Shown: positions 1-64,000 of the stretch, one piece after another
Position numbering within the stretch: the stretch's first letter is position 1
Layout: every line of letters begins with the position of its first letter
IMG/VR virus record: IMGVR_UViG_3300028589_000001
Direction: 5' to 3' (one strand)
Length of the DNA stretch: 64,000 nucleotides
DNA from: a virus
Notes under the pieces: model-generated
Database searches by the model: none
What the model saw: the letters and a program-made list of their open reading frames with translations, nothing else
What the model was told of the DNA's origin: nothing
Made by a program: the position numbers and the translations under genes

Positions 1-486
1 CCCGGTGCCCGGATCTTGGTAGCGGCCGTACTTGTGATCGGTCAGGGCCTTGAGGCCTACCGTCAACAACGGGCGCTTGTCTTCAGCGAACACCAACTGC
101 TGGTAGTTGATACCGTAGACCACCTGCATGTGTTCGGCGCCAGGCACCACACAGGGCAACACGTAGCCCAGGTAAATGTCGGCCTTCTTCATGCCAGTCA
201 AGGCCTTGAAGTAGGTGGCGTCGCACACGTACAGGTATTTGGTGCCCAGGCGGTTCAAGGTGCTGCCTAGTTTTGGCAGGTACTCTTTCACCGTCTTGGC
301 AGACACTTTCTTCGCGTCGTCGTATTCCAGAGTCATTGCAATGATCTGGTCCAGGGGAACACCCATACGCACAAGCGGATCGGCGTAATACGACTGCATA
401 AGGTCCTTGCGGAAGGTGGAGGCCTTCAACAGGACCGCAACTTCGTACTGGTTGCCCGTATTGGGCTTGAACAGTTCGTAACGCAC
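1..486 (-). CDS. hypothetical protein (partial, continues past window start)
   Basis: Minus-strand frame opens at GTG 486-484 behind GGAGG (rc of 491-495) and stays open to position 1 (VRYELFKPNTGNQYEVAVLLKA...). Confidence 0.35.
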   Translation of the reverse strand, partial: MRYELFKPNTGNQYEVAVLLKASTFRKDLMQSYYADPLVRMGVPLDQIIAMTLEYDDAKKVSAKTVKEYLPKLGSTLNRLGTKYLYVCDATYFKALTGMKKADIYLGYVLPCVVPGAEHMQVVYGINYQQLVFAEDKRPLLTVGLKALTDHKYGRYQDPGTG

Positions 487-494
487 TTTACCTC

Positions 495-1019
495 CTAGTC
501 GAGCAGTAAATTCAGCATCAGACGACGCTTGAACGCTTCACGACTCGGCGGGTACACGTTCAGCGTGTCTTCCAGTTCTTCCAGGTCCGGGGGAACCTGG
601 AATGCCAAGCCAGCAGCCTGATAGGCCTCGGACAGTGGCGGGCGTAGCGCCGAGGGCAAGATCTTCATGATTTCCACAGGATCGTCGCTCGACGACATGA
701 TCGCCCGTATATAGGGCATGACCAGCAGTTCTTCGTCGTCCAGTTCCTTCGCGGTGGCGATGTACTCATCCATGGATGCGTGCAGGCCTACCGGCAGCTC
801 TGGCCAGTTGATAATGCCGTGCATACCGCCCGGGCGCTTATACAACCGGCCTCGGTAGTAGAACCCGTGCACTGGGTAGTGCAGTTGGGTATCACTGGTG
901 TCAATGATCTTGTCGAGCAACGCGGCGTTGGCCTTCTTAGCCGGCGCGAATGCGTAGTCCACAATGATCTGCTGGATGCGGATTTTGACCGCGGCTGGTG
1001 ACATACGCACTCGTGACAT
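495..1019 (-). CDS. hypothetical protein (174 aa)
   Basis: Longest ORF at this locus; same strand and tight spacing as neighbouring minus-strand genes. Confidence 0.5.
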   Translation of the reverse strand: MSRVRMSPAAVKIRIQQIIVDYAFAPAKKANAALLDKIIDTSDTQLHYPVHGFYYRGRLYKRPGGMHGIINWPELPVGLHASMDEYIATAKELDDEELLVMPYIRAIMSSSDDPVEIMKILPSALRPPLSEAYQAAGLAFQVPPDLEELEDTLNVYPPSREAFKRRLMLNLLLD

Positions 1020-1023
1020 GGCT

Positions 1024-2286
1024 TTAACCTCGTGTATCGCCGGTGAAGAACATACGTTTGCGGAAACGGCTGCAACCCACGTACAGGATGCGCGCCAGTT
1101 GGCTGTTTTGACGGACCTTTTGCATGATGTTGCCCAGGTCGATGAAACCGGTGTCGTAGGTGCTGCCCTGGCTCTTGTTCACCGTACAGGCGAACGACGG
1201 GCGCAGGTCGAGCCACTGATCCTGGATTTCACGCATGGCAGTCCAATCGTCTTCCTCGCGGGCATACTTCAGTGCCTGCTTGGTAGCATCACGGCTCGAC
1301 GGCATGAACCAACCTTCACCCTTGTTGCGGATGGTCAGTCGCCAACCACTGACGTTGTGCTGGATGTCCGGCTCGACCTCGGTGATCAAGACCTCGCCGT
1401 TGTTGGCGATCATGGCCTGAGCCATTTGCTTGGTCTCGTTGGCCACCATCACCTGCCCTGGTTTCGGGTCGGTAGACCCGTGGAACACCCCGGTAAGCCA
1501 GCTGTTGTAGAACTGCACGGCGTCGTTGGTGTAGCACAGGATCTTCGTCCGGCCCCAGGTGTCGGGGTCGTTGAAGGCATCCAGTACCATGGCCTGCCAC
1601 TGCTGCAACGGGAACTTTTCCAGCACACCCGCTTCCACGAACTGGCTGAAATTGGGGTACGGTGCATTGGCCACGACAGTTTGACGCAGCGCGTTGACCA
1701 GACCAGCAACCGGACCGGTCTCGAAGCGCGTAGGCTCCGTCAGTTCGATTTCCCGGGTCTTCAGGTTGAACACCGGCATGTAGTTGGTGCCCACAGGTGT
1801 CAGCTGTGCTGGGTCACCGATGAATACGAACTTGCAGTCCTCGGTTTCACCGAAGATATGCGCCAGTAAGGCCTTGTCCACGTAGCTGACTTCGTCGACG
1901 AAGATGAGCTTGCGCGACACCTTCTTTTCCTTGGTAGGCCGCAGTACCTTTTTACCAGTGCGGTAATCCTCCATCTCCAGGCGCAGGCCCAGAGTGGAGT
2001 GGATAGTGCGCGCTTCGTTCTTGTTGCCGGTGGCAATGATCAGCGACTCGGCAGCCTGGTTGGTGGTGGCGGACAGTACCGGTTCGTAGGCCTGGAAGTC
2101 CGGGTCCAACATTTTGGCCATGGCTTCCAGCTTTGGCAGCTGAGACAAGATCTCAGCTACCAGTGTGGACTTACCGGTGCCCGAATAGCCCTTGAGCAGC
2201 ATGACTGTCTCGGTGGGGTTCAGGTAGAACTCGGTGAACGATTTGAGGCCGTCCTCCTGGCCTTTGGTGAATTTGAATTCGGCCAT
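1024..2286 (-). CDS. Dda/RecD-like SF1 DNA helicase
   Basis: Walker A GYSGTGKST near the N-terminus and helicase-like downstream motifs; AGGAGG sits 4 nt before the internal Met at 2286 (track ORF 1024..2367). Confidence 0.75.
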   Translation of the reverse strand: MAEFKFTKGQEDGLKSFTEFYLNPTETVMLLKGYSGTGKSTLVAEILSQLPKLEAMAKMLDPDFQAYEPVLSATTNQAAESLIIATGNKNEARTIHSTLGLRLEMEDYRTGKKVLRPTKEKKVSRKLIFVDEVSYVDKALLAHIFGETEDCKFVFIGDPAQLTPVGTNYMPVFNLKTREIELTEPTRFETGPVAGLVNALRQTVVANAPYPNFSQFVEAGVLEKFPLQQWQAMVLDAFNDPDTWGRTKILCYTNDAVQFYNSWLTGVFHGSTDPKPGQVMVANETKQMAQAMIANNGEVLITEVEPDIQHNVSGWRLTIRNKGEGWFMPSSRDATKQALKYAREEDDWTAMREIQDQWLDLRPSFACTVNKSQGSTYDTGFIDLGNIMQKVRQNSQLARILYVGCSRFRKRMFFTGDTRG

Positions 2287-2294
2287 GAGGCCTC

Positions 2295-3467
2295 CTATGT
2301 GTTGAAGCGTATGATGGTGCCGAACTTGCAGCGGAAGTTGTCCTTGGTGCGCCCGAAAACCAGCCAAAGTACTGGCACGCCGGGGTCGATTTTGGGGTGG
2401 CTGTACTCACCGTCGGTGAACACCACCAAGGCCGTCGGCTTGCGCTTTTTGGTCAGCTCCATCACCGGGTGGATCGATGTACCGCCACGACCGGTCATCT
2501 TGACCCGGGACAGGTCGCCGATGCTGGTGATACGGTCGATGCTGCGAATACCGTGGTCGAACTGGATCAGGTTGAGAGCCGAGGGCTTGCACTGCTTCAT
2601 GACGCCGGCCAACTCACTGATAGCCCGTAGTACATCGTGGTCACTGGTTGAACCAGATACGTCGACCGCGAAGTCCAGTTCGCTCATGGCTTCGCCCTTC
2701 AAACCAGGCAACATGATCTTGCGCCCGAAACGGCGGTTGATCTTCGCCCAGCTATAGTCCGTCTTGGCCAAGGCCTTGAAGAACTTGCGTAGGTGGTAAG
2801 CCAGCGGCAGTTTCGGTTTCAGCAGGCTATCCAGGAAAATCTGGACAGCCCCGGGCACCGATCCCGGCTGGCCTGCCATCTGTGCCGCGGCAGCTGCTTG
2901 AGACAGGATGCCGGTGATAGCGCGCTCTTTGGCGGCCAGTTCTTCAGCCGTCATGGTTTGGCCTTGGCCAAAACCACTTTGACTTGGGTCAAAGGTGCCT
3001 GGCTGGCGAATATCGTCGAAGCCGCCGCTACCGGACATTGGCTGAGCCGTCATATCCGGTAGCAGGTGGTAAACCTCTTCCGTAGTCATATCGCGGTACT
3101 TTTCATCGCACAGCCAGCCTGGAATCGGCTCAAAGCCAGACGCTTTCAACATGAGGTTAATCACGTAGTCGGCGGCATGGTTGAACCGGGTGTGATCGGG
3201 GAAACTGGCACCGCGGCAAACGTGCTGCAGCACTACGTGCATGGTTTCATGCGCCAGCAGCGTAATACGCTGCTCGGCCGGCAACTTCATGAAGAAGTCG
3301 GTGTTGATGATCAGCCACTCGCCATCGGTGGCGGCAGTTTCATAACCCGGCTCGTTGAACCGCATTTTGAGCATGAAGCAAACCGTCGTCAGGAATACCG
3401 ACTCTGGTTTACGCATGAAGCCAACCCGGGCCTTGAGCAAGGCGGCCTGGAACTCTTTGTCTTCCAT
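2295..3467 (-). CDS. VWA-domain protein with N-terminal HExxH-like (DUF2201-type) region
   Basis: HETMHVVLQH motif in the N-terminal half, C-terminal VVFTDGE-type VWA signature; lies immediately downstream of the MoxR ATPase gene; GGAG SD 7 nt before the ATG. Confidence 0.65.
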   Translation of the reverse strand: MEDKEFQAALLKARVGFMRKPESVFLTTVCFMLKMRFNEPGYETAATDGEWLIINTDFFMKLPAEQRITLLAHETMHVVLQHVCRGASFPDHTRFNHAADYVINLMLKASGFEPIPGWLCDEKYRDMTTEEVYHLLPDMTAQPMSGSGGFDDIRQPGTFDPSQSGFGQGQTMTAEELAAKERAITGILSQAAAAAQMAGQPGSVPGAVQIFLDSLLKPKLPLAYHLRKFFKALAKTDYSWAKINRRFGRKIMLPGLKGEAMSELDFAVDVSGSTSDHDVLRAISELAGVMKQCKPSALNLIQFDHGIRSIDRITSIGDLSRVKMTGRGGTSIHPVMELTKKRKPTALVVFTDGEYSHPKIDPGVPVLWLVFGRTKDNFRCKFGTIIRFNT

Positions 3468-3471
3468 TGGA

Positions 3472-3900
3472 TTACTCCGTAAGCATGCGAGTGAGGATGT
3501 GGCGCTTGCCGTACTCCCTTTGGTTGTCGTCGAAAGCAGGACCGGACAGCACAGCCGCCAACTGGTTTATGCGCTCTACAGGGTTTACGTGAGGAATGAG
3601 TTTTTTGGCCCACAGCTCACGTTCTTCGTAGTCGCCCCAGTTGAACTCACCGACCAGACCTCCGTGGTGATTGAATCTCACCGCTCTGTGGTACACAGCC
3701 ACACTTTCTGCCTTGCCCAGGAAGGTACAGGCGTTTACCGGCACACCACACTTGGCGAAATCGTCAAGGTAGGTGGCCATCAGACTGTCAGTGGTACCAC
3801 CACGGTGAGCCCAGCTGTAATCTTGGCAGTGTGTGACCGTATTGCGGAAGCTTTCGGGAGCTGAGGCATCAAACGCTTTAGGCCACACGAACAGGAACAT
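3472..3900 (-). CDS. hypothetical protein (142 aa)
   Basis: ORF on the operon strand, packed between the MoxR and VWA genes. Confidence 0.45.
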   Translation of the reverse strand: MFLFVWPKAFDASAPESFRNTVTHCQDYSWAHRGGTTDSLMATYLDDFAKCGVPVNACTFLGKAESVAVYHRAVRFNHHGGLVGEFNWGDYEERELWAKKLIPHVNPVERINQLAAVLSGPAFDDNQREYGKRHILTRMLTE

Positions 3901-4961
3901 TACAGCAGCACTTTGGCGTTGGCGTTGATCCAGGATGCCAGGTCAGGATTGGACAGCAGCGTCTTATCCTTGCGCACGGCGTTCTTCAGGGTGATCACCT
4001 GAAAGTCGCCGGGCATACGCAGGATGTATGGCATCAGGCCACCGATGGTGTCCTTGTTGATCCAGTCACCCAGCGCGCCAGACAGGCAGTACAGGGCGCC
4101 CGGGTTGTCCAGGCCAGGTTGCGGCGCCGTCTTCGGATTGGTCAGTACTTCTTCCTTGCGGGGCAGATCCAGACGCATGCTGGCGAAGGTGATGAACTCC
4201 TGCGCCGGGCCGATATTTAGCTTGCCGGCCAGCGGTACCAGTTTGCCCACCGGGTTGCCTTTCCAGACATCCAGCAGCTTGTTGGCATCCTGCCAGGACC
4301 GCGGCGCCGCGAACGGCTGGTCCGGGTTGGTGTTGTCGAAGGTGTAGAAGCAGTCGGTCTTCCACTGCAGAAACGAGGTGATGAGCGAGCGCACACCATC
4401 CGGGCCTTGGGCCCACTGCAGCCAGAAGTCGAAGTCCTCGGTGCATTCCAGCACCATCAGGCGGCTGATCAGGGCCGAAGACATGTCCTCGGTGATCGCG
4501 CCGTCGTCGTCCAGGTTGCCCGCTGCACAGATGTGCGCCTTGGGGTGCAGCTTGCGCTGACCCACCATACGGTCCAGGAAGAACTTGTACGACGCCGCTT
4601 GTACCGCACGAATGGCCGAGTTCAGCTCGTCGCAGAAGATCAGCCAGCCGTCATACTGCAAACCGGTGGCCGGGTTGACCGGCAGTTCCCAATCATCCAG
4701 CGGGAAGGTTTCGAGCGGATAGTACCGCGCGATGTTGGCCTTCTCGTCGATTTGAGGGAAGCCGTTCATGTCGGTCGGGTCGAAGCCAGCGAAGCGAGCG
4801 TCGATCACCTTGAGGTTCAACTTGGCAGCCACAGCATGGATTGCTGCGGACTTGCCGATAGCGGGGCTGCCTTGCAGGAACGGTACGAGCCCGGCCAGGA
4901 TACCGTCACGCACGTATTCGATGGATTCGCCCAGTTTTACACGCAGAATCGGGTCAAGCAT
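3900..4961 (-). CDS. MoxR-like AAA+ ATPase
   Basis: Walker A GSPAIGKSAAIHAVA; AAA_5/MoxR-like length (353 aa) and layout. Confidence 0.75.
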   Translation of the reverse strand: MLDPILRVKLGESIEYVRDGILAGLVPFLQGSPAIGKSAAIHAVAAKLNLKVIDARFAGFDPTDMNGFPQIDEKANIARYYPLETFPLDDWELPVNPATGLQYDGWLIFCDELNSAIRAVQAASYKFFLDRMVGQRKLHPKAHICAAGNLDDDGAITEDMSSALISRLMVLECTEDFDFWLQWAQGPDGVRSLITSFLQWKTDCFYTFDNTNPDQPFAAPRSWQDANKLLDVWKGNPVGKLVPLAGKLNIGPAQEFITFASMRLDLPRKEEVLTNPKTAPQPGLDNPGALYCLSGALGDWINKDTIGGLMPYILRMPGDFQVITLKNAVRKDKTLLSNPDLASWINANAKVLL

Positions 4962-4973
4962 GGTGTTACTCCT

Positions 4974-5183
4974 TTAGAGATTTTTCAGTAGTTCACGGAT
5001 GGCCTTTACGGCCTCATCAGTAGAATTGAGCCCTGCAATACGCATGTACTGCATGGCCATGGATTGAGCTGCGGCAGCGGCACCTATAGACCGCCCTGGT
5101 TGTTCGATGTGGTACTTGTCCACGAACTCACGGTAAGAGCGCCAGTACCAAGCCAACTTGTCTAACGCTTCTTCCTTGGTCAT
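4974..5183 (-). CDS. hypothetical protein (69 aa)
   Basis: Small ORF on the operon strand. Confidence 0.4.
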   Translation of the reverse strand: MTKEEALDKLAWYWRSYREFVDKYHIEQPGRSIGAAAAAQSMAMQYMRIAGLNSTDEAVKAIRELLKNL

Positions 5184-5186
5184 GGT

Positions 5187-5405
5187 TTAGGTCTGTTCAC
5201 GGGCCTCTACTGGAATACCTGTCACAAACACGCCTTCAGCGGCGCAGTCTGTGGTTGGGCACTTAATTACAGAATGTCGGCGGTCAGCTGTGGTCTTATG
5301 AGCATCAGCCAGCCCCCAGCGGAAACGCCCAAGGCACTTGGTACATTTGCCCACATAACGGAAGTCCAGATTGCTGATGCCGGGACTGAGTACTTCAATG
5401 GCCAT
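5187..5405 (-). CDS. small Cys-rich (zinc-ribbon-like) protein
   Basis: CxxC ... CPTTDC cysteine pairs in a 72-aa protein. Confidence 0.45.
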   Translation of the reverse strand: MAIEVLSPGISNLDFRYVGKCTKCLGRFRWGLADAHKTTADRRHSVIKCPTTDCAAEGVFVTGIPVEAREQT

Positions 5406-5408
5406 GGT

Positions 5409-6233
5409 TTAGTCCTTGAACAACGGGTCAACCGGCAAAGCCGGCATTTCCAGCGTGCGTTGGAAGGTCACGGTCTTGGCTACCTTTTTCAAGGTGCCGT
5501 GGACGAAGAACTGGTGCACCAAGGTGTTCAGCATGCGCACACCCAGGGTGTTCTGTTCGTAGTTCTCTACGATGGCGTTGCGAATCTCCATCTTGGCCAC
5601 GGTCTGGTCCACCGATGGCATCAACTTGAAATAGTGGTGTAGCAGGTGGCTGTCATCCAGGAAACCAAGCATCTGGTCCAGAGTGACGCGCTCCAGGTTG
5701 AATACCAGGCCTACACGGCCCAGGAACTCGGTCTTGACGCCAAACTGACGCAGCTTGTCCAGGTCCATGTCCGGGGTGCCATTGAATGCACCAGCGAACA
5801 CGAACAGCACATGCTGGATGGCGATTTCGCGGTACTTGCCGTAGTCGGCCATTACCTGGGTGGTCGGACTTTCCAGCAGCTTCAGGATCTCGTTCTGTAC
5901 ACCGATGGTGCACTCATTGGCGGCTTCGTTACCGTTGCCGCTGATAAACAGCTTGTCGAACTCGTCCATGAAGCAAACCACTGGTTTCAGCCCTGTCTCG
6001 CCCAAAGGCGCCAGTGCCTTGCTCAGCGAGTTGCCGGCCAGGCCTTCTTTGGTGATCTGCGCGCAGTTCACTTCGAAGTACTGGATATCCTGCTCACGGC
6101 AGTATTCCTGGACGGTGTGCGACTTACCGCTGCCCGACGGGCCGGTCAGCATGAAATGCGGCCGGATTACACCGTCACTGGCTTGATGGATATCAAGAAT
6201 CCGTTTGACTGCGGCAATGTTGTCGATACTCAT
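5409..6233 (-). CDS. AAA+/P-loop ATPase
   Basis: Walker A LTGPSGSGKSH and Walker B-like CFMDEFDK. Confidence 0.65.
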   Translation of the reverse strand: MSIDNIAAVKRILDIHQASDGVIRPHFMLTGPSGSGKSHTVQEYCREQDIQYFEVNCAQITKEGLAGNSLSKALAPLGETGLKPVVCFMDEFDKLFISGNGNEAANECTIGVQNEILKLLESPTTQVMADYGKYREIAIQHVLFVFAGAFNGTPDMDLDKLRQFGVKTEFLGRVGLVFNLERVTLDQMLGFLDDSHLLHHYFKLMPSVDQTVAKMEIRNAIVENYEQNTLGVRMLNTLVHQFFVHGTLKKVAKTVTFQRTLEMPALPVDPLFKD

Positions 6234-6309
6234 ACTTTACTCCTATTGAACTATTTACGGATTAACTAGAAAACTCACTTTTATGAATGAGTTTTTTTAC
6301 TTAATCTGA

Positions 6310-6498
6310 TTAATCGTTTTTCACTTTATTCAATAAAGTGTTGTGGTAACAACCAAACAGAATTCGCATTCTGTTTGGTGTCATTTTGCCTTCTTCAAGG
6401 GCAATTCTTGCTGTCTCAACAATGTCGCTGAGACTGTCCAGTGTCTGAAATACTGGATTGTGTTTTGCTTCGATTTCCTTCGGTTTAAGTTGGGACAT
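6310..6498 (-). CDS. hypothetical small protein (62 aa)
   Basis: Internal Met of track ORF 6310..6684 preceded by GGAGGG. Confidence 0.3.
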   Translation of the reverse strand: MSQLKPKEIEAKHNPVFQTLDSLSDIVETARIALEEGKMTPNRMRILFGCYHNTLLNKVKND

Positions 6499-6535
6499 AC
6501 GCCCTCCAAATAGGTGAAGGGCACTAAGTACCCTA

Positions 6536-6982
6536 CTACTGACCTTCGGCGCGCATTTGCGCCATGATTGCTTCACGCGGCGAATTGAACCACTCGGACT
6601 GCACTTCGTCACCTTCGTGCCAGTACAAGCTGTACAACATGGCGCCGTTGTGTTCGTCGTAACGCATAGTAGCTTGGCTATCAATCAGCCAATCCAACAT
6701 ACGAGAATCTGTGTACGGGTGCAGGGACTCTTGTTTCCAGCGCTGCACCAGCAACTTGGTTTCATCGCTGATGCTGATCAGGTTATTGGCATCGCGACTG
6801 ATCGGGTGGAATTCCTGACGGAAACCTTTACCTTCCGGCGACAAAGTTGGCACCTGTACGGCGACCTGGGCCATTTGCCACAGTCCTTTACCTTCCCGGT
6901 GCGCGATTTGATTATCGGTGCACCATTTGAGGAACGGTTCTACTTCGGCTACCAACAGGAAGCCTTTGATGAACTTAGACAT
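6536..6982 (-). CDS. hypothetical protein
   Basis: Track ORF 6536..7018; GGAG SD before the Met at 6982. Confidence 0.45.
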   Translation of the reverse strand: MSKFIKGFLLVAEVEPFLKWCTDNQIAHREGKGLWQMAQVAVQVPTLSPEGKGFRQEFHPISRDANNLISISDETKLLVQRWKQESLHPYTDSRMLDWLIDSQATMRYDEHNGAMLYSLYWHEGDEVQSEWFNSPREAIMAQMRAEGQ

Positions 6983-7310
6983 CTTCGTCTCCGGGGATAG
7001 GTTCGATGGGTACGCCAAGCTTCATAGAAAACCTGGCTGCCCGCATAACCGCCGCTGTGTAAGCGTTTGGTTGCTTGGCGCTGAAATCGGCCTGCCATAC
7101 TACGGTGCCATCGGTATAACGGATGTACACACTCATATGGGTACGTTCTTTGTCACCCAGTGCACACATAGTCACGCCGCCACCATTCAAGATGGTTGCA
7201 GTGACTTGAATACTGACTGGCTTAACCTGACTGTCTTCAGACAACACGGGTACTCTGAGCATTGGTTTCGACCTTTGGTGTGGCCAGCCCGTTACGGACC
7301 AGCAACTCAT
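6975..7310 (-). CDS. hypothetical protein
   Basis: Minus-strand ORF; start ambiguous (7310 or 7262). Confidence 0.35.
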   Translation of the reverse strand: MSCWSVTGWPHQRSKPMLRVPVLSEDSQVKPVSIQVTATILNGGGVTMCALGDKERTHMSVYIRYTDGTVVWQADFSAKQPNAYTAAVMRAARFSMKLGVPIEPIPGDEDV

Positions 7311-7467
7311 TGATGAAGTCGTGGCGTTCCAGCTTGCCGGCCTCTTCGTGCGGCAGGTTCATGCTGTTGTTGCCGTGTTCCCAGGCCTGGTGCAGCATGG
7401 CGCGCAACTTGCGCGAGCACAGGCCGTTGATCTTGCGGACGTAATTAACTGGTTCGAGCGAGGGCAC
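7237..7467 (-). CDS. hypothetical protein (76 aa, GTG start)
   Basis: ORF with an AAGGA SD upstream. Confidence 0.4.
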   Translation of the reverse strand: MPSLEPVNYVRKINGLCSRKLRAMLHQAWEHGNNSMNLPHEEAGKLERHDFINELLVRNGLATPKVETNAQSTRVV

Positions 7468-7843
7468 GGTTCTTTTCCTTGATGATTTCAGCGATCTTCT
7501 TTTCCTGGCGACGGGCCACGGTCACCGGGCGCGGCATGTGCTGCACGATCAGCAGGCCGCTGGTGTCAGCGTGGGTTGGTACCAGGGACACCATATGCTG
7601 GCGGTTGATGAGGTGGCCACGGACCACTTCATAGAAGCCAGTGCCATGATAGGCCAGCAGTTTCTTGCACGAGGTGCCGGACAGCATAGCTTCACGCGGC
7701 TGGTTGCTGCGCTCGTCGATGTAGATAACGTCCAGGCACTTGTCCGCCGCACGCACCGATACGATCTGGTGGGCGTGGAACGACTTCAGCACCTCTTTAC
7801 CGCGGGTTTCAGCGTATACAGCGAACTTGTTGTCCATGGTCAT
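7445..7843 (-). CDS. hypothetical protein (132 aa)
   Basis: ORF on the operon strand. Confidence 0.5.
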   Translation of the reverse strand: MTMDNKFAVYAETRGKEVLKSFHAHQIVSVRAADKCLDVIYIDERSNQPREAMLSGTSCKKLLAYHGTGFYEVVRGHLINRQHMVSLVPTHADTSGLLIVQHMPRPVTVARRQEKKIAEIIKEKNRALARTS

Positions 7844-8370
7844 TCCTTGGTTTGATTTTGTTGGGGCTCTGCGCTGGCGGATAGGGCGGCGGCAACCATT
7901 GGTTTAATTTTAACGGCAACATGGCCGGGCATCCATGGATGGCCTTCCGCACCCTCAAAGGCTTCGAGCACGGTTCGCAGCAGCTCATCCCGCTCGGCCA
8001 GCTTGGCGCGCAGGGTGACGGCCTGTTCAGCTGCGCCTTTGTAGGCATCCATCTTATGCTCAAGCTCTCGCTTTTCGCTGTCGAGGTCTACGCAGTAGCC
8101 ACGGAACTTGGCTACTCCTGCGCGCAGCCGCTCAACCTCGCCAGGATCGGCGCGGGTGTAGAGCTTGGTGCCGGGCGCAACCGTCATGCGGTCCACAAGC
8201 CAGGACAGCCCGGCGGCAGGGTCCAGCCACGCCACCGGCTCGCCCTGGTGCTGCTCGGTCAACACCGACATGATGCCTGTACCGATACTGTCGATCTTCC
8301 ACTCAAGAGCCGTCTTTTGCCATTGTTCGAGTCGTTCGCGGGATACCAGCACCATGTCATTTTTGCTCAT
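7840..8370 (-). CDS. hypothetical coiled-coil protein (176 aa)
   Basis: ORF overlapping its neighbours by 4 nt (ATGA coupling). Confidence 0.5.
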   Translation of the reverse strand: MSKNDMVLVSRERLEQWQKTALEWKIDSIGTGIMSVLTEQHQGEPVAWLDPAAGLSWLVDRMTVAPGTKLYTRADPGEVERLRAGVAKFRGYCVDLDSEKRELEHKMDAYKGAAEQAVTLRAKLAERDELLRTVLEAFEGAEGHPWMPGHVAVKIKPMVAAALSASAEPQQNQTKE

Positions 8371-8373
8371 GGT

Positions 8374-8817
8374 TTAGGCCTTTTTGGCTGGTTTCTGGGC
8401 ACGCGGCGGGCGGTTGCGCGCATCGGGACGTACCTTCGGCTTGTTGCTGGCGTAAAACGCCGGCGAATGCTTGTAGTAGACGCCCATGTGGCGGGTGTCT
8501 TTCTTGCGCTTGTATAGGGACAGCGCAGGGATTTTGCCATCCAAGTACTTCTGTACGTCGGCCGGGTTGGCGTAACCCAGGCGGCCCACGCATACAGTCA
8601 GTTCTGGCTTGGTTTCGCCGTTGTGGTAGTCGGCGTAGGCCTCTTTCAGCGCAGCCATCAGCTTCTTGGCGATCTGCGCGGTATCGAAGTCGGTGTACTT
8701 CTTCGGGTTGGCCTGTACGTCGAGGAATTGCTCGACGGCGGACAGGTTGACAGGGATGTTGGCGTTAGTGCGTTTCGGTGCTTTGTACATCTTCAGTACT
8801 CCAGTCATATTTTTCAT
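8374..8817 (-). CDS. hypothetical protein with basic C-terminus
   Basis: ORF; Lys/Arg-rich tail. Confidence 0.45.
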   Translation of the reverse strand: MKNMTGVLKMYKAPKRTNANIPVNLSAVEQFLDVQANPKKYTDFDTAQIAKKLMAALKEAYADYHNGETKPELTVCVGRLGYANPADVQKYLDGKIPALSLYKRKKDTRHMGVYYKHSPAFYASNKPKVRPDARNRPPRAQKPAKKA

Positions 8818-9328
8818 GCAGCATTGCGAATGCGGTTACAGGTACCCAGTCGTCAGGCTTTACCCAGCCTTCTTCCCAAGCAGTGCGAATGTGCCCGGAG
8901 GGCACGGATACGAACCAAATGCCTCGTTTGGCGCAGCCATCAATCACAGGGCTGTAGGCCTTGCCATCAACGACACACCACGGCTTTTGGCAGAAACCAA
9001 AACGTTCGAGTACATCGGTGCGTACTTCGCCGGGGCCCCACATTTCCAGCTGGCGCCACAGTGCAGTGTTGCCGCGCTTCTTCGGCGCCCAAAGGTCAGG
9101 CCCTACTTGTTTCCACTGGTTTGGCGTCAGCACGGACGGGTCCTTGAAGACGAAACCAGCAAAGGAACCATCATGGGCCCAGGTACGAAACTCGCTGCAG
9201 CCAAAGGCCTCAGCTACTTGGGCAATGCCCATGCGGCGGTGCGCTTGACGACGGTCCAGTGCCTGGATCATGCCGTTCAAGGCACCACCATTGACCCGAT
9301 AGTGGGTCAAGGTGATGTTGTCGCTCAT
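8765..9328 (-). CDS. hypothetical protein (187 aa)
   Basis: ORF on the operon strand. Confidence 0.5.
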   Translation of the reverse strand: MSDNITLTHYRVNGGALNGMIQALDRRQAHRRMGIAQVAEAFGCSEFRTWAHDGSFAGFVFKDPSVLTPNQWKQVGPDLWAPKKRGNTALWRQLEMWGPGEVRTDVLERFGFCQKPWCVVDGKAYSPVIDGCAKRGIWFVSVPSGHIRTAWEEGWVKPDDWVPVTAFAMLHEKYDWSTEDVQSTETH

Positions 9329-9331
9329 GGT

Positions 9332-9655
9332 TTAAGCTTTCCTTCTTTGTACGCGACGTACACGCACTTTATTGAGATTAAGTTCAGGACCGTCTTCCTC
9401 AAAACCACGACCTGGGTAACGCATTTCGTAAACTACGGATACCCGCAGAGTGTCCCCTACGTTCAACTTGTGAGCCTGTTTAGGCAATGGGGTTAAGTCC
9501 CACTCCATCAAGTCAAAGCACTCAGTTACCGCATCTAAATGCTGATAGCTGTTATTAGAGCAAGACTGTATGTATGGGTGCACTTCCCAGTGTTTTTCAC
9601 CATAGCTCGCGTCTACAAGCCGGGTAATTACAAGTAATGCTTTACCCTTGATCAT
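9332..9655 (-). CDS. hypothetical protein (107 aa)
   Basis: ORF; TAAACCATG junction with the upstream gene. Confidence 0.45.
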   Translation of the reverse strand: MIKGKALLVITRLVDASYGEKHWEVHPYIQSCSNNSYQHLDAVTECFDLMEWDLTPLPKQAHKLNVGDTLRVSVVYEMRYPGRGFEEDGPELNLNKVRVRRVQRRKA

Positions 9656-9658
9656 GGT

Positions 9659-9886
9659 TTATTCCTTGGTGCGGTCGCCAGGCAGGCAGAAAATGGCCGG
9701 TAGGCTTGGGTCCATGGTTTGTAGGCAGGTCACGTTGATCTTCTCGTTGTAGAAGCTCAGCGTGTTTTCACGGTTGTACAGCCAGTTATAGGCCTTGATA
9801 CCTTGGTTGAAGGTAAACATGAAGATGGCGCTGACAATCAGGCACCAAACCAGCCACTTCAGGGCTTGCTCACAGAACTTCTTCAC
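9659..9886 (-). CDS. small membrane protein
   Basis: Hydrophobic segment LVWCLIVSAIFMF. Confidence 0.45.
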   Translation of the reverse strand: MKKFCEQALKWLVWCLIVSAIFMFTFNQGIKAYNWLYNRENTLSFYNEKINVTCLQTMDPSLPAIFCLPGDRTKE

Positions 9887-10098
9887 AGTTTAGCCACCCA
9901 GTTATTCAGTTTGCGGGTCCACTTGCTTGGCGCCAGCATGTAAGTCAGGGCCAAGGGCCAGATGGCGCCGATGATGCCCAAGGTACACACACGCTGCCAC
10001 ATAGTGTCACTGCGATAACGCGGATTTTGACGTTGGTTGACGTAGTGCGTAACTGCGGCGAAAACCAAGGCAATCGCCAGGTAAATGCACAGAATCAT
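9883..10098 (-). CDS. small membrane protein (2 TM)
   Basis: Internal Met of track ORF 9883..10173; two hydrophobic helices. Confidence 0.4.
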   Translation of the reverse strand: MILCIYLAIALVFAAVTHYVNQRQNPRYRSDTMWQRVCTLGIIGAIWPLALTYMLAPSKWTRKLNNWVAKL

Positions 10099-10544
10099 GC
10101 GATCTCTCCAAAGGTGTGTTTGATGATGGTTTCGGTGCCGGTAATGTTGACCAGCCAGCACTCTTTGTCCCACGGGTACGACTCACCGCTGCCGAACTTG
10201 CCACCGCCGACAACCATGTTGAAGGCCAGGGCCTTGTCATTACTCAGCGGTATGGCGCGGACATACACATCGAAGTGTCGTTCCCAGCTTGGGTCGATAC
10301 GAGGTTCTACACCCTGGGCCCGTACCGCGCGGTCATAGCGGCATTCATTAAAAGCGTCGGTCTGTCCACGCAGGTCTTCGACATGTTCCAGGATCGCAGC
10401 ACCACTCATGGTGGCGATGGTTTCAGGCAGCAGGCCTACGTGGGCTTGGCCCAACTCGACTGCCTTGTGGAGGATCAGCACGCCAGCGATGGCTTGTGGG
10501 GACAGCGCCAGCAGGCTGTCATGCAACAGAATTGCAGGGGTCAT
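10095..10544 (-). CDS. hypothetical protein (149 aa)
   Basis: ORF on the operon strand. Confidence 0.5.
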   Translation of the reverse strand: MTPAILLHDSLLALSPQAIAGVLILHKAVELGQAHVGLLPETIATMSGAAILEHVEDLRGQTDAFNECRYDRAVRAQGVEPRIDPSWERHFDVYVRAIPLSNDKALAFNMVVGGGKFGSGESYPWDKECWLVNITGTETIIKHTFGEIA

Positions 10545-10855
10545 TCGTTTGCACTCGGTGCGCCGATATACGGCTTGGTTTCGGGATACTGTGCAGTCAA
10601 GTCACTGAACAGACTGCCAAAGCGCCAGCTCATAGCGCCGGGCGACTTGTTCTTCACAACTTCGAGCAGACGGCCCACATCATCCTGTTGGAAGGTGTAG
10701 GACTCTTGCCCCAGGTATTTACCCTGGGTCTTACCTACATCGCCGGCTTCAACTACGAAAGCAATGCGTTGTACTTCAGGCTCGTCTACTTCATGACGGC
10801 GGGCTTCACTTACTTTCTTCACAACACCACCTTGGCATGTGGTTGATGAATCCAA
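10541..10855 (-). CDS. hypothetical protein (104 aa)
   Basis: ORF on the operon strand. Confidence 0.45.
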   Translation of the reverse strand: MDSSTTCQGGVVKKVSEARRHEVDEPEVQRIAFVVEAGDVGKTQGKYLGQESYTFQQDDVGRLLEVVKNKSPGAMSWRFGSLFSDLTAQYPETKPYIGAPSANE

Positions 10856-11031
10856 CCGTGCTCAGTGCACAAAGTGCGTCTGGTGGTCGAACCGCTGTGC
10901 AGGTTGACGATAAGTTCTTCAGTTGCGATGTGTGGATTGTCGTAGTCTTCGTTGGTGTAGACTTCGCCTGTCTTTAACTCACTTACATGCAGCAGACACT
11001 GCTTCTGCGCAGACACTTCGATTTGCATAGA
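10819..11031 (-). CDS. hypothetical small protein
   Basis: Internal Met of track ORF 10819..11238; a hairpin-rich noncoding stretch lies upstream. Confidence 0.3.
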   Translation of the reverse strand, partial: SMQIEVSAQKQCLLHVSELKTGEVYTNEDYDNPHIATEELIVNLHSGSTTRRTLCTEHGWIHQPHAKVVL

Positions 11032-11241
11032 CTGTCTCCTTGGTTTCCGGGGGCTTTTAGGTCGCCTAGTGGGCGACCGGCACTTCTGACAATAAAAAAA
11101 TACACTCCGCAGCCCGTAAGGGCCGCAGAGCGCGTAAGTGGCCGGAGGCCACGTCACTTCGTTTATTTGAAGAATCTTGTGTACATAAAGTGGAACACTG
11201 CGTCGATAAAGAACGCTAATACTGCAATAGCAAGCCATTCT

Positions 11242-12507
11242 TCAAGAGATAGCATAGGTAGACTCCAGAATCATGTTGGCCAATTCGTCACCGTTCATTG
11301 CGTTGTCATAGTGCGGTTCTACACCGGTAATCTGTTTGAACACATCTTCCAGTGCACGACCACGAGCCAAGTCAGCCAGAATGCTTACATAGTGCGCACT
11401 CATGGCATTACAGTGGTTTGGGTGGCACTTGAACTCGTCATGCACAGTGATAACGTCGAACGCGCCGGCGTTCCACATCTCCAGCGCAATTTCATACAGT
11501 CGCACCAGATGCGGCGTCTCCATATAGCAGATGTTGGCGGTAGTCATATGCGGGAATATAACAACGTCAGCTACACGAGTGTGGTAGTAACGCTCAAGAT
11601 ATACGTGCATGGTTTCAGTGATTTCTTCAAGTTCAGCCTCCAAACCACCACGCTCATTACGGCGCGCAAGCTCGAACTCCATTACCTTAATGGCTTTGGC
11701 GAGCATATCCACATCATAGGTGCACCGGCGCTGCACACAGCGCAGCAAGTAGGCATCGAAGCTGTGGGTAACGTTAGCTACCAGCTTCAAGTCCTTCTTG
11801 GTGCCTTCGTTGACGTAGTAGTCCATGCTGAAGGTGCTGTGGCCCAACTCGTCCACTTCAACGCGGGCGCCTTCCACCTTCTGCATGACCTTGATGCGGG
11901 CATGGAAGTTGTCCGGCATTACCCACTTGTGCTCCAGCGCAAACGGTTGCCACGCAGCGCGCAGGTCGCCCAGCAGCTCTACTGCACCTGGGGCAATGTC
12001 GGTCAGGCCTTTGTAGAAGGCTTCCAGCTCTGGGGTATCTTCACCGAAGATGTCCCGTGGGGTCTTCACCGAGCCATACAGCGCAGTCATGGTGGCGTCC
12101 TTGGCGTCACCACGGTCGATGGCCAAGCCTCCGCCCAAGTACTGCGACGCCCTATCGGTCACCATGGTGTACGCATCGTTCCGGGTGTCCGGGTCGATCA
12201 GGTTGGTGGCCAGGCAGCCCAAGTAGCACTTGGTCAGCACGGACATGATGCTCATGCCGCTACAGGTTGCATCCAGGCCTACCAGATGGCCAATGGCTTG
12301 ACCTTTACAGGCACGCAGCAGGCCCATGACAGCCTTGACATACAGCGGGCGTTCCTTCTTCGGGCTGGCCAACACGGTCAGTCGCTCGAAGTTATCTTTA
12401 ACCCACTGAATACGCACTTCAAAGGTTTTCTTGTCCAAACCATACTGGTTTGCGATATCGATGCACAGCCATTCAACAGGGGTATATTGACGCTTCATAG
12501 GAGACAC
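11242..12507 (-). CDS. phage RNA polymerase II large subunit (T7-like single-subunit RNAP, palm/fingers half)
   Basis: LDATCSGMSIMS matches T7 motif A (DGSCSGIQH); ITVHDEFKCH matches T7 motif C (HDSFG). Confidence 0.8.
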   Translation of the reverse strand: MSPMKRQYTPVEWLCIDIANQYGLDKKTFEVRIQWVKDNFERLTVLASPKKERPLYVKAVMGLLRACKGQAIGHLVGLDATCSGMSIMSVLTKCYLGCLATNLIDPDTRNDAYTMVTDRASQYLGGGLAIDRGDAKDATMTALYGSVKTPRDIFGEDTPELEAFYKGLTDIAPGAVELLGDLRAAWQPFALEHKWVMPDNFHARIKVMQKVEGARVEVDELGHSTFSMDYYVNEGTKKDLKLVANVTHSFDAYLLRCVQRRCTYDVDMLAKAIKVMEFELARRNERGGLEAELEEITETMHVYLERYYHTRVADVVIFPHMTTANICYMETPHLVRLYEIALEMWNAGAFDVITVHDEFKCHPNHCNAMSAHYVSILADLARGRALEDVFKQITGVEPHYDNAMNGDELANMILESTYAIS

Positions 12508-12527
12508 TCCAATAGTTATAGGCTGAC

Positions 12528-12836
12528 TCAGCCCAGTAGTAAGTCTTTAAGTAGTATTGCCTTGGTAATACAGTCTTCAGGTTGCTTTACAGCCATGAAC
12601 ATGACACGGGTGCCGCTACTGTAGTGGCTTGCCTTGCGTGCAGCCCATACAGCACCATCAAACACAAAGCACACGTAATTCCAGAATTCCGGGGTATCCC
12701 GGAACCCTTCTTGGTTATCAGTATGGAAAGCCCAGTACTCTTCTTCTCCGGCAGTACCTTCATTCTTTAGTGAGCGCCACTTTGCAGGTAGCACCTGTAT
12801 GTCGGTTGGTTCGTGCCGCCAATACAGTCGAGACAT
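12528..12836 (-). CDS. small early protein, member of the C-terminal-motif paralog family
   Basis: C-terminus ITKAILLKDLLLG resembles the family motif; YW-containing core. Confidence 0.45.
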   Translation of the reverse strand: MSRLYWRHEPTDIQVLPAKWRSLKNEGTAGEEEYWAFHTDNQEGFRDTPEFWNYVCFVFDGAVWAARKASHYSSGTRVMFMAVKQPEDCITKAILLKDLLLG

Positions 12837-12837
12837 G

Positions 12838-13230
12838 TCAGTACTCCACTATCCTCACTGGTTTCGATCGGCGCTTCATCTCACCGATCATGTTGCCAGT
12901 ACCCTTGGACTCACCGTCCCAGAAAGCCAGCAGGCCAGACCCGTGCTCAGCCATGTAGGCATTGCGCATTGGGCCGGCTGCCTTGCCATGCTGCGACCAT
13001 TCGGCCGGCACACCCATGTAACGTAGCTTGAGGGCCTGGGCGGCCAGCTTGGCCCAGTAGTCAGCGCCACGAGGGCACTCACCACTGATGATGACGACCT
13101 CATAAGGCGCCAGCTCCTTCCACATGAGCTTGCAGACCTCTCGTTTGAGCAAGTCAAAGTCGTTGAAATCGCGACCACCAGCTACCACAAGGTAGTAGGG
13201 TGGTTTAGAAGCGGAATTCGTCTGGGACAT
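12838..13230 (-). CDS. SLOG/DprA-LOG-like Rossmann protein (DUF2493-like)
   Basis: LVVAGGRDF ... VVIISGECPRGADYWA ... AGPMRN glycine-rich nucleotide-binding-type motifs. Confidence 0.45.
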   Translation of the reverse strand: MSQTNSASKPPYYLVVAGGRDFNDFDLLKREVCKLMWKELAPYEVVIISGECPRGADYWAKLAAQALKLRYMGVPAEWSQHGKAAGPMRNAYMAEHGSGLLAFWDGESKGTGNMIGEMKRRSKPVRIVEY

Positions 13231-14134
13231 CGGTAATCACCTCTTTGTTGTGTAGTTCAACCATGGCTTTCTTGATTGGGCTGCCTTGAGTGCTGATATG
13301 GTAACCACAGGCGTACAGACGCCCACGTTTGTCACACTTGTGGTCCAGATAGAACTTATTACCCTGTTGGGCCATCAGATGATAGAACTCATACGACTGG
13401 CCTTTCATGTCGAGCCAGTTCTTCACCTTTTCAGGTGTATCCAGCTCACTGTTGGGCTCTTCTTCAACAAGGCACAGGAATTCCGTGTCCAGGGACAATG
13501 GAATGCTATTCTTGATGTTGATAGCGTCCAAACAGATGTCATCACTGTGATGACCCTTGTTCAAGATCCTTGAGGTGTCCTCAATGGTCAGGTACGGGGT
13601 ATCACGGTTATGGGTGAGCTTCTTAGGCTCGCAAACCAGTGGTGGCAGGTAAGTGGCGTTCTTTATGTACTCTTCCAGCTCTGGCGGCAGTTGAACGTTG
13701 CTGGTGATATGCAAGCTGTCAAACTTGTCATTCTTGTCGATATCGAAGAAGTCAGTTTCACACAGCACGGCTGCGATCTCTGCAACGGTCTTTACCGACT
13801 CCAGCTTGTCATCGAAGCCCAGGATACCTGCTAGTTTCGCGCAGAAGCTGCTATACAGCTCACGCGACTGGCAATAAACACTTGCAACCACAACGTCTAG
13901 CACAATGGCTTCAAGATCCATTGCACGCAGCGCAGCTACGCGCACATTCTTGCTGCTGTAGCTGAACTCCGTGTTTGCCCACTCAGTGAGCAGGGTCAAC
14001 CCCTTCGCCAGCGCTGGCTGGAATACTTCCGTGGCAGCGATGTACTTGCGCACATAGCCGTCGATGTGATGGCGGGCAAAGCGGTATTCGTTCGCGCGCT
14101 GCATATCATCAGGCAACATCAGTGCTGGTTTCAT
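13205..14134 (-). CDS. phage RNA polymerase II small subunit (T7-like RNAP N-terminal-half homolog)
   Basis: YLDHKCDKRGRLYACGYHISTQGSP resembles T7 RNAP DWRGRVYAVS; lies upstream of the large-subunit gene. Confidence 0.7.
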   Translation of the reverse strand: MKPALMLPDDMQRANEYRFARHHIDGYVRKYIAATEVFQPALAKGLTLLTEWANTEFSYSSKNVRVAALRAMDLEAIVLDVVVASVYCQSRELYSSFCAKLAGILGFDDKLESVKTVAEIAAVLCETDFFDIDKNDKFDSLHITSNVQLPPELEEYIKNATYLPPLVCEPKKLTHNRDTPYLTIEDTSRILNKGHHSDDICLDAINIKNSIPLSLDTEFLCLVEEEPNSELDTPEKVKNWLDMKGQSYEFYHLMAQQGNKFYLDHKCDKRGRLYACGYHISTQGSPIKKAMVELHNKEVITDVPDEFRF

Positions 14135-14137
14135 GGT

Positions 14138-14413
14138 TTAGTCCTTGTTGAGGTGGTGTAGTAACAGTATTTCGGGAGGAACTTGGTCTTCGTTACAGGC
14201 ATTCCAAGAGAAATGGGTTATACCTGTTCTGCGGCCCCATGTAGCGGGGTATTTGTCATCAGCCGGCCACCAAGTAAAGAACTTGGAGCCTTCAGGACAA
14301 TCATGGCTGTCTTCGTTTGGATCAGGTCTGCGTGGGCAGGCACTAATCAGTTTTGGGTAGTACTCCCACGTTTCCCAGTCCCAAACCATGGCATACACGT
14401 AGTGGATGTTCAT
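14138..14413 (-). CDS. small early protein, C-terminal-motif paralog family
   Basis: C-terminus QVPPEILLLHHLNKD. Confidence 0.5.
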   Translation of the reverse strand: MNIHYVYAMVWDWETWEYYPKLISACPRRPDPNEDSHDCPEGSKFFTWWPADDKYPATWGRRTGITHFSWNACNEDQVPPEILLLHHLNKD

Positions 14414-14694
14414 ACATTCAACAAGTGCAACATTTTGAGTTCTTGGGGCACGTCACACTCACGTACCGTGGACCAAGTAGGATCACCTACACCCCGCATA
14501 CGCAGATCAGCCCAGACATCTGGCCTATCAGACCTAACGGCCCACAAAGCGCGTCCGTGGTGTATCTTGAGCCCAAACCGCTTAGTTAACACATCACTAG
14601 TAGCCTCGGTGGTTTGATCTATGAAGAAGTAACGCTTCTGCATGTTTTGGACGTCATCTTCCTCCGCATACAGGTGATATCTGATATTACTCAT
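14410..14694 (-). CDS. small early protein, C-terminal-motif paralog family
   Basis: C-terminus DVPQELKMLHLLNV; internal Met of track ORF 14410..14898. Confidence 0.45.
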   Translation of the reverse strand: MSNIRYHLYAEEDDVQNMQKRYFFIDQTTEATSDVLTKRFGLKIHHGRALWAVRSDRPDVWADLRMRGVGDPTWSTVRECDVPQELKMLHLLNV

Positions 14695-14947
14695 CTTTAA
14701 GCGTCCTATAGAGCATGATTTCACGTGGTACTTCATCTTCCCGTATGGCTTCCCATGCAGCACAGCTACTGATGCACTTATGCCACAAATTGAGCGTACC
14801 ACGACGCATATACAGGTCTTCGGAGTACATGTGCATAGCTTCTCGGAATCGCCAAGCTGACTGATGCGAATAACACACAGTTTCTTTGACTCCGTCATTT
14901 GTAAGCCAGTAGACAGGTCTCATGTCTACTCCAGCAGGGTTAGCCAT
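14687..14947 (-). CDS. small early protein, C-terminal-motif paralog family
   Basis: C-terminus EVPREIMLYRTLKDE; the start may be the second Met, which has a GGAG SD. Confidence 0.45.
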   Translation of the reverse strand: MANPAGVDMRPVYWLTNDGVKETVCYSHQSAWRFREAMHMYSEDLYMRRGTLNLWHKCISSCAAWEAIREDEVPREIMLYRTLKDE

Positions 14948-15270
14948 AGTTGAATCTCCGAGGGGAGGTCTTTAAGCGCTACGTTGTGCCACCCTATGGC
15001 GGAATTGGTGTTTGGGTGGTACTTATACCCCACACGCCACCATTGGTTGTTGTTCATAGGCACATAAACGTTATCAGCGCCGTACTGCTCTACTACAGCA
15101 GTCGCTGTGTTGGGTATCACATCTCGAAACTCAACGTGTACCCCTTCTGGTTTGATGATGAGTGCGTACACCCTCTTACCGTCAATCTCCACGTTTTGAT
15201 ACTCACTTATACGTTTATATGTATTAAGTAGGCGCTCTAACGTTATGCTGTCGCGCCATACAGGTGTCAC
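14926..15270 (-). CDS. small early protein, C-terminal-motif paralog family
   Basis: C-terminus DLPSEIQLWLTLLE. Confidence 0.5.
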   Translation of the reverse strand: MTPVWRDSITLERLLNTYKRISEYQNVEIDGKRVYALIIKPEGVHVEFRDVIPNTATAVVEQYGADNVYVPMNNNQWWRVGYKYHPNTNSAIGWHNVALKDLPSEIQLWLTLLE

Positions 15271-15698
15271 AGCTTCCAGACTTGGACATTGTCCGGCAGG
15301 ATGCGGTAGATCGACTCGAACAGGAAGTCCGGCTCTTTGCCACCCGGGTGTTCCAGCGCATACACCTTGTCAGGGTTGGCCTGAGCTACCTCGCGCAGCA
15401 GCTTGGCCGCGTGGCTGATCAGCTTCAGATCAGGGCCGTTCTTGGGCAGGTGCTCATTCTGGAACACGCCAATCTTGGCCGAGGGTGGGCATATGAAATG
15501 CCAGAACTCACCCTTGTCTGTCATGGCTTTACCCAGTTGCTTGGGTACCAATGGCATCTTTGCAGCCAGGCGGCCAGCTGCACCGTTGAGCATGATGCGC
15601 TCGCCATCACTGCGTACAGCACTATTCATGCAAATGATCAGTACGGTGTTTGGACGTCCTAACAGACTCAGTACGTCGCCTTGGTGTTTAGTAGCCAT
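15267..15698 (-). CDS. hypothetical protein (143 aa)
   Basis: Internal Met of track ORF 15267..16019, preceded by GGAGG. Confidence 0.45.
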   Translation of the reverse strand: MATKHQGDVLSLLGRPNTVLIICMNSAVRSDGERIMLNGAAGRLAAKMPLVPKQLGKAMTDKGEFWHFICPPSAKIGVFQNEHLPKNGPDLKLISHAAKLLREVAQANPDKVYALEHPGGKEPDFLFESIYRILPDNVQVWKL

Positions 15699-15699
15699 G

Positions 15700-15945
15700 T
15701 CAATCCTCCAGATATAAGAACAGTTGGATCTCTTTAGGGATATCCAATTCGTTAATGGGCATTTCAGTGCGTTGCTGATAGCCGCCACCGTTGTAGTACC
15801 ACACAGTGGTCCAGCCTTGCTGTTGTAGCGGTTTCTTGGGCTTACCGCACAGGTAATAGCGGTGATAGGGGCTTGGTGCTTGCTTCTCAGGCACATAAGC
15901 CCCGTCACGCAGCACGTACCACGTATGATCGTGATACACGGACAT
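15700..15945 (-). CDS. small early protein, C-terminal-motif paralog family
   Basis: C-terminus DIPKEIQLFLYLED; GGAGGG SD. Confidence 0.5.
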   Translation of the reverse strand: MSVYHDHTWYVLRDGAYVPEKQAPSPYHRYYLCGKPKKPLQQQGWTTVWYYNGGGYQQRTEMPINELDIPKEIQLFLYLED

Positions 15946-16215
15946 TTAACCCTCCAACATGAGATAGAGCTGTATAACATCCGGCAGTGCGTTTCTTGTG
16001 AGCGTAACGTTAGCACCAAGCATTACCCACTCCTCAGCGCCGTCAGAGTTACTGACAGTGCGCATATAACGGTCGTACTCACGCAACGATGCGTTAGGTG
16101 GGGGTTTGAGGTGCAGTTCGTCGGTCTGCCGGTGCACATAATAGAAGAACTGTGCGCCTGGCACGTTCCAGTCCTTCGGTTTGGTACGGCTACTGGTATT
16201 CACGCAGGTGCCCAT
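15946..16215 (-). CDS. small early protein, C-terminal-motif paralog family
   Basis: C-terminus ALPDVIQLYLMLEG. Confidence 0.5.
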   Translation of the reverse strand: MGTCVNTSSRTKPKDWNVPGAQFFYYVHRQTDELHLKPPPNASLREYDRYMRTVSNSDGAEEWVMLGANVTLTRNALPDVIQLYLMLEG

Positions 16216-16501
16216 TGTTGTTCATGAACAATACGGCCTTGTTGGTGCTGTTACAGCACAACACGGCGGTGTGAATGCGGTGAAACTGGTAGCTATTCAC
16301 AACTTGCTGCGCTTGTCGCGCATCCTGCACCGGATGGCTTACTTTGTGGAATTCTTCATCAGCGAAGAACTCCACATGCAGCGTAAACGGGCTATCGAAA
16401 CCCAAAGCGCTTTCACGCTGGCTGCGGACCAGCTCACGTAGCAATAGTGCGATGCACAGTAGTAAAACCAGCAGTGTTACGATTGCGATGTGGTTAGTCA
16501 T
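16190..16501 (-). CDS. membrane protein (N-terminal TM)
   Basis: N-terminal IVTLLVLLLCIALLL. Confidence 0.4.
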   Translation of the reverse strand: MTNHIAIVTLLVLLLCIALLLRELVRSQRESALGFDSPFTLHVEFFADEEFHKVSHPVQDARQAQQVVNSYQFHRIHTAVLCCNSTNKAVLFMNNNGHLREYQ

Positions 16502-17136
16502 TGCATTTTCACCTGTTTGAGGTTGTTGTCATATTTTTCGTTCAGCGCTTTGTTGAAGCTGAGCCTTACAGGCAACAACTTCATCTTTTCGGTGATGGTT
16601 TGGCTTACAGCCACACCAAAACAGTGCAACCGTGTGTTAGCACGCTCAGCCAGACCTTTATTGAACTTTATATCAGCTTCCAGCGTTGCAACGGTTTTAG
16701 CATGCTTAGCGCGCAGCAATTTACCCATTGCACGCTTACCACGGGTAATCATGCGCTTGTTGTGATCAGAACTAATGTCAGCCAGCTCATTGTGCAGTTC
16801 AGCCAGTTGATCGGACATAGACTGAGCTTCGTCACACACAAAGGTGTAACGCTGCGTCAGTTGGTCGTGTTGCTCCTTCCAATACTTACTGGCTTGCTCT
16901 GCGAGCAGCAGATTTTTGGCAGCTTCAACACTGTTGTCAGCAACGGTCTGCTCATGGTCACGGATGACCTTTTGCAGCAATGCTTCCTGCTCACTGTGTA
17001 GCTTGGAAAGCAACTTCGTTACACCCAAGATTTCTTCTTCTTTGCGACGCTCACATACGGAATAACCTATCAATGCGCCGATGAAGGCAGCAAACGCAGC
17101 TGCTGCTGCCAAATAAGCTACAAATTCCATATCCAT
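16498..17136 (-). CDS. membrane-anchored coiled-coil protein
   Basis: N-terminal AAAFAAFIGALIGY followed by long heptad-like repeats. Confidence 0.5.
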   Translation of the reverse strand: MDMEFVAYLAAAAAFAAFIGALIGYSVCERRKEEEILGVTKLLSKLHSEQEALLQKVIRDHEQTVADNSVEAAKNLLLAEQASKYWKEQHDQLTQRYTFVCDEAQSMSDQLAELHNELADISSDHNKRMITRGKRAMGKLLRAKHAKTVATLEADIKFNKGLAERANTRLHCFGVAVSQTITEKMKLLPVRLSFNKALNEKYDNNLKQVKMQ

Positions 17137-17137
17137 G

Positions 17138-17716
17138 TCACTTACTCCAGTCTTTAGGGCCTACAGGGCCACGATTAGGTTGTGGTTTACGTTTATGTTG
17201 GTTTTGGTGCGGGGTTTTGTCGAGCGGCTGTAGTTTGTGCCGTTTAGCGTGCTGCAAGCTGCTCCAGAAGAACTGATCGGGGTCTTCATGCTTGATGACG
17301 ATGTCATCCACCACGACCTTCACTGGTTTGTTGCTGCTGCGTATTGGCGGCACCATGTAATAGGCCATGGTGTCTAATCCGTTCGACGCCACATCCATAC
17401 CCAGCAAGGTCTTGCCTGGCTGCCGCCCGCTGACTATGGGTACCTGTCCCAGCTTGTCCATGGCATCTTTGATATCGCGGTACCAGTCTGCTGTGGTCTT
17501 TTTGGGCAGGGTCTGCGCCGGGGCATTCAGCATGACCTTGCCAAAGTCCAGCGCAGACATGCTGGTCAAGCTGTCGATCACACGCCGCTCAAGCCAGTTG
17601 AAGTCAGGCTTGTCCAGTTCAAAGTGGGCCAGCCGCATTTGTTCGTCTATGTCCATGACTGCTCCTATATAAAGAAGAAGGCCACCACCCCGGTTGGGAT
17701 GATGGCCAATGGGCAT
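17138..17716 (-). CDS. hypothetical protein
   Basis: ORF; the start may be the internal Met. Confidence 0.45.
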   Translation of the reverse strand: MPIGHHPNRGGGLLLYIGAVMDIDEQMRLAHFELDKPDFNWLERRVIDSLTSMSALDFGKVMLNAPAQTLPKKTTADWYRDIKDAMDKLGQVPIVSGRQPGKTLLGMDVASNGLDTMAYYMVPPIRSSNKPVKVVVDDIVIKHEDPDQFFWSSLQHAKRHKLQPLDKTPHQNQHKRKPQPNRGPVGPKDWSK

Positions 17717-18066
17717 TACAGTGCCAGTTCGGACTCGGCCTCGTCTGGCGATGGGTTGAAGGTCAGTTGCAGCATCTCAGCCAAGCGGTTGATACGCTCG
17801 ACACTCAGCTGCTTGATCTCCTCGTCGGACATGCCTTCGAGGTTGTCACCTTCTTTGGACAGGTTCAGGTGCGCGAACACCTGCTCGTGAATCGGGTTGC
17901 CCTTGATCAGGCGCACGCTATCGACGCGACGGTGCTTGCCTGGGGTTTTGGTGGGCAGACCGAGGTTCAGGTAACCCAGAATTTCTTGCTTGGCGCGGCC
18001 GCCGCCGTTGTTAGCGGTGCCGGTGGCTGCTTGTGCTTGTGCTTTGGCGGTGTCTTTGAAAGCCAT
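17716..18066 (-). CDS. hypothetical protein (116 aa)
   Basis: ORF on the operon strand. Confidence 0.5.
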   Translation of the reverse strand: MAFKDTAKAQAQAATGTANNGGGRAKQEILGYLNLGLPTKTPGKHRRVDSVRLIKGNPIHEQVFAHLNLSKEGDNLEGMSDEEIKQLSVERINRLAEMLQLTFNPSPDEAESELAL

Positions 18067-18141
18067 GATGTAGTTCTCTCTGTAGATTAGAAGTGGTTGG
18101 CATGATTGCCGTTACAAGGCCGGAGGCCGTGCTTTTGATCT

Positions 18142-18420
18142 TTATGCTGCGAGTTGCGGTCTTGCGGTTTGGTTGGCCAGCTCAGTGAGCACTTCAAGCT
18201 CAAATTCCGGCAGGTTGAAGGCGTAGTCGTTGGGACTGGACATGTACAACTCGTCACCGAGGTACAGATGCCATTGGTCGTCACGTAGCTTGAAGTGGCC
18301 AATGCCTACACCCTTGCGGGTCAAACCGGCGTGACAGTCCACTCGATACAGTGGTTCATCACCCACAAAGTAGGTGAAGCTGTCGTCTTTGAGGTTCAGC
18401 ACTTGTTTGAGATGTACCAT
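18142..18420 (-). CDS. hypothetical protein (92 aa)
   Basis: ORF on the operon strand. Confidence 0.45.
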   Translation of the reverse strand: MVHLKQVLNLKDDSFTYFVGDEPLYRVDCHAGLTRKGVGIGHFKLRDDQWHLYLGDELYMSSPNDYAFNLPEFELEVLTELANQTARPQLAA

Positions 18421-18683
18421 CAGTTCAGTTCCTTTTGTATGTGGATGGACACGTTGTACCCGATGTTCACGGCGCAGCTGTACAGCTTGTCCAAGCTTAC
18501 GCCTTGATGGTCGCCTTTGATGATGCGGTAGGCCACTGACTCACTACAGCCAAGATACTTGGCCACTTCGGCACCCTTTTCCAGCTGATTCCACGCCAAG
18601 GCGCGCTTGAGATGGTTCAACAGTTCTTCTTTACGAGAATTCAGGTTGCACAGCACCCAAGACGGAGTTCTGTTCACAGACAC
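18420..18683 (-). CDS. XRE/Cro-like helix-turn-helix DNA-binding protein
   Basis: VAKYLGCSESVAYRIIKG helix-turn-helix signature. Confidence 0.6.
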   Translation of the reverse strand: MSVNRTPSWVLCNLNSRKEELLNHLKRALAWNQLEKGAEVAKYLGCSESVAYRIIKGDHQGVSLDKLYSCAVNIGYNVSIHIQKELN

Positions 18684-18951
18684 AGTTAGTACCTCGTTAG
18701 ACTATATTCATACTGGTTTCAGGGCCGTATACGCTATGGTTTTCCATAGACACATAGGCCCATTTGAGAACTTTTAGGTTCTAGGTTAGAAGTTGTTGCA
18801 CAAGGCGATGACAGCTGCTGGGGTAGCAGCTTTGTTCAGGCCTGTGGTCACCAGATGCTGGACGATCAGGTGGACGTTGATGTTGCGCAGATACATGTCA
18901 CGGACAAGTGTTCTCACGAATGGACGCACGGCGCCCTCCTTAAATAGATGT

Positions 18952-19284
18952 TTAGAGACCTTCGTTTTCCATAGCAAGGGCGAAGCCCTGCCACCAGTCG
19001 CGGCAATGCTCGACTGTGATTTTGTGATGCTGGATGCCCAGTGTCTTGACCAGGTGGTTGATCAGCGTCGTGACACCAGTAGCCCTCAGCTTGCGTTCGA
19101 TACGACGGCGCAACAGGTCGGCGCTGACACGGCTCAGATTACCGTCCAATACCTCGTGGTTTAGGAACGGGCACATGAAATTCATGTCATAGCCCCGCTT
19201 GAACGTGGTGCCGTGTGGGCGCATGAACTCAGGCTTGTAGCGGTCACTGCAGACCAGGCCCAGCAGGTAGTAGGACAGTTTCAT
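18952..19284 (-). CDS. hypothetical protein (110 aa)
   Basis: ORF on the operon strand. Confidence 0.45.
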   Translation of the reverse strand: MKLSYYLLGLVCSDRYKPEFMRPHGTTFKRGYDMNFMCPFLNHEVLDGNLSRVSADLLRRRIERKLRATGVTTLINHLVKTLGIQHHKITVEHCRDWWQGFALAMENEGL

Positions 19285-19478
19285 AGGTCTAGCTCCAAAG
19301 CGGCTGCATTATCAATGATGTGCTGTATTTCAGCGATGGTGGCATCCAGCCTGTATTCCCGCTTGAGCCGGTGCTGGCACACACGTGCATCCGCACGCAT
19401 GCCCAGCACCAGTAGCTCCAGCTGTGTTTGTTGCTTGTCACTGCGGGCCTTAGCCATACCAGATAGCCAGGCCGGCAA
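19281..19478 (-). CDS. hypothetical protein (65 aa)
   Basis: Small ORF on the operon strand. Confidence 0.35.
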   Translation of the reverse strand: MPAWLSGMAKARSDKQQTQLELLVLGMRADARVCQHRLKREYRLDATIAEIQHIIDNAAALELDL

Positions 19479-19622
19479 TGGTGGTAGCGCCTACCAGGGT
19501 TGTATAGAACATCACCGCAGTGAACTTGCGGTTGATAGTGCTGTGGATGAAGTCCCACAGCAGCACCACGCACACGATCGCCACGATGGTGTACAGGATG
19601 CAGTCAGCGATTGTCGCGAGCA

Positions 19623-20213
19623 TCAGAAAAGCTCCAAGTTGTCATTGTCAGTCGAGGTTTCAGCCTCGGCGCAGTGTGCAGCGTATCCGGCATCCAGCTG
19701 CCCGTGGATAGCCACAATCAGTGGTTGCACCACGCACATGCTGTAGCCCATGACCATGAGGTCCAACAGACACTGGTCTCTGCCGATGGTCCAGCAGTAT
19801 GCGATGTACTCACGCATACCGCCTGGTTTAAGGAGGGTTGGTGCCAGTCGAGCTGTCAGCCACGCCGGCCGCTTGGTGTAGTACTTCAGGTAGTAGTCGT
19901 TGCACGCAGGGTGTACGCGCATGCCAATGGCTTGTTGTATGGCGCCCAAGGCTTCACAGGCGGCACAGTGGCCACCTTCGCCCAGTGGTACCAGGTGTGC
20001 GGTACAGAAGTATTCTTTGCAGCCGCCGCAGTGGCCATGAGCATGGTCTACGCCGCCTTTGCAGTACGGGCATTCATTGTCGAAGGCCAAGCCGTAGTCC
20101 ATGTACTGCGTGCGTGCGATGGCGCAGTGGTCAGCGTAGGTGTGGTTGGTGTTGTCAGTAGGGTGTACAGCTTGCAGTGCGGCTTGAATAGGGGTCATGA
20201 CACATGTCCTCAT
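19623..20213 (-). CDS. Cys/His-rich zinc-binding protein
   Basis: Multiple CxxC and HxHGHC clusters. Confidence 0.5.
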   Translation of the reverse strand: MRTCVMTPIQAALQAVHPTDNTNHTYADHCAIARTQYMDYGLAFDNECPYCKGGVDHAHGHCGGCKEYFCTAHLVPLGEGGHCAACEALGAIQQAIGMRVHPACNDYYLKYYTKRPAWLTARLAPTLLKPGGMREYIAYCWTIGRDQCLLDLMVMGYSMCVVQPLIVAIHGQLDAGYAAHCAEAETSTDNDNLELF

Positions 20214-20437
20214 TGGCTTAATAGGTGGTGTAAGCGGATTTGCTGGGGTACAGCGTCGTCAGGCGCATGCACATGACCGTCTATTGCCGGTTTATGCACA
20301 CGCCACGTATTGCTGTGGGCATCATGCCAGTAGTAGGCCTGGGCACCGGTGTCAGCCAGCAGTAGCTCGATTTCATCACCTGTAAGGTCGTCGTCGACCA
20401 AACCGATTCTGCCATCAGCTTTGTGTAGGTATTCCAT
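20210..20437 (-). CDS. small early protein, C-terminal-motif paralog family
   Basis: C-terminus AVPQQIRLHHLLSQ; a clear paralog of 20438..20671 (shared MEYL..ADG..YYW core). Confidence 0.5.
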   Translation of the reverse strand: MEYLHKADGRIGLVDDDLTGDEIELLLADTGAQAYYWHDAHSNTWRVHKPAIDGHVHAPDDAVPQQIRLHHLLSQ

Positions 20438-20671
20438 TTAGGTCACCAATACTTGCATTAGCAGGATGGTTTTGGGTACGTCACAATCGTGCAAGCGGGT
20501 GTAGTCCAGTTGGTCCCGGTACAACCGGCCCCAACCTTTACCACGTAAGGGTGTGATAGCCCAGTAATAGGCATATGCACCAGGCAAGGCCAACAGGGCC
20601 TGTATATCCTCATAAACGGTGTCAGCAGGGTGTGTGGTAATGGTCCCGTCAGCGAATAGCAGGTATTCCAT
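20438..20671 (-). CDS. small early protein, C-terminal-motif paralog family
   Basis: C-terminus DVPKTILLMQVLVT. Confidence 0.5.
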   Translation of the reverse strand: MEYLLFADGTITTHPADTVYEDIQALLALPGAYAYYWAITPLRGKGWGRLYRDQLDYTRLHDCDVPKTILLMQVLVT

Positions 20672-20674
20672 GGC

Positions 20675-20890
20675 TTACGTCTTGGGTTTATCGATGGTGC
20701 CGTACTTTTGCAGGTTGGCAGCCATTACCAAGGCATCAGCACAGCCTGCTTCAGCGTCTTTGACAGCACAGTCGTAGCACATGTCGGGCTGGCTAGGTGC
20801 GTACACGGTATCGCACCCACAGACGCTGCAAGGACCATCAGTTTGGGTAGGAGTATCAGACACTGTCTTGAACATGGGTATACACCTCAA
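20675..20890 (-). CDS. small Cys-rich protein (first gene of the minus block)
   Basis: CSVCGC...CYDC cysteine pairs. Confidence 0.5.
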   Translation of the reverse strand: MRCIPMFKTVSDTPTQTDGPCSVCGCDTVYAPSQPDMCYDCAVKDAEAGCADALVMAANLQKYGTIDKPKT

Positions 20891-21130
20891 TAGTTGTCAT
20901 GACATGTCCGTAGGACACAGCACATACAGTATAGGTAATGACAGGTAGGGCTGAAAAAGTAGGGGGCATATAGGTAGGGGTCAAGTGCACCACATCATGC
21001 ACTACCTAGCCCCAAATCCCCCTCACTATCCCTCACACGAGGGTTGTAAGTGATGGCAAGTGGTAGTACCTGTCTCAAATCAGTTGGGTAGGGTTCAATC
21101 TCCCCTTAGCTATCCCTACTGTCTCCCCGC

Positions 21131-21180
21131 TTTGATGTGTGCTCTTGATGTGTGCTTGTGATCTTGAAATGTGTGCTCTT
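21131..21180. repeat. short tandem direct repeats (GATGTGTGCTCTT-like units)
   Basis: gatgtgtgctctt gatgtgtgcttgt gatcttgaaat gtgtgctctt, read directly. Confidence 0.5.
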
Positions 21181-21222
21181 AAAAAAGGGCACCTCATCAC
21201 CCTTTGATAGCAGTGATGAGGC
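21178..21222 (-). terminator. intrinsic terminator (minus strand)
   Basis: 9-bp stem cctcatcac/gtgatgagg followed by T6 on the minus strand (A6 on plus). Confidence 0.5.
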
Positions 21223-21310
21223 GTTTGAACAGGTAGGGTGCAGCCATAGCTACGATACCTGCGGCCCACAGGGTTACACACAGTACAGCGAGCGAAGTTT
21301 CGAAGGTCAT
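21197..21310 (-). CDS. candidate 37-aa hydrophobic peptide
   Basis: MTFETSLAVLCVTLWAAGIVAMAAPYLFKRLITAIKG with GGAG 10 nt upstream; below the track length cutoff. Confidence 0.3.
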   Translation of the reverse strand: MTFETSLAVLCVTLWAAGIVAMAAPYLFKRLITAIKG

Positions 21311-21365
21311 GACATTAACTCCATGGTTTGGGGCCTACTTAGGTAGGTAGACCCCGTTGGGTTGG

Positions 21366-21692
21366 TTAGGCAGCTTTCTTGGCAGTGGCAGCGTCTTGTT
21401 TGTCCAGCTCTTTGGCAGCTTGGCGCATCTCGGCCATCATCTTCATGTCTTCCTGGTCGAAGGTGGACTTGAGGCGCTTGTACTCTTGTGCACGTACCAG
21501 TGCGGTCTTGTCGTTGAAGTGGGCAGCTTCACCCTCTACGAACGAAGCACCATGGTTTGCAGCGTTGGCCAGCTTCTCAGCAGCAGAGAACAGCGAGGCG
21601 AAAGCAGCGAACAGGTTACGGAACATAGCGAACATGTGGGTATCTCCAGAGTAGTGGACGGTATTGTCCAGCACACGCCCGTAGGGCAGCAT
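21366..21692 (-). CDS. hypothetical protein
   Basis: ORF; the start may be the internal Met at 21635. Confidence 0.4.
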   Translation of the reverse strand: MLPYGRVLDNTVHYSGDTHMFAMFRNLFAAFASLFSAAEKLANAANHGASFVEGEAAHFNDKTALVRAQEYKRLKSTFDQEDMKMMAEMRQAAKELDKQDAATAKKAA

Positions 21693-21899
21693 CTACACAG
21701 CAAGCCACACAGCAGGTAGGGTAGGGTGGGGTCGTTGAGGAAAAACATAGGGCAGACACCCCCGGGGGGTAGGTCGAGTCGCGAGCGCAGAAGCATAGAG
21801 CACTGCCTTCGTAAGTCCATAACGAAAATTCCCCTATGGCGGTCTAACCCTCACTACTATACTATCCGCACCTATACCCTACTATTAGGAGCCTAAATC

Positions 21900-22175
21900 A
21901 TGTTCTACCGCAGACGCGGGGCCAACGAGGTCCGCAGGTTCCAGGTCTACCGTACAGGAACTGATAACCTATCTAACCCCTTTCCACTATGGCTTCAGGG
22001 CATGATCATGCTCAACCAGATCAAAGTGGAAGACGACTGTCTACAGATACACACGTTCACCGGTGACTGGCGCAGAGTAGGACCAAGTAAGGTTGTACTC
22101 TATGACACCTTCTTTGGAATGATGGAGATGCACGAATCAGACTTTGAACAACACTGGGAGGCTATACAGCCATGA
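21900..22175 (+). CDS. hypothetical protein (91 aa), first gene of the plus block
   Basis: AGGAG SD 8 nt before the ATG. Confidence 0.5.
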   Translation: MFYRRRGANEVRRFQVYRTGTDNLSNPFPLWLQGMIMLNQIKVEDDCLQIHTFTGDWRRVGPSKVVLYDTFFGMMEMHESDFEQHWEAIQP

Positions 22176-22891
22176 CCACCGCAGTACAAACCAAAAAGGA
22201 GCCATTGCTGTCCAAGGACGAGTTCCTGGCAGCATTGCCACCGCAGATACAGAAAAGGGGCCTAAGCCAGGAAGTAATCACCGGTGTGACGCAGTTGCTG
22301 TCCGACCCGGACATGGCCGAGTCCTACCGCGACAACCTGCTGGGCTACACCAGCGTGATGAACGAAGGTAAGTTCAAGCTCACCAGCTACGTCAAAGCTG
22401 TGCAGTACGTGACGCAAAAGCTGTCGGGCAAGACAAACCAGGATGCGTACCAGGCCACGTTCCCGGATAAGTGGAATGACTGGCTGGCGCGCAATGTGTC
22501 GCCCAAGGACATCAGCAGCTACGTGTCGATCTACAACGGTAGCCAGCTGGTCAACAAGATCCTGGAACAGTCGCTGATCCCCAACTGGGTGCTGAACCAG
22601 GATGTGCGGCAGAAGGCCATCAACCATCTGGCTTCGCTCATGGTTTCGGCGCAGTCGGAGAAGGTGCAGTGTGATGCGGCCAACGCATTGCTGACCCACC
22701 TCAAGATGCCGGACAAGTTGAAGGTCGAGCTGGACGCCGGGCCGCAAGTGGGCGGTGTGATGGACGAACTGCGCAAGCAAACCACGGCACTGGCCGGCAT
22801 GATGCAAGACGCGGTGAAAGCCGGGGTTATGTCAGCCAAAGATGCGGCCGAGCGTCCGCTGATCATTGATGGGGTGGCTGAACGTGTCTGA
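22172..22891 (+). CDS. putative terminase small subunit (assigned by position only)
   Basis: 239-aa ORF immediately upstream of the large terminase and overlapping it; no motif seen. Confidence 0.3.
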   Translation: MTTAVQTKKEPLLSKDEFLAALPPQIQKRGLSQEVITGVTQLLSDPDMAESYRDNLLGYTSVMNEGKFKLTSYVKAVQYVTQKLSGKTNQDAYQATFPDKWNDWLARNVSPKDISSYVSIYNGSQLVNKILEQSLIPNWVLNQDVRQKAINHLASLMVSAQSEKVQCDAANALLTHLKMPDKLKVELDAGPQVGGVMDELRKQTTALAGMMQDAVKAGVMSAKDAAERPLIIDGVAERV

Positions 22892-24485
22892 TGTGGTCAT
22901 TACCGCCAAGACGGTAGATGAATGGCTCAATGGTGTGTCTTATGCGCACGACCTGAGCTATGTACCCAGTCTGTGGGCTATGGAGTTCGTTGAGTTCATC
23001 AAGATGGTGACTGATGGTACTGGGGAAGAGAACAAGACCCCAGTGCTGCACTATCACATGCTGGACCGGGTTGGTACGGCTGAAGGCAACAGTGTGCGCC
23101 TGGCCAACATGGTATTCCGGGGTGCGGCCAAGACTACGCTGTTGGGCGAGTACTTGTTCCTGTACCTGGGTATGTATGGCGCGTTGCCGTCGTTCGGGCG
23201 CATTGAGCTGGCACTGTATGTGTCTGACTCGATTGATAACGGCGTCAAGAACATGCGCAAGAACTTGGAGTACCGCTACGACAACAGCGAGTTCTTGAAG
23301 AAGTACATGCGGGCCGAGTTCACCGACGTGCGCTGGAAGTTCACCAACGCCGACGGCAACGTGTTCATCGTCAAGGGCTACGGCGCCAAGACCGGTGTGC
23401 GGGGTAGTAAGGAGATGGGTATGCGTCCGCGCCTGGCCGTACTCGACGACTTGGTGTCTGACGAAGACGCCCGTTCGCCTACCGTGATTGCGTCCATTGA
23501 GGACACGATCTACAAGGCGATCGACTATGCCTTGCACCCGGTGCGCAACATGATCGTGTGGTCGGGTACGCCGTTCAATGCCAAGGACCCGCTATACAAG
23601 GCGATTGAGTCCGGGGCCTGGGATGTCAACGTGTATCCGGTGTGCGAGCGGTTCCCGTGTGACCGGCGCGAGTTCCGCGGCGCCTGGCCGGACCGCTTCA
23701 CCTACGACCACATCAAGGACAAGTACGACAAGTCCGTGAAGCAGGGCAAGGTGGATACGTTCAACCAGGAACTGATGCTGCGCATCATGTCGGAGGATGA
23801 CCGGCTGATCGCGGACCACGAGATTCAGTGGTACCGGCGCAGTCTGGTGCTGGCCAACCGGCACTACTTCAACTACTACATCACTACTGACTTTGCGGTG
23901 TCAGCCAAGCAACAGGCGGACTTCAGTGTGATCAGTGTGTGGGCCTACAACAACAACGGCGACTGGTACTGGGTGGACGGTGTTTGCCGCCGCGCGGACA
24001 TGGCACAGAACATGGACGACCTTTTCAAACTGGCTTCCAAGTGGAAACCGCTGGGTGTAGGTGTCGAGGTGTCCGGGCAACAGGCCGGCTTCATCCCGTG
24101 GATTCAAAGCGAGATGATCAAGCGCAACGTGTTCTTCAACTTCGCGAGCGAGAACAACAAGCGAGACCCCGGCATTCGGCCATCTACTGACAAGCTGACC
24201 CGCTTCCAGGTGGTAGTACCGTTCTTCAAGATGAAGAAGATCTTCTTCCCTGAAGAGCTGCGCCTTGGGCGCGAGATGGTGGAGATGTACGCCGAGTTGA
24301 GCCTGGCCAGCGCTGGCGGATTCCGCTCGAAGCATGACGACTTCATTGATACCATCTCTATGCTGCCACTTATGAATCCTATCGCCCCCGGTGTCGAACA
24401 GAACATTTCGATGGGGGATAACGGTATCTGGGAAGCAGATGAGGTCGATGAAGGCTACGGCGGCGTCGACTACTACTTAGTGTGA
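22866..24485 (+). CDS. terminase large subunit
   Basis: N-terminal ATPase (FRGAAKTT Walker A-like, VLDDLVSDED Walker B) and a C-terminal nuclease-length region; N4 gp68-like order. Confidence 0.85.
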   Translation: MMGWLNVSDVVITAKTVDEWLNGVSYAHDLSYVPSLWAMEFVEFIKMVTDGTGEENKTPVLHYHMLDRVGTAEGNSVRLANMVFRGAAKTTLLGEYLFLYLGMYGALPSFGRIELALYVSDSIDNGVKNMRKNLEYRYDNSEFLKKYMRAEFTDVRWKFTNADGNVFIVKGYGAKTGVRGSKEMGMRPRLAVLDDLVSDEDARSPTVIASIEDTIYKAIDYALHPVRNMIVWSGTPFNAKDPLYKAIESGAWDVNVYPVCERFPCDRREFRGAWPDRFTYDHIKDKYDKSVKQGKVDTFNQELMLRIMSEDDRLIADHEIQWYRRSLVLANRHYFNYYITTDFAVSAKQQADFSVISVWAYNNNGDWYWVDGVCRRADMAQNMDDLFKLASKWKPLGVGVEVSGQQAGFIPWIQSEMIKRNVFFNFASENNKRDPGIRPSTDKLTRFQVVVPFFKMKKIFFPEELRLGREMVEMYAELSLASAGGFRSKHDDFIDTISMLPLMNPIAPGVEQNISMGDNGIWEADEVDEGYGGVDYYLV

Positions 24486-24499
24486 CATAGGAGGCGGCT

Positions 24500-25237
24500 A
24501 TGCTGCTGAAAGAGGTGTTTGACCAGCTGGCGTGCGCCGAGCTGAACAACATCAGCGTGGTGGATCAAACCACCAAAGAGATTGACCCTGGGCAGTACCG
24601 GCAAGTGGTCACAGCCATCAATGCTGGCTTGACCGAGATTCACAGCCGGGTGCTGCTGCGCCAGGGTATGTTGACTGTCAAGTTGATCCCAGGGCAGGAG
24701 TTGTACACCCTGGACAAGGCCTACAACGTCAGCGCATCGAAGCCAGACCCCAAGCAGTTCATCACGGCTGTGCCTCCGTTTGCCAACGACTTGCTGGCAG
24801 TACATGAGGTCAAAGCCAAGGTGTATGAGCCTGGGTTCGAGAAAGAGGTGGTGCTGGGCTTGAACAACGGCTCCGACTACTACAACGTGGAAATGCCGTC
24901 GTATAACCAGCTGTTCGTACCTGCTAAGCTGCAAAGCGAGCAGAAGATCACTGAACTGCTGGTGAGCTACCGTAAAAACCACAAGATGCTGGCCACGTGC
25001 GATAACGACATTGACCCCGAGTGTGTGGGGTTGACGTTGCCTCGCAGCTACTTGTGGGCGCTGTGTCTGTTCGTGGCTGCGCGTATGCACACGCCGGTGG
25101 GTTTGCAGGACGCCACGTACAGTGGCAACAGTTTCATGGCGCAGTTCGCGCAAGAACTGGCCCAAATGCAGATCAGCGGATTGAGCCTGAGTAATATCCA
25201 GGTCAACGAAGGTGTGTGGCGTAAGGGATTCCCCTGA
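24500..25237 (+). CDS. hypothetical virion-associated protein
   Basis: ORF between the terminase and portal genes. Confidence 0.5.
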   Translation: MLLKEVFDQLACAELNNISVVDQTTKEIDPGQYRQVVTAINAGLTEIHSRVLLRQGMLTVKLIPGQELYTLDKAYNVSASKPDPKQFITAVPPFANDLLAVHEVKAKVYEPGFEKEVVLGLNNGSDYYNVEMPSYNQLFVPAKLQSEQKITELLVSYRKNHKMLATCDNDIDPECVGLTLPRSYLWALCLFVAARMHTPVGLQDATYSGNSFMAQFAQELAQMQISGLSLSNIQVNEGVWRKGFP

Positions 25238-25246
25238 CAGCCGGAA

Positions 25247-25280
25247 AAAGAAAAAGGACCCAGTAGGGTCCTTTTTTGTT
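25247..25280. terminator. bidirectional intrinsic terminator
   Basis: aaaaaGGACCCagtaGGGTCCtttttt: perfect 6-bp GC stem, A-tract before and T-tract after, between convergent genes. Confidence 0.65.
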
Positions 25281-25344
25281 TGCCTCTCCAGGCGACTTGT
25301 TACCAACATGTCCGAGATGTCTCGGTGTTCAGTGTATCGCGGGC

Positions 25345-25770
25345 TTATTCACCCGTCGAGCCGAAACCACCTTCACCGCGACTGGTTTCCGGCAGGGCGT
25401 CGACCAGTTCGAGTTCCGGGGTACCAACTGGTACCAGCAGGAACTGATACAGGCGTTCGCCTGCGGCCCAGGTCAGTTCTTCATGTTCGCGCTGGCTTAC
25501 AGCGACTTTCCACTCACCGCGGTAGTCTGCGTCGATAACACCTACGGTGTTACGCAGTTGTACGCCGTGCTTGGCGCCAGTACCGCTTCGTGGCAAGATC
25601 AGCGCCACATAACCTTCGGGTACGGCAGCTTGGAAGCCCAAGCCAACGAACTCGACTTTGTTGCGATGCAGTAGTGCCCCCGACTCCGGCATGATCAGGT
25701 CATAGCCACCCGCAAGGGTAGAACTACGCACTGGTGTCTGGAAGTTGGGGTGAATTGCACGAATTTGCAT
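25345..25770 (-). CDS. dut: dUTP diphosphatase (dUTPase)
   Basis: Motifs AGGYDL, LPRSGTGAKHG, GVIDADYRGE, RGEGGFGSTG; GGAG SD before the Met at 25770. Confidence 0.85.
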   Translation of the reverse strand: MQIRAIHPNFQTPVRSSTLAGGYDLIMPESGALLHRNKVEFVGLGFQAAVPEGYVALILPRSGTGAKHGVQLRNTVGVIDADYRGEWKVAVSQREHEELTWAAGERLYQFLLVPVGTPELELVDALPETSRGEGGFGSTGE

Positions 25771-25810
25771 TATGCTGTGTCTCCAATAGTTAAAGTGAGG
25801 ATGTAAACAG

Positions 25811-27967
25811 GTGACAGACGAATCCGTACCACCAAGCATCCGTGAGGCCACTGGCGCTCTCACGGACTGGGCTAAACAGCCCTCGCTGGCGGATTTGCGT
25901 CAGGACCTTGAGGACGCGCAGTCCAACCATGATGCACAGGTTCAGCAGATTACTGAAGTCCTGGATCACATGTATTTGCGCGGTGCCGCCAAGATCCCTG
26001 CTCGCAAAGGCCGCTCCAGCATTCAACCCCGGGTAATCCGCAAGAACGCCGAATGGCGTTACGCTGCGTTATCCGAACCCTTCTTGAGTTCTCCGAACAT
26101 CTATGACGTGCTGCCCGTTACCTGGGAAGACCGTGACAGTGCGCGACAGAACAGTATGTTGTTGAACTTCCAGTTCAACACCAAGATCGACAAGCAGACG
26201 TTCATCGACAACATGGTGCGTGCTGCGGTCGACGAAGGTGTGTGTATCGTAAAGACTGGTTGGGAATTCCTGACCAAGACGGTACAGGAAGAACAGTTCA
26301 CCTATGAGCTGGTGCAGGACGAGCTGGCCGCCGAGCAACTGATGCAGATTGCTGAGCTGGAGCTACGCAGCCCCAGCGAGTTTGATGAACTGGATGAAGG
26401 CTGGCTGTTGGCCTACCAGGAATTCAAAGAGTACGGTGTGCCTGTATCGCCCCGCGTTGTCGGTAGTGAACTGGTTGACGTTGAGAAGACCGTACAGAAC
26501 CGACCTACGTTGGAAGTGTGCGACTACCGCAACGTTATCATCGACCCAAGCTGTGCTGGTGACCTGAGCAAAGCCCAGTTCATCATTCACCGCTATGAAA
26601 GCTCGCTGAGCGCGTTGAAGGCCGACGGCCGCTACGTGAACCTGGAACACATCTCTACTGAAGGCGCTACGCCAATTGGAGAACCTGACTATGCACCAAC
26701 CAGCGAAGGCACCAAGAATTTCCAGTTCACCGACAAGCCTCGGGCGAAAATCGTTGTCCATGAGTACTGGGGCTTTCGAGATATTGATGGTAGCGGTGTT
26801 GTGCAGCCTATTGTTGCCGCTTGGGTAGGCAACGTCCTGATCCGCATGGAACTGAACCCGTTCCCGGATCAAGAGCTTCCATTCGTTACCATTCCGTATC
26901 TGCCGGTACGCAACAACGTGTACGGCGAGTCGGACGGTGCATTGCTGATCGACAACCAGAAGGTGATCGGCGCTACTACCCGTGGCCTGATCGATGTGTT
27001 CGCCAAGTCGGCCAACGGTCAGACCGCGTACCAGAAAGGTATGTTGGACCCGGCCAACCGCAAGAAGATGGAAGCGGGCGACGACTTCGAGTTCAACCCA
27101 GGCAGCGATCCGCGGGCCGGTATCATCCAACTGCAGTTCCCTGAGCTGCCGCGCTCGGCCGAGTGGATGATCCAGATGAACCAGAACGAGGCTGAGTCCT
27201 TGACTGGTGTGAAGGCGTTCAGCCAGGGTATCGCGGGCCAGGCCCTGGGCAATACCGCCACCGGTGTACGTGGTGCACTGGATGCAGCGTCCAAGCGTGA
27301 ACTGGGCATTTTGCGCCGGCTGAGCGCAGGTATGATCAAGGTCGGACGCAAGATCATCGCCATGAATCAGGTATTCCTGGAAGACGATGAAGTTGTGCGG
27401 GTTACCAACGAACAGTTCGTGGCTATGCGCAAGGAAGACCTCAAAGGGGACTTCCACCTGAAGTTGACCATCTCGACTGCCGAAGAGGACAACCTCAAGG
27501 CCGAAGAGCTGGCCTACATGCTGCAGACCCTGGGTAACACCGTGGACTGGGGCATTACCAGCATCATCCTGTCGGACATTGCCGAACTGCGGAAGATGCC
27601 TGACCTGGCCATGAAGATCCGCGAGTATCAGCCGCAACCAGACCCTATTGCGCAACAGAAGGCGCAACTGGAGATCATGTTGCTGCAAGCGCAGATTGCA
27701 ACTGAACAGGCGAAGGCTGCACAGTACGGTGCGAAGTCCGAACTGGATCTGCACAAGGTTGGTACCGAACATGCGAAGGCACGTGCGCTGAACAGCGATG
27801 CTGACCGCAAAGATCTCGACTTTGTACAAGAAGAGCGCGGTGTAAACCAAGAGCGTAACCTACAGGCAATTGATCGCCAGGCTGCGCACAATGAACGCTT
27901 GCAAGAGAAGCAAAGTCTGCTTCGACAGCAGGAAGCCAGCCAAATGAATAAACCTGGTGCACAATAG
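25811..27967 (+). CDS. portal protein
   Basis: 718-aa protein lying between the terminase and the scaffold/capsid genes, as in the N4 gp59 position. Confidence 0.65.
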   Translation: MTDESVPPSIREATGALTDWAKQPSLADLRQDLEDAQSNHDAQVQQITEVLDHMYLRGAAKIPARKGRSSIQPRVIRKNAEWRYAALSEPFLSSPNIYDVLPVTWEDRDSARQNSMLLNFQFNTKIDKQTFIDNMVRAAVDEGVCIVKTGWEFLTKTVQEEQFTYELVQDELAAEQLMQIAELELRSPSEFDELDEGWLLAYQEFKEYGVPVSPRVVGSELVDVEKTVQNRPTLEVCDYRNVIIDPSCAGDLSKAQFIIHRYESSLSALKADGRYVNLEHISTEGATPIGEPDYAPTSEGTKNFQFTDKPRAKIVVHEYWGFRDIDGSGVVQPIVAAWVGNVLIRMELNPFPDQELPFVTIPYLPVRNNVYGESDGALLIDNQKVIGATTRGLIDVFAKSANGQTAYQKGMLDPANRKKMEAGDDFEFNPGSDPRAGIIQLQFPELPRSAEWMIQMNQNEAESLTGVKAFSQGIAGQALGNTATGVRGALDAASKRELGILRRLSAGMIKVGRKIIAMNQVFLEDDEVVRVTNEQFVAMRKEDLKGDFHLKLTISTAEEDNLKAEELAYMLQTLGNTVDWGITSIILSDIAELRKMPDLAMKIREYQPQPDPIAQQKAQLEIMLLQAQIATEQAKAAQYGAKSELDLHKVGTEHAKARALNSDADRKDLDFVQEERGVNQERNLQAIDRQAAHNERLQEKQSLLRQQEASQMNKPGAQ

Positions 27968-28039
27968 GTTTTCATAGGTTATAGTGCGGGCCACTACCAC
28001 TTAGTGGCCCTTTAAACAACAAACAGGAGCATCCCAGTC

Positions 28040-28366
28040 ATGGGCAATGACCAAAACGAAATCCAAGTAACTATCGACCAGGCCCGCGAGCAGATTAAGC
28101 TCAAAGAAGCGCTGGACCGTCTCCACAAGAACAAAGACTTCTTGCTGGTGATCAAAACCGAGTACCTGGGTAAAGAGCCATCGCGCAATACCTTCCTGCT
28201 GTCCGATCCGTCGCAGCAAGCGCCAGAACAACAGAAGGCCATCTTCGACAGCATTCGTGGCGTGTCGGAGCTGCACAGCTTCTTCCGTCGTATCGAACAC
28301 GGCGCCCTGGTTGCAAACCGCACCCTGGACGAGCATCTGGCCCTGGAACAAGGCGAAGAGGTGTAA
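28040..28366 (+). CDS. hypothetical head-assembly protein (108 aa)
   Basis: ORF; TAAACCATG coupling to the next gene. Confidence 0.5.
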   Translation: MGNDQNEIQVTIDQAREQIKLKEALDRLHKNKDFLLVIKTEYLGKEPSRNTFLLSDPSQQAPEQQKAIFDSIRGVSELHSFFRRIEHGALVANRTLDEHLALEQGEEV

Positions 28367-28369
28367 ACC

Positions 28370-29533
28370 ATGGCTGATACTCAAATCGACTTCGAGAACA
28401 TGAGCGACGAAGAGTTCATGCGTCTCGGTCCACCCACCGTAACCGAGGTGCCGGCCAAGGAAGAAACTCACGAAGAAGAAGAAGAGCGTGAGGAGTCCGA
28501 GGAAGAAGAGTCCAACACCGAAGAGGAAGAAGAGACCTCCGAGGAAGAGGAAGAGTCTGACGAGGAAGCACACGCTGAAGAAGAAGGCACTGCGGCCGAC
28601 GAGGAGCGTGAGCCTGCTGAAGAAGAAGAATCCCAGCGCAAGCCAGTAAAGAAAGAGCCCAAAGAACCGCGGGAGCGCGGTGAAGACGGCAAGTTCACCA
28701 AAGACCCGGCCAAAGAGCAGGCTGAAGAAGCTGAGCGCTTGTTCAAACCGTTTAAAGCCAACGGTCGCGAGATGAGCATCCGTTCTGCTGACGAAGGTAT
28801 TCGTCTGATGCAGATGGGGGCCAACTATTCCAAGAAGATGGAAGAGTTGAAGCCTCAACTTGCTTTGGTGCGTTCTTTGGAGCGTGAAGGTCTGGCAGAC
28901 ATCGAAAAGCTGTCTTACCTGATTGACTTGCACAAAAAGAACCCTCAAGCTATTGCCAAGCTGGTTAAAGACGCCAACTTCGATCCACTGTCTGTTGAAG
29001 ACGATCAAGTCTCCAACTACAAGCCTGGTAACTACCAGACCTCTGAAAAAGAGATGGTATTCGAAGAAGTGCTCGATGGCCTGCGTACTCTGCCGCGTTA
29101 CAACGAATTGATCGACACTGTCGCCAATAAGTGGGACGCAGCATCCAAGAACGCAGTTGGCGACAATCCAGAAGTTCTGCGAACTCTGGGCCAGCAAATG
29201 GACAATGGTGTGTACGACCGCGTCATGGACGAGGTAAACCGCCAAAAAGCTCTGGGCAACCTTCGGGGTGTCCCGATGCTGCAAGCCTACCGTGATGTAG
29301 GCCAGCAACTGGAGAAAGACGGGCAGCTCGCTGACCTAATCGCTCCGCAAAAGCAAGGCCAGCGTAAGCTGGTGACACCGGGCAAGGAAAAAGCCCGGGC
29401 AACGCGCGAAGCGGACGAACAACGCCGCAAAGCAGCTGCACCAACCCGGAAGACCGGTAACCCGGCTCCGAAGAAAAAAGTCGTCGATGTGTGGAACATG
29501 TCCGACGATGATTTCGCCAAACTGAAACTGTAA
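28370..29533 (+). CDS. scaffolding protein (acidic)
   Basis: Extreme Glu-rich N-terminal half ([32 protein letters not shown]); lies directly upstream of the capsid gene. Confidence 0.55.
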
Positions 29534-29550
29534 GAAAGGGGACACACCCA

Positions 29551-30744
29551 ATGGCTGCACCAAACCCGTACAAACCGGCCGCGTACAACGATCCTGCAGG
29601 CGGCGTGGATTCGAGCATTGGCCCACAGGCCGTAACCTCGTACCACCAGCGCCAGGCCCTGATCGAAGCTCGTAAAGAGCAGTACTTCACTCAGCTGGCC
29701 GACGTGACCTCCATGCCCAAGAACATGGGTAAAGAGATCACCAAGTTCCACTACATCCCGCTGCTCGACGACCGCAACATCAACGACCAGGGTATCGACG
29801 CCTCCGGCGCCACCATTGCCAACGGTAACCTGTACGGTTCCTCGAAGGATATCGGCCTGATCCCGGGCAAGCTGCCGACCCTGTCCGAATTCGGCGGTCG
29901 TGTGAACCGTGTTGGTTTCACCCGTAAGCTGCTGAAAGGCACCCTGGAAAAGTTCGGCTTCTTCCAGGAATACACCCAGGAATCCCTGGACTTCGATACT
30001 GACGCCGAGCTGTCGCAGCACATCAACCGCGAAATGATCAACGGCGCGGTGCAAATGTCCGAAGCGGCCCTGCAAATCGACCTGCTGAACTCGGCCGGTG
30101 TGATTCGCTACGCCGGTGATGCCACCAGCAACGCCACTGTCGGTAAGGATGACGTTGTCACCTACGACGACCTGATGCGCCTGGCCATCCAGCTGACCAA
30201 CAACCGCACCCCGCGCATGATCAAAATGATCACCGGCTCGCGCTACATCGACACCCGTACCGTCGCCGGTGCCCGTGCCATGTACTGCGGTTCCGAACTG
30301 ATCCCGACCCTGCGTGCCATGAAGGACCTGCACGGCAACCCGGCCTTCATCCCGTCGCACATGTACGCCGATGCCGGCTCGCTGATGACCGGTGAAATCG
30401 GTGCGGTCGACGAGTTCCGCATCATCATCGTGCCTGAAATGCTGAAATGGGCCGGTGCTGGTGCCGACGTTGAAGCTGATGACGTGTCCAACCACGAAAC
30501 CGGTGGCAAGTACGACGTGTTCCCGCTGCTGGTCATCGGCGCCGACTCGTTCACCACCATTGGCTTCCAGAGCGATGGCAAGAACCAGAAGTTCAAGATC
30601 TACAACAAGAAGCCTGGCGAGCAGACTGCTGACCGCCTGGACCCATACGGCGAGATGGGCTTCATGTCCATCAAGTGGTACTACGGCTTCATGGTCCTGC
30701 GCCCTGAGCGTATCGGCATCATCAAGTCCGTTGGCCGCCTGTAA
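29551..30744 (+). CDS. major capsid protein
   Basis: 397 aa; N4 gp56-like size and position; strong RBS. Confidence 0.75.
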
Positions 30745-30823
30745 GGGCTAGCGAAAACCAATCGGGGAGCCTAGTGCTCCCCTTTTGGGTACCAGCTACA
30801 CCAAACCCTATTAGGAGACACAC

Positions 30824-31429
30824 ATGTCTGATGAAGTCCAGGTAACCGAACTCGAAGCACTCAAGGCGCGTGCAAACCAGATCGGTCTGAAGTTCCACCC
30901 GTCCATCGGCGTTGAAGCGCTGCGTAACAAGGTCAATGCGGCTCTGGCCGGCGAAACCGTCGATGAAGACGAAGAAGAAGACGACCTGGCCGAAACCCCG
31001 GCAGCCAATGCTTCGATCCCCAAGCCTACCGTGACCGAACCGGCCAAGCCCCGTGCGCTGACCGCCAACGAACTGCGTGTACAGAAGTACAACGAAGCCC
31101 GCAAACTGGTGCGTGTGCGCATCACCTGCATGAACCCGATGAAAAAGGAATGGCAAGGTGAGCAGTTCTCGGTGGCCAACCGTAGTATCTCGATCAACCG
31201 CTTCGTTCCTTTCGAAGTGGAATGGCATATCGAGAACCTGCTGTTGCAGACTCTTCGTGACCGTCAGTATCTGGCTTTCGTCAGCAAGCGCGTGGGCCCA
31301 CAGCAAATCGAAGTGAAAGAGCACCGCATGATCCGCGAATTCGCTATCGAAGTACTGGACCCACTGACCCCGGCTGAGCTGAAAGATCTGGCCCAGCGCC
31401 AGGCCATGGCTGCTGGTACTCAGGAGTAA
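30824..31429 (+). CDS. structural protein (201 aa)
   Basis: ORF downstream of the capsid gene; acidic patch EDEEEDD. Confidence 0.5.
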   Translation: MSDEVQVTELEALKARANQIGLKFHPSIGVEALRNKVNAALAGETVDEDEEEDDLAETPAANASIPKPTVTEPAKPRALTANELRVQKYNEARKLVRVRITCMNPMKKEWQGEQFSVANRSISINRFVPFEVEWHIENLLLQTLRDRQYLAFVSKRVGPQQIEVKEHRMIREFAIEVLDPLTPAELKDLAQRQAMAAGTQE

Positions 31430-31435
31430 TAACGC

Positions 31436-32590
31436 ATGGCCATCGCCCCAATCACCCTGGCTGACCTGACGGAAGCCAAAGTCGAGGGTAATGGTGCCTT
31501 CGATACGCTGATGCGGGCAATGGTCGGCCACCTGGAAAAAGAGTTCAAACTCAACCGACTCCGGGGTGCCGACTACGCCAACGTCTACCTGAACTCGCTG
31601 GCACCGGTGTTGCAAAACGCCACCCTGTTCCTGCTGCAGAAAGATGAGGCCGCCAACAAGGCCGCACTGGTCGATGCGCAGGTTCGCCTGACTGAAGCGC
31701 AGATCAAGCTGGCTGAAGCAGAGCTGGCGAAGGAACTCCTCAACAAAGACCTGATTGCCGCGCAGATCCGTAAGATCGACCGCGAGATTGTTTCGGCTGA
31801 CGTTGCTGACGATCATGTCACTGCGCAGACCGGCATGATCACCGCGCAGACTGCGAACGTGGCGAAAGAAGGCCTGATCCTGGATAACCAGCTGGTTGTG
31901 TCCGCCAAAGAGATCGAAAAGATCACTGCCGACATCTCCATGCTCGCTAAGCAGGAACTGAACGTTGTAGCCGACACTGCGAACAAAACACAGCAGAAGT
32001 TGAACCTGGTTGAAGAAGCCAAGTTGACTACGGCACAGGCAGCCAAAGTTACTGCCGACACCGCTGTGTCTACGCAGCAGAAGCTCAACATGGCAGAAGA
32101 GTTGAAGGCGATCACGGCGAACATCGCTAAGATCACAGCGGATACTGCGGTGTCCACCCAACAGAAACTGAACATGGCCGAGCAGTTGAAGCAGATCATT
32201 GCCGAGACCGCCAAGGCAACGCAGGAACTACAGAACCTCATCGCACAGGAATGCCTGTTGCGTGCACAGTACGACCTGACTGTGGTGAACAAGCTCCAGG
32301 CTACGGCCCAGACTTCGTTGATCCAGCAGAAGCAGGCCACCGAGCGTGCTCAGATCGTAGAGACTGGTGTTGATGAGAACTCTGTGATCGGCCGGCAGAA
32401 GACGCTGTACAAGGCTCAGTCTGATGGCTTCCAGCGTGACGCCGAGCAGAAGGCAGCCAAGTTGCTGGTGGATAGTTGGTCGGTGCGCCGTACTACGGAC
32501 TCTGGTACTGTAGCCGATGCAACCAACATGCTGAACGACGCAACTATTGGTCGAATGGTGACGAAGCTCCTGACAGGGGTTCAAGCCTAA
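31436..32590 (+). CDS. fibrous/coiled-coil virion protein with internal repeats
   Basis: The amino-acid unit TADTAVSTQQKLNMAE(E/Q)LK occurs twice, encoded by synonymously diverged DNA. Confidence 0.5.
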   Translation: MAIAPITLADLTEAKVEGNGAFDTLMRAMVGHLEKEFKLNRLRGADYANVYLNSLAPVLQNATLFLLQKDEAANKAALVDAQVRLTEAQIKLAEAELAKELLNKDLIAAQIRKIDREIVSADVADDHVTAQTGMITAQTANVAKEGLILDNQLVVSAKEIEKITADISMLAKQELNVVADTANKTQQKLNLVEEAKLTTAQAAKVTADTAVSTQQKLNMAEELKAITANIAKITADTAVSTQQKLNMAEQLKQIIAETAKATQELQNLIAQECLLRAQYDLTVVNKLQATAQTSLIQQKQATERAQIVETGVDENSVIGRQKTLYKAQSDGFQRDAEQKAAKLLVDSWSVRRTTDSGTVADATNMLNDATIGRMVTKLLTGVQA

Positions 32591-32644
32591 CAGCAAGCAG
32601 CAAGAAGGGGGCCTTATGGCCCCTTTCTCATTTAGGGGAACTAC

Positions 32645-34933
32645 ATGGGTCTTTTCAGCAGTAAAACCAGCTACAAGGTCAACGTGACCGTAGCTGACGT
32701 GTTTGAGGATGGTGCCATCCCAGACAGCGCACGTAATGGAATTACCAAGGCCATCATGGGCGGCACTGACGTACAAGGGCAGATCATGGAGGAACTGAGT
32801 AACTCCATTGGTGTGCGTGCAAGCTGTGGCTACACCTGGGCAGCCAAACCAGGTAACTATCCACTTGGCATCCCTAAGTCGGATATCAAGTCGTACATAG
32901 ACGCAGAGTCGGTGGTAAAGCAGGCAATCCAAGCCAATATTGGCAGGACTGTCACACTGGAGTACTACCGCATGGCTCCGCTCAATGCTATGCACTTTGG
33001 GTGGCAGCACTGCTTCACAGCACTGCTATACAACCCTGCAACCAACGAGCTGGTCAAGCTCACACAGCAGACGGCCAACAAGAAGTGCTACCTGGTAAAT
33101 ATGGTCGTCACGGTGCGTAAAGTGCACTATGACTGGATGGTGGAAACCAGTGACCTGGGTTGCCTGGATCAACTGGGCCCATCACCCAAATCGGGTTACT
33201 TGCCTTCGGCGCCGTTCAATAGCTTGCCCTACGTCGGCTCTTACGCTGAGCAACCTGACTATGAAGTGTCCAGTGTTGCAACTGAGGACTACGTTACAAT
33301 CACCTACGAGTATGAAGACTCCCCGGGCGTTTTCGTGCGCCGCGGTGTGACAGTTACCATGGCCGGGTATTCGGATGACGCTGACTACCATATGGCACGC
33401 TATAAAGACTCCACAGGCAAAGTAGGCTTCTTCACCTATATGCACGGGGCTGGCACGTACCCATTGGTGGACATTGTGTTCCAGGCCACTGACTTGGGCA
33501 TTGGCACGTACTATCCATGGGTTTACTACCGAATTGGGCGCCAGACGGCCCAGTCTGCCTTAACTAACGACGAATACCAGGCAATGGTGCGTTGGTGTCA
33601 CTACATCGGTGTTGACTACGACACTATGAACGACGCTGTAGTTAAGGACGTAGAGAAGGACGACGTAAGCCAGGTCATGATGTGCTTTGGGGTAAATCCA
33701 GGCGGCGAAGAGCAAAGTGAGTTGGAATACCTATTCAAGCACTTCGACCGACTGCACGCTAACGCAAAACCGCAGCCAGGCTTGGTACCGGACTTGTACG
33801 GAAAGATGAACGCCTTTACCTCCAGTCCATCTCAGTTCCAGCGCATCAAGGACAAACAGTTCGCCATCAGCTACCAATTCTCGGGAATAGTGAAGGTGCG
33901 ACGCACCGGCGTGGTAACTGGTGTAAACCAGTACAAAGGCGCACTCAAGGATGTGCCGCAGAACGCGCAGACGTTTGCTACCCAGGGCCCTAACGGTGTG
34001 GGCACTGGCACCAACGTACCCACGCAGAAAGCCTATGTGTACCAGCACCAGGTCAATGAGTCGGTGTATGACGAAATTGCGGTGTACAACCTGCGCATGA
34101 ACTATGAAGTTCACACCAAGAAAGGTTTTGCCGCAGGTCCTGGCGACGACACTATGCTTATCCCCGCTGACCGCGCCATTGTGGAAACCATTGGCTTGGA
34201 CAAGCGTGAAGACCTGCTGTGTCGCTCCCTCAAGCTGATGGTCAACACGGTAGTCAAGATTAAGCAGCCGTGGTACGCCTCTGGTGCGTTCAGGGTTCTA
34301 ATGATGATCGTGGCAGTGGTGATCACTATTGTGTCCTTGGGGGCGGCCTGGCAATCCATTGTGGCAGCTGCGGCGCTGGGTGTGGGTGCTTTGGCACTGA
34401 CAGTGCTGACGATCATCGTCACTGGTTTGGTTATCAAAGTTGGTGTGCAGCTGTTCGTAAAAATTGTAGGTCCTGAGCTTGGTATGGTAGCCGCCGTGCT
34501 TGCTGTGGCGGCTGGCGCCTACGGTATTGCCGCTAACGCTAACTGGGGCGAGACACTAATCAGTGTTGCCACCAACCTGGCGGACACCTCGGCTGAAACC
34601 ATGCAGGCTATGTTCACCGGTGTTATTGATGAGCTGACCCAGTTCCAACAAATGTCGGCCGGACTGTACGACAGCCTGGCCGAGCAGAAGGACTTGTTGG
34701 GCCTAAACTCCAACATGGCTGGCCTGATACCCGATGACTTCATCAACAAGCAGCCTATGATCATATTGGGCGAAACCCCGAACGACTTGTACACCCGTAC
34801 TGTTCATTCGGGTAACATCGGCGCAACTGGGTTCCTTGCGACTCAGTACTACCACGATACGGCGCTCACACTGCCTCGTATCAATGACACACTCTCTTTA
34901 CAGGAGCGAGACAATGGCCTGGCCATATTCTGA
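32645..34933 (+). CDS. large virion protein with C-terminal TM helices (762 aa)
   Basis: Three consecutive hydrophobic helices near the C-terminus; placement resembles N4 internal virion proteins. Confidence 0.5.
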   Translation: MGLFSSKTSYKVNVTVADVFEDGAIPDSARNGITKAIMGGTDVQGQIMEELSNSIGVRASCGYTWAAKPGNYPLGIPKSDIKSYIDAESVVKQAIQANIGRTVTLEYYRMAPLNAMHFGWQHCFTALLYNPATNELVKLTQQTANKKCYLVNMVVTVRKVHYDWMVETSDLGCLDQLGPSPKSGYLPSAPFNSLPYVGSYAEQPDYEVSSVATEDYVTITYEYEDSPGVFVRRGVTVTMAGYSDDADYHMARYKDSTGKVGFFTYMHGAGTYPLVDIVFQATDLGIGTYYPWVYYRIGRQTAQSALTNDEYQAMVRWCHYIGVDYDTMNDAVVKDVEKDDVSQVMMCFGVNPGGEEQSELEYLFKHFDRLHANAKPQPGLVPDLYGKMNAFTSSPSQFQRIKDKQFAISYQFSGIVKVRRTGVVTGVNQYKGALKDVPQNAQTFATQGPNGVGTGTNVPTQKAYVYQHQVNESVYDEIAVYNLRMNYEVHTKKGFAAGPGDDTMLIPADRAIVETIGLDKREDLLCRSLKLMVNTVVKIKQPWYASGAFRVLMMIVAVVITIVSLGAAWQSIVAAAALGVGALALTVLTIIVTGLVIKVGVQLFVKIVGPELGMVAAVLAVAAGAYGIAANANWGETLISVATNLADTSAETMQAMFTGVIDELTQFQQMSAGLYDSLAEQKDLLGLNSNMAGLIPDDFINKQPMIILGETPNDLYTRTVHSGNIGATGFLATQYYHDTALTLPRINDTLSLQERDNGLAIF

Positions 34934-35405
34934 CAATCCTTTGAGCGCTGCCGACCTGGCGCAGTCGCTGAACTTCGGTGGCGCTGCGTTCAACGCACCG
35001 GGCGCCACCCAACTGAACACCAATGCCCTGTTGACGGGCTCTGGCCTGGGCTCGGCTGCTTCCGAGGCTGCCGGTGCTGGTGGCAGCTTCATGGACGCTT
35101 TCCGCAACATCTTCAACATGGACAGCGCCTTTGGCAAAACCAAGGACGGTGTAACTACCATGGGTTGGGCGCCTGCGGCATTGGGCATTGGTCAGTCGAT
35201 TTTCGGTGCACTGCAAGGCCGTCAAGCGATGGGGCTGGCCCAGGACCAGCTGAAAGAGTCCCGTCGCCAGTTTGACCTGAACTTCGGTGCACAGCGTCAA
35301 AGCATTAACACCGAACTGGAAGATCGCCAGCGTGCGCGCGTGGCGTCTAACCCCAACGCTTATGAAAGCGTGGATACCTACCTGGAAAAGAACCGGATTC
35401 GCTAA
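34917..35405 (+). CDS. Gly/Ala-rich virion protein
   Basis: Internal Met of track ORF 34836..35405, preceded by AGGAG. Confidence 0.45.
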   Translation, partial: AWPYSDNPLSAADLAQSLNFGGAAFNAPGATQLNTNALLTGSGLGSAASEAAGAGGSFMDAFRNIFNMDSAFGKTKDGVTTMGWAPAALGIGQSIFGALQGRQAMGLAQDQLKESRRQFDLNFGAQRQSINTELEDRQRARVASNPNAYESVDTYLEKNRIR

Positions 35406-36994
35406 TGGCCAGCCCAATTACTTGGCGGAACGTTGGTAACACGGTATCGGGCAGTGGGGCCTCTGGCCTCATTGCTCAGGCGCAGCAGCAGACGCAGCAG
35501 GGTATGAATGCCCTGCAAGATCTGGTTCGCGCCAACGTGAAGCAGAACCAACAGAACCAGTTGGCTACCGCCGCCAACAACACCAATGATTACCTGGATC
35601 GAGTAGCAGCCGCCGACCTGGCTACCTTGGCAACGCCCGAGGGCCAACAGGCGCTGGAAGCTATTCGTACTGGTTTCGGTACCGCCATTGACCGCAATGC
35701 TACCCGCAACGCGATTCAAGACCGCCTGGCCGCTGGCCAGAAGGCTGCGGTGCAACAAGGTCAGTACGACGACTTTGTACAGGGTCGTAACGAACGTAGT
35801 GCCGTAGACAGCCTGTATGGTTTGGCTGCGGCCAACGACCGTGCTGGTGTGGAGCGCGCACTGGCTGAAAACCAGTTCTTGGATGAGGGCGCCCTGCGTA
35901 AAGAACTGTACGGCACCCTGGACCAAAACCAGCAACGTCAGTACCGCGCCAACGCTGAAGGCCGGGCCAATCGTGCTGAAGCTCGTTCGGCGGCATCCCA
36001 CGCACTGTCCATGGAGACTGGGCGCGAGAACCTGGCCTACGCCAAAACCATGCACGGTGAAGCTGTGCGTAAGGTCAACGAAGCGCGTATCGGCGATGAC
36101 CTGGCCAACCAGATATTCGGTGAGCAGCGTAACAACGCCCAGGCCCAACAGTCTGTGCTGGCACAGATCGCTGAAGACAACGGTGTGGGCCTGCAAGCCG
36201 ACGGCACGCTCAACTTGGAAGTCATGTCCCCTGAACTGCGGAGCAAGGTGACCAAGGAAATGTCCGATGCCGGCCTTGGCGGGCAGACTGCTACCAAGGC
36301 ACGCCAGCGTTTACTGTCTCAACTGGACGAAGCTGGTGTATCTGGCGAAGGCAAGAAGAATGCCCTGTTGCAGTACGACAACCTACAGTCTCTGTCTGGT
36401 TTGGCGCCTGAAGACCAGGCCCGCGCACAGAATGCGGCTGCAAACGCTACCCGCGAGATTACCGACACACAAACCCGGTTGACTGAGGAATACAACCGTA
36501 AGGCGCAGAACAACCCGTTCATGGCACCGTCTAATGACGCCATTGCTGAAGTGAACAAGTTGGGTGCGCAGTTCCAGAAGGAAAACAACGATCAGTGGCT
36601 GAGCACTGACGTTAACCTGCAGTCCTTCAACCGGGCGGCTACCAAGTTGGCTACCGAGGGTATTACCGTCAAACTGGACGGTAAAGAGACCAACATCGTG
36701 GTACCACCGTCTGTAATCGAGATGGCGGCACGTGATGTTGGCGCTAACAAGATTGCGGCCGAAGGGCCTGATGTACGCAAGGCTGTAGAGCGTATCTTCA
36801 AGGAAAACCCTGGTTTGCAGCGTCAGGCTGTAGAAGCGCAGACTGGACGCGCAACCTATCAAAACGATATGGCAAAACTAGGCGTTGAGAAGATTAAACG
36901 CGAGAAATCAGTACTGGATGCTTACAAAAAGGAATCCGGTGTTGTAGTATCGCCCAACGATTGGATTGACGCGGCTTTGCGGAGGAATAAGTAA
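35405..36994 (+). CDS. virion protein (529 aa, Ala/Gln-rich)
   Basis: ORF immediately upstream of the giant RNAP gene. Confidence 0.5.
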   Translation: MASPITWRNVGNTVSGSGASGLIAQAQQQTQQGMNALQDLVRANVKQNQQNQLATAANNTNDYLDRVAAADLATLATPEGQQALEAIRTGFGTAIDRNATRNAIQDRLAAGQKAAVQQGQYDDFVQGRNERSAVDSLYGLAAANDRAGVERALAENQFLDEGALRKELYGTLDQNQQRQYRANAEGRANRAEARSAASHALSMETGRENLAYAKTMHGEAVRKVNEARIGDDLANQIFGEQRNNAQAQQSVLAQIAEDNGVGLQADGTLNLEVMSPELRSKVTKEMSDAGLGGQTATKARQRLLSQLDEAGVSGEGKKNALLQYDNLQSLSGLAPEDQARAQNAAANATREITDTQTRLTEEYNRKAQNNPFMAPSNDAIAEVNKLGAQFQKENNDQWLSTDVNLQSFNRAATKLATEGITVKLDGKETNIVVPPSVIEMAARDVGANKIAAEGPDVRKAVERIFKENPGLQRQAVEAQTGRATYQNDMAKLGVEKIKREKSVLDAYKKESGVVVSPNDWIDAALRRNK

Positions 36995-39900
36995 GTGGCT
37001 AATGAGTTCGACCTTACTAGCTTTTTGAACAGTCAGGCGGACGTTGAGGCCGGGGTTACCCCGGCTTTCGACCCTATAGACTATACTCCGCGTGCTGGGC
37101 TGGACATGATTGGTAGCCAGAAGGTCTTGGACCTGGACCTGGCCAACCAACGTGCCACCCGCAACGTTGAAAACGCACTGGTGGATAAACTGGGTCTCGA
37201 AGCTGACTCAGCGCTGGGTACTGTCGTCAACGACGGCGCTTCGCTGTTCTCTGGCTTGACCCGTGTAGCCGGCAACCTGGCTACCCTTCCAATCGACGCT
37301 ATTACCCAAATCGGCCAGGCCACTGTGCCTGACGATGTCATTTCTGCGTACACCCGCCGTATGACCGGTGAGGACATTCAAGAAGGCGATGACGCCCTGT
37401 TGGATGCCATTGCACCAGGCACTGAAGAGGGTGGTGTACCGCAAACTTACTTCCAGCGTATGCAAGGGCTGCAAGGCCTGCGCGACGTTTCGAAGAACAT
37501 CGCTGACACATTCGACTTCTCTTCGATTGTTAATACCGACCGCCGTGACGAACTTAGCGATGACATTCGCGAAAGCACGGCCGCTGGTGTGGCAAACATC
37601 CGCGAAGGCTATGAGTCTGGCGATCTGCTGCAAACCGGTAAAGGCGTGGCCCAAACCATTGGTAATGCCTTGGTTTCTGGTGTCACCAACCCTGGCGCCG
37701 TAGCTGAGTACGCTGCAGAGAACCTGCCGCAACTGGCTGCTGTTGCTGCCAACCCTGCGCTTGGTGTAGCCACCAACGCCGGCTATGGCTTCAATGAACT
37801 GCGCGAGGGTTACACCGACTACGCAGCTGAGCACAAAGGCGCACTGCCACCAGCCGCTGACCGCAACAAGATGGCCTTGTTTGCAGCATCTGCTGTTCTT
37901 GCCGAGCAAGTGGGCGATATGTCCATGCTCCGCGGGTTCACCAAGGCTGCCAAGACTTCTGGTGTCGGTTCGGCCGCTAAAGGCGTGGCCGGTGCTATGA
38001 CCAAGGAAGGTATCACTGAAGGGTACCAGACCTTCGCTGAAGGTCAGGCACACCTGGAAGACCGTTCTCTGGAAGAGATTGTGGAGGCTGCTACCATCGG
38101 TGCGATGGTCGGCGGTACCTACCACGGGGCAATGGAACTGGCCAACACTGGCCGTGCCCAAATGGAGGCAAGTGAACAACGTGTCGCCACTGAAGCCGCG
38201 TTTACCACTGCTGTCGAATCGGGCGACGTTACTGCCCTGTCTGACATGGAATCCCCGACCTATGACCCTGTCCGTGCAGTCCAAGCGCTGCAAGAGACAA
38301 TCAAAGGCGGCGATGAAGTGGCTGTACAGGAAGCCGTGGCCAAGTCTGATGAGATCCAGCAGGACCTGGCGAAAGAAGTGTCTCAGCTGGAGGTAATGCT
38401 CCAGACGTTCGAACCAGAAGCAGTAGCTGACGTAGCTGCCCGTCGTGAAGCCCTTGTGGCCAATCAAGGCGATGAGGCAGAGATTGCACGCTATGACGCT
38501 TTCTTGGAACGTGCTGCCGAGTTCACTCCTGAAACCATCCAAGGTATGCAGGAATACCACGCCGAGCTAAGTCAAAAGCTCGTCGATGTTCGTGCTGCCG
38601 CCGAGCAGTTCCAAGTAGCCGCCAGCCCGGAAGCTGATGAGGTTGCTGCGATTGCTCAACAAGCATCTGCCGGGGATACCAATCAGGCTGACCGCCTGTT
38701 GACCCTGACCATGATCAACCCCAACTCCGTTGACACTGCGGTGGCTTCGACCCTGGCTGAGTCGGAATCGCTGAGCCCTGAGCAACGTACAGCCTTCAAG
38801 GCCTTCCAGGCAGCGCAAGTAGCCGCTGATAACCTGCAGACCATTGAAGGTGTTCGCTCGGACATCACTACCGGTGGTGACGGGTTCAAAGGGGTACCCC
38901 AGTACCGTAACGCTATCCGCATGGCCCTGGCCCAAGGCAACGAAGCTGCTGCCCGCTCGCAACTCGAAGGTATCAGCAAGTTCGCCGCAAGCCGGCAGTC
39001 CAAAGCCGCTGCAATCACCGCTGCTTACGAGCAAGTGAAAGGCACCGGTAATTCGGTCTATTTGGCACCGGACGCGAAAGGTCAGTGGGCACCAGTACCT
39101 GCACAGGTAGATGGTGGCATTGTGGTGGACGGCCGCTCCTTCAAGCTCCGGGACGCTGTGAGTTCTGAAGCCGAGTACCTGGCCCGTGTTGCAGACGCTT
39201 TCACTGCACTGGTAAACGCTGCACCGAGCTATAAGCCTGCCCAAGCCACGGCAGCTGTAGTTCAGGCCCCTACTGTTGTGCAAGAAGCACCTCAAGCAGG
39301 GGTAGCGCCTGTTGTCGAAGCCCAGCCGCAGTCGGGCCAAGTCAACGTTGAACAAGTGGCCCCTGTAGTGGAGCCAGTCGCAGAACCGGTAGTCGAAACC
39401 GGTGAGCTGACTGCTATCCGCAATAAGCCACAAGAAGAAGTGACCGCGGACAATTATCGTCAGCTCAACTTGGTTGGTGCGCTGTTCGAACAGAATCCGG
39501 GCAAAGATACCGATGCGTCGCAAAAACCCCTGGTCAAAGTCGCTGACTTTGCTGCCAAGGTTAAGACCGACCCATCTGTGGTATATGAGTACCTGGACCA
39601 GCGCAAAGAGCTGTCCCAGCCGCAGAAAACAGCGGTGGCTCGTTTCTTCAAGTTCAACACTTGGGCGGACTCGAAAATCCGTGAACAGTTCAAGGTCAAG
39701 AACCAAGACTTCCGTTTTGTCGACCTTGCGCAATATCTGGTGAATGACGACGGTTCTCTGGACGAGAACGTCGTGACTGCTACTTCTTACAGCATGTTCA
39801 CCTGGGCCAACGAATCGGCCACACAAGTTACCAATACGGACGAGTCCATCAATGCCATCCTCATGCGCGATTTGGATGAGGACATTAGCAACACTGAGTA

Positions 39901-42900
39901 CGCCGTGCTGGGTCGGGTTGGTACCCGTGAAGCGTTCATTGCCGCACAACTGGGGCAACGTATCGTTCAAGCACTGGGCCTGCGCGCCAATGCCCAAGCA
40001 TCCGAGAGCGAAGTCGCTCGTCTGGAAAGCTCCCTGGGCCAGCGTGCTATCAACGCCATGGTTTCCCTCGGCATTGCCGAGCGTATTCAGGTGCCTGACA
40101 CTCAGCTGCAACCGCTGATGAAGACCGGCGCCACCCCTGATGCCAAACTGCAACACACCTTTATCCGTGTGAAGGCGGAGCAGGTTGACGGTAAGTGGGT
40201 TGCTGTACGCCCTGTCCAACTCGTGCGTGAGGCCTCTACTGGCTCGCAGTCTGTGCTGTCCAAGCTGTTTGGTACCGAAGAGTCCGGCGTAGAGCCGAGC
40301 TACACCCCGGTACCGTTCACGCAGCAGACTGCCAAACGGACAAACCAAGATGTACCTAAAGTACTGGCTTCGATCCTGGAAAAAGAAGGCAAAAAGGCAC
40401 ATGTAGTCCGTCAGGACATGTACCAGCTGTGGGGCAACCTGTCCCAGCAAGCCCTCTACGAAATCGCTGGTGTTGTCGATAGCACCGACACGCCAACCCA
40501 CGTTGAGAACCGTGCTTCCCGTGAGGCCAAGAATGATGGCCTGAAGGCGCAGGTAGACAACTTCAGCGTGTTCGTAACCAAGATGGTCAACGACCCAAGC
40601 ACTAATGGCCTGGAACAAGAACTGTTCTTCGGTCGCTCGGTGTGGAAGCCCCAGCGTGTAGGCCTGACCGCCAACGTGATCAACCCGCAGACCTCCAAGG
40701 TCCACCGGCACATGATCAAGATGGCTGGCTGGAACGCTACCATCGACATGACCGACAAAGCCCAGCTGGACAACTTCAAGCTGCGCGTGATCGAGGCATT
40801 CGATGAGAAGACCGAGTCCAAGGCTACTGATCTGGTACTGCAAGGCTACGACCAACTGGTCAACCGCCCGGGTGTGCAAGACGCTGTAACTGCGCTGGCT
40901 GAAATCCTGCGTGGTGAAGCCAATGACACACTGGCCAATGAACAGAAGATCCTGGCCGGCGTGCGTGCCACCGGTAACAACTTCCACGGTCTTGACGCAC
41001 TGGTAGCGCTGGCACACCAGCACAACGCCGTGCGCAACGGCGCAACTACCTTCGACACCGAACTGATGGGTGAAGTAGACGGTCTTACCAACGGCCCGAT
41101 GCTTTCGTTGCTGATGCTGGGTGCCAAAGGCTGGGACACCCTGAACCAAGGTGGTTTCTTCTCCCTGGAGCAGGAATTCACCCAGTTCAACGATTACAAG
41201 GGCCTGGGCAACCTGGACCTCTATGAAGGCACCATTGCCGAGACCCTGAAGCGCCTGGGCAGCTCGCAGGTACAGCTGATGGATGCACTGCAGCTGATCA
41301 CTGGCAAACTGCAGAATGACGACGGCCGTGTGACCTCTAAAGGCCGTAAGATCATCAAGCAGCCACTGACCGCCATGATGTTCGGTTCGAACACCAAGAC
41401 CGCGGTACAAGGCATGGCTGATGGTTTCATCGAGACTATCTACAGCTCGATGGAAGACTACGCTGGCAACCGTGACGAAGCCGGCATGAAACAGCTGCTG
41501 GGTGCTGTAAATACCCTGATGCGCAACAAGGCGCCGAAACTGAACGTGAACCTGGGTTACGACCTGGCACTGAACACCAAACTGACCGAGCAACAGAAGC
41601 GTGCCATCAAAGACACCTTCTATGATCTGATCGGCAAGCCGACCGAAGATGCGCTGGGTGATACCTACGCTACCTTCCTGGCGCGCCGTGACACCATTAA
41701 CCAGACTGCTCAACTGGCTTGGAGCCTGTACGACGCTGCTGAACGTGCTGTGACTGCCTATGTCATGGACAACAGCCCCGACGTACCGCGCCGTAAGCAA
41801 GACGGCGAAATGCGCCCACTGCGTGCACTGACCAAGGCCCAGCAGGCTGAAGTCAAGCGCATCCTGGGTGACATGGAACCTGTGCTGCAAACTGCACTGT
41901 CCAAGGCTAGCAATCAGCCGTCGGCCGGCATGCACATGTCGAAGTCGGTGCGCTCGCTGGATTCCAGCCAGCCATACCAGTCCGACATTACCTTCGGCGT
42001 GCCGGTGCCGACCTTTGACCTGTCTGGCAAGCCAGTACAAGTACGCCTGCGCAACGGTGAGTACCAGTTCCCCGGTTCGACCAAGAACAGCGGCCTGCGC
42101 CGTCAGAACGTCGACCCTGGTGTAATGCCGTTCATTACCAGCATCCACAGCTCCGACTCGATGATCGCCTCGTCGGTCTACGGCAAGATGGAGGCGTTGA
42201 ACGTGCACGACGCCCTGGGCGTGGACCTGAATGACGTTGCTACTGTTGGCCAGAACCTGAACCAGGCCACCTACCAGACCATGCTGGATTACAGCGCCCC
42301 GACCGCCATGGCCGAGATGTTGGACCACGTACTGCTAGGTATGGGCCGTCTGATGGCTGACCCTGAACTGGCTGCGCGCATTCAGCCACTGCTGGCCGAA
42401 GTCATGGCCCAGCGCGGCGACAAGAAGCGCGGCAACTTCACCGAGCAGCTGCTGTCGATCCGTCATGTGGCTGAACAGGCAGATACCGACAAGCTTAACT
42501 ACCTGGCTTCCATGCGGGCCGTTGGCCAGTACGCTACCGAAGGTGGTTCGTACATCGTGACCGACGCTGACCGCGCCGCTGCACGTGATGCCCTGGCCAA
42601 GGTTGGTTCGACGCTGTCCGAAGATGCTGTGTTGATCGCCGAGTCGCTGGACGAAGCCGCCAAGGCTGCACCTGCCGACCTACAACCGAGCACCTTCAAG
42701 CAGCTGTCGTCGCAGTCGGTGACCACTTTGCAGCCAGCCACCAGCTTGAATGCCTTGGACAAAGCCAAGGTGGAAAATCCTGCGGTGCGTGCTGCGCTGG
42801 AGCAGAACAAAACCCTACACGAAGCGCTGGGTACCGTGCCTGCTGCTGAAGCTGCCGATATCATCGAAGCTGTGAACAACGTCACCGCTACCGCCAACGT

Positions 42901-45900
42901 GTGGGGTGAGTTGGGCCGTCCAGTCGTTGATAGCGACCAGAACCTGGTAGACCTGCTGGCCGGTACCGAAATGACTGCTGGGCAGCTGGCCCAGGCTGTT
43001 GGCGAGTACGCACAGGACCCGTTCACCAAGAAGGTACTGGCCATGGCTTCGCGCTCGCTGCGTAACATGCCAGTGGTTTACGTGACCCCAACTACCCCGG
43101 TTGACGGTGTGCTGGGCGCTGGCGTGGACAAGTCCCGTGGCTGGTACGCCCAACAGGGCAATCGTGAAGCCATCTACGTGAAGTCCCCTGACTTTGTTGA
43201 GTCGGGTATCACTACTGAGATGCTGACCCACGAACTGGTACACGCTGCACTGGCCCAGCTGGTTGAGCAACATACTGGCACCAACACTCAGGTTGGTCGT
43301 GAAGTAGCGCGCCTGGAAGAACTGCGCACTAAGGCTGCTGAGTTCATCGGCAACAACGGTCCGCTGTCGGCCAAGTACGCCAATGCCACGGGCAATGTCC
43401 ATGAGTTGCTGGCTTGGGGCCTGACCAACCAAGACTTCCAAAGGGAAGTGTTGGCTGCCATCACCTTACCTGCGCGTGCCAAAGGCATGCTGTCGGGCCT
43501 GCGTGACTTCATCCAGTCGCTGACCGCCATGCTGTTTGGTGGCCGCGTGAACGAAGCGTCGGCTATGGGTCAGCTGGTTGCCAGCGGTGCGTACTTGTTC
43601 AAGGCTGCTGCTGAGACCAAGACCACCCGTGACAACCTGACCCTGCGCTACGAAGACGCGGTAAACCATGTCAACGCTATGACTGCGGCCCAGGTGTTCG
43701 ATGGATTGGCTGCCCTGTCTAAGCGCCAATCGCCGGCCGCTCACCAAGAGTTCATGCGCAGCATCATGGCTGACCTGGTCGAGCCACTGTACGGCCCATA
43801 CGGCGCATTCAAGGCGGACGCTGCGGCCAACAAAGCCAGCACCCCAATGGATGTGTACCTCAAGGCACTGGACACCGGTAAGCGTCCGTTTGGTAGCCAG
43901 GCCTTGACCCACGAATTCGTACTGAACGCCCAAGAGGCCTATGTACTGGAATCGGTGGAAGCCTCGGTACTGCACGCCATGGAAAACCCGGCCACCCTGT
44001 TCGTCCGTGATGCCCTGGGCAAGCTGTACGCCCAAGCCCGCGCCGAACTGAAGCCGCGTAACTTCCACAACGGTGACTGGAACACTGCGACGGATGCCGA
44101 GCAAAAGCTGGCTGAAGCCAAGTACGAATTCCTGTTCAAGGCGCGTCAAAACGCCGGTGGCAAGAATGAGTACCTGGCTCGCTTCGCTGCACTGGGCCTG
44201 GCTTCGAACGAAGTCAACAACGTGCTGAACTTCGCCACACCAGACGCCACTGTGCCGCTGAAGACCCTGTCGTGGGGTGGCGCAATCATGGAACTGTTCC
44301 GCCGAGCCATGACTGTACTGGCTTCGCTGCACACCAAGGTGCGTGCCGGTGACATGGCCAACACTGCGCTGGCCACCCTGCTAGATCAGCTGGTGGATAT
44401 TGAAGCCAAGCGCAAAGACCGCCTGGCCAAGCAGAAGGTCAATGGTCTGGATTCTGTGGAGATTGCACTGGGCGCCGTAGGCACCCGCGCACGCGAGACT
44501 ATCGATGCCCTGGGTCAGTCCAACTTCTTCCGACAGTCGTCTTCGCCTCTGGTGAAGTTCGTGGGCGTGGCTGCGTCGACCCTGGCCGCTGACCGTGTGA
44601 CCCAGGTCCTGGACCACATGACCAAGGTGCGTGACGCTGCGCTGAAGTCGAAGCACGGCACCATCATGGGTATCGTCAGCGAGATGCGCGGCTCCCATGA
44701 CGGCAACATCGTGGCCACTGCTCTCTTCAAGGAAGCCAAGAAGAACGAGCAGGAGCGTAAGCACCACATTGAGTACACCGTTGCCCAAGTCAACGAAGCA
44801 TTCGCTGATGGCGGCGCCAACCTGGAGCCACAACATCGTGCTGCGCTTACTCGTGTATTCCTGCGTACCAACGCTGCTGCCATTGCTGATGTACTGGGTA
44901 CTGCTGGCCTGAAAGAGTTGATGGAAGACCCGGCCAAGATGGCAGCACACCGCCGTGACTTGGAAGCTCAGGTAATCGCCGCGGAGCCTGAAGCGCTGTA
45001 CATGATCAGCCAGACCAAGGACCTGGCCCATCACAAAGTTGTAGGTGGTTCGACCAGCTCTAAGCTGATGCTGAACACGCTGAACATTGCCAACTTGACT
45101 GGTACTGCCAAAGTAGGCCAAGCCCAGCAAGCGGCGGTTGTTAAGCCGCTTTTAGACCAGCTTCTCGCAGTCTACGCACTGGAATACACCGGTACTGCTG
45201 ACAAGAAGCTGGCCATGGAAGTGTTCCGCACCGAATCGAATCGTGGTGCGCAGAACGGGGTAGATTTCATCCTCAAGCTGCATTCTGGCTTGCAGAAGAA
45301 GTCCGGGGAGCTGCTGTTCAAGGGTCAAGAGACTATGCAGGCATCTGCGTATGTCCCTGAGATTACTGACACCAATATCGAAGTGATGCTGGTGGACAAG
45401 GCTGACCTGGGCAAGTACGAGCGCGCTGGCTACGTCCTGGGCACCAACCTGCAGCATGACCCGGCGTCTGGTGTACGTGACAACCGTGTCCTGGTCACTC
45501 GCCGCGGTTCGGGGCAAGCTGGTCTGTTGACCGGTGCGATGAGCTACACCGGTATGGGCCGCAAGGGTTCGAGCCCGTCTACTGAAGCGCTGAACGTGCT
45601 GCAAGGCACTCAGGTTACTTCGGCTGCCCATAAGGCGCAGATCAACGCTGCCAAAGCGGCTGTTGAGCATGAACTGTTTGCACGCTCCCTGGCTTACGAT
45701 CCTCGCAAAGCCAAGCGCGGTAATATGGTTCCAGTGCTGGCACCTAACGGCCAAATCGCTGACTGGCGCTACATGATGTCCGAAACCAGCCGCGATGCGC
45801 TGCTGGACCGTGACAACAGTGTTGAACAGGTCTTGGGTGTGCTGTCGGGTCAGATCGTGGACAAAGTGTCCTCGGCTGCACAGAACGCTGACGTTGTCCG

Positions 45901-47116
45901 CTCTCTGCGCGACCAGTACGACGCTGACTTCAAGAACCGTCCGGCCAGCTACTTGGTAGTGGGTAAAGACAGCACCGATCCAGAACTGCGTGAGCTTTAC
46001 ACCCTGTTGCCTGAATCCACCAAGCGTGAAATCAAGCGCGTGTGGAAAGACGACAACATGCGTATCCCAGCCGACCAGTTGAACCTGATCATGGGCTATC
46101 GCAAGTACAGCCTCACTCAACCGTTTACTGCGCTGCCGGGTGACCGTAACTTTGCAGAGAAACTGTTTGTGCAGGTTGCTGAGCACTTCCTGGGTGATAA
46201 AGCCGCACTGCGTATCGGCAAGGCCGAAGACGTGATGCAAGAGCTGGTAAAAGAGACCAAGGACATTCTGGTGGTGAAGAACATCGTTACCCTGGTGGGC
46301 AACATGATTTCCAACCTTACTCTGTTGGCTTGGGAAGGTGTACCGGTGCGCAAGGCTATCGCCGCACACGCAATCGGCCTGAAGGCTGCCGTGGACTACC
46401 GCCGCGACAACAAACGCCTGCTGCAACTACAACAGGCTGTAGAAATTGGTTATGCCGACTCCAGCGTGGCTGAAGGCGAGATTGTTGAGCTGCGTGACCG
46501 TCTGGCGCGTAACCCGCTGAAACCACTCATTGATGCTGGCTTGATGCCGACCATCGTTGAGGACGTTGAAGCTGACGACTCGCAGTACAGCTACAAGTCG
46601 CGACTGCAAACCAAGGTGCAGAAGTACACCAATAAGGTGCCTGCTTGGATGCGTGAAGTCGGTAAACAGGTCTACATGACCCACGATACCGGCATCTACA
46701 AGTTCCTCAGCCAGGCTACCCAGCTGTCTGACCTTGTAGCGCGATATGCCATGTACGAACACACCATGACCCGTGCTCGCGACCCGCTGAGTCAGGCTGA
46801 TGCGTTGAAACAGGCTGAAGAGTCCTTTGTGAACTACGACCTGCCGTCGCACCGGAACATCCAGTTCCTGAACGACATGGGCTTGGTTATGTTCACCAAG
46901 TACTACATGCGTATCCAGAAGACCATCATGCGCTTGGTTCGTGAGAAGCCTGCACGTGGTTTGGCTCTGGTTGCAGCTAACCATGCTTGGTCTGGCTTGG
47001 ACTCCATTACTGATTCGTACTGGATGAACAAGCTGGGTAATAACCCACTGCAGGATGGTGCGTTGGGCTACTTCGGTGCTCTGGACGAACTGCCGGCCTT
47101 TAGCCTGCTGAAGTGA
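36995..47116 (+). CDS. virion-encapsidated RNA polymerase (giant vRNAP, 3373 aa)
   Basis: Size and position are diagnostic for N4-like phages; KIIKQPLTAMMFGSN resembles T7 motif B (KRSVMTLAYGS) and ALNVHDALGV resembles motif C (HDSFG). Confidence 0.9.
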   Translation: MANEFDLTSFLNSQADVEAGVTPAFDPIDYTPRAGLDMIGSQKVLDLDLANQRATRNVENALVDKLGLEADSALGTVVNDGASLFSGLTRVAGNLATLPIDAITQIGQATVPDDVISAYTRRMTGEDIQEGDDALLDAIAPGTEEGGVPQTYFQRMQGLQGLRDVSKNIADTFDFSSIVNTDRRDELSDDIRESTAAGVANIREGYESGDLLQTGKGVAQTIGNALVSGVTNPGAVAEYAAENLPQLAAVAANPALGVATNAGYGFNELREGYTDYAAEHKGALPPAADRNKMALFAASAVLAEQVGDMSMLRGFTKAAKTSGVGSAAKGVAGAMTKEGITEGYQTFAEGQAHLEDRSLEEIVEAATIGAMVGGTYHGAMELANTGRAQMEASEQRVATEAAFTTAVESGDVTALSDMESPTYDPVRAVQALQETIKGGDEVAVQEAVAKSDEIQQDLAKEVSQLEVMLQTFEPEAVADVAARREALVANQGDEAEIARYDAFLERAAEFTPETIQGMQEYHAELSQKLVDVRAAAEQFQVAASPEADEVAAIAQQASAGDTNQADRLLTLTMINPNSVDTAVASTLAESESLSPEQRTAFKAFQAAQVAADNLQTIEGVRSDITTGGDGFKGVPQYRNAIRMALAQGNEAAARSQLEGISKFAASRQSKAAAITAAYEQVKGTGNSVYLAPDAKGQWAPVPAQVDGGIVVDGRSFKLRDAVSSEAEYLARVADAFTALVNAAPSYKPAQATAAVVQAPTVVQEAPQAGVAPVVEAQPQSGQVNVEQVAPVVEPVAEPVVETGELTAIRNKPQEEVTADNYRQLNLVGALFEQNPGKDTDASQKPLVKVADFAAKVKTDPSVVYEYLDQRKELSQPQKTAVARFFKFNTWADSKIREQFKVKNQDFRFVDLAQYLVNDDGSLDENVVTATSYSMFTWANESATQVTNTDESINAILMRDLDEDISNTEYAVLGRVGTREAFIAAQLGQRIVQALGLRANAQASESEVARLESSLGQRAINAMVSLGIAERIQVPDTQLQPLMKTGATPDAKLQHTFIRVKAEQVDGKWVAVRPVQLVREASTGSQSVLSKLFGTEESGVEPSYTPVPFTQQTAKRTNQDVPKVLASILEKEGKKAHVVRQDMYQLWGNLSQQALYEIAGVVDSTDTPTHVENRASREAKNDGLKAQVDNFSVFVTKMVNDPSTNGLEQELFFGRSVWKPQRVGLTANVINPQTSKVHRHMIKMAGWNATIDMTDKAQLDNFKLRVIEAFDEKTESKATDLVLQGYDQLVNRPGVQDAVTALAEILRGEANDTLANEQKILAGVRATGNNFHGLDALVALAHQHNAVRNGATTFDTELMGEVDGLTNGPMLSLLMLGAKGWDTLNQGGFFSLEQEFTQFNDYKGLGNLDLYEGTIAETLKRLGSSQVQLMDALQLITGKLQNDDGRVTSKGRKIIKQPLTAMMFGSNTKTAVQGMADGFIETIYSSMEDYAGNRDEAGMKQLLGAVNTLMRNKAPKLNVNLGYDLALNTKLTEQQKRAIKDTFYDLIGKPTEDALGDTYATFLARRDTINQTAQLAWSLYDAAERAVTAYVMDNSPDVPRRKQDGEMRPLRALTKAQQAEVKRILGDMEPVLQTALSKASNQPSAGMHMSKSVRSLDSSQPYQSDITFGVPVPTFDLSGKPVQVRLRNGEYQFPGSTKNSGLRRQNVDPGVMPFITSIHSSDSMIASSVYGKMEALNVHDALGVDLNDVATVGQNLNQATYQTMLDYSAPTAMAEMLDHVLLGMGRLMADPELAARIQPLLAEVMAQRGDKKRGNFTEQLLSIRHVAEQADTDKLNYLASMRAVGQYATEGGSYIVTDADRAAARDALAKVGSTLSEDAVLIAESLDEAAKAAPADLQPSTFKQLSSQSVTTLQPATSLNALDKAKVENPAVRAALEQNKTLHEALGTVPAAEAADIIEAVNNVTATANVWGELGRPVVDSDQNLVDLLAGTEMTAGQLAQAVGEYAQDPFTKKVLAMASRSLRNMPVVYVTPTTPVDGVLGAGVDKSRGWYAQQGNREAIYVKSPDFVESGITTEMLTHELVHAALAQLVEQHTGTNTQVGREVARLEELRTKAAEFIGNNGPLSAKYANATGNVHELLAWGLTNQDFQREVLAAITLPARAKGMLSGLRDFIQSLTAMLFGGRVNEASAMGQLVASGAYLFKAAAETKTTRDNLTLRYEDAVNHVNAMTAAQVFDGLAALSKRQSPAAHQEFMRSIMADLVEPLYGPYGAFKADAAANKASTPMDVYLKALDTGKRPFGSQALTHEFVLNAQEAYVLESVEASVLHAMENPATLFVRDALGKLYAQARAELKPRNFHNGDWNTATDAEQKLAEAKYEFLFKARQNAGGKNEYLARFAALGLASNEVNNVLNFATPDATVPLKTLSWGGAIMELFRRAMTVLASLHTKVRAGDMANTALATLLDQLVDIEAKRKDRLAKQKVNGLDSVEIALGAVGTRARETIDALGQSNFFRQSSSPLVKFVGVAASTLAADRVTQVLDHMTKVRDAALKSKHGTIMGIVSEMRGSHDGNIVATALFKEAKKNEQERKHHIEYTVAQVNEAFADGGANLEPQHRAALTRVFLRTNAAAIADVLGTAGLKELMEDPAKMAAHRRDLEAQVIAAEPEALYMISQTKDLAHHKVVGGSTSSKLMLNTLNIANLTGTAKVGQAQQAAVVKPLLDQLLAVYALEYTGTADKKLAMEVFRTESNRGAQNGVDFILKLHSGLQKKSGELLFKGQETMQASAYVPEITDTNIEVMLVDKADLGKYERAGYVLGTNLQHDPASGVRDNRVLVTRRGSGQAGLLTGAMSYTGMGRKGSSPSTEALNVLQGTQVTSAAHKAQINAAKAAVEHELFARSLAYDPRKAKRGNMVPVLAPNGQIADWRYMMSETSRDALLDRDNSVEQVLGVLSGQIVDKVSSAAQNADVVRSLRDQYDADFKNRPASYLVVGKDSTDPELRELYTLLPESTKREIKRVWKDDNMRIPADQLNLIMGYRKYSLTQPFTALPGDRNFAEKLFVQVAEHFLGDKAALRIGKAEDVMQELVKETKDILVVKNIVTLVGNMISNLTLLAWEGVPVRKAIAAHAIGLKAAVDYRRDNKRLLQLQQAVEIGYADSSVAEGEIVELRDRLARNPLKPLIDAGLMPTIVEDVEADDSQYSYKSRLQTKVQKYTNKVPAWMREVGKQVYMTHDTGIYKFLSQATQLSDLVARYAMYEHTMTRARDPLSQADALKQAEESFVNYDLPSHRNIQFLNDMGLVMFTKYYMRIQKTIMRLVREKPARGLALVAANHAWSGLDSITDSYWMNKLGNNPLQDGALGYFGALDELPAFSLLK

Positions 47117-47249
47117 GCTAGGAGCGGGGTGGTGGACTCGAACCACCGCCTTAAAGCCTACGAACCGATGTAGGCATAAGGTCTGGCCAAGGGAACGTCT
47201 TCGGGCATATATACCCTAGAGGCCCTTTCCCTGCCCCGCTTGTAACAAG

Positions 47250-47282
47250 TTGAAAGCCCCTAACGGGGCTTTCGGCGTTTCT
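47250..47282. terminator. bidirectional intrinsic terminator between convergent genes
   Basis: gAAAGCCCCtaacGGGGCTTTc hairpin with T-rich flanks on both strands. Confidence 0.55.
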
Positions 47283-47475
47283 GAAGCGGCTGAATGATCA
47301 GTTCTTCAATGCAGAACCACAGGAACACGCCTATCAGGCCAACTACGCCCACTATGGCGATAATCACGCCAATTATTCGCAGTAGGAATCCAAAGGCGAT
47401 AAACATCGCGATTATGGACAGCCCCGCTGCGAAGAAGACGCAGATGCCCAAGAAGGTCTTGAGCAGCGCCCGCAT
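47260..47475 (-). CDS. small membrane protein (2 TM, basic C-terminus; holin-like topology)
   Basis: Two hydrophobic helices and a QKRRKPR tail. Confidence 0.45.
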   Translation of the reverse strand: MRALLKTFLGICVFFAAGLSIIAMFIAFGFLLRIIGVIIAIVGVVGLIGVFLWFCIEELIIQPLQKRRKPR

Positions 47476-47921
47476 TACAGGGTGACGATCGCATAACCGG
47501 CGGCCGCCAGCAGTTCCTTGGCGCGGGCCACGAATACGTGGTCAGCACCTGGTTTGGTGATGATCTTGCCTAGGCTTTCGGCACGCTCTTTGCTGATGGC
47601 GTCTGCCGGGGTCACCGGAGCTTCCGCTTGCACCAGCACATGCACTGCCGGGCATTCGCCGCAGTGGCACGGTGGATATTCAGCACGCAGCGCTTCGGTG
47701 ATCAGTTCCAGCTTGGTGGGTTCACGCTCGTTCGCGTATTCCTCGCCGCATTCCTGATGTTCGTTAGCCCCGACTTCACCTTGCACCCGGTCACCCGGGC
47801 GGGCCAGGTCTACGATACTGGCCAAGATTGCATTGGTGGCCGCGTCGGCGTTGGTCACGTTACGCAGGTTGTTGGCCGCGTGGGCCAGCGTTGCAATCAG
47901 GTTCGCTTTTTCGTTATTCAT
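47475..47921 (-). CDS. hypothetical protein (148 aa)
   Basis: ORF on the operon strand. Confidence 0.5.
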   Translation of the reverse strand: MNNEKANLIATLAHAANNLRNVTNADAATNAILASIVDLARPGDRVQGEVGANEHQECGEEYANEREPTKLELITEALRAEYPPCHCGECPAVHVLVQAEAPVTPADAISKERAESLGKIITKPGADHVFVARAKELLAAAGYAIVTL

Positions 47922-48063
47922 GTAACGTACACTCCTAGTTATTCAGGTCAAATCAACTCTATGGTTTGTGCACCGCCAAGCGCTCAATTATTGGGACCAC
48001 GAGTTGACTTGCCAGAGTAACCAGTAAACTGGGGCACTCCTGCCGACTTACATCTGTTTCCAA

Positions 48064-48390
48064 ACACTTTCATTACACAGATTCACATGCAAATCACACA
48101 GATCCGCTATTAATGTGAAAGAGCAGCTTTCGCAGCGACTTGTATCTCTCTGTTGTACTTCGCAAACCAGTTTCAACTACGGCGAAACCGGTTAACACGC
48201 TTTCGCGCGACATATTGCTTGCTTGATTCTGAAAAGGCTAACGCACTAGGCATTAGTTTCTCAAAGAACACTTTCGTGCAACTCACATCTATTGTGGCCG
48301 TCAGCCGGCCATAGACTTTCGTCATACTTGTTTCATTGCCCCTATTCCTAATCTGTCCCTCTGGCGTCTTCTTGCTTACGACAGAAAGTT
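48064..48390. repeat. cluster of short dispersed repeats (R-CTTTCG-Y)
   Basis: Direct copies at about 48064, 48126, 48199, 48269 and 48314, plus inverted copies GTGAAAG at 48113 and AGAAAGT at 48384. Confidence 0.5.
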
Positions 48391-48549
48391 AACAATACAG
48401 AGGATTAATATTAGGTTTAGGTAATGCAGTTATTCAGGCTGCATTGGACTGGAGACGATCCACCCACTGATTGGGGGTATTGCACTACCCCTTGCAGGCG
48501 ACCGGCCCGTCAAAGCTGGGCGTGTTGACGCACGCTTGTCATCTCCAGT

Positions 48550-48590
48550 CCAATACAACCTTTCGGTGTATTGGGTTTTTAGTTGTTGTC
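48550..48590 (+). terminator. orphan plus-strand intrinsic terminator (possible sRNA 3' end)
   Basis: CCAATACAacctttcggTGTATTGG followed by GTTTTTAGTTGTTG; no plus-strand protein gene nearby. Confidence 0.45.
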
Positions 48591-48832
48591 TCAACTTACT
48601 CGCCGTTGGCTTATAGTCGAACTATTGCGAGTCTCCCGACTACCATGTGGCGTGATCAAAGGCGGTGATTAGATCGTTATCCCTGACGGGGTCTCAGTGC
48701 ACGCTTCGAGCGTCCACGTGCTAATGGCCGTTGGGTATTTCCCTTTCACATGGTTTCCAGGTTTTTATGTACCTGGCGGACATACGCCCTTTAAGTGCAG
48801 GCGGTGAACTTCCCCTGTATCCGGGGACAGGA

Positions 48833-49675
48833 TTACTTCAACGGCAGCAGCGTATTCGCGCCACCGTCAGTGACCAGTGTGGTCGGCACATCACCCTTCC
48901 AGGTTTCGACCTTCTTCAGTTCGATGTACTGGGGGTTGCGGCGCATGGCTTCACCGATGGTTTCGATGGCCTGGGCCTGGCCTTCAGCACGCAGGATAGC
49001 GGCGGCTTTGTCACCTTCAGCTTCAGCACGTTGCTTGGCTGCGATGGCTACGGCCTGCGCTTCTTCGTTCTTCAGACGGTCGGTGATCTGGTTGGCTTCC
49101 ACCTTCTTGTTCAGCTGTTCGCGTACCGTATCCGGCAGCTCCAGCGAATCCAGCAGGTAGAGGTTGGTCAGGATCAGGCCGTGCTCGGCAAAGTGGGCAT
49201 GTACACGCTCGCGCACCCGCGTCAGGAATTCTTCCTGGCCGGCGCCGTAGATCGCGTCCACTTTCACTTTACTGGCTTCATTGGCGAAGGCCGTCTTCAG
49301 CACTTGGACCATGTTGGTTTCGATGATGCCGTCCAAGTCCTTGCGGTACTTGAGGAACAGCTTCGGTGCTGCGTCTTGCTCCGCGTAGGCCGTCACACCG
49401 ATGGTGGCGGTCAGGCGGGCGCCGTCGGCGTCACTGAACGAAACCTTGCCCAGGTCTTTATTCTGGTCGAAGGTCTTGAAGGTGTACAGGTTCTCGGTGA
49501 ACCCGACGATATTCCAGCCCGATTTGGCCGGCTTCATCTGGACGCCCTTGTCGCTACCTACGGTAGAAACCAGTACGCCAACCTCACCTGGCGACACTTT
49601 CTGTGGCATGCAGCCGGTTGCAGCGATGCACGCGAGGCCGACGGCCAGTGCACCAAGAATGTTACGAACGCGCAT
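48833..49675 (-). CDS. SPFH/band-7 (HflC/HflK/stomatin-like) lipoprotein
   Basis: N-terminal signal with a lipobox-like ...IAATGC; HflK/C-like core and Ala/Glu-rich coiled-coil AIAAKQRAEAEGDKAAAILRAEGQAQAIE. Confidence 0.75.
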   Translation of the reverse strand: MRVRNILGALAVGLACIAATGCMPQKVSPGEVGVLVSTVGSDKGVQMKPAKSGWNIVGFTENLYTFKTFDQNKDLGKVSFSDADGARLTATIGVTAYAEQDAAPKLFLKYRKDLDGIIETNMVQVLKTAFANEASKVKVDAIYGAGQEEFLTRVRERVHAHFAEHGLILTNLYLLDSLELPDTVREQLNKKVEANQITDRLKNEEAQAVAIAAKQRAEAEGDKAAAILRAEGQAQAIETIGEAMRRNPQYIELKKVETWKGDVPTTLVTDGGANTLLPLK

Positions 49676-58909: not shown

Positions 58910-59159
58910 GGGAAAATCCTTAGAAAATGATTGATCAAAAAATGAGCAGTAAACGGCCCCATTATATAAAGGGGTCTACTCCGTCCCCTTCGCTTAAAGC
59001 GCGAAAGCTACCGGAGGTAGCCCCCAGGCTCCGCACTCCTCCCCTACTTCTAGGGGAGGTCGAGCACGGGCCGGCGCGCCCCTAGCTGACCGGCGCAGCC
59101 GGTGCTGCGACGGGGATGCGCAAGGCACGGGCGATGACCGAGCCGTAATAGACGCACAA

Positions 59160-59190
59160 CGAAAAAACCCCGTCACATGGACGGGGTCTT
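59160..59190 (-). terminator. intrinsic terminator (minus-strand sense)
   Basis: CCCCGTCacatgGACGGGG followed by T6 on the minus strand (A6 on plus). Confidence 0.45.
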
Positions 59191-59420
59191 GTTAGAAGTG
59201 TCAGCAGGGTCAAGGCTTAATGGGCGATTGGTGTGTGTAACCCGCTGACAGGGATGAATATAGGATTGTGGTGTTCATATGTCAACAGGACGCTCCAGTC
59301 TACGCCGTACACCGCTGTCGGGCAGCACCGCTGCGCGGTCAGCCCTCGGCGCTTACCGGCTTGACTGTTCGCTGGTGTAATTGGGGGTTAGAATGCTGTC
59401 TAACACCCAATAGGAGGCCA

Positions 59421-60704
59421 ATGATGGCTGTATGTACTCTTGACGCAATGGGTAACGCCACTTGCGGCACCGGGGATTGGAACGGGCCTAAACCCGGCGA
59501 CCCGGACATGACGCACCTGTTGCTGAAGGCTACAGCAGCTTTCGGCGGCATTGATGTGGAATGGACGTTCCCTAACATCAACCCAAACGCAGTAGCGTAC
59601 ACGATCATCTATCGTAGCCTGCTGCCGGACCCGCTTAGCGCCGTACAGATCAAGTTTGCCCAGGGCAACTTCTATTACGACGCCCTGCCGGCCGAAGACA
59701 AGAACCGGTATTTCTACTGGATTCGTGTTGTTTCCATCTACGGCACACAGGGCGATTTGATCGGCCCAGCGTCCGCGGTGTCGAAATCTCGTATTGAGCA
59801 GACTATTGAAGAGCTGACTGGCAAGATTGACGCCGGTGTACTCGCGCAGTCTCTCAAGAAGGAAATTGACCGTATTGAGCTGAACAGTCTGGGCATTACC
59901 CAGGAAATCCTGGACCGGGCTGCGAATGATGATTCGTTGGGCGCACGTATCACTGAAGTGTCGGCATTCACCGGCGATACCCGGGCACTGCTACAGGAAG
60001 AGGTCCTGGCGCGCACATCCGCTAACGAAGCGTTCGTCTCTACGGTCAACACTCTCTACTCGACTTTGAACGGCAACATTGCTGCCGTACAGACTCAAGT
60101 GACGGCATTGGCCACACAGAACAGCGCTCTTGCACAGCGGATGGACACTCTTGAAGCTCAAGTCGGTGACGACCTGGCTCAAGTAATGCAGCAAATGCAG
60201 GTGAAGATTGATACGGTTGACGGCAAGGTAACTGCCATCGGCGCCCTTTGGACTGCACAAGTCAACGTCAATGGTTTGATTGGTGGTTTCGGTGTCTACA
60301 ACAATGGTCAAACTGTTGAAGCTGGCTTTGACGTTGACCGGTTCTGGATTGGCCGCACTGGCACCAACAAGCGCAAGCCATTCATCATTGATCAGGGTAC
60401 CGTCTACATCGACGAGGCTGCGATCAACAAGCTGGTGTTCAGCAAACTTCGCGATGAGTCTGGCTCGCTGATCGTTGAGAACGGTAAAATCAAGGCCCAG
60501 TACCTCACTGTTGAAACCTTGATTGCCACCGAAGCACGTTCTCCTGACTACTCGCCTGGTGTGCGAGGTTGGTCCCTGAACAAAGATGGTACAGTGGAGA
60601 TCAACGGCAGTGTGGCGGGGCAAGGCCGGATCAGGATCACCAACCAGTTGATCCAGGTGTTCGACAGCAACAACGTACTGCGTGTACGCATGGGTATTTG
60701 GTAA
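59421..60704 (+). CDS. tail fiber / host-specificity protein (DUF1983-like C-terminal region)
   Basis: AGGAGG SD before MMAVC; GLIGGFGVYNNGQTVEAGFDVDRFWIG matches the J-protein/DUF1983 fingerprint; coiled-coil mid region. Confidence 0.6.
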   Translation: MMAVCTLDAMGNATCGTGDWNGPKPGDPDMTHLLLKATAAFGGIDVEWTFPNINPNAVAYTIIYRSLLPDPLSAVQIKFAQGNFYYDALPAEDKNRYFYWIRVVSIYGTQGDLIGPASAVSKSRIEQTIEELTGKIDAGVLAQSLKKEIDRIELNSLGITQEILDRAANDDSLGARITEVSAFTGDTRALLQEEVLARTSANEAFVSTVNTLYSTLNGNIAAVQTQVTALATQNSALAQRMDTLEAQVGDDLAQVMQQMQVKIDTVDGKVTAIGALWTAQVNVNGLIGGFGVYNNGQTVEAGFDVDRFWIGRTGTNKRKPFIIDQGTVYIDEAAINKLVFSKLRDESGSLIVENGKIKAQYLTVETLIATEARSPDYSPGVRGWSLNKDGTVEINGSVAGQGRIRITNQLIQVFDSNNVLRVRMGIW

Positions 60705-61393
60705 TGACAGCGGGTATCACGGTTTACAACACCGGCAACATAGTTCAGATCGACGAAACGTACCGAAACATGGTACTGCTACGCTCTGGGCAGTTCACGG
60801 CTAACCTGGCTAATACCACTGCCGACCTTTGGTACAAGAACTTCTTACAGGATACTTGGGTAAAAACAACCAAGCATGCGCAGCTGTTCGTTACATGCCC
60901 TAACCCAGGCATCACCATGGGTGCAGGCTCTTACCGTAATGGGTACAAGATCCCTAACTTCTTCTATCCGCAAGGGCAGTCGGTAACCTTCCAGTTCTAC
61001 ATTTACGACCTGGTTGGTGCTGCACTTTCTGACCGTGTAGGCCTACAGATATTCGACGGCGCTGCCACCTTGGTATACAGCGCTTATGACTACCCGTTGC
61101 GCTTAATACACCACTTCAGGGCTAGTGGTCAGGGTACTGGCACACTGGTTTACACAGCACCACACAGCAATATTGCAATCGCCAGTGCTGGAGGCGGATA
61201 CGCATGGGATGACGATGGCGTAGACTCGGAATCCTTCTTTACCCGTCTTTGGACTGCTGGGGCTCAAGTGCACGCACGTACAGTAAGTTATACCAACCCT
61301 GGCGGTGCCGGGGGCGGTGGTTACGGTGACCCGGACCCCGTGGTGCAGGTTGCTGATATTTCCAACGTTCCACTTAACTATGTGAGGCCTTAA
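60704..61393 (+). CDS. hypothetical tail-associated protein (229 aa)
   Basis: Start overlaps the previous stop (TAATG); Gly-rich GGAGGGGYGDPDP. Confidence 0.5.
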   Translation: MTAGITVYNTGNIVQIDETYRNMVLLRSGQFTANLANTTADLWYKNFLQDTWVKTTKHAQLFVTCPNPGITMGAGSYRNGYKIPNFFYPQGQSVTFQFYIYDLVGAALSDRVGLQIFDGAATLVYSAYDYPLRLIHHFRASGQGTGTLVYTAPHSNIAIASAGGGYAWDDDGVDSESFFTRLWTAGAQVHARTVSYTNPGGAGGGGYGDPDPVVQVADISNVPLNYVRP

Positions 61394-61687
61394 ATGCCAC
61401 AGGGTTTACAAGTATTTAACCCCGACGCAACATTGCGTAACGACATATCCGACAACCTAACCCGGGTCTTGGGTTCTATAAAGGCCCCTTCGACCTTCGG
61501 GCGCGTTGCTTGGCCGTACCCTGCCATCGTAGCTTCTCGACGCATGGTTACCACTGTGTCTAACGTGCCTAGCGCCCCCAACGACGTAACAACGGCGTAT
61601 GCTTTTTACGACGCGGCCGCGGGTAACGTGTATTACAACCAGGGCGACGATAAAGCGCCTATTGACATCCTTTTCATGACTTATTGA
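61394..61687 (+). CDS. hypothetical protein (97 aa)
   Basis: ORF on the operon strand. Confidence 0.45.
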   Translation: MPQGLQVFNPDATLRNDISDNLTRVLGSIKAPSTFGRVAWPYPAIVASRRMVTTVSNVPSAPNDVTTAYAFYDAAAGNVYYNQGDDKAPIDILFMTY

Positions 61688-61751
61688 GTGGATAGCACTC
61701 ACCGGGCATACACTGTAGACTTGCTGCGGCAAATAACCTATAGGAATGCCC

Positions 61752-64000
61752 ATGACCACCACTGTACTGTTCACTTTCGTGGCCCCCGATGGTAAACCCA
61801 TCGCGGACACGGAATTCGTGGTGACGCTGCGTAAAGCAGCGTTTCACGAAGATAATCCAGGGCTCATTTACCCGGATACCGTAAAAGGTGTCACTGACGC
61901 TGATGGCCTGTGCTCTCTGGAACTGCAACCGGCCAACAAGCCTTACTACCTGTCCATGGACCTGTCTGGCACCGAATTCGAATCCGAATGCGGCGCTGCG
62001 CTGCGTTTCCGTTTCATGGTGCCCGTATCCGCCGTACCACTGCCGATCCGTGACTTGATCGTCACTGACCCTACTTGGTCCCAGCCGTGGGACGAACTGG
62101 CACTACAAACCATCATCGACGCCAAAGCTGCGTCGCAAGCTGCAGCTGCAGCGGCTGCTGTGAGTGAAGATAACGCCGCCAACAGCGAGGTGGCTGCTCA
62201 AGCCAGTGAAGCGGCTGCTGCCGACTCTGCCGCCAGTGCGCTGATCAGCAAGAATGCCGCCAAGGCAAGCCAGGACGCTGCACTGGTATCGCAGAACGCG
62301 GCCAAGGCCTCGGAAACTGCTGCCAAGGCGAGCGAGACCGCTGCTAAGACCAGCGAAACCAACGCTAAAACCAGTGAGACGAATGCCAAGTCCAGCGAGA
62401 CTGCTGCCGCTACAAGCGCTGCTGCTGCTCTGGCCAGCGAAGGTAAAGCCAAGACCAGCGAAACGAATGCCAAGGCATCTGAAACTGCTGCTGCTGGATC
62501 GGCTACCGCTGCGGCGGGCTCTGCTGCTGCTGCACTGGTGTCTCAGAATGCTGCCAAAACCAGCGAGACCAACGCCAAAACGTCCGAAACCAATGCTAAG
62601 TCCTCGGCTGATGCTGCAGCGGCTTCAGCTTCTGGCATGCAACCACGGAGCCCCAAGCTGACGGCTATCGCGGCCGCTGTATGGTCCGCTAACCAAATGC
62701 TGTATTTGACCGGCGCCGAGAGTGTTGCTGTAACTGGTTTGACGGCCGCTGGCCGCGCCTTGCTGGACGACGCTGACGCTGCCGCACAACGCACCACCCT
62801 TGGTTTGGGTACCAGCGCAACACTGGCCGCCACTGTTACCCAGGCACACGACGCAGCGCAGGACTTGCCTGACACTTCGGTAACCCGTGTGGGTGAGGCT
62901 GTGTATGCAGCTCGCAAGAACTTTGGTTTCTACTCGGGTAGTACGCCCACGTACAATATCGACACACTGCCTGCGGGCTGGTGTGGTCTGTTGTCGTCAA
63001 GCGTTGCGGGCACAAAACCGCCGCTCACAGGTAGCTTCTTCTGGCTGGAATCCCAGTCCACGTATACAGGGCAGTCTGCAGTACAGATTGCTTATCAGTA
63101 TGCCGGGGGCGCCACCTCCGGCACGCTGCTGGAACCGCGTATGGCTATGCGCGTGCGAAACCAGCCAGGTAATGCCTGGAGCCCGTGGGGTCTGGTCCTG
63201 ACCAGCTATGACAAGGTGTCCGATAGTGCTGATGCCACGGCAGATAAGCTGCTGACGGTAGGCTACCGTGGCCTGGGGGCTCTGGTTTCCCCTACCTTGC
63301 TTGACTTAAGCGCGCCTGCTGACTTTGTAAATGGCTTCGGGTGGACCACTTCTGGAACTCTTAACGTACCCGTTGGATATGCCTCCGGCAGCAACGTATT
63401 GAGCCTGTCGTCTAGTGCTGCTGAAGGTTTCCAGATGATCTTTTCGCGAAACACCAGTGGTCGTTTCGCTGTACGGCGACGTATCAGCAACAGCTGGGGT
63501 GCTTGGGTAGAGCCGGTGTTGCCAGGTGATTTCGGTCTGGGTACTGCCAACCCCAACCTGGCGGCCGGTACGCAGCTTGACAGCTTGAACACCTCTTGCT
63601 TGTTCCAGGCTAGCGATGCTACTCCACCTGACTGGTCTGGCCCAGTCAGCGGTAACTACCCCATGGGTATCAGTTTCTACCGTAGCTCCATAGTGCGCGC
63701 ACAGTTGGCATTGTCTTACGGAAATGCTGCCAACGCCGGCGCTTTCCGCCGTGCTACCACGGGTTCGGGCTGGGGTGCTTGGTCCAAGTTGCTGGAGCGT
63801 TCTGACCTGGTAGGTACCGTATCCGGTACGTCTGCTGCACCGACGGGCGCTGTCATTGAGCGTGGCAACAACGCCAACGGTCACTACGTCAAGTACGCTG
63901 ACGGCACTATGATCTGCTGGCGCCGTGCTACTGATACAGGCTTGGCTATCAGTACCGCCATGCGCGGGGCATTCCGCAGCGATATAGTTGCCTGGACGTT
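61752..64000 (+). CDS. tail fiber protein (partial, runs off window end)
   Basis: Open frame from the ATG at 61752 to the window edge; tandem AAK(A/T)SETNAK repeats; C-terminal ...NGHYVKYADGTMICW receptor-binding-like region. Confidence 0.7.
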   Translation, partial: MTTTVLFTFVAPDGKPIADTEFVVTLRKAAFHEDNPGLIYPDTVKGVTDADGLCSLELQPANKPYYLSMDLSGTEFESECGAALRFRFMVPVSAVPLPIRDLIVTDPTWSQPWDELALQTIIDAKAASQAAAAAAAVSEDNAANSEVAAQASEAAAADSAASALISKNAAKASQDAALVSQNAAKASETAAKASETAAKTSETNAKTSETNAKSSETAAATSAAAALASEGKAKTSETNAKASETAAAGSATAAAGSAAAALVSQNAAKTSETNAKTSETNAKSSADAAAASASGMQPRSPKLTAIAAAVWSANQMLYLTGAESVAVTGLTAAGRALLDDADAAAQRTTLGLGTSATLAATVTQAHDAAQDLPDTSVTRVGEAVYAARKNFGFYSGSTPTYNIDTLPAGWCGLLSSSVAGTKPPLTGSFFWLESQSTYTGQSAVQIAYQYAGGATSGTLLEPRMAMRVRNQPGNAWSPWGLVLTSYDKVSDSADATADKLLTVGYRGLGALVSPTLLDLSAPADFVNGFGWTTSGTLNVPVGYASGSNVLSLSSSAAEGFQMIFSRNTSGRFAVRRRISNSWGAWVEPVLPGDFGLGTANPNLAAGTQLDSLNTSCLFQASDATPPDWSGPVSGNYPMGISFYRSSIVRAQLALSYGNAANAGAFRRATTGSGWGAWSKLLERSDLVGTVSGTSAAPTGAVIERGNNANGHYVKYADGTMICWRRATDTGLAISTAMRGAFRSDIVAWT
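62200..62620 (+). repeat. tandem coding repeats (Ala-Lys-x-Ser-Glu-Thr-Asn units) in the tail fiber gene
   Basis: Repeated gccaag(g/a)c(c/g)agcgaaac(c/g)aa(c/t)gc units, read directly. Confidence 0.6.

Follow-up and report, generated by a model that had tools for sequence, protein, structure and literature searches.

An undescribed family of small proteins in the early region of N4-like Pseudomonas phages, most likely sharing a terminal core helix

Eight small early genes of an N4-like Pseudomonas phage constitute an undescribed, fast-diverging protein family, and the C-terminal motif that they share most likely forms the final helix, a part of the core, of one small fold common to them all, not a tag for docking to the sliding clamp or to a polymerase. 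They occupy two tandem arrays, 20671-20210 and 16215-14138, on the minus strand of the window, the 64,000-nt stretch of viral DNA that was analysed. The family is a new one, made up of ORFans, and is confined to N4-like phages whose hosts are environmental Pseudomonas (fluorescens group); it is narrow, with 23 matches among 1.84 billion representatives, and Pfam, PHROG, NCBIfam and PDB yielded no relative of it. The explanation that we consider best overall, and moderately probable, is that of a lineage-specific multigene family with a conserved core and variable surfaces, expressed early and probably concerned with host takeover.

An earlier note on this DNA proposed at least nine paralogous small early proteins with a common tail. 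All nine ORFs are present, on the minus strand, with their C-terminal sequences exactly as quoted there. Eight of them form a true multi-copy family; the ninth, which we return to at the end, belongs to another.

The C-terminal signature

All eight members carry the signature [DE][DE]-[VLI]-P-x-x-[IVL]-[KQR]-[LM]-x-x-[LM]-[LIV]. Its proline stands at a nearly fixed distance from the end of the protein—the C-terminus lies 10–12 residues downstream in 73 of 76 members from the window and its relatives. Counting from this proline, positions −2/−3 are acidic and −1 is V, L or I; +3, +5, +6, +8 and +9 are hydrophobic and give the tail helix a wide hydrophobic arc (~200 degrees), and +4, +7 and +11 form a polar stripe that is variable.

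This recurrence is not random. The pattern P..[ILVM].[LM]...L is found within the last 18 residues of eight ORFs of the window, and of only three among the other ~780 stop-to-stop ORFs, all three in non-coding frames. When 26 early proteins were each shuffled, motif tails averaged 0.03 over 20,000 trials, with a maximum of 2, against the eight observed. An HMM built solely from other phage genera, run on 948 window ORFs, gives its eight best scores to these members (E from 3e-5 to 0.32). BLAST divides the family into ~28 distinct subfamilies that are joined only at the profile level.

HMM–HMM comparison of the nine proteins gave a divided picture. In six of the eight window genes the homology reaches beyond the tail; two align significantly by the tail only, and the ninth protein is unrelated. 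The four genes adjoining RNAP2 (group B) align with group A (cluster-A/phCDa gp27-29) over 49 columns that cover both of the aromatic/Trp strands (hhalign E 2.1e-5, probability 77%).

Genomic setting and members

The RNAP2 small-subunit gene (13205..14134, minus strand; N4 gp15-like) is 64–65% identical to IMG/VR relatives and 92% to L012, the closest relative, and its position is syntenic with that of the gene annotated as small subunit in Littlefix, phCDa and PA26. The large-subunit gene (11242..12507, minus strand; N4 gp16-like) is ~60% identical by tblastn to the RNA polymerase of Littlefix and phCDa, and has tblastn matches in 896 phage records. A gene outside the family, 15267..15698 (minus strand; 143 aa), splits the second array; it is a homolog of PA26 gp17, annotated 'phosphatase' (BLASTP E 4e-22), and found no match in Pfam. 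The region also holds a homolog of LUZ7 gp14 'Drc', a ssDNA-binding RNAPII cofactor (17716..18066, minus strand; pairwise BLASTP E 4e-6), and its presence marks the region as the early module. In LUZ7, Drc and RNAPII are early products (PMC9163698, PMC7145618), and from synteny with their genes we infer that the eight, too, are expressed early, as part of a vRNAP-transcribed block (PMC9163698). Several family genes overlap or abut their neighbours.

Member 1 (20438..20671; 77 aa; tail DVPKTILLMQVLVT) scores best of the 948 ORFs against the HMM from other genera (E 3.4e-5). It is 76% identical to its L012 ortholog and clusters by BLAST with phCDa gp27-29, which have an equal position in the early region. 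It is gene number 2 of the early leftward gene block. Member 2 (20210..20437; 75 aa; tail AVPQQIRLHHLLSQ) is its tandem paralog.

Exactly three members read QLxLxL, as the earlier note had it: 15946-16215, 15700-15945 and 14926-15270. In member 3 (15946..16215; 89 aa; tail ALPDVIQLYLMLEG) demonstrable similarity is confined to the tail, its subgroup aligning over 17–18 tail columns only (hhalign E 0.006 against group A, 3.8e-6 against group B); in L012 its ortholog, at 41.5% identity, retains the tail in the form SLPKSIQLHLLLES. Member 4 (15700..15945; 81 aa; tail DIPKEIQLFLYLED) likewise aligns significantly with other members by its 17–18-residue tail only. Against the HMM from other genera it scores lowest among the eight (E 0.32), yet is 8th of 948 ORFs, and it has no ortholog or BLAST partner in L012. 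The L-E-G codons of member 3 serve as a GGAGG ribosome-binding site (RBS) for the next gene, and the L-E-D codons of member 4 as a GGAGGA RBS. Member 5 (14926..15270; tail DLPSEIQLWLTLLE) has 114 aa if read from the GTG at 15270. A second GTG, at 15192, may be its actual start and would give 88 aa; this shorter form is backed by gene callers (P0051) and by the L012 ortholog.

Members 6 and 7 both fall in group B. Member 6 (14687..14947; tail EVPREIMLYRTLKDE) has 86 aa; an internal ATG would give 78 aa, the form present in public data as P0001. Its ortholog is 72% identical. Member 7 (14410..14694; 94 aa; tail DVPQELKMLHLLNV) is 50.5% identical to its ortholog overall and matches it at 12 of 14 tail positions. 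Member 8 (14138..14413; 91 aa, 7 of them Trp; tail QVPPEILLLHHLNKD) has an ortholog 88% identical and occupies the slot that gp18 has in Litunavirus phages. It lies directly upstream of the RNAP2 small-subunit gene.

Conservation and divergence

Conservation of the tails is at the level of protein, as had been proposed. No DNA repeat runs through them, and of 98 tail codons compared between the window and L012, 50 are identical, 24 differ synonymously and 24 non-synonymously. Loss of the motif in related phages had been set beforehand as a refutation test; the motif persists in the orthologs and in related phage genera. The terminal codons had also been held to double as the RBS of the next gene. 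This overlap is real, but is limited to three junctions (TTGGAGGGTTAA-ATG, CTGGAGGATTGAC-ATG and AACAAGGACTAA), where it accounts for only the last 2–3 residues, and the similarity does extend, as claimed, beyond the last two codons.

Orthologs are under purifying selection over their whole length, with 76% identity in the tail and 61% in the rest. Even so, family genes diverge faster than their core neighbours—orthologs are 41–88% identical, versus 88–97%—and both gene gain and gene loss are seen. Stripped of the tail, the proteins give no significant HMM signal across genera, so conservation is much stronger in the tail than in the remainder of the protein. Structure alone explains this excess only if the helix is the main element of the core.

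Predicted fold

One member, member 2, was modelled with AF2, which predicts a β-β-α-β-β-β-α order (pLDDT 83.6, pTM 0.70). The earlier note took the tail for a short docking peptide; in this model, instead, residues 65-74 form a capped terminal helix (block pLDDT 85-89) that is part of a compact domain. The phCDa paralogs that fall in other BLAST clusters have independent models in BFVD, and these superpose on the AF2 model over nearly their full length (TM 0.64-0.84, probability 0.98-1.00). Model confidence, full-length superposition and the conservation pattern together suggest that the helix is buried. Its conserved positions form a hydrophobic face, and its variable positions are probably exposed; the fixed proline, the acidic cap and the hydrophobic/polar pattern point to a helix that is capped and half-buried.

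The shared unit would be a C-terminal module of ~45 residues. It begins with a β-strand rich in aromatic residues; a turn leads to a second β-strand, which bears a near-invariant Trp, and a short third one follows. An acidic-acidic-[VLI]-Pro cap then opens an amphipathic helix of 10–12 residues with which the protein ends. With an N-terminal β-hairpin and helix, this module is predicted to make one compact domain in member 2. The tail is most likely kept because its hydrophobic face and the Trp together make up the core of the fold; divergence would be tolerated in the loops, in the N-terminal half and on the exposed side of the helix. Such proteins may be duplicating, fast-evolving early effectors, a single scaffold directed at different host or defence targets right after infection, and their tandem, often overlapping genes could be co-expressed through translational coupling. 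Small α+β inhibitor and antitoxin folds of phages, such as T4 Dmd, the C-terminal domain of λ Ea22, and RnlB, are similar in size and also combine a β-sheet with a helix.

Alternative explanations

Docking to a common partner is possible, but we think it unlikely. The Trp-hairpin and terminal helix would then be a docking or oligomerisation module, a common adaptor for one hub—the phage RNAPII or Drc, the host RNAP, or, through homo- or heterodimers, the paralogs themselves—and the variable N-terminal halves would bear different activities. This would suit a tail that is far better kept than the rest among paralogs, whose removal abolishes the cross-genus signal and which is all that two members share. 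The proline at a fixed distance from a free C-terminus fits, too, as do the clustering of family genes beside the RNAP2 genes and the weakly similar tails that PA26 and LUZ7 have in ORFs near their RNAP2 genes, and a wide hydrophobic face could also be an intermolecular interface. AF2, however, sets the helix confidently inside a compact monomeric domain, and the independent models agree; variation in the helix falls on its exposed positions; and none of the searches run indicated a partner. The findings here give no pointer to docking. Binding to the β-sliding clamp, the particular form of docking suggested by the QLxLxL tails, is very unlikely. On this view the three tails, and loosely the rest, would engage host DnaN in the way that Pol IV does with its C-terminal hexapeptide, and replication would be blocked or hijacked. 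Clamp motifs are bound in extended form and belong to flexible protein ends, whereas the segment in the modelled paralog is a helix packed in its domain, preceded by a conserved proline and an acidic cap, neither of which has anything to do with clamp motifs. Phage regulators offer a precedent for terminal clamp-binding motifs in MuC/Mor of phage Mu, a family whose consensus includes Q and a terminal [LM]F (PMC12867686), and PMC4564189 mentions QLxLxL for Pol IV. The three window tails do have QLxLxL near the C-terminus. The Q, at +4, occurs in just 19 of 69 non-redundant tails, with K, R and L equally accepted there, and the literal QLxLx[LF] in four of the 69; these four are not independent, since all lie close together in a single part of the array or in its ortholog. 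The clamp-motif reading of the earlier note, which depends on this Q, is unsupported.

We see hardly any chance that the constraint lies in the nucleic acid, with tail codons carrying an RBS, a translational-coupling signal, or a promoter or terminator for the next gene. GGAG-like sequences do lie in the last 2–3 codons at the three junctions, among genes that overlap or abut. Yet the tails share no DNA repeat, a quarter of their codons differ synonymously between orthologs, and the motif is held with different codons across genera, also where an intergenic gap follows; its conserved part, moreover, lies 20–36 nt upstream of the stop, past any SD distance. An explanation at this level is effectively refuted. 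It is extremely improbable, too, that the tail targets the inner membrane as an amphipathic helix at the extreme C-terminus, in the manner of MinD/FtsA. The helix is indeed short, amphipathic and very C-terminal, but its flanks are acidic, not basic (D/E at −2 to −4, E/D at +1), the family members are acidic overall (pI 5.0-6.4), and in the predicted structure the helix packs on the domain.

Relatives in other phages

The same tail is found in 6–14 early ORFs per genome in phCDa, Littlefix, 98PfluR60PP, four IMG/VR contigs and L012, usually with an aromatic residue and Trp upstream. Each of these related genomes has the tail, and its copies are confined to the early region, on the upstream side of the RNAP2 small-subunit gene. 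The family tail was undetected in N4, LUZ7 and PA26. ORFs of phCDa (gp27-29, gp39, gp40, gp42-48) and Littlefix (gp49-52, gp55, gp56 region), and early ORFs of 98PfluR60PP, are true homologs, alike with the window genes in tail signature, Trp hairpin and position upstream of the small subunit, although most belong to other BLAST-level subfamilies. Their predicted structures superpose at TM 0.60-0.84. They are annotated just as 'hypothetical protein', and we found no family name, function or publication for them.

Litunavirus gp18 (PA26, LIT1, Pa2 and others) has the slot of member 8, with the gp17 'phosphatase' homolog on one side and the RNAP2 small subunit on the other, and ends ...G.W..(13)..LVPxEIxAQSLLFD (hhalign against the family E 0.0019, 33 columns). 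LUZ7 gp21 has WHSVPKEVRLMKTL and then, unlike the family, an 11-residue extension past the helix. Both similarities are weak (hhalign probability 14% and 8%; HMM E 0.06 and 0.34), and both genes are single-copy where the window has an array; we regard them as candidate homologs. Virulent phages, the N4-like ones among them, carry lineage-specific arrays of small early ORFans for host takeover, such as those in the leftmost early operons of LUZ7. These resemble the window arrays in place, size, tandem order and presumed early expression (PMC9163698), and they, too, are without database relatives. What sets the window apart from the usual array is that many of its ORFans are one family, with a defined signature, a predicted fold and 6–14 copies per genome.

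ORF 12528-12836

The earlier note also placed one member between the RNAP II subunit genes. That ORF (12528..12836, minus strand) represents a separate conserved family, MARL[FY]...WAAR...ILLKDLLLG, with 35 homologs of its own, and we reject it as a member: its tail, ITKAILLKDLLLG, has no proline, the family HMM does not match it, and hhalign finds it unrelated to the small early family (probability 0.2-0.35%). AF2 predicts a mostly β fold with a terminal helix (pLDDT 86.6), and this predicted fold is different from that of the small early family. Its sole match in BFVD is phCDa gp52 (TM 0.76), after which come SPP1-gp16-like adaptor folds at TM ~0.5.

A family of eight genes

The nine ORFs that the earlier note described as paralogs, and the C-terminal tails it quoted for them, are exactly as it gave them, but only eight belong together: 20438-20671, 20210-20437, 15946-16215, 15700-15945, 14926-15270, 14687-14947, 14410-14694 and 14138-14413, all on the minus strand. 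Each of these carries the motif P..[ILVM].[LM]...L within its last 18 residues. The ninth, 12528-12836 (minus strand), lacks the motif proline and is missed by the family profiles. In the remaining ~780 stop-to-stop ORFs of the window the same motif matches three times, always in a non-coding frame, and when each of the 26 early proteins was shuffled, motif tails arose 0.03 times on average and at most twice in 20,000 trials. A profile made from other genera only, with the window sequences excluded, ranked the eight members as the top eight of 948 window ORFs (E 3e-5 to 0.32), with 12528-12836 unlisted. The family is real, and new to databases; expanded ORFan families in phage early regions are, as a class, familiar.

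Conservation of the tails resides in the proteins. At the DNA level the tails form no repeat, and of the 98 tail codons compared between the window and its orthologs in L012, a contig of the closest metagenomic relative, 24 carry synonymous and 24 carry non-synonymous differences. SD-like sequences overlap the last 2-3 codons at three junctions, and so cover the final residues only. A DNA-level repeat or ribosome-binding site was therefore rejected as the cause of the conservation and, given these checks of tail, DNA and ribosome-binding site, the descriptive statements of the earlier note hold, the ninth ORF excepted.

One gene, 14926-15270 (minus strand), has two candidate starts: a GTG at 15270, overlapping the upstream stop, that would give 114 aa, and a GTG at 15192 that would give 88 aa. 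The shorter form is favoured by public gene calls and by the 85-aa length of the L012 ortholog.

Signature and extent

The family pattern can be written aromatic...Trp...[DE][DE][VLI]P-x-x-[IVL][KQR][LM]-x-x-[LM][LIV]-x(1-3)-COOH. Computed over 69 non-redundant tails and numbered from the proline, which is invariant, the signature has acidic residues at -3 and -2 and V/L/I at -1, followed by E/D/K at +1, I/V/L at +3, K/Q/R/L at +4, L/M/V at +5, mainly Ala at +6, L/M at +8 and L/I/V at +9. The stop codon falls 10-12 residues past the proline in 73 of 76 members, and the region upstream of the tail contains an aromatic residue and a Trp that is nearly invariant.

Every relative examined has the same tail in its early region. 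Counting HMM matches, plus motif-only ORFs where stated, phCDa has 14 family ORFs (two unannotated), Littlefix 6, 98PfluR60PP 7, four IMG/VR contigs 8-10, and L012 8 (6 by HMM and 2 by tail only). At E<0.01 the family HMM detected no members in N4, LUZ7 or PA26. A word-indexed search of 5.8 billion proteins returned just 21, then 86, candidates, all from ~72-kb N4-like contigs, and an exhaustive profile search of 1.84 billion representatives gave 23 hits; repeat-protein artefacts aside, both found only short proteins of such contigs. Judged from these searches, the family is narrow. Pfam-A, PHROGs v4 and NCBIfam held no match to the window members or to 50 aligned members, PDB sequences included no relative, and functional data were not found in the literature on phCDa, Littlefix or LIT1 gp18.

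The two unannotated ORFs of phCDa (record NC_048003), at 9204-9437 and 7214-7441, both carry the full motif; the latter overlaps gp40 and gp41 in a different frame, and could be a missed gene or the product of a sequencing frameshift. Seven other candidates, P0048, P0049, P0052, P0057, P0060, P0061 and P0064, were rejected because they are long and repetitive and pile up weak matches to β-hairpins. The scores of P0048, P0049, P0052 and P0057 are sums of weak aromatic-turn-Trp hairpin matches; in one example of the artefact the unit 'GDLLQFNGTKWVKVTPD' is repeated 9 times. The family profile is short, and later searches should be made with this in mind.

About one-third of the anonymous early ORFs in the Pseudomonas N4-like clade that comprises Littlefixvirus, Shizishanvirus and the window lineage thus become one definable family, with a signature, a predicted fold that has no PDB neighbor, and clear orthogroups. 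A common scaffold would make the family tractable, too, since one structure and one tail-deletion design could serve many paralogs.

Predicted fold and divergence

The 75-aa product of 20210-20437 was modeled with AlphaFold2 from a 50-sequence family alignment (pLDDT 83.6, pTM 0.70). Its predicted topology is β1 β2 α1 β3 β4 β5 α2, with an Asp-Asp-Ala turn, then Pro64, then a terminal helix of residues 65-74 (block pLDDT 85-89). The same β-β-α-β-β-β-α fold is found in models of phCDa, Littlefix and ZC08 proteins, 20210-20437 being the one window member modeled. Within the tail, conservation holds at the hydrophobic positions and in the cap, and the stripe formed by +4, +7 and +11 is variable. 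From this pattern, the model confidences and full-length superpositions, we infer that the terminal helix is packed on the domain.

Similarity beyond the tail is harder to see. Once the last 13 residues are cut away, the HMM signal between genera does not reach significance. Profile-profile comparison reaches further: the four genes beside the phage RNAP II (RNAP2) genes (14138-15270, with their L012 orthologs) match cluster A, which is 20210-20671 with phCDa gp27-29 and others, at E 2e-5 and 77% probability in hhalign, over 49 columns that take in both aromatic/Trp strands and the helix. For 15946-16215 and 15700-15945 the alignment covers 17-18 tail columns only. Homology over the Trp β-hairpin, beyond the tail, is accordingly supported by hhalign and BLAST links for six genes.

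BLAST clustering divides the family into ~28 subfamilies that are joined at the profile level only, one of which (20438-20671 and 20210-20437 of the window, with phCDa gp27-29) is conserved where the early region begins in each of the two lineages. Family orthologs share 41-88% identity between the window and L012, whereas most core neighbors share 88-97%, and the array has seen gene gain and loss. Thus 15700-15945 (minus strand) has no ortholog in L012, and L012 7032-7259, with the tail NLPKEVQLWILLQDS, occupies a different slot and has no ortholog in the window.

What the conserved helix might do

We prefer to explain the eight genes as a multigene family, restricted to this lineage, whose small early proteins share a single small α+β scaffold; the 'peptide' would be conserved as the core helix of that scaffold, leaving the remainder free to diverge. 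The proteins may be host-takeover or anti-defence effectors with differing targets. Tandem duplication, fast divergence and early position fit an effector set of this kind, and early families that have expanded and turn over quickly are leading candidates for such roles. The idea that they mimic DNA was rejected because they are only mildly acidic (pI 5.0-6.4).

The earlier note had taken the tail to be a docking peptide, perhaps for the β-sliding clamp (DnaN). Literal QLxLxL is indeed present in three of the eight members, 15946-16215, 15700-15945 and 14926-15270, but the glutamine is not conserved in the family and the segment is predicted to be helical. The idea depends on Q-L at +4/+5, and +4 is Q in 19 of the 69 tails, with K (23), R (14) and L (11) equally tolerated. 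QLxLx[LF] occurs in only four of the 69—the three window genes in 14926-16215 and one ortholog—and as these are related neighbors they do not count as independent occurrences. A clamp motif is expected to lie in a flexible, extended terminus; in the modeled paralog, 20210-20437, which is outside the QLxLxL trio, the segment is predicted to be a packed helix within the domain, instead, with a Pro/acidic cap. MuC and Mor of Mu, true clamp binders, also have their motifs at the protein ends, but there the family consensus includes Q and the terminal [LM]F (PMC12867686), whereas in the window family Q is variable. Because Q varies, the literal matches are few and clustered, the helix is capped, and MuC and Mor differ in this way, clamp binding seems unlikely for the family as a whole; the QLxLxL trio are at most candidates for it. 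The family motif is absent, on inspection, from N4 gp8, a clamp-loader inhibitor.

The terminal helix could serve the paralogs as a common docking or dimerisation element. The tail is by far the best conserved part of these proteins, its distance from the C-terminus is fixed, and the hydrophobic arc of the helix is wide; against this, no finding here indicates a partner. The note's specific reading of the tail as a docking or clamp-binding peptide is not supported. It is conceivable, though in our estimation improbable, that the Trp-hairpin and capped helix form a portable adaptor by which 6-14 different early proteins of each phage attach to a single hub, such as the phage's two-subunit RNAPII/Drc machinery, or host RNAP or β-clamp. 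The family genes cluster beside those of the RNAPII/Drc machinery. The variable N-terminal halves would then carry different regulatory or inhibitory activities, and the whole would amount to a combinatorial early-regulator system, undescribed for N4-like phages. Unless the helix is a common docking module of this sort, concepts are unchanged.

The ORF between the RNAP2 subunit genes

The earlier note counted 12528-12836 as a family member situated between the two RNAP II subunit genes. Its position is as stated, but membership does not stand: it lacks the proline, matches no family profile, and has a different predicted topology. Profile-profile comparison with the family found no relationship (probability 0.2-0.35%). 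Instead, it belongs to a conserved family of its own, MARL[FY]...WAAR...ILLKDLLLG or MLLADMILN. Its 35 homologs invariably sit between the two RNAP2 subunit genes, often as a paralog pair, as in L012 (10147-10431 and 10424-10684) and phCDa (gp52 and gp53, 11406-11696 and 11704-11982).

The AlphaFold2 model of 12528-12836 (pLDDT 86.6) is mainly β with a helix at the end, and both its topology and its structural neighbors differ from those of the main-family fold. No main-family model matches it: the sole clear match is phCDa gp52, after which come weak hits to head-tail-adaptor-like barrels (SPP1 gp16-like fold; Foldseek TM 0.45-0.58, E 1e-3 to 2e-2). The gene sits in the early region, outside the structural module, and the likeness may be a generic resemblance between β-barrel-plus-helix models. 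That its last hydrophobic helix resembles the family tail may reflect either distant kinship or convergence.

Possible relatives in Litunavirus

Litunavirus gp18 (72 records) occupies the same position as the window array and ends in G.W...LVPxEIxAQSLLFD. Against the family, hhalign gives E 0.0019 with a probability of just 14%. LUZ7 gp21 shows WHSVPKEVRLMKTL. On these sequence resemblances, gp18 and gp21 are leads as family homologs and, if the gp18 link is true, the family could be approached in established P. aeruginosa systems, among them LIT1, PA26 and DEV. Weaker motif-like tails in N4, LUZ7 and PA26 are also treated as leads. Those flanking the RNAP2 genes are LVPAEIRAQSLLFD (5569-5877), LLPADLKAMLVIW... 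(6834-7094) and DIPKELQALLTIYGL (7451-7657) in PA26, and SVPKEVRLMKTL... (6582-6905) in LUZ7.

Setting of the early block

This region comes from an N4-like podophage (Schitoviridae). Its RNAP2 large subunit (421 aa, 11242-12507) shares ~60% identity with the Littlefix, phCDa and 98PfluR60PP proteins and ~47% with the corresponding subunit of P. aeruginosa Litunavirus phages. Megablast against 50,697 phage records found no DNA-level match to the region, so relatives of this phage are recognizable at the protein level only. The nearest in public data is an ENA metagenome contig (L011/L012), with 88-92% identity in the RNAP2 subunits.

The early block runs on the minus strand from ~21.7 kb down to 11.2 kb. 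In N4 and LUZ7 the corresponding module is transcribed by the injected virion RNAP (PMC9163698), and it is by synteny with that module that we call the window block 'early' and presume its early expression. A scan of the intergenic gaps for N4-type hairpin early promoters found no consistent consensus.

Within the block lie a homolog of Drc (LUZ7 gp14, an ssDNA-binding RNAPII cofactor; 17716-18066, minus strand, pairwise E 4e-6), a PA26 gp17 homolog (15267-15698, minus strand) and the RNAP2 small subunit gene (13205-14134, minus strand). The family members themselves gave no match to Drc-type RNAPII cofactors (N4 gp2/LUZ7 Drc), and the phage has its Drc homolog in another gene, 17716-18066. 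The Drc equivalents of LUZ7, PA26 and Littlefix are labeled 'toxin' in RefSeq.

Directly after the first two family members comes a Cys/His-rich early protein of 196 aa (19623-20213, minus strand; CPYCKGG...HGHCGGC...), with no Pfam match and 69% identity to its L012 counterpart; possibly, it binds zinc. Between the RNAP2 subunit genes is a YAcAr/SLOG protein (12838-13230, minus strand; Pfam PF10686, E 5.8e-10), which is 97% identical in L012 and is present, too, as Littlefix gp59 and 98PfluR60PP gp90.

Follow-up and report, generated by a model that had tools for sequence, protein, structure and literature searches.

Predicted collapsed terminal repeat and candidate hairpin promoters at the early/late junction of an uncultivated N4-like soil phage

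The window, by which we mean the whole stretch of 64,000 nucleotides that was analysed (IMG/VR record IMGVR_UViG_3300028589_000001), is a Schitoviridae genome encoding a virion RNA polymerase, two RNAPII subunits, a terminase like gp68 of N4, a portal and a capsid protein. The open reading frame at 36995-47116 (3373 aa) matches phrog_2206, 'virion RNA polymerase', over residues 74-3371 with E = 0; the matches of this protein to the Pfam families N4_RNAP_helical and vRNAP_dom_2 are under their cut-offs. A first-pass annotation had called the phage N4-like, and this is borne out by the virion RNA polymerase, the two RNAPII subunits and a terminase that is 66-68% identical to those of Litunavirus. 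The genes for terminase, portal and capsid are on the plus strand, and the late block is opposed to the early/middle block. We deal here with the junction of the two blocks at 20891-21899. It had been described as noncoding, which is correct for the larger part of it, but about 390 of its approximately 1000 bases are coding. No deposited phage was matched by the junction in Megablast, and the relatives were therefore reached through their proteins. An Rfam search of the junction returned nothing, and scans of it with sigma-70 and terminator consensus sequences stayed at chance level. The features to which we refer are listed below, those of the junction in the order in which they are read on the early (minus) strand; R2 is a covariance model described further on.

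21818..21899, plus strand: late-side unique region; it holds the conserved GAAAATTCCCCTA..GCGG block and the first late gene's leader, which carries plus-strand CCCTCACTA and CCCTACTAT
21799..21806, minus strand: left boundary motif GCAGTGCT, directly before the predicted first repeat base
21003..21798, minus strand: predicted direct terminal repeat (DTR) of 796 bp, in single copy (collapsed by the assembly); left genome end at about 21798, reading leftward, and repeat end at about 21003
21764..21772, minus strand: CTA-CCCCCC run, the minus-strand half of a CCCCC/GGGGGG palindrome, starting 29 nt from the predicted left end
21712..21731, minus strand: Box A, CCCCACCCTACCCTACCTGC, two tandem CCCTACC copies upstream of P1
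21668..21687, minus strand: P1, candidate hairpin promoter of the virion RNA polymerase (vRNAP); template (plus strand) GCCC GTA GGGC at 21677-21687, 4 bp, centre 21682, predicted start G 21669/21668
21366..21635, minus strand: gp01-like early gene of 89 aa (MFAMFRNLF...), start ATG 21635, RBS GGAGA
21330..21355, minus strand: intercistronic RNA stem-loop with a 9-bp stem (-17.4 kcal/mol, z = -1.8), with an equivalent in L001 and Littlefix
21197..21310, minus strand: gene for a hydrophobic (single-span) peptide of 37 aa
21181..21222, minus strand: intrinsic-type terminator of the two-gene unit; 11-bp RNA stem (21212-21222 / 21191-21201), UGCCC, U6 (21181-21186)
21129..21180, minus strand: three (A)AGCACACA units (TGTGTGCT on the plus strand), 13 and 21 nt apart, directly past the terminator
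21017..21126, minus strand: distal repeat blocks GACAGTAGGG, ACCCTACCC, CTCGTGTGAGGGATAG and TTTGGGGCTAGGTA, aligning to LIT1 550-655 and LUZ7 560-660
20999..21005, minus strand: right boundary motif GTAGTGC; predicted last repeat base 21003 (GGTA/GTGC, the slash marking the boundary)
20941..20979, minus strand: three CCCTAC(C) copies with 14-15 nt spacing, between the repeat end and P2
20898..20917, minus strand: P2, candidate vRNAP hairpin promoter; template TGTCC GTA GGACA at 20905-20917, 5 bp, centre 20911, predicted start G 20898
20675..20875, minus strand: first early gene past the repeat, 66 aa, Cys-rich, RBS GAGGTG
18965..18997, minus strand: further candidate vRNAP promoter outside the junction, AGGGC TTC GCCCT with GGA at +13 and a predicted start at about 18970 (R2 18.6 bits, E = 0.011)
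18105..18137, minus strand: further candidate vRNAP promoter outside the junction, GGCC TCC GGCC with GG at +13 and a predicted start at about 18110 (R2 19.6 bits, E = 0.006, the top match of the window)
13205-14134 and 11242-12507: RNAPII subunits, heterodimeric, T7-like
52858-53598: SSB of the N4 type
22172-22891: gp69-like protein of 239 aa

A small minus-strand two-gene unit ending in a terminator had been proposed within the junction. The unit is real and is conserved in relatives, but its proposed 108-aa reading frame (21366-21692) was over-extended; the conserved product has 89 aa, which is also the length that gene prediction mostly gave on this phage's other contigs. Homologs of the 89-aa protein were found in LIT1 (gp01, E = 8e-10), in Littlefix (gp31) and 98PfluR60PP with 58% identity, in L001 and L002, and in phrog_6483, and comparison with N4 gp1 revealed no detectable similarity. 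The 37-aa peptide has counterparts in L001 (MTFEQSLA...), in L002 and in Littlefix, where gp32 is annotated 'transmembrane domains'. The terminator behind the two genes has a folding energy of -20.1 kcal/mol (z = -2.4), and a hairpin followed by YTAYCC-TTTT is kept in LIT1, LUZ7, L001, L002 and Littlefix. The tandem TGTGTGCT-like units reported earlier were present, with three copies of ATGTGTGCTCTT at 21135-21180 (Tandem Repeats Finder: period 13, 2.7 copies), and two to three AGCACACA/CACACA units occur at the same place in all six relatives. On the far side of the repeat, the first early gene had been started from a TTG at 20890. It is a minus-strand gene as proposed, but its start is most likely the ATG at 20875, giving the 66 aa that are also found on other contigs. 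On the late side, the GAAAATTCCCCTA..GCGG block is kept in L001, L002, Littlefix and LUZ7, and the plus strand of the region gave no match to the sigma-70 consensus; we presume that 21818..21899 could have a late promoter role.

The junction is strongly enriched in one short motif. GTAGGG/CCCTAC occurs 23 times in the 64-kb window, and 10 of these copies are in 20891-21899, where 0.36 would be expected (binomial P = 9e-13). For TAGGG plus CCCTA the junction holds 12 of the 52 copies in the window, and any other stretch of 1009 nt has four or fewer. CCCTAC(C) was the top of an unbiased k-mer ranking; all six matches of CCCTMMCTR in the window and six of the seven of GGTAGGG fell in the junction. 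The repeats noted by the first-pass annotation, TAGGG(T) and CCCTA in both orientations, were recovered where it had placed them. The orientation of CCCTAC is strongly biased, with eight copies on the minus (early) strand and two on the plus strand. These repeats are not themselves hairpin promoters, and most of them are copies of a CTACCC-type box found family-wide. Both palindromes that had been pointed out were also present, namely TGTCATGACA (20895-20904) and CCCCC/GGGGGG (21759-21769). The latter was considered as a hairpin, which was unsupported; the relatives keep the C-run alone.

When the junction was read on the minus strand, it was colinear, block by block, with the DTRs of LIT1 (1-655, 655 bp) and LUZ7 (1-660, 660 bp). 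In both of these phages the repeat ends carry the annotation that 'direct sequencing on genomic DNA led to a full stop at the repeat ends' (Ceyssens et al. 2010, PMC3715699). The order common to the window, LIT1 and LUZ7 is a boundary motif, a CTA-C6-7 run, a CTACCC(C)ACC box, a hairpin promoter, a gp01-like gene, a terminator, AGCACACA repeats and again a boundary motif. The distance between the left end and the beginning of the C-run is 29 nt in LIT1, 28 nt in LUZ7, and 31 nt in both N4 and G7C, close to the 29 nt from the predicted left end here, and CTACCCCCCC is present in many N4-like contigs. Box A aligns with the CTACCCCACC of N4 (65-74), G7C, LIT1 (70-79), Littlefix and L053, and with one mismatch in L002 and L016. 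A CTACCCCACC-type box lies downstream of the C-run in every phage or contig that was aligned. In the distal blocks there is a variable patch (21044-21076), which holds 15 of the 23 differences of a population variant (L078).

The two boundaries were placed by homology. Among phages with mapped ends, the nearest have a terminase of only about 66% identity, so that the boundaries rest on short conserved motifs, and their positions are uncertain by about +/-10 nt. At the left, the experimentally set ends are GCAGTACT/T in LIT1, GCAGTACTT/C in LUZ7 and TCAGTATT/T in N4, and the position aligned to our left boundary motif reads GCAGTACTT in Littlefix and GCAATACTT in L002. At the right, the annotated repeat ends are GGCA/GTGCATC in LIT1 and GTGTAC/TGCAC in LUZ7, and the aligned position reads GTAGTACTT in Littlefix and GCAGTGCTT in L001. 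In the window, LIT1 and Littlefix alike, each boundary of the repeat has a sequence like G(C/T)AGT(A/G)C. The earlier proposal that physical ends and a terminal repeat lie at this junction is thus supported by comparison, through the colinearity with the two mapped DTRs, the gp01 homolog and the likeness of both boundary sequences. Some metagenome contigs of this phage have breaks within the junction. These fall at approximately 21271-21313 and at 20865, away from the predicted ends; contig breaks in metagenomes are often arbitrary. An exact 20-mer scan of metagenome contigs at the predicted left end found one unrelated chance match only, in a collection that is evidently without this phage. 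We also considered whether the stretch after the repeat end duplicates the stretch after the repeat start. This was rejected, as the local alignment score of 19 was reached by 193 of 2000 shuffles (shuffled mean 15.6) and the two stretches have the promoter core alone in common.

Because the plus strand is the template for the leftward genes, it is on this strand that P1 and P2 would each form a C-GTA-G triloop with a C:G closing pair. The string CA-NN-ACA-N-G-N-CCGTAGG-N-CA is common to the two sites, which are its only exact matches in the window. The alignment columns of P1 are identical to those of the P1 hairpins of LIT1 and LUZ7, and P2 has the position of the hairpins upstream of the first post-repeat gene in LIT1, LUZ7, L002 and Littlefix; the LUZ7 P1/P2 hairpins used in this study are candidate counterparts of mapped start sites. 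Both sites have a G at +13 (GG at +13/+14 from the loop centre in P1), a column that is invariant in 13 aligned promoters, and the published LUZ7 starts are at a G, 13-14 nt from the hairpin centre. In N4, a 5'-G..A-3' loop with a C:G closing pair is needed for extrusion and stability, and the polymerase contacts a purine at -11 (the loop centre) and a G at -8 (PMC4496689). The bases contacted in N4 are absent from P1 and P2, which have T at the loop centre and C at -8. T-centred loops are also found at the homologous sites of LUZ7, L002 and Littlefix, and it therefore appeared that the T reflects a lineage difference in specificity.

As a positive control, a scan of N4 1-5000 for C-GNA-G hairpins returned exactly the three early promoter hairpins, upstream of gp1, gp2 and gp15, and nothing else. 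The background of this hairpin class is 0.12-0.18 per kb per strand, and yet one was found at each homologous position in seven genomes. The four stem pairs covary with a score of 0.74, compared to 0.19 in shuffles and at most 0.15 in slid controls, each pair showing two to four pair types and 13 of 14 sequences being paired, although this set was picked with the hairpin scan and is biased toward pairing. Thermodynamic support for the hairpins was not significant (z of about -0.7 to -0.8). The folding energies are therefore unexceptional and the evidence for the hairpins is comparative only. Model R2 was built from other phages only, without window sequences. It gave P1 a score of 18.8 bits (E of about 0.01, rank 2 in the 128 kb searched), and its three best matches were all on the early strand and within 3.7 kb of the predicted left end. 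The other two are the sites outside the junction, of which 18105..18137 is intergenic, upstream of an ATG near 18060, and 18965..18997 is upstream of a start with the RBS AAGGAGGG at 18929. A search for the hairpin-promoter motif of related phages had been suggested earlier; it recovered P1 and the sites near 18983 and 18123 with an independent model, but P2 was weak (12.7 bits, E = 0.44). On the whole, comparison supports the proposal of vRNAP hairpin promoters at the junction, in that two C-GNA-G triloops stand upstream of two early units, with a start spacing like that of LUZ7 and with covarying equivalents in other phages.

We consider it highly probable that, in this uncultivated N4-like phage from soil, the junction of about 1 kb is the terminal-repeat region in collapsed form, and that the assembly closed the linear genome into a circle so that the DTR is shown once. 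The genome ends and transcription starts given here are those that we infer from sequence comparison. In the early direction, the genome would begin at its left end at about 21798, followed by the C-run 29 nt in, the CTACCC-type box, P1, the gp01-like gene and the membrane peptide, and then by the terminator, the three AGCACACA units, the further conserved blocks and the repeat end at about 21003. P2, approximately 90 nt beyond the repeat, would drive the main early operon, and the late operon would run in the opposite direction, beginning some 100 nt beyond the other boundary of the repeat.

By analogy with N4 and LUZ7, we assume that the left end would be the first part of the DNA to enter the cell, accompanied by the virion RNA polymerase. 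Supercoiling driven by gyrase would then extrude the C-GTA-G triloop hairpins on the template strand, and the polymerase, acting on these hairpins, would initiate with a G about 13 nt downstream of the loop centre. The gp01-like gene and the peptide would be transcribed from P1, and the early operon from P2 and the sites near 18983 and 18123. In packaging, concatemers would be cut by the terminase at the G(C/T)AGTGC motifs flanking the repeat, which would be duplicated. The least certain step concerns the oriented CCCTACC copies and the AGCACACA units, which are most likely protein-recognition elements of the terminus and packaging apparatus. It is possible, and we offer it tentatively, that the CTA-C6-9 run, the oriented CTACCC(C)ACC/CCCTACC boxes and the boundary G(C/T)AGT(A/G)C form an undescribed terminus-recognition module, either a pac-like signal for a staggered terminase cut or a docking signal for ejection proteins or polymerase on the first-entering DNA. 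On the sequences compared, these terminus elements appear to be conserved among coliphage N4, G7C, Pseudomonas and Achromobacter phages and the soil phage studied here, in which the box has multiplied to eight oriented copies that stand 24-83 nt downstream of each predicted cut.

The junction could instead be a mere divergent control region of the early and late genes in a headful-packaged and truly permuted genome, with promoters but no fixed ends or terminal repeat. The record is indeed continuous over the junction, several independent metagenome contigs span it unbroken, and no second copy of the region is seen in the window. However, assemblers collapse terminal repeats, so that continuity over the junction is expected in any case, as is a single copy. 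Moreover, the colinearity with the mapped DTRs of LIT1 and LUZ7 extends to both boundary sequences, and Schitoviridae studied with PhageTerm have short T7-like DTRs, which counts against headful packaging. We regard this explanation as improbable. A slightly better case, though still an unlikely one, can be made for reading the oriented CCCTACC copies and AGCACACA units as iterons of a replication origin and not as terminus or packaging signals, since they are short, oriented repeats with a spacing of about 13-15 nt in a noncoding stretch. Such an origin could coexist with the terminal repeat that we favour. But the replication genes are 10-35 kb off and no initiator gene adjoins, and the spacing of the CTACCC box and the C-run from the mapped ends is constant in N4, G7C, LIT1 and LUZ7, which points to end-related functions.

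The phage also encodes a two-subunit T7-like RNAPII, and the CCCTA-type motifs might be its promoters. The sequence CCCTCACTA at 21020 and 21848 resembles the T3 promoter core, AACCCTCACTA; the two exact copies face rightward, and one is 44 nt upstream of the first late gene. However, a 9-mer repeated once in 1 kb is, by our estimate, about what chance would give, and the middle promoters of LUZ7 are GC-rich hairpins and not T7-like boxes. A T7/T3-like promoter reading of CCCTCACTA was rejected because its copies are all in the junction, with none before the middle (replication) genes where RNAPII should act, and among the explanations weighed here we give this one the least credence.

If the junction is a terminal repeat as we propose, a permuted contig of an uncultivated soil phage becomes a testable linear map with its left end near 21798 and a repeat of 796 bp. 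The analysis adds four predicted early promoters with their start sites and corrects the starts of two small early genes. The genome ends of N4-like phages from metagenomes could perhaps be predicted from sequence landmarks alone, namely a boundary motif, a C-run lying about 30 nt from the end, a CTACCC box and a triloop hairpin. The conserved terminus elements are pointed out here, and their role in packaging or ejection is putative.

The junction is a typical feature of the N4-like phage family, a kind of element already known and no new kind of system. The DTRs of LIT1 and LUZ7 (Migulavirinae) resemble it in having a gp01 homolog with the leader ACTACTCTGGAG, a 4-bp triloop hairpin and a terminator made of a hairpin plus TTTT. 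They also have AGCACACA units followed by GACAGTAGG, CTCGTGTG, GGATAG and TGGGG blocks and the boundary, and a second hairpin promoter about 90-150 nt past it. At the place equivalent to the three CCCTAC(C) copies beyond the repeat end, LIT1 has CCCTCTACC, CCCTATACC and CCATCTACCC. In contrast to both phages, the repeat in the window is longer (796 bp between predicted ends, compared to 655 and 660 bp), contains an extra gene for the 37-aa membrane peptide, which is common to Littlefixvirus, L001 and L002, has a P1 loop of GTA instead of GAA, and shows CCCTACC far more multiplied, in eight oriented copies.

N4 shares the template-strand hairpin with a 3-nt loop, 5'-G-N-A-3', and C:G closure on the early strand of the leftmost genome (PMC4496689), as well as a P1 about 100 nt from the left end, a C-run about 30 nt in and the CTACCCCACC box. 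It differs in its stems of 5-7 bp, in a start 11 nt from the loop centre, in requiring a purine at -11 and a G at -8, where the window has T and C, and in a repeat of 390-440 bp that ends inside gp1. For the junction genes, the closest deposited phages are those of Littlefixvirus (Littlefix and 98PfluR60PP), in which the gp31 homolog is likewise followed by the membrane peptide, the hairpins have GTA loops, and the flanks are formed by the late (N4 gp69/gp68-like) and early blocks. Unlike the window, Littlefixvirus carries, upstream of the gp31 homolog, an additional mini-ORF that has a hairpin of its own (P1a), and its records, being permuted with unannotated ends, are uninformative on termini. 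Direct terminal repeats of the T7 type are comparable in being short, exact and delimited by defined cuts, in having arrays of short oriented repeats beside them, and in the promoters for a phage polymerase near the entering end. The sequences and proteins of such T7-type repeats are unrelated to those described here; N4-like phages have DNA hairpins as promoters, which an injected polymerase reads, and the repeat in the window, set against those of the T7 type, contains genes.

The window is an uncultivated Schitoviridae genome in circularly permuted form. We base this identification on a gene set that includes virion RNA polymerase (vRNAP), RNAPII, SSB and terminase, on the lack of any DNA-level match among deposited phages, and on the presence of the same phage, with an identical junction, in several soil metagenome assemblies.

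36995-47116, plus strand: vRNAP ORF, 3373 aa (PHROG family match, E = 0, nearly full length)
13205-14134 and 11242-12507, minus strand: genes for both subunits of an RNAPII of the N4 type
Minus strand: N4-type SSB, primase and exonuclease genes
Plus strand: terminase, portal and major capsid protein genes

The terminase was 66-68% identical to the terminases of Litunavirus, phCDa and an Enterobacter phage, and as a query it provided 67 N4-like loci from IMG/VR, while an 89-aa protein encoded in the junction led to Littlefixvirus phages. Two of the relatives (L001 and L002), Littlefix and 98PfluR60PP have the same architecture as the window, in which early genes are followed by a repeat-rich stretch, GTGTGCTCTTAAAAGG, a membrane peptide and an 89-93-aa gene; a triloop hairpin and a C-run come next, before the late genes.

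The junction (20891-21899) separates the leftward early genes from the rightward late genes, and all of the features listed for it in the first-pass annotation were found there. GTAGGG/CCCTAC had 10 of its 23 window copies in this interval (expected 0.36, P = 9e-13), TAGGG/CCCTA occurred 12 times compared to at most four in every other 1-kb stretch of the window, and CCCTAC(C) was the top enriched word in an unbiased k-mer ranking, with a clear orientation, since CCCTAC is read from the minus strand in eight copies and from the plus strand in only two. The tandem unit TGTGTGCT was present three times, the terminator consisted of an 11-bp stem followed by U6, and the small two-gene unit was conserved in relatives. 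The 108-aa start given to the minus-strand ORF at 21366-21692 was wrong; homologs and gene calls on other contigs agree on ATG 21635 (RBS GGAGA), which gives 89 aa. The start of the gene left of the junction also needs correcting, to ATG 20875 (66 aa). The terminator, a TTTT tract and then two or three AGCACACA units were kept in all relatives.

The proposal that physical ends, a terminal repeat and vRNAP promoters would lie at this junction is supported by colinearity with LIT1 and LUZ7 and by hairpins of the N4 type. The comparison with LIT1 and LUZ7 was decisive. Their records start and stop at the physical termini, with annotated repeats of 655 and 660 bp, and state that 'Direct sequencing on genomic DNA led to a full stop at the repeat ends'. 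The two copies of the LIT1 repeat are identical, and gp01, located in this repeat, is a homolog of the 89-aa protein of the window (E = 8e-10). In a MAFFT alignment the junctions, read in the early direction, were colinear from repeat boundary to repeat boundary.

Sequences at the repeat boundaries (slash, boundary; for the window, predicted boundary)
Left end, LIT1: GCAGTACT / TCAGTCTGCGG
Left end, LUZ7: GCAGTACTT / CAGTAACGG
Left end, N4: TCAGTATT / TGGTGGGG
Left end, window: GCAGTGCT / CTATGCTTCTGCG
Other boundary, LIT1: GGGGTCTGGCA / GTGCATC
Other boundary, LUZ7: GGGGACTGTGTAC / TGCACTC
Other boundary, window: GGGGCTAGGTA / GTGCATG

The left end of the genome is predicted by homology at about 21798, from the boundary sequence and the spacing of the C-run in comparison with LIT1, LUZ7 and N4: the C-run starts 29 nt from the left end in LIT1, 28 nt in LUZ7, 31 nt in N4 and G7C, and 29 nt from the predicted end in the window. 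The repeat end is predicted at about 21003 from the boundary sequence, compared with those of LIT1 and LUZ7, and the predicted repeat length is 796 bp. Only one copy was present in the window, the number expected after collapse of a repeat during assembly. In L078, a metagenome variant contig of this phage, 23 junction positions differed, 15 of them in 21044-21076 between conserved blocks, with no differences in the two hairpins described below and none in the flanking conserved blocks; 21044-21076 is a hypervariable patch within the predicted repeat. The motif G(C/T)AGT(A/G)C(T/A) was observed at both repeat boundaries (window 21799-21806 and 20999-21005), as in LIT1 (L072/L007) and Littlefix (L068). 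In LIT1 the annotated left boundary is after motif base 8 and the right one after base 3, a pattern that would result if a single type of staggered cut left 3' overhangs of 5 nt at each of the two sites. The fit is less clean for LUZ7, where the motif at the repeat end is inverted.

Two perfect C-GNA-G triloop hairpins were identified when the junction was scanned for this class. They lie on the plus strand, which is the template for leftward transcription.

21677-21687, plus strand: P1 hairpin, GCCC GTA GGGC
20905-20917, plus strand: P2 hairpin, TGTCC GTA GGACA

Both closely precede a gene start that has a good ribosome-binding site, and both are part of a common 20-nt element, CA-NN-ACA-N-G-N-CCGTAGG-N-CA, for which the window contains no other exact match. 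The distance between P1 and the predicted left end is 116 nt; the corresponding distances are 95 nt for N4 and 137 nt for LIT1. Applied to positions 1-5000 of N4 as a positive control, the scan returned exactly three hairpins and no others, upstream of gp1, gp2 and gp15, and these correspond to the three known early promoters. In N4, extrusion needs a 5' G and 3' A in the loop and a C:G closing pair, and the polymerase contacts a purine at -11 and G at -8 (N4 review, PMC4496689). The loop ends and closing pairs of P1 and P2 fit this rule, whereas their T at -11 and C at -8 do not.

Hairpins of the same class were found at the two homologous positions in all seven genomes, against a background of 0.12-0.18 per kb per strand. 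Thirteen of them gave an ungapped alignment in which the closing pair and the loop ends are invariant, as are a TG located two bases past the stem and a G at +13; the last agrees with the start spacing of LUZ7, in which early transcripts start at a G 13-14 nt from the hairpin centre. Covariation over the four stem pairs was 0.74, compared to 0.19 in shuffles (none of 500 as high) and at most 0.15 in slid controls, in a set picked by the hairpin scan itself. The folding energies were unremarkable by themselves. A covariance model for which all eleven input sequences came from other phages, run on both window strands with filters off, ranked 18105-18137, P1 (18.8 bits, E about 0.01) and 18965-18997 as its top three in that order, all on the early strand and at most 3.7 kb from the predicted left end; P2 was fifth with 12.7 bits. 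Two of these matches are early-promoter-like hairpins with GG at +13, upstream of small early genes and 2.8-3.7 kb from the predicted left end.

18105-18137, minus strand: GGCC TCC GGCC
18965-18997, minus strand: AGGGC TTC GCCCT

With P1, P2 and these two further matches, the phage probably has four vRNAP promoters, two of them within the junction.

One copy of the TAGGG/CCCTA motif is the P1 hairpin itself (GCCC TAC GGGC on the minus strand). A box at 21712-21731 holds two tandem copies and aligns with the decamer CTACCCCACC, found downstream of the C-run (usually CTA-C7) in N4, G7C, LIT1, Littlefix and L053; L002 and L016 have it with a single mismatch. The stretch from the repeat end to P2 contains three further copies, at a place occupied in LIT1 by CCCTCTACC, CCCTATACC and CCATCTACCC, and the plus-strand copies at about 21848-21885 are part of the conserved leader of the first late gene. 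Related words are enriched in the relatives, more weakly than in the window. The motif is thus a lineage-sharpened form of a strand-specific box that occurs across the family close to the genome end. A role as RNAPII promoter was rejected, because no copy precedes a middle gene; our preferred guess is a role in packaging or terminus recognition, since the distance of the motif to mapped ends is conserved. In N4 (L070 1-100), G7C (L082 1-100), JWAlpha (L083 1-70), LIT1 (L072 1-140) and LUZ7 (L073 1-90), a left-end layout common to at least three Schitoviridae subfamilies was observed, with a CTA-C7-9 run about 30 nt in, a CTACCC(C)ACC box and then the P1 hairpin. The left ends of N4 and LIT1 share an identical 15-mer, CCTACCCCACCTTGT. 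In the papers searched, we found no account of this layout and apparently none of the conserved terminus elements.

A second hairpin class, with a 6-bp GC-rich stem and a CC-GGA-GG loop on the template strand of leftward genes, occurs in the middle (replication) region, within intergenic spots or next to them.

8892-8904 (centre 8898), plus strand: GGA-loop hairpin
11139-11151 (centre 11145), plus strand: GGA-loop hairpin
56616-56628 (centre 56622), plus strand: GGA-loop hairpin
59008-59020 (centre 59014), plus strand: GGA-loop hairpin

The primase gene (start 56584), for example, has one of them immediately upstream. These hairpins have no TG...GG downstream signature and do not match the early-promoter model; they resemble the LUZ7 middle promoters, which are GC-rich hairpins with a stem of at least 6 bp and a 3-4-nt loop. 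At 11080-11152 (minus strand), a 6-bp GGA hairpin right after the RNAPII large-subunit gene is followed by the hairpin CTGCGGCCC-TTAC-GGGCTGCGG and T7, likely a terminator closing the early region. The intergenic gap at 58910-59267 separates the leftward replication block from a tail-fibre gene that runs rightward (59268-60704, phrog_496). It contains CCTCCCCTA-GAAG-TAGGGGAGG, a perfect hairpin of 9 bp, as well as two triloop hairpins rich in GC, and probably marks a boundary between modules, with terminators or promoters.

In comparison with known systems, the junction has the usual terminal organization of N4-like phages, closest to the repeats of LIT1 and LUZ7 and to Littlefixvirus, and its hairpin promoters are of the N4 type and the LUZ7 spacing class. 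It differs in its predicted repeat length, an extra membrane-peptide gene, T-centred loops and the amplified CCCTACC box. In Littlefix-like relatives (L002 3972-4138; L068 about 2830-2950), an extra hydrophobic mini-ORF of 25-30 aa separates the gp01-like gene from the C-run and is accompanied by a hairpin, CACC TAC GGTG. The aligned position in the window shows only CCCTACCTG and lacks the 3' arm; it may be a decayed remnant of the mini-ORF promoter.

What the first reader, a model, noticed from the sequence alone, without database searches (positions are those of the whole stretch)
48060..48600. Intergenic region with R-CTTTCG-Y repeats and an orphan plus-strand intrinsic terminator (candidate sRNA, origin or promoter array)
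Five direct copies of (A/C/G)CTTTCG(C/T) occur at 44-73-bp spacing (48064, 48126, 48199, 48269, 48314), with two inverted copies (48113, 48384), resembling iterons or a promoter array. Further on, a textbook intrinsic terminator lies on the plus strand (CCAATACA-acctttcgg-TGTATTGG then GTTTTTAGTTGTTG, 48550-48590), although every neighbouring protein gene is on the minus strand. Stable hairpins precede it (aatgcag...ctgcatt and ggggta...tacccc, about 48425-48520). This layout would fit a short plus-strand noncoding RNA antisense to the surrounding minus-strand transcription unit, or a replication origin.
Basis: seen in the sequence. Interest (0 to 1): 0.6.

Follow-up and report, generated by a model that had tools for sequence, protein, structure and literature searches.

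The report
Structured noncoding RNA island in phage
The "repeats", hairpins and "orphan terminator" all belong to a conserved array of folded noncoding RNA modules, most likely read on the same strand as the neighbouring genes, in an N4-like Pseudomonas phage at the spot where related phages carry tRNA genes and where phage LUZ7 makes abundant small RNAs.

Summary
The window comes from an N4-like (Schitoviridae) Pseudomonas-type phage. The finding lies in a 910-bp gene-free gap (47922-48832) near the end of the minus-strand replication-gene block.

The sequence features are mostly real, but the interpretation has the wrong strand.
- **Relatives.** Six related phage contigs carry homologous noncoding DNA. 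In places it is better conserved than the adjacent protein gene.
- **W1 (48435-48565).** This module has a 22-bp closing helix and four inner helices. Fourteen of 47 pairs show compensatory double changes, and 32 G·U cells stand against 1 A·C, so the RNA is minus-sense.
- **The "terminator" and hairpins.** The plus-strand "terminator" hairpin overlaps W1's closing helix as an alternative 5' hairpin.
- **The CTTTCG "repeats".** On the minus strand they are GAAA tetraloops capping short, covarying stems, each preceded by an AAGUC-like pentamer.

There is no match to Rfam, tRNA, N4-type promoter hairpins, iterons or conserved small ORFs. Processing at the long helices, possibly by RNase III, is inferred only. 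A co-existing plus-strand transcript is not excluded.

These are new RNA families of a known kind, of moderate interest.

The parts
48435..48565 (-). Module W1: structured RNA of about 130 nt. It has a 22-bp closing helix P1 (48436-48457 with 48540-48561), inner helices P2, P3 and P4/P5, and conserved single-stranded motifs (CCAGCUUUGACGGGCCGG, UGCAA, CCCCCAAUCAGU).
   Evidence: An inverted repeat was found without reference to strand. Homologues lie at L047 5357-5487, L049 4614-4743 and L051 4606-4738, with a weak one at L002 4431-4574. In the RNAalifold structure, 14/47 pairs have changes on both sides and 96.8% of cells are paired. None of 500 shuffles reaches this, and slid controls give 1-2 such pairs. 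G·U 32 versus A·C 1. The minus strand folds with z -5.0 and the plus strand with z -2.75.
48550..48580 (+). On the minus strand it reads CCAAUACACC-GAAA-GG(U)UGUAUUGG, a 5' flanking hairpin whose 3' half is also the outer 5' arm of P1 (alternative pairing).
   Evidence: dG is -12.1 on the plus strand and -12.9 on the minus strand. Minus-strand RNA with full P1 folds at -73.1 kcal/mol, against -68.4 with the flanking hairpins enforced. The hairpin is kept in L047 with a changed apex and loop (CAG-UUUCGG-CUG) and an interrupted T-tract (TTTGTTT). L051 has an overlapping hairpin with no adjacent T-run. L049 and L002 have none.
48424..48446 (-). 3' flanking hairpin AAUGCAG-CCUGAAUAA-CUGCAUU. Its 5' arm overlaps the outer 3' arm of P1.
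   Evidence: It is conserved with a compensated stem and a nearly constant loop: GAUGUGG-CCUGAAUAA-CCACAUC in L050 and AAUGCAG-CUUGAAUAC-CUGCAUU in L054. In L050 it again overlaps the 3' arm of a different 28-bp long stem.
48341..48421 (-). Domain C: long irregular hairpin that includes the AT-rich stretch and the invariant ACUUUCUGUCGUAAGCAAGA.
   Evidence: The stretch 48340-48530 has no substitution against L047, whose genome-wide identity to the window is about 88-90%. The consensus fold has several U·G pairs. The one-sided changes seen are G·U to Watson-Crick switches that are valid only on the minus strand.
48127..48321 (-). Four short hairpins capped by GAAA tetraloops. The CGAAAG hexamers lie at 48316-48321, 48271-48276, 48200-48205 and 48127-48132, and each is preceded by an AAGUC-like pentamer.
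   Evidence: Hairpin context. Stems covary in relatives while GAAA is kept: GAC/GUC becomes GCC/GGC, and CGCGC/GCGUG becomes GUGG/CCAC in L054 and GUGC/GCAC in L050. G·U extensions exist only on the minus strand.
48033..48044 (-). GGCA-GGAG-UGCC hairpin preceded by AAGUC, the fifth unit of the same type.
   Evidence: L054 has GGUA-GGAG-UACC, a compensated stem.
47950..48010 (-). Module E: hairpin directly upstream of the ribosome-binding site of the 148-aa gene. The helix AAGUCAACUC/GAGUUGAUUU encloses the invariant GGUCCCAWUAAUUGAGCGCUUGGCGGUGCACAA. A sigma-70-like hexamer pair (48015 to 47987) lies inside it.
   Evidence: The helix sequences differ but stay complementary: GAUCUAACUC/GAGUUAGAUC in L054 and GAACUAUCUG/CAGAUAGUUC in L050 (read directly from the alignment). 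The promoter-like match is and is tentative.
48644..48776 (-). Module B (48644-48757; closing helix CCAUGUG/CACAUGG, conserved GAAAGGGAAAUAC and AUCUAAUCACCGCCUUUGAU) and the preceding hairpin CCAGGU-ACAUAAAA-ACCUGG (48757-48776).
   Evidence: It is homologous to L002 7185-7297 at 71% identity. Ten of 37 predicted pairs have changes on both sides across window, L047 and L002. The preceding hairpin has the counterpart CUGGCAGAC-GCAUAAGA-GUCUGCCA in L002.
50368..50461 (-). Module W2, in the second noncoding gap (49968-50552): 20-bp perfect closing helix with a 54-nt interior. It belongs to the same long-stem class as W1.
   Evidence: Eleven of 38 pairs have changes on both sides against L002 7392-7508. 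The bin is 98% identical to L047.
50071..50216 (-). Block A: conserved noncoding block in the second gap. In relatives it lies upstream of a tRNA gene.
   Evidence: It is 68-73% identical to L002 6679-6831, L049 6070-6246 and L050 6248-6368. In L002, tRNA-Arg(UCU) follows immediately.

Best explanation
The 910-bp gap between the SPFH gene and the 148-aa gene is not an origin or a promoter array. It is a string of independently folding noncoding RNA modules on the minus strand, the strand of the flanking genes.

**Order of modules (5' to 3' on the minus strand)**
- Module B.
- W1: a 22-bp closing helix around a conserved four-helix core.
- A conserved 3' hairpin.
- A long G·U-rich hairpin (domain C).
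- A conserved hairpin just before the ribosome-binding site of the 148-aa gene.

**Shown**
- The modules are conserved.
- The helices covary.
- The sense strand is the minus strand.
- There is no coding signal.

**Inferred**
- The modules are made as part of the rightward middle or late transcripts that cover the SPFH gene.
- The two-turn closing helices of W1, W2 and their relatives are cleavage sites for a double-strand-specific RNase, as RNase III excises rRNAs or cuts T7 early mRNA. Cleavage would release about 100-130-nt stable RNAs.
- After the cut, the overlapping flanking hairpins refold to cap the ends of the neighbouring mRNAs.

The biological role of the released RNAs is unknown. 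In sister phages the same slot holds tRNA genes.
For: **Context.** The phage is N4-like: virion RNA polymerase, RNAPII subunits, primase, SSB and portal were identified.

**No known RNA or coding content.** No tRNA and no Rfam family was found. No small ORF is conserved or shows third-position bias. The 50-aa ORF acquires a stop in L047, and the 34-aa plus-strand ORF is broken in L049 and L051.

**Conservation.** Against L047, 48530-47925 is 87-100% identical, with about 190 nt unchanged. The adjacent 148-aa gene is 53-79% identical.

**W1.** Fourteen of 47 pairs have double changes, with 0/500 shuffles reaching this and slid controls giving 1-2. G·U 32 versus A·C 1.

**Other modules.** W2, B, the GAAA hairpins and domain C also covary or change only through G·U.

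**Consensus folds of 47922-48540.** The minus strand gives -195 kcal/mol with about 11 consistent and 3 truly broken one-sided changes. The plus strand gives -175 kcal/mol with about 7 consistent and 9 broken.

**Long stems detected without reference to strand.** Across 15 independent elements in the gene-strand orientation, G·U 22 versus A·C 9, p=0.03.

**Relatives.** tRNA genes sit in the homologous gaps on the gene strand in L002, L049, L050, L051, L025, L026 and L032.

**Literature.** In LUZ7 the syntenic orf69-orf70 gap yields abundant small noncoding RNAs of under 250 nt, one apparently made by processing. Watson-strand middle transcripts cover the whole LUZ7 genome (PMC9163698).
Against: - No RNA data exist for this phage, so transcription of either strand is assumed.
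- Only 3-4 independent sequences are available per module. The structures were predicted on the same alignments on which the pairs were counted.
- The strand-neutral G·U test is only modestly significant, and one long stem (L025 8530-8629) favours the other strand.
- RNase III cleavage is pure analogy.
- The plus-strand hairpin plus T-run is a credible terminator, and it is kept, with an interrupted T-tract, in L047.
- Near-identity of 48340-48530 with L047 could partly reflect recent recombination rather than constraint.
- The strand of the LUZ7 small RNAs is not given in the text available.
Confidence: 0.68

Rival explanations
1. One reading: a short plus-strand noncoding RNA, antisense to the surrounding unit. 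It would start upstream of about 48425, or at the CTTTCG hairpins, and end at the intrinsic terminator at 48550-48590. It could co-exist with the minus-sense modules, for example as an antisense regulator, or the terminator could stop late read-through from the polymerase gene.
For: - The hairpin has dG -12.1 kcal/mol and is followed by T5.
- Hairpin and U-rich tail are retained in L047 despite apex changes.
- A weak -35/-10-like pair, TTAACA-17-TAGGTT, lies at 48389-48417 (read; below the scan threshold).
- LUZ7 has late small RNAs with their own start site and terminators in the syntenic gap, and antisense termination sites are common there.
Against: - Helices carry many G·U pairs that would be C·A mismatches in plus-sense RNA.
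- The terminator is absent in L049 and L002, and L051 has no T-run adjacent to its hairpin.
- No promoter passed the scan on the plus strand.
- No N4-type triloop promoter hairpin lies on the plus strand in 47900-48600.
- The putative promoter lies inside a conserved minus-sense hairpin.
- Terminator-like motifs are common by chance.
Confidence: 0.15
2. DNA-level hairpin elements. The c(GAAA)g hairpins would be extruded single-strand DNA hairpins on the minus (template) strand. They would work as N4-type promoters for the virion RNA polymerase or RNAPII and drive plus-sense transcription, possibly priming replication as in a T7-like origin (promoters followed by an AT-rich region).
For: - From my own knowledge: N4-type promoters are template-strand c(GNA)g hairpins with covarying stems, and d(GCGAAAGC), present exactly at 48126-48133 and 48199-48206, is a very stable DNA mini-hairpin.
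- LUZ7 middle promoters are reported to have 3-4-nt loops.
- The conserved flank AAGUC (GACTT on the plus strand) would place a G about 12 nt from the loop centre in some copies.
- An AT-rich stretch follows on the plus strand.
Against: - The phage's own candidate promoter hairpins are 4-7-bp stems with TNC triloops on the RNA-like strand, as in LUZ7 upstream of drc. The GAAA hairpins have 4-nt loops and only 2-3 consecutive Watson-Crick pairs here, and 3-4 in L054.
- G·T pairs in the stems would hinder cruciform extrusion.
- The AAGUC+GAAA unit occurs nowhere upstream of early or middle genes in the 64-kb window.
- Only one of the four is kept in L050.
- The AT-rich segment is a conserved G·U-rich RNA hairpin.
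- There are no direct repeats longer than about 8 nt.
- Neighbouring modules are clearly RNA-level structures in the same orientation.
Confidence: 0.07
3. A decaying remnant of a tRNA and small-RNA island. The hairpins would be leftover or generic mRNA-stabilising and processing structures in a long 3'/5' UTR, with no discrete functional RNA products.
For: - The window lineage has lost the tRNA-Arg and about 475 nt that relatives keep between block A and the next conserved segment.
- Module content and order differ between relatives. W1 lies upstream of the SPFH gene in L049, L051 and L002 but downstream of it here.
- Some relatives carry aberrant tRNA-like genes.
Against: - Decay does not give 95-100% identity next to a 53-79% identical gene.
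- Decay does not give 14 compensated pairs in one 130-nt module.
- Decay does not give invariant single-stranded motifs across 65-76% identical relatives.
Confidence: 0.08

Closest known systems
LUZ7 small-RNA locus (sRNA1-3, orf69-orf70 intergenic region; Putzeys et al. 2022, PMC9163698)
   Same: The position is syntenic: after the SSB block and before the last small genes that converge on the virion RNA polymerase gene. Both regions are gene-free and rich in long stems. Both belong to N4-like Pseudomonas phages. In LUZ7 this gap gives abundant noncoding RNAs of under 250 nt, one probably made by processing.
   Different: There is no detectable sequence or covariance-model similarity: R1 finds nothing in the LUZ7 locus L044. 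The LUZ7 gap is about 400 bp against 910 bp here. The strand and structure of the LUZ7 RNAs are not given in the text I could read. LUZ7 has no tRNAs.
Phage tRNA gene islands with co-encoded stable RNAs (for example the T4 tRNA cluster with stable RNAs C and D; own knowledge)
   Same: In relatives the homologous gaps hold tRNA genes on the same strand, directly beside long-stem elements. Small structured RNAs of unknown function share the island.
   Different: The window itself has no tRNA. The modules are not tRNA-like by ARAGORN or Rfam.
RNase III processing helices (rRNA precursor stems; T7 early-mRNA R sites; own knowledge)
   Same: Closing helices of 20-28 bp, about two helical turns, bracket a folded RNA. 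Overlapping flanking hairpins could cap the cut ends.
   Different: Cleavage was not tested. The helices are nearly perfect, whereas T7 sites have internal loops. The shared AUYGG/CCRAU segment in many arms has no known counterpart.
Rho-independent (intrinsic) terminator
   Same: On the plus strand there is a GC-containing hairpin (dG -12.1 kcal/mol) followed at once by a T5 run.
   Different: It is not at the end of any plus-strand gene. It overlaps a conserved minus-sense helix. It is conserved only among the nearest relatives.
N4/LUZ7-type DNA hairpin promoters
   Same: Both are short hairpins with a conserved purine-rich loop on one strand, covarying stems and a conserved flank.
   Different: The loop has 4 nt rather than 3, the stems are shorter, and the flank differs. 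The polarity is opposite to the surrounding genes. The motif is absent from the early and middle regulatory regions.
Large ornate phage-associated RNAs (GOLLD, ROOL; own knowledge)
   Same: Both are large gene-free structured regions in phage genomes next to tRNA genes, with many GNRA-capped helices.
   Different: There is no Rfam match to those families at gathering or relaxed thresholds. The modules here are shuffled between relatives, which argues for several small RNAs rather than one large fold.

Membership tests
Intrinsic (Rho-independent) terminator, plus strand | Stable GC-containing hairpin followed immediately by a U-tract on the transcribed strand | tested here: met
   48550-48574 hairpin, dG -12.1 kcal/mol, then T5 at 48576-48580
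Intrinsic (Rho-independent) terminator, plus strand | Lies at the 3' end of a transcription unit on that strand, and is conserved as hairpin plus U-tract in relatives | tested here: not met
   No plus-strand gene or promoter lies upstream. The T-tract is interrupted in L047, not adjacent in L051, and the element is absent in L049 and L002.
Intrinsic (Rho-independent) terminator, plus strand | Transcript 3' ends map to the U-tract | not testable with these tools
   Needs 3'-end RNA mapping
Iteron-type replication origin | Several direct repeats of about 17-22 bp with regular spacing, next to an AT-rich unwinding element | tested here: not met
   Only a 6-nt core recurs, with spacing of 73, 71, 45 and 244 nt. 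There is no longer direct-repeat family in 47000-51200. The AT-rich stretch is part of a conserved RNA hairpin.
N4-type hairpin promoter (virion RNA polymerase / RNAPII) | Stem of 4-7 bp with a 3-nt c(GNA)g loop on the template strand, upstream of a transcribed gene | tested here: not met
   The loops here are 4 nt (GAAA) and the stems have 2-3 consecutive Watson-Crick pairs. The phage's triloop candidates lie elsewhere (59021, 56629, 20917, 11152, 8905) and none is on the plus strand in 47900-48600. LUZ7 reference hairpins.
N4-type hairpin promoter (virion RNA polymerase / RNAPII) | Initiation by the phage polymerase about 11-15 nt downstream of the loop centre | not testable with these tools
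   Needs in vitro transcription or 5'-end mapping
tRNA / tRNA-like gene | Cloverleaf detected by ARAGORN or the Rfam tRNA model | tested here: not met
   There are zero tRNAs in the window and no tRNA-clan hit at E<=10 in 47900-48900 or E<=5 in 49900-50600. Relatives do have tRNAs here.
Any curated Rfam family (including GOLLD, ROOL, Y RNA, riboswitches, ribozymes) | Covariance-model score at or near the gathering threshold | tested here: not met
   No hit at gathering threshold in 64 kb. Only chance-level hits of 14-19 bits appear at relaxed thresholds.
Conserved structured noncoding RNA (generic criteria) | Homologues in several genomes, with helices supported by compensatory changes beyond controls | tested here: met
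   W1: 14/47 pairs, 0/500 shuffles, slid controls 1-2. W2: 11/38. B: 10/37. GAAA hairpins.
Conserved structured noncoding RNA (generic criteria) | No protein-coding signal | tested here: met
   ORFs are broken in relatives and there is no third-position bias
Conserved structured noncoding RNA (generic criteria) | Detected as a transcript of the predicted strand | not testable with these tools
   Only indirect support is available: the LUZ7 transcriptome of the syntenic region
RNase III substrate | Roughly 20 bp or more of near-continuous double-stranded RNA | tested here: met
   P1 has 22 bp (3 of them G·U) and W2 has 20 perfect pairs. Relatives have 16-28-bp arms.
RNase III substrate | Staggered cleavage in vivo or in vitro | not testable with these tools
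   Needs an rnc mutant host or purified enzyme

The most novel reading that the evidence does not exclude
The gap, together with its partner gap at 49968-50552, may encode a previously undescribed system of 'framed' phage RNAs. Variable folded cores of about 55-160 nt would sit inside a shared two-turn closing helix that carries a common AUYGG/CCRAU segment. These units would be exchanged between related phages and would be interchangeable with tRNA genes. They could be a cassette-like arsenal of small RNAs, for example decoys or antidotes against host defences that target tRNAs or RNAs. Alternatively, the AAGUC+GAAA hairpin array and neighbouring domains could form one large tetraloop-stapled RNA of the GOLLD/ROOL kind.
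Probability: 0.15. Interest if true: 0.8.

Novelty: new member of a known kind. Interest (0 to 1): 0.5.

Why it matters
N4-like phages are models for unusual transcription and are used in Pseudomonas phage therapy. The only transcriptome of a relative, LUZ7, flagged an unexplained burst of small RNAs at exactly this genomic position.

This analysis supplies concrete RNA modules that can be tested. Each has coordinates, a secondary structure and a predicted sense strand. None is in Rfam, and in places they are more conserved than the adjacent 148-aa gene. In sister phages the same slot holds tRNA genes.

That makes the function of phage small RNAs in this family directly approachable through Northern blots, an RNase III-deficient host, deletions and structure probing.

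It also shows that an apparent "orphan terminator" and "iterons" can be by-products of RNA structure on the opposite strand.

Tried and rejected
- **Phage database BLAST.** Nucleotide searches of the region, both near and distant mode, gave no match.
- **Flanking 148-aa protein.** It has no match in phage records, PHROGs or IMG/VR.
- **17-mer scans of IMG/VR from module B.** Apart from the true relative, the hits were unrelated: one family of AT-rich phage contigs shared a 21-25-nt stretch that looks like coding sequence, and the rest were isolated matches.
- **Degenerate pattern from the W1 core.** No match in IMG/VR or in 185,579 species genomes, so there is no evidence that W1 copies a host RNA.
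- **Metagenome scan with the polymerase C-terminus.** It added only a short contig that ends before the region.
- **tRNA and Rfam searches.** Negative.
- **Small ORFs.** All ORFs of 20 aa or more on both strands were rejected. This includes the 50-aa minus-strand ORF and the 34-aa plus-strand ORF that sits neatly before the 'terminator'.
- **Hexamer enrichment.** It was not significant after multiple testing.
- **N4-type promoter reading of the CTTTCG hairpins.** I considered it seriously and compared it with LUZ7 drc promoters. It is disfavoured.
- **MITE-like mobile element reading of the long inverted repeats.** Rejected because the arms covary rather than keep their sequence, and because G·U pairs outnumber A·C.
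- **Sigma-70-like promoter at 48015-47987.** Downgraded because it lies inside a covarying RNA helix.
- **My relaxed terminator scan.** It was too permissive to be informative.
Full report
**Context**

The window is most of the genome of an N4-like (Schitoviridae) phage of the Pseudomonas type.
- A 3373-aa plus-strand ORF (36995-47116) is the virion RNA polymerase.
- The portal, major capsid, two RNAPII subunits, primase, exonuclease, Sak4, SSB and RuvC genes were recognised.
- The nearest described phages are Littlefix, 98PfluR60PP, phCDa, the Litunavirus group and Meara, at 66-69% protein identity.

The finding lies in a 910-bp stretch without a credible gene (47922-48832). It sits near the end of the minus-strand replication block. 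An SPFH/Band-7 gene (48833-49675) lies on one side. A 148-aa gene and a 71-aa gene lie on the other, and they converge on the polymerase gene. A second gap of 585 bp (49968-50552) lies just upstream of the SPFH operon.

**Checking the observation**

- Four exact CTTTCG copies exist at 48127, 48200, 48271 and 48316. A fifth sits in the loop of the 'terminator' at 48560.
- The copy claimed at 48064 is CTTTCA. The 'inverted' copies are 5/6 matches.
- The hexamer is not enriched in the window: 27 copies against 27.8 expected.
- The local cluster is not significant after correcting for all hexamers: p about 1.7e-4 uncorrected, rank 14.
- The context is not random. Four of the 5 copies cap a hairpin of at least 3 Watson-Crick pairs, against 2 of 22 copies elsewhere.
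- The terminator-like hairpin (48550-48574, -12.1 kcal/mol) with a T5 run, and the other two hairpins, are as described.

**Relatives**

DNA searches of phage records found nothing. Protein-anchored look-ups found contigs with the same gene order.

| Locus | Relationship to the window |
|---|---|
| L046 | 99% identical |
| L047 | about 88-90% nucleotide identity genome-wide |
| L049, L050, L051, L054 | SPFH protein 65-70% identical |
| L002/L024 | IMG/VR contig, SPFH protein 65% identical |

In L002, L049, L050 and L051 the gap after the SPFH gene is 1.5-2 kb and holds a tRNA or tRNA-like gene on the gene strand; L054's gap is about 1 kb and was not scanned for tRNAs. More distant relatives (L025, Littlefix, L032) also carry tRNAs in this convergent zone, next to long inverted repeats. 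The window's own lineage has no tRNA.

**Conservation**

Against L047, the stretch 48530-47925 is 87-100% identical, and about 190 nt show no change at all. The adjacent 148-aa gene is 53-79% identical, and the noncoding stretch 48530-48830 is 62-78% identical.

No ORF in the gap is conserved or shows a coding substitution pattern. The 50-aa minus-strand ORF has a stop in L047. The 34-aa plus-strand ORF that precedes the 'terminator' is broken in L049 and L051.

**Module W1 and the strand question**

The 'terminator' and both upstream hairpins sit in or at the edges of one element. A 23-nt inverted repeat with 80 nt between the arms (48436-48458 and 48539-48561) was found without reference to strand.

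Homologues at 70-76% identity exist in L049 and L051, with a weaker one in L002. In those phages the element lies upstream of the SPFH gene rather than downstream.

The consensus fold has a 22-bp closing helix P1 and inner helices P2, P3 and P4/P5.
- 96.8% of cells are paired.
- Fourteen of 47 pairs carry changes on both sides. Shuffles give 6.6±1.8 (0/500 reach 14), and slid controls give 1-2.
- Read on the window's minus strand, the helices hold 32 G·U cells and 1 A·C cell.
- Within P1 alone, the three independent sequences have 8 G·U pairs and no A·C (read).
- The minus strand folds better than the plus strand: z -5.0 against -2.75 for 48400-48600, and -4.55 against -2.80 for 48425-48835.

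I therefore read W1 as a minus-sense RNA.

The 'terminator' hairpin reads CCAAUACACC-GAAA-GG(U)UGUAUUGG on the minus strand. Its 3' half is the outer 5' arm of P1. The aatgcag/ctgcatt hairpin overlaps the outer 3' arm in the same way. The two conformations differ by under 5 kcal/mol.

The 3' hairpin is conserved with a compensated stem and a nearly constant loop in L050 and L054. In L050 it again overlaps the arm of a different 28-bp stem. The 5' hairpin with an adjacent T-tract exists only in the window, L046 and, interrupted, L047.

**The CTTTCG copies**

On the minus strand they read C-GAAA-G: GAAA tetraloops on stems of 3-5 pairs. Two stems are extended by G·U pairs that would be C·A on the plus strand.

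L054 is only 65% identical over 48448-47932, yet it has four GAAA hairpins and one GGAG hairpin in corresponding places. Each is preceded by AAGUC (an AAGUC-like pentamer in the window), and the stems are different but complementary.
- GAC/GUC becomes GCC/GGC.
- CGCGC/GCGUG becomes GUGG/CCAC. Here the closing pair flips, so GAAA is kept but the hexamer CGAAAG is not.
- L050 has GUGC/GCAC at the same position.

The conserved feature is therefore the tetraloop hairpin, not a linear DNA word.

Between W1 and these hairpins lies a long hairpin (48341-48421). It contains the AT-rich stretch, has several U·G pairs, and changes only through G·U switches. Just before the 148-aa gene, another helix (47950-48010) covaries in L054 and L050 around an invariant apex.

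Module B (48644-48757) and module W2 (50368-50461) covary with L002.

Consensus folds of 47922-48540 favour the minus strand. It gives -195 kcal/mol with about 11 consistent and 3 truly broken one-sided changes. The plus strand gives -175 kcal/mol with about 7 consistent and 9 broken.

A strand-neutral count over 15 independent long stems gives G·U 22 against A·C 9, p=0.03.

**Rivals**

*A plus-sense small RNA.* It cannot be excluded, and it could co-exist with the minus-sense modules. Against it:
- No promoter-like site passed the scan on the plus strand here.
- There is no N4-type triloop hairpin on the plus strand in 47900-48600.
- The terminator is not conserved beyond the closest relatives.

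*DNA hairpin promoters.* I took this reading seriously. N4-type promoters are also hairpins with conserved purine loops on the template strand, and d(GCGAAAGC) is a very stable DNA hairpin (own knowledge). Several points count against it:
- LUZ7's drc promoters are 5-bp stems with TAC triloops.
- This phage's own candidates are GC-rich stems with TCC or TAC triloops at 59021, 56629, 20917, 11152 and 8905.
- The GAAA hairpins have 4-nt loops, shorter stems and G·T pairs.
- They occur nowhere in the early or middle control regions of the window.

*An iteron origin.* Nothing supports it: there are no long direct repeats, and the AT-rich segment is RNA structure.

**Mechanism**

Shown: conserved, covarying, non-coding modules, with the minus strand as the favoured sense strand.

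Inferred:
- They are transcribed with the SPFH operon or by read-through. In LUZ7, Watson-strand middle transcripts cover the whole genome.
- The two-turn closing helices are cut by a double-strand-specific RNase and release stable small RNAs.
- The flanking hairpins then cap the neighbouring mRNA ends.

The long stems of W1, W2 and many of the relatives' elements share an AUYGG/CCRAU segment. This hints at a common recognition feature. The function of the cores is unknown.

**Comparison and novelty**

The syntenic orf69-orf70 gap of LUZ7 produces abundant late small RNAs, sRNA1-3, one apparently by processing (PMC9163698). PEV2's annotation notes a 'very strongly transcriptionally expressed' 162-nt ORF in the same zone, on the gene strand. 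There is no sequence or model similarity to LUZ7, and no Rfam family matches.

I file this as new RNA families of a known kind, phage small structured RNAs in a tRNA island. It is not a terminator, promoter array or origin.

Noticed in passing
window 20780-21380 (minus strand): A gene-poor stretch with five CCCTACC / GGTAGGG copies (the third most clustered hexamer family in the window), tandem CACACATCAAGAGCACACATCAAAG repeats, a strong minus-strand terminator (about 21189) and a LUZ7-type promoter hairpin TGTCC-TAC-GGACA (about 20917). It is probably an early-promoter region or lies near a genome end.
   Followed up: partly
window 59007-59021, 56615-56629, 11138-11152, 8891-8905, 58406-58420, 57456-57470: GC-rich 6-bp hairpins with a GGA loop on the plus (template) strand: 6 of 47 triloop hairpins, where about 0.7 would be expected. 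Several lie just upstream of minus-strand gene starts. They are candidate N4-type (P2-like) promoters for the replication genes.
   Followed up: partly
window 49970-50015 (minus strand): A sigma-70-like site (TTAACC-16-AATAAT) upstream of the 101-aa/SPFH operon. It lies in a 45-nt segment that is about 90% identical in L049, L050 and L051, although the surrounding sequence is far more diverged. In L050 the segment abuts the 3' end of the tRNA, and in L049 and L051 it lies about 75-100 nt downstream of it.
   Followed up: partly
window 48151-48170 (+) and 50142-50161 (-): A 20-nt sequence from conserved block A (TGTTGTATGTCTCAAACCAG) recurs with 3 mismatches in inverted orientation inside the finding region. 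Zero matches are expected by chance. Its meaning is unknown.
   Followed up: partly
L049 6836-6910; L051 6586-6653; L048 5891-6079: ARAGORN calls odd tRNA-like genes in relatives: an undetermined anticodon, an anticodon at unusual positions, and 82-84-nt tRNA-Phe(AAA) and tRNA-Ile(AAU). They may be degenerate or non-canonical tRNAs in the same island.
   Followed up: no
W1 homologues: window 48435-48565 versus L049 4614-4743, L051 4606-4738, L002 4431-4574: The same RNA module lies downstream of the SPFH gene in the window and L047 but upstream of it in three relatives. L050 has a different long-stem element at each position. The modules appear to be shuffled or exchanged between phages.
   Followed up: partly
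window 59268-60704 (+): A tail-fibre-like ORF (PHROG 496, E 1e-106) on the plus strand borders the minus-strand replication block. This arrangement differs from N4 and LUZ7.
   Followed up: no
window 47252-47273: A perfect 9-bp hairpin GAAAGCCCC-TAAC-GGGGCTTTC at the stop of the 71-aa gene, in the convergent zone with the polymerase gene. Neither strand has a clear U-tract. It may be the bidirectional stop signal of the two converging units.
   Followed up: no
window 48076-48107 (minus strand): Two copies of AUCUGUG (GGAUCUGUGUGAUUU and GAAUCUGUGUAAUG) form a conserved hairpin. The word resembles the T7 RNA polymerase class II pause/termination signal ATCTGTT (own knowledge).
   Followed up: no
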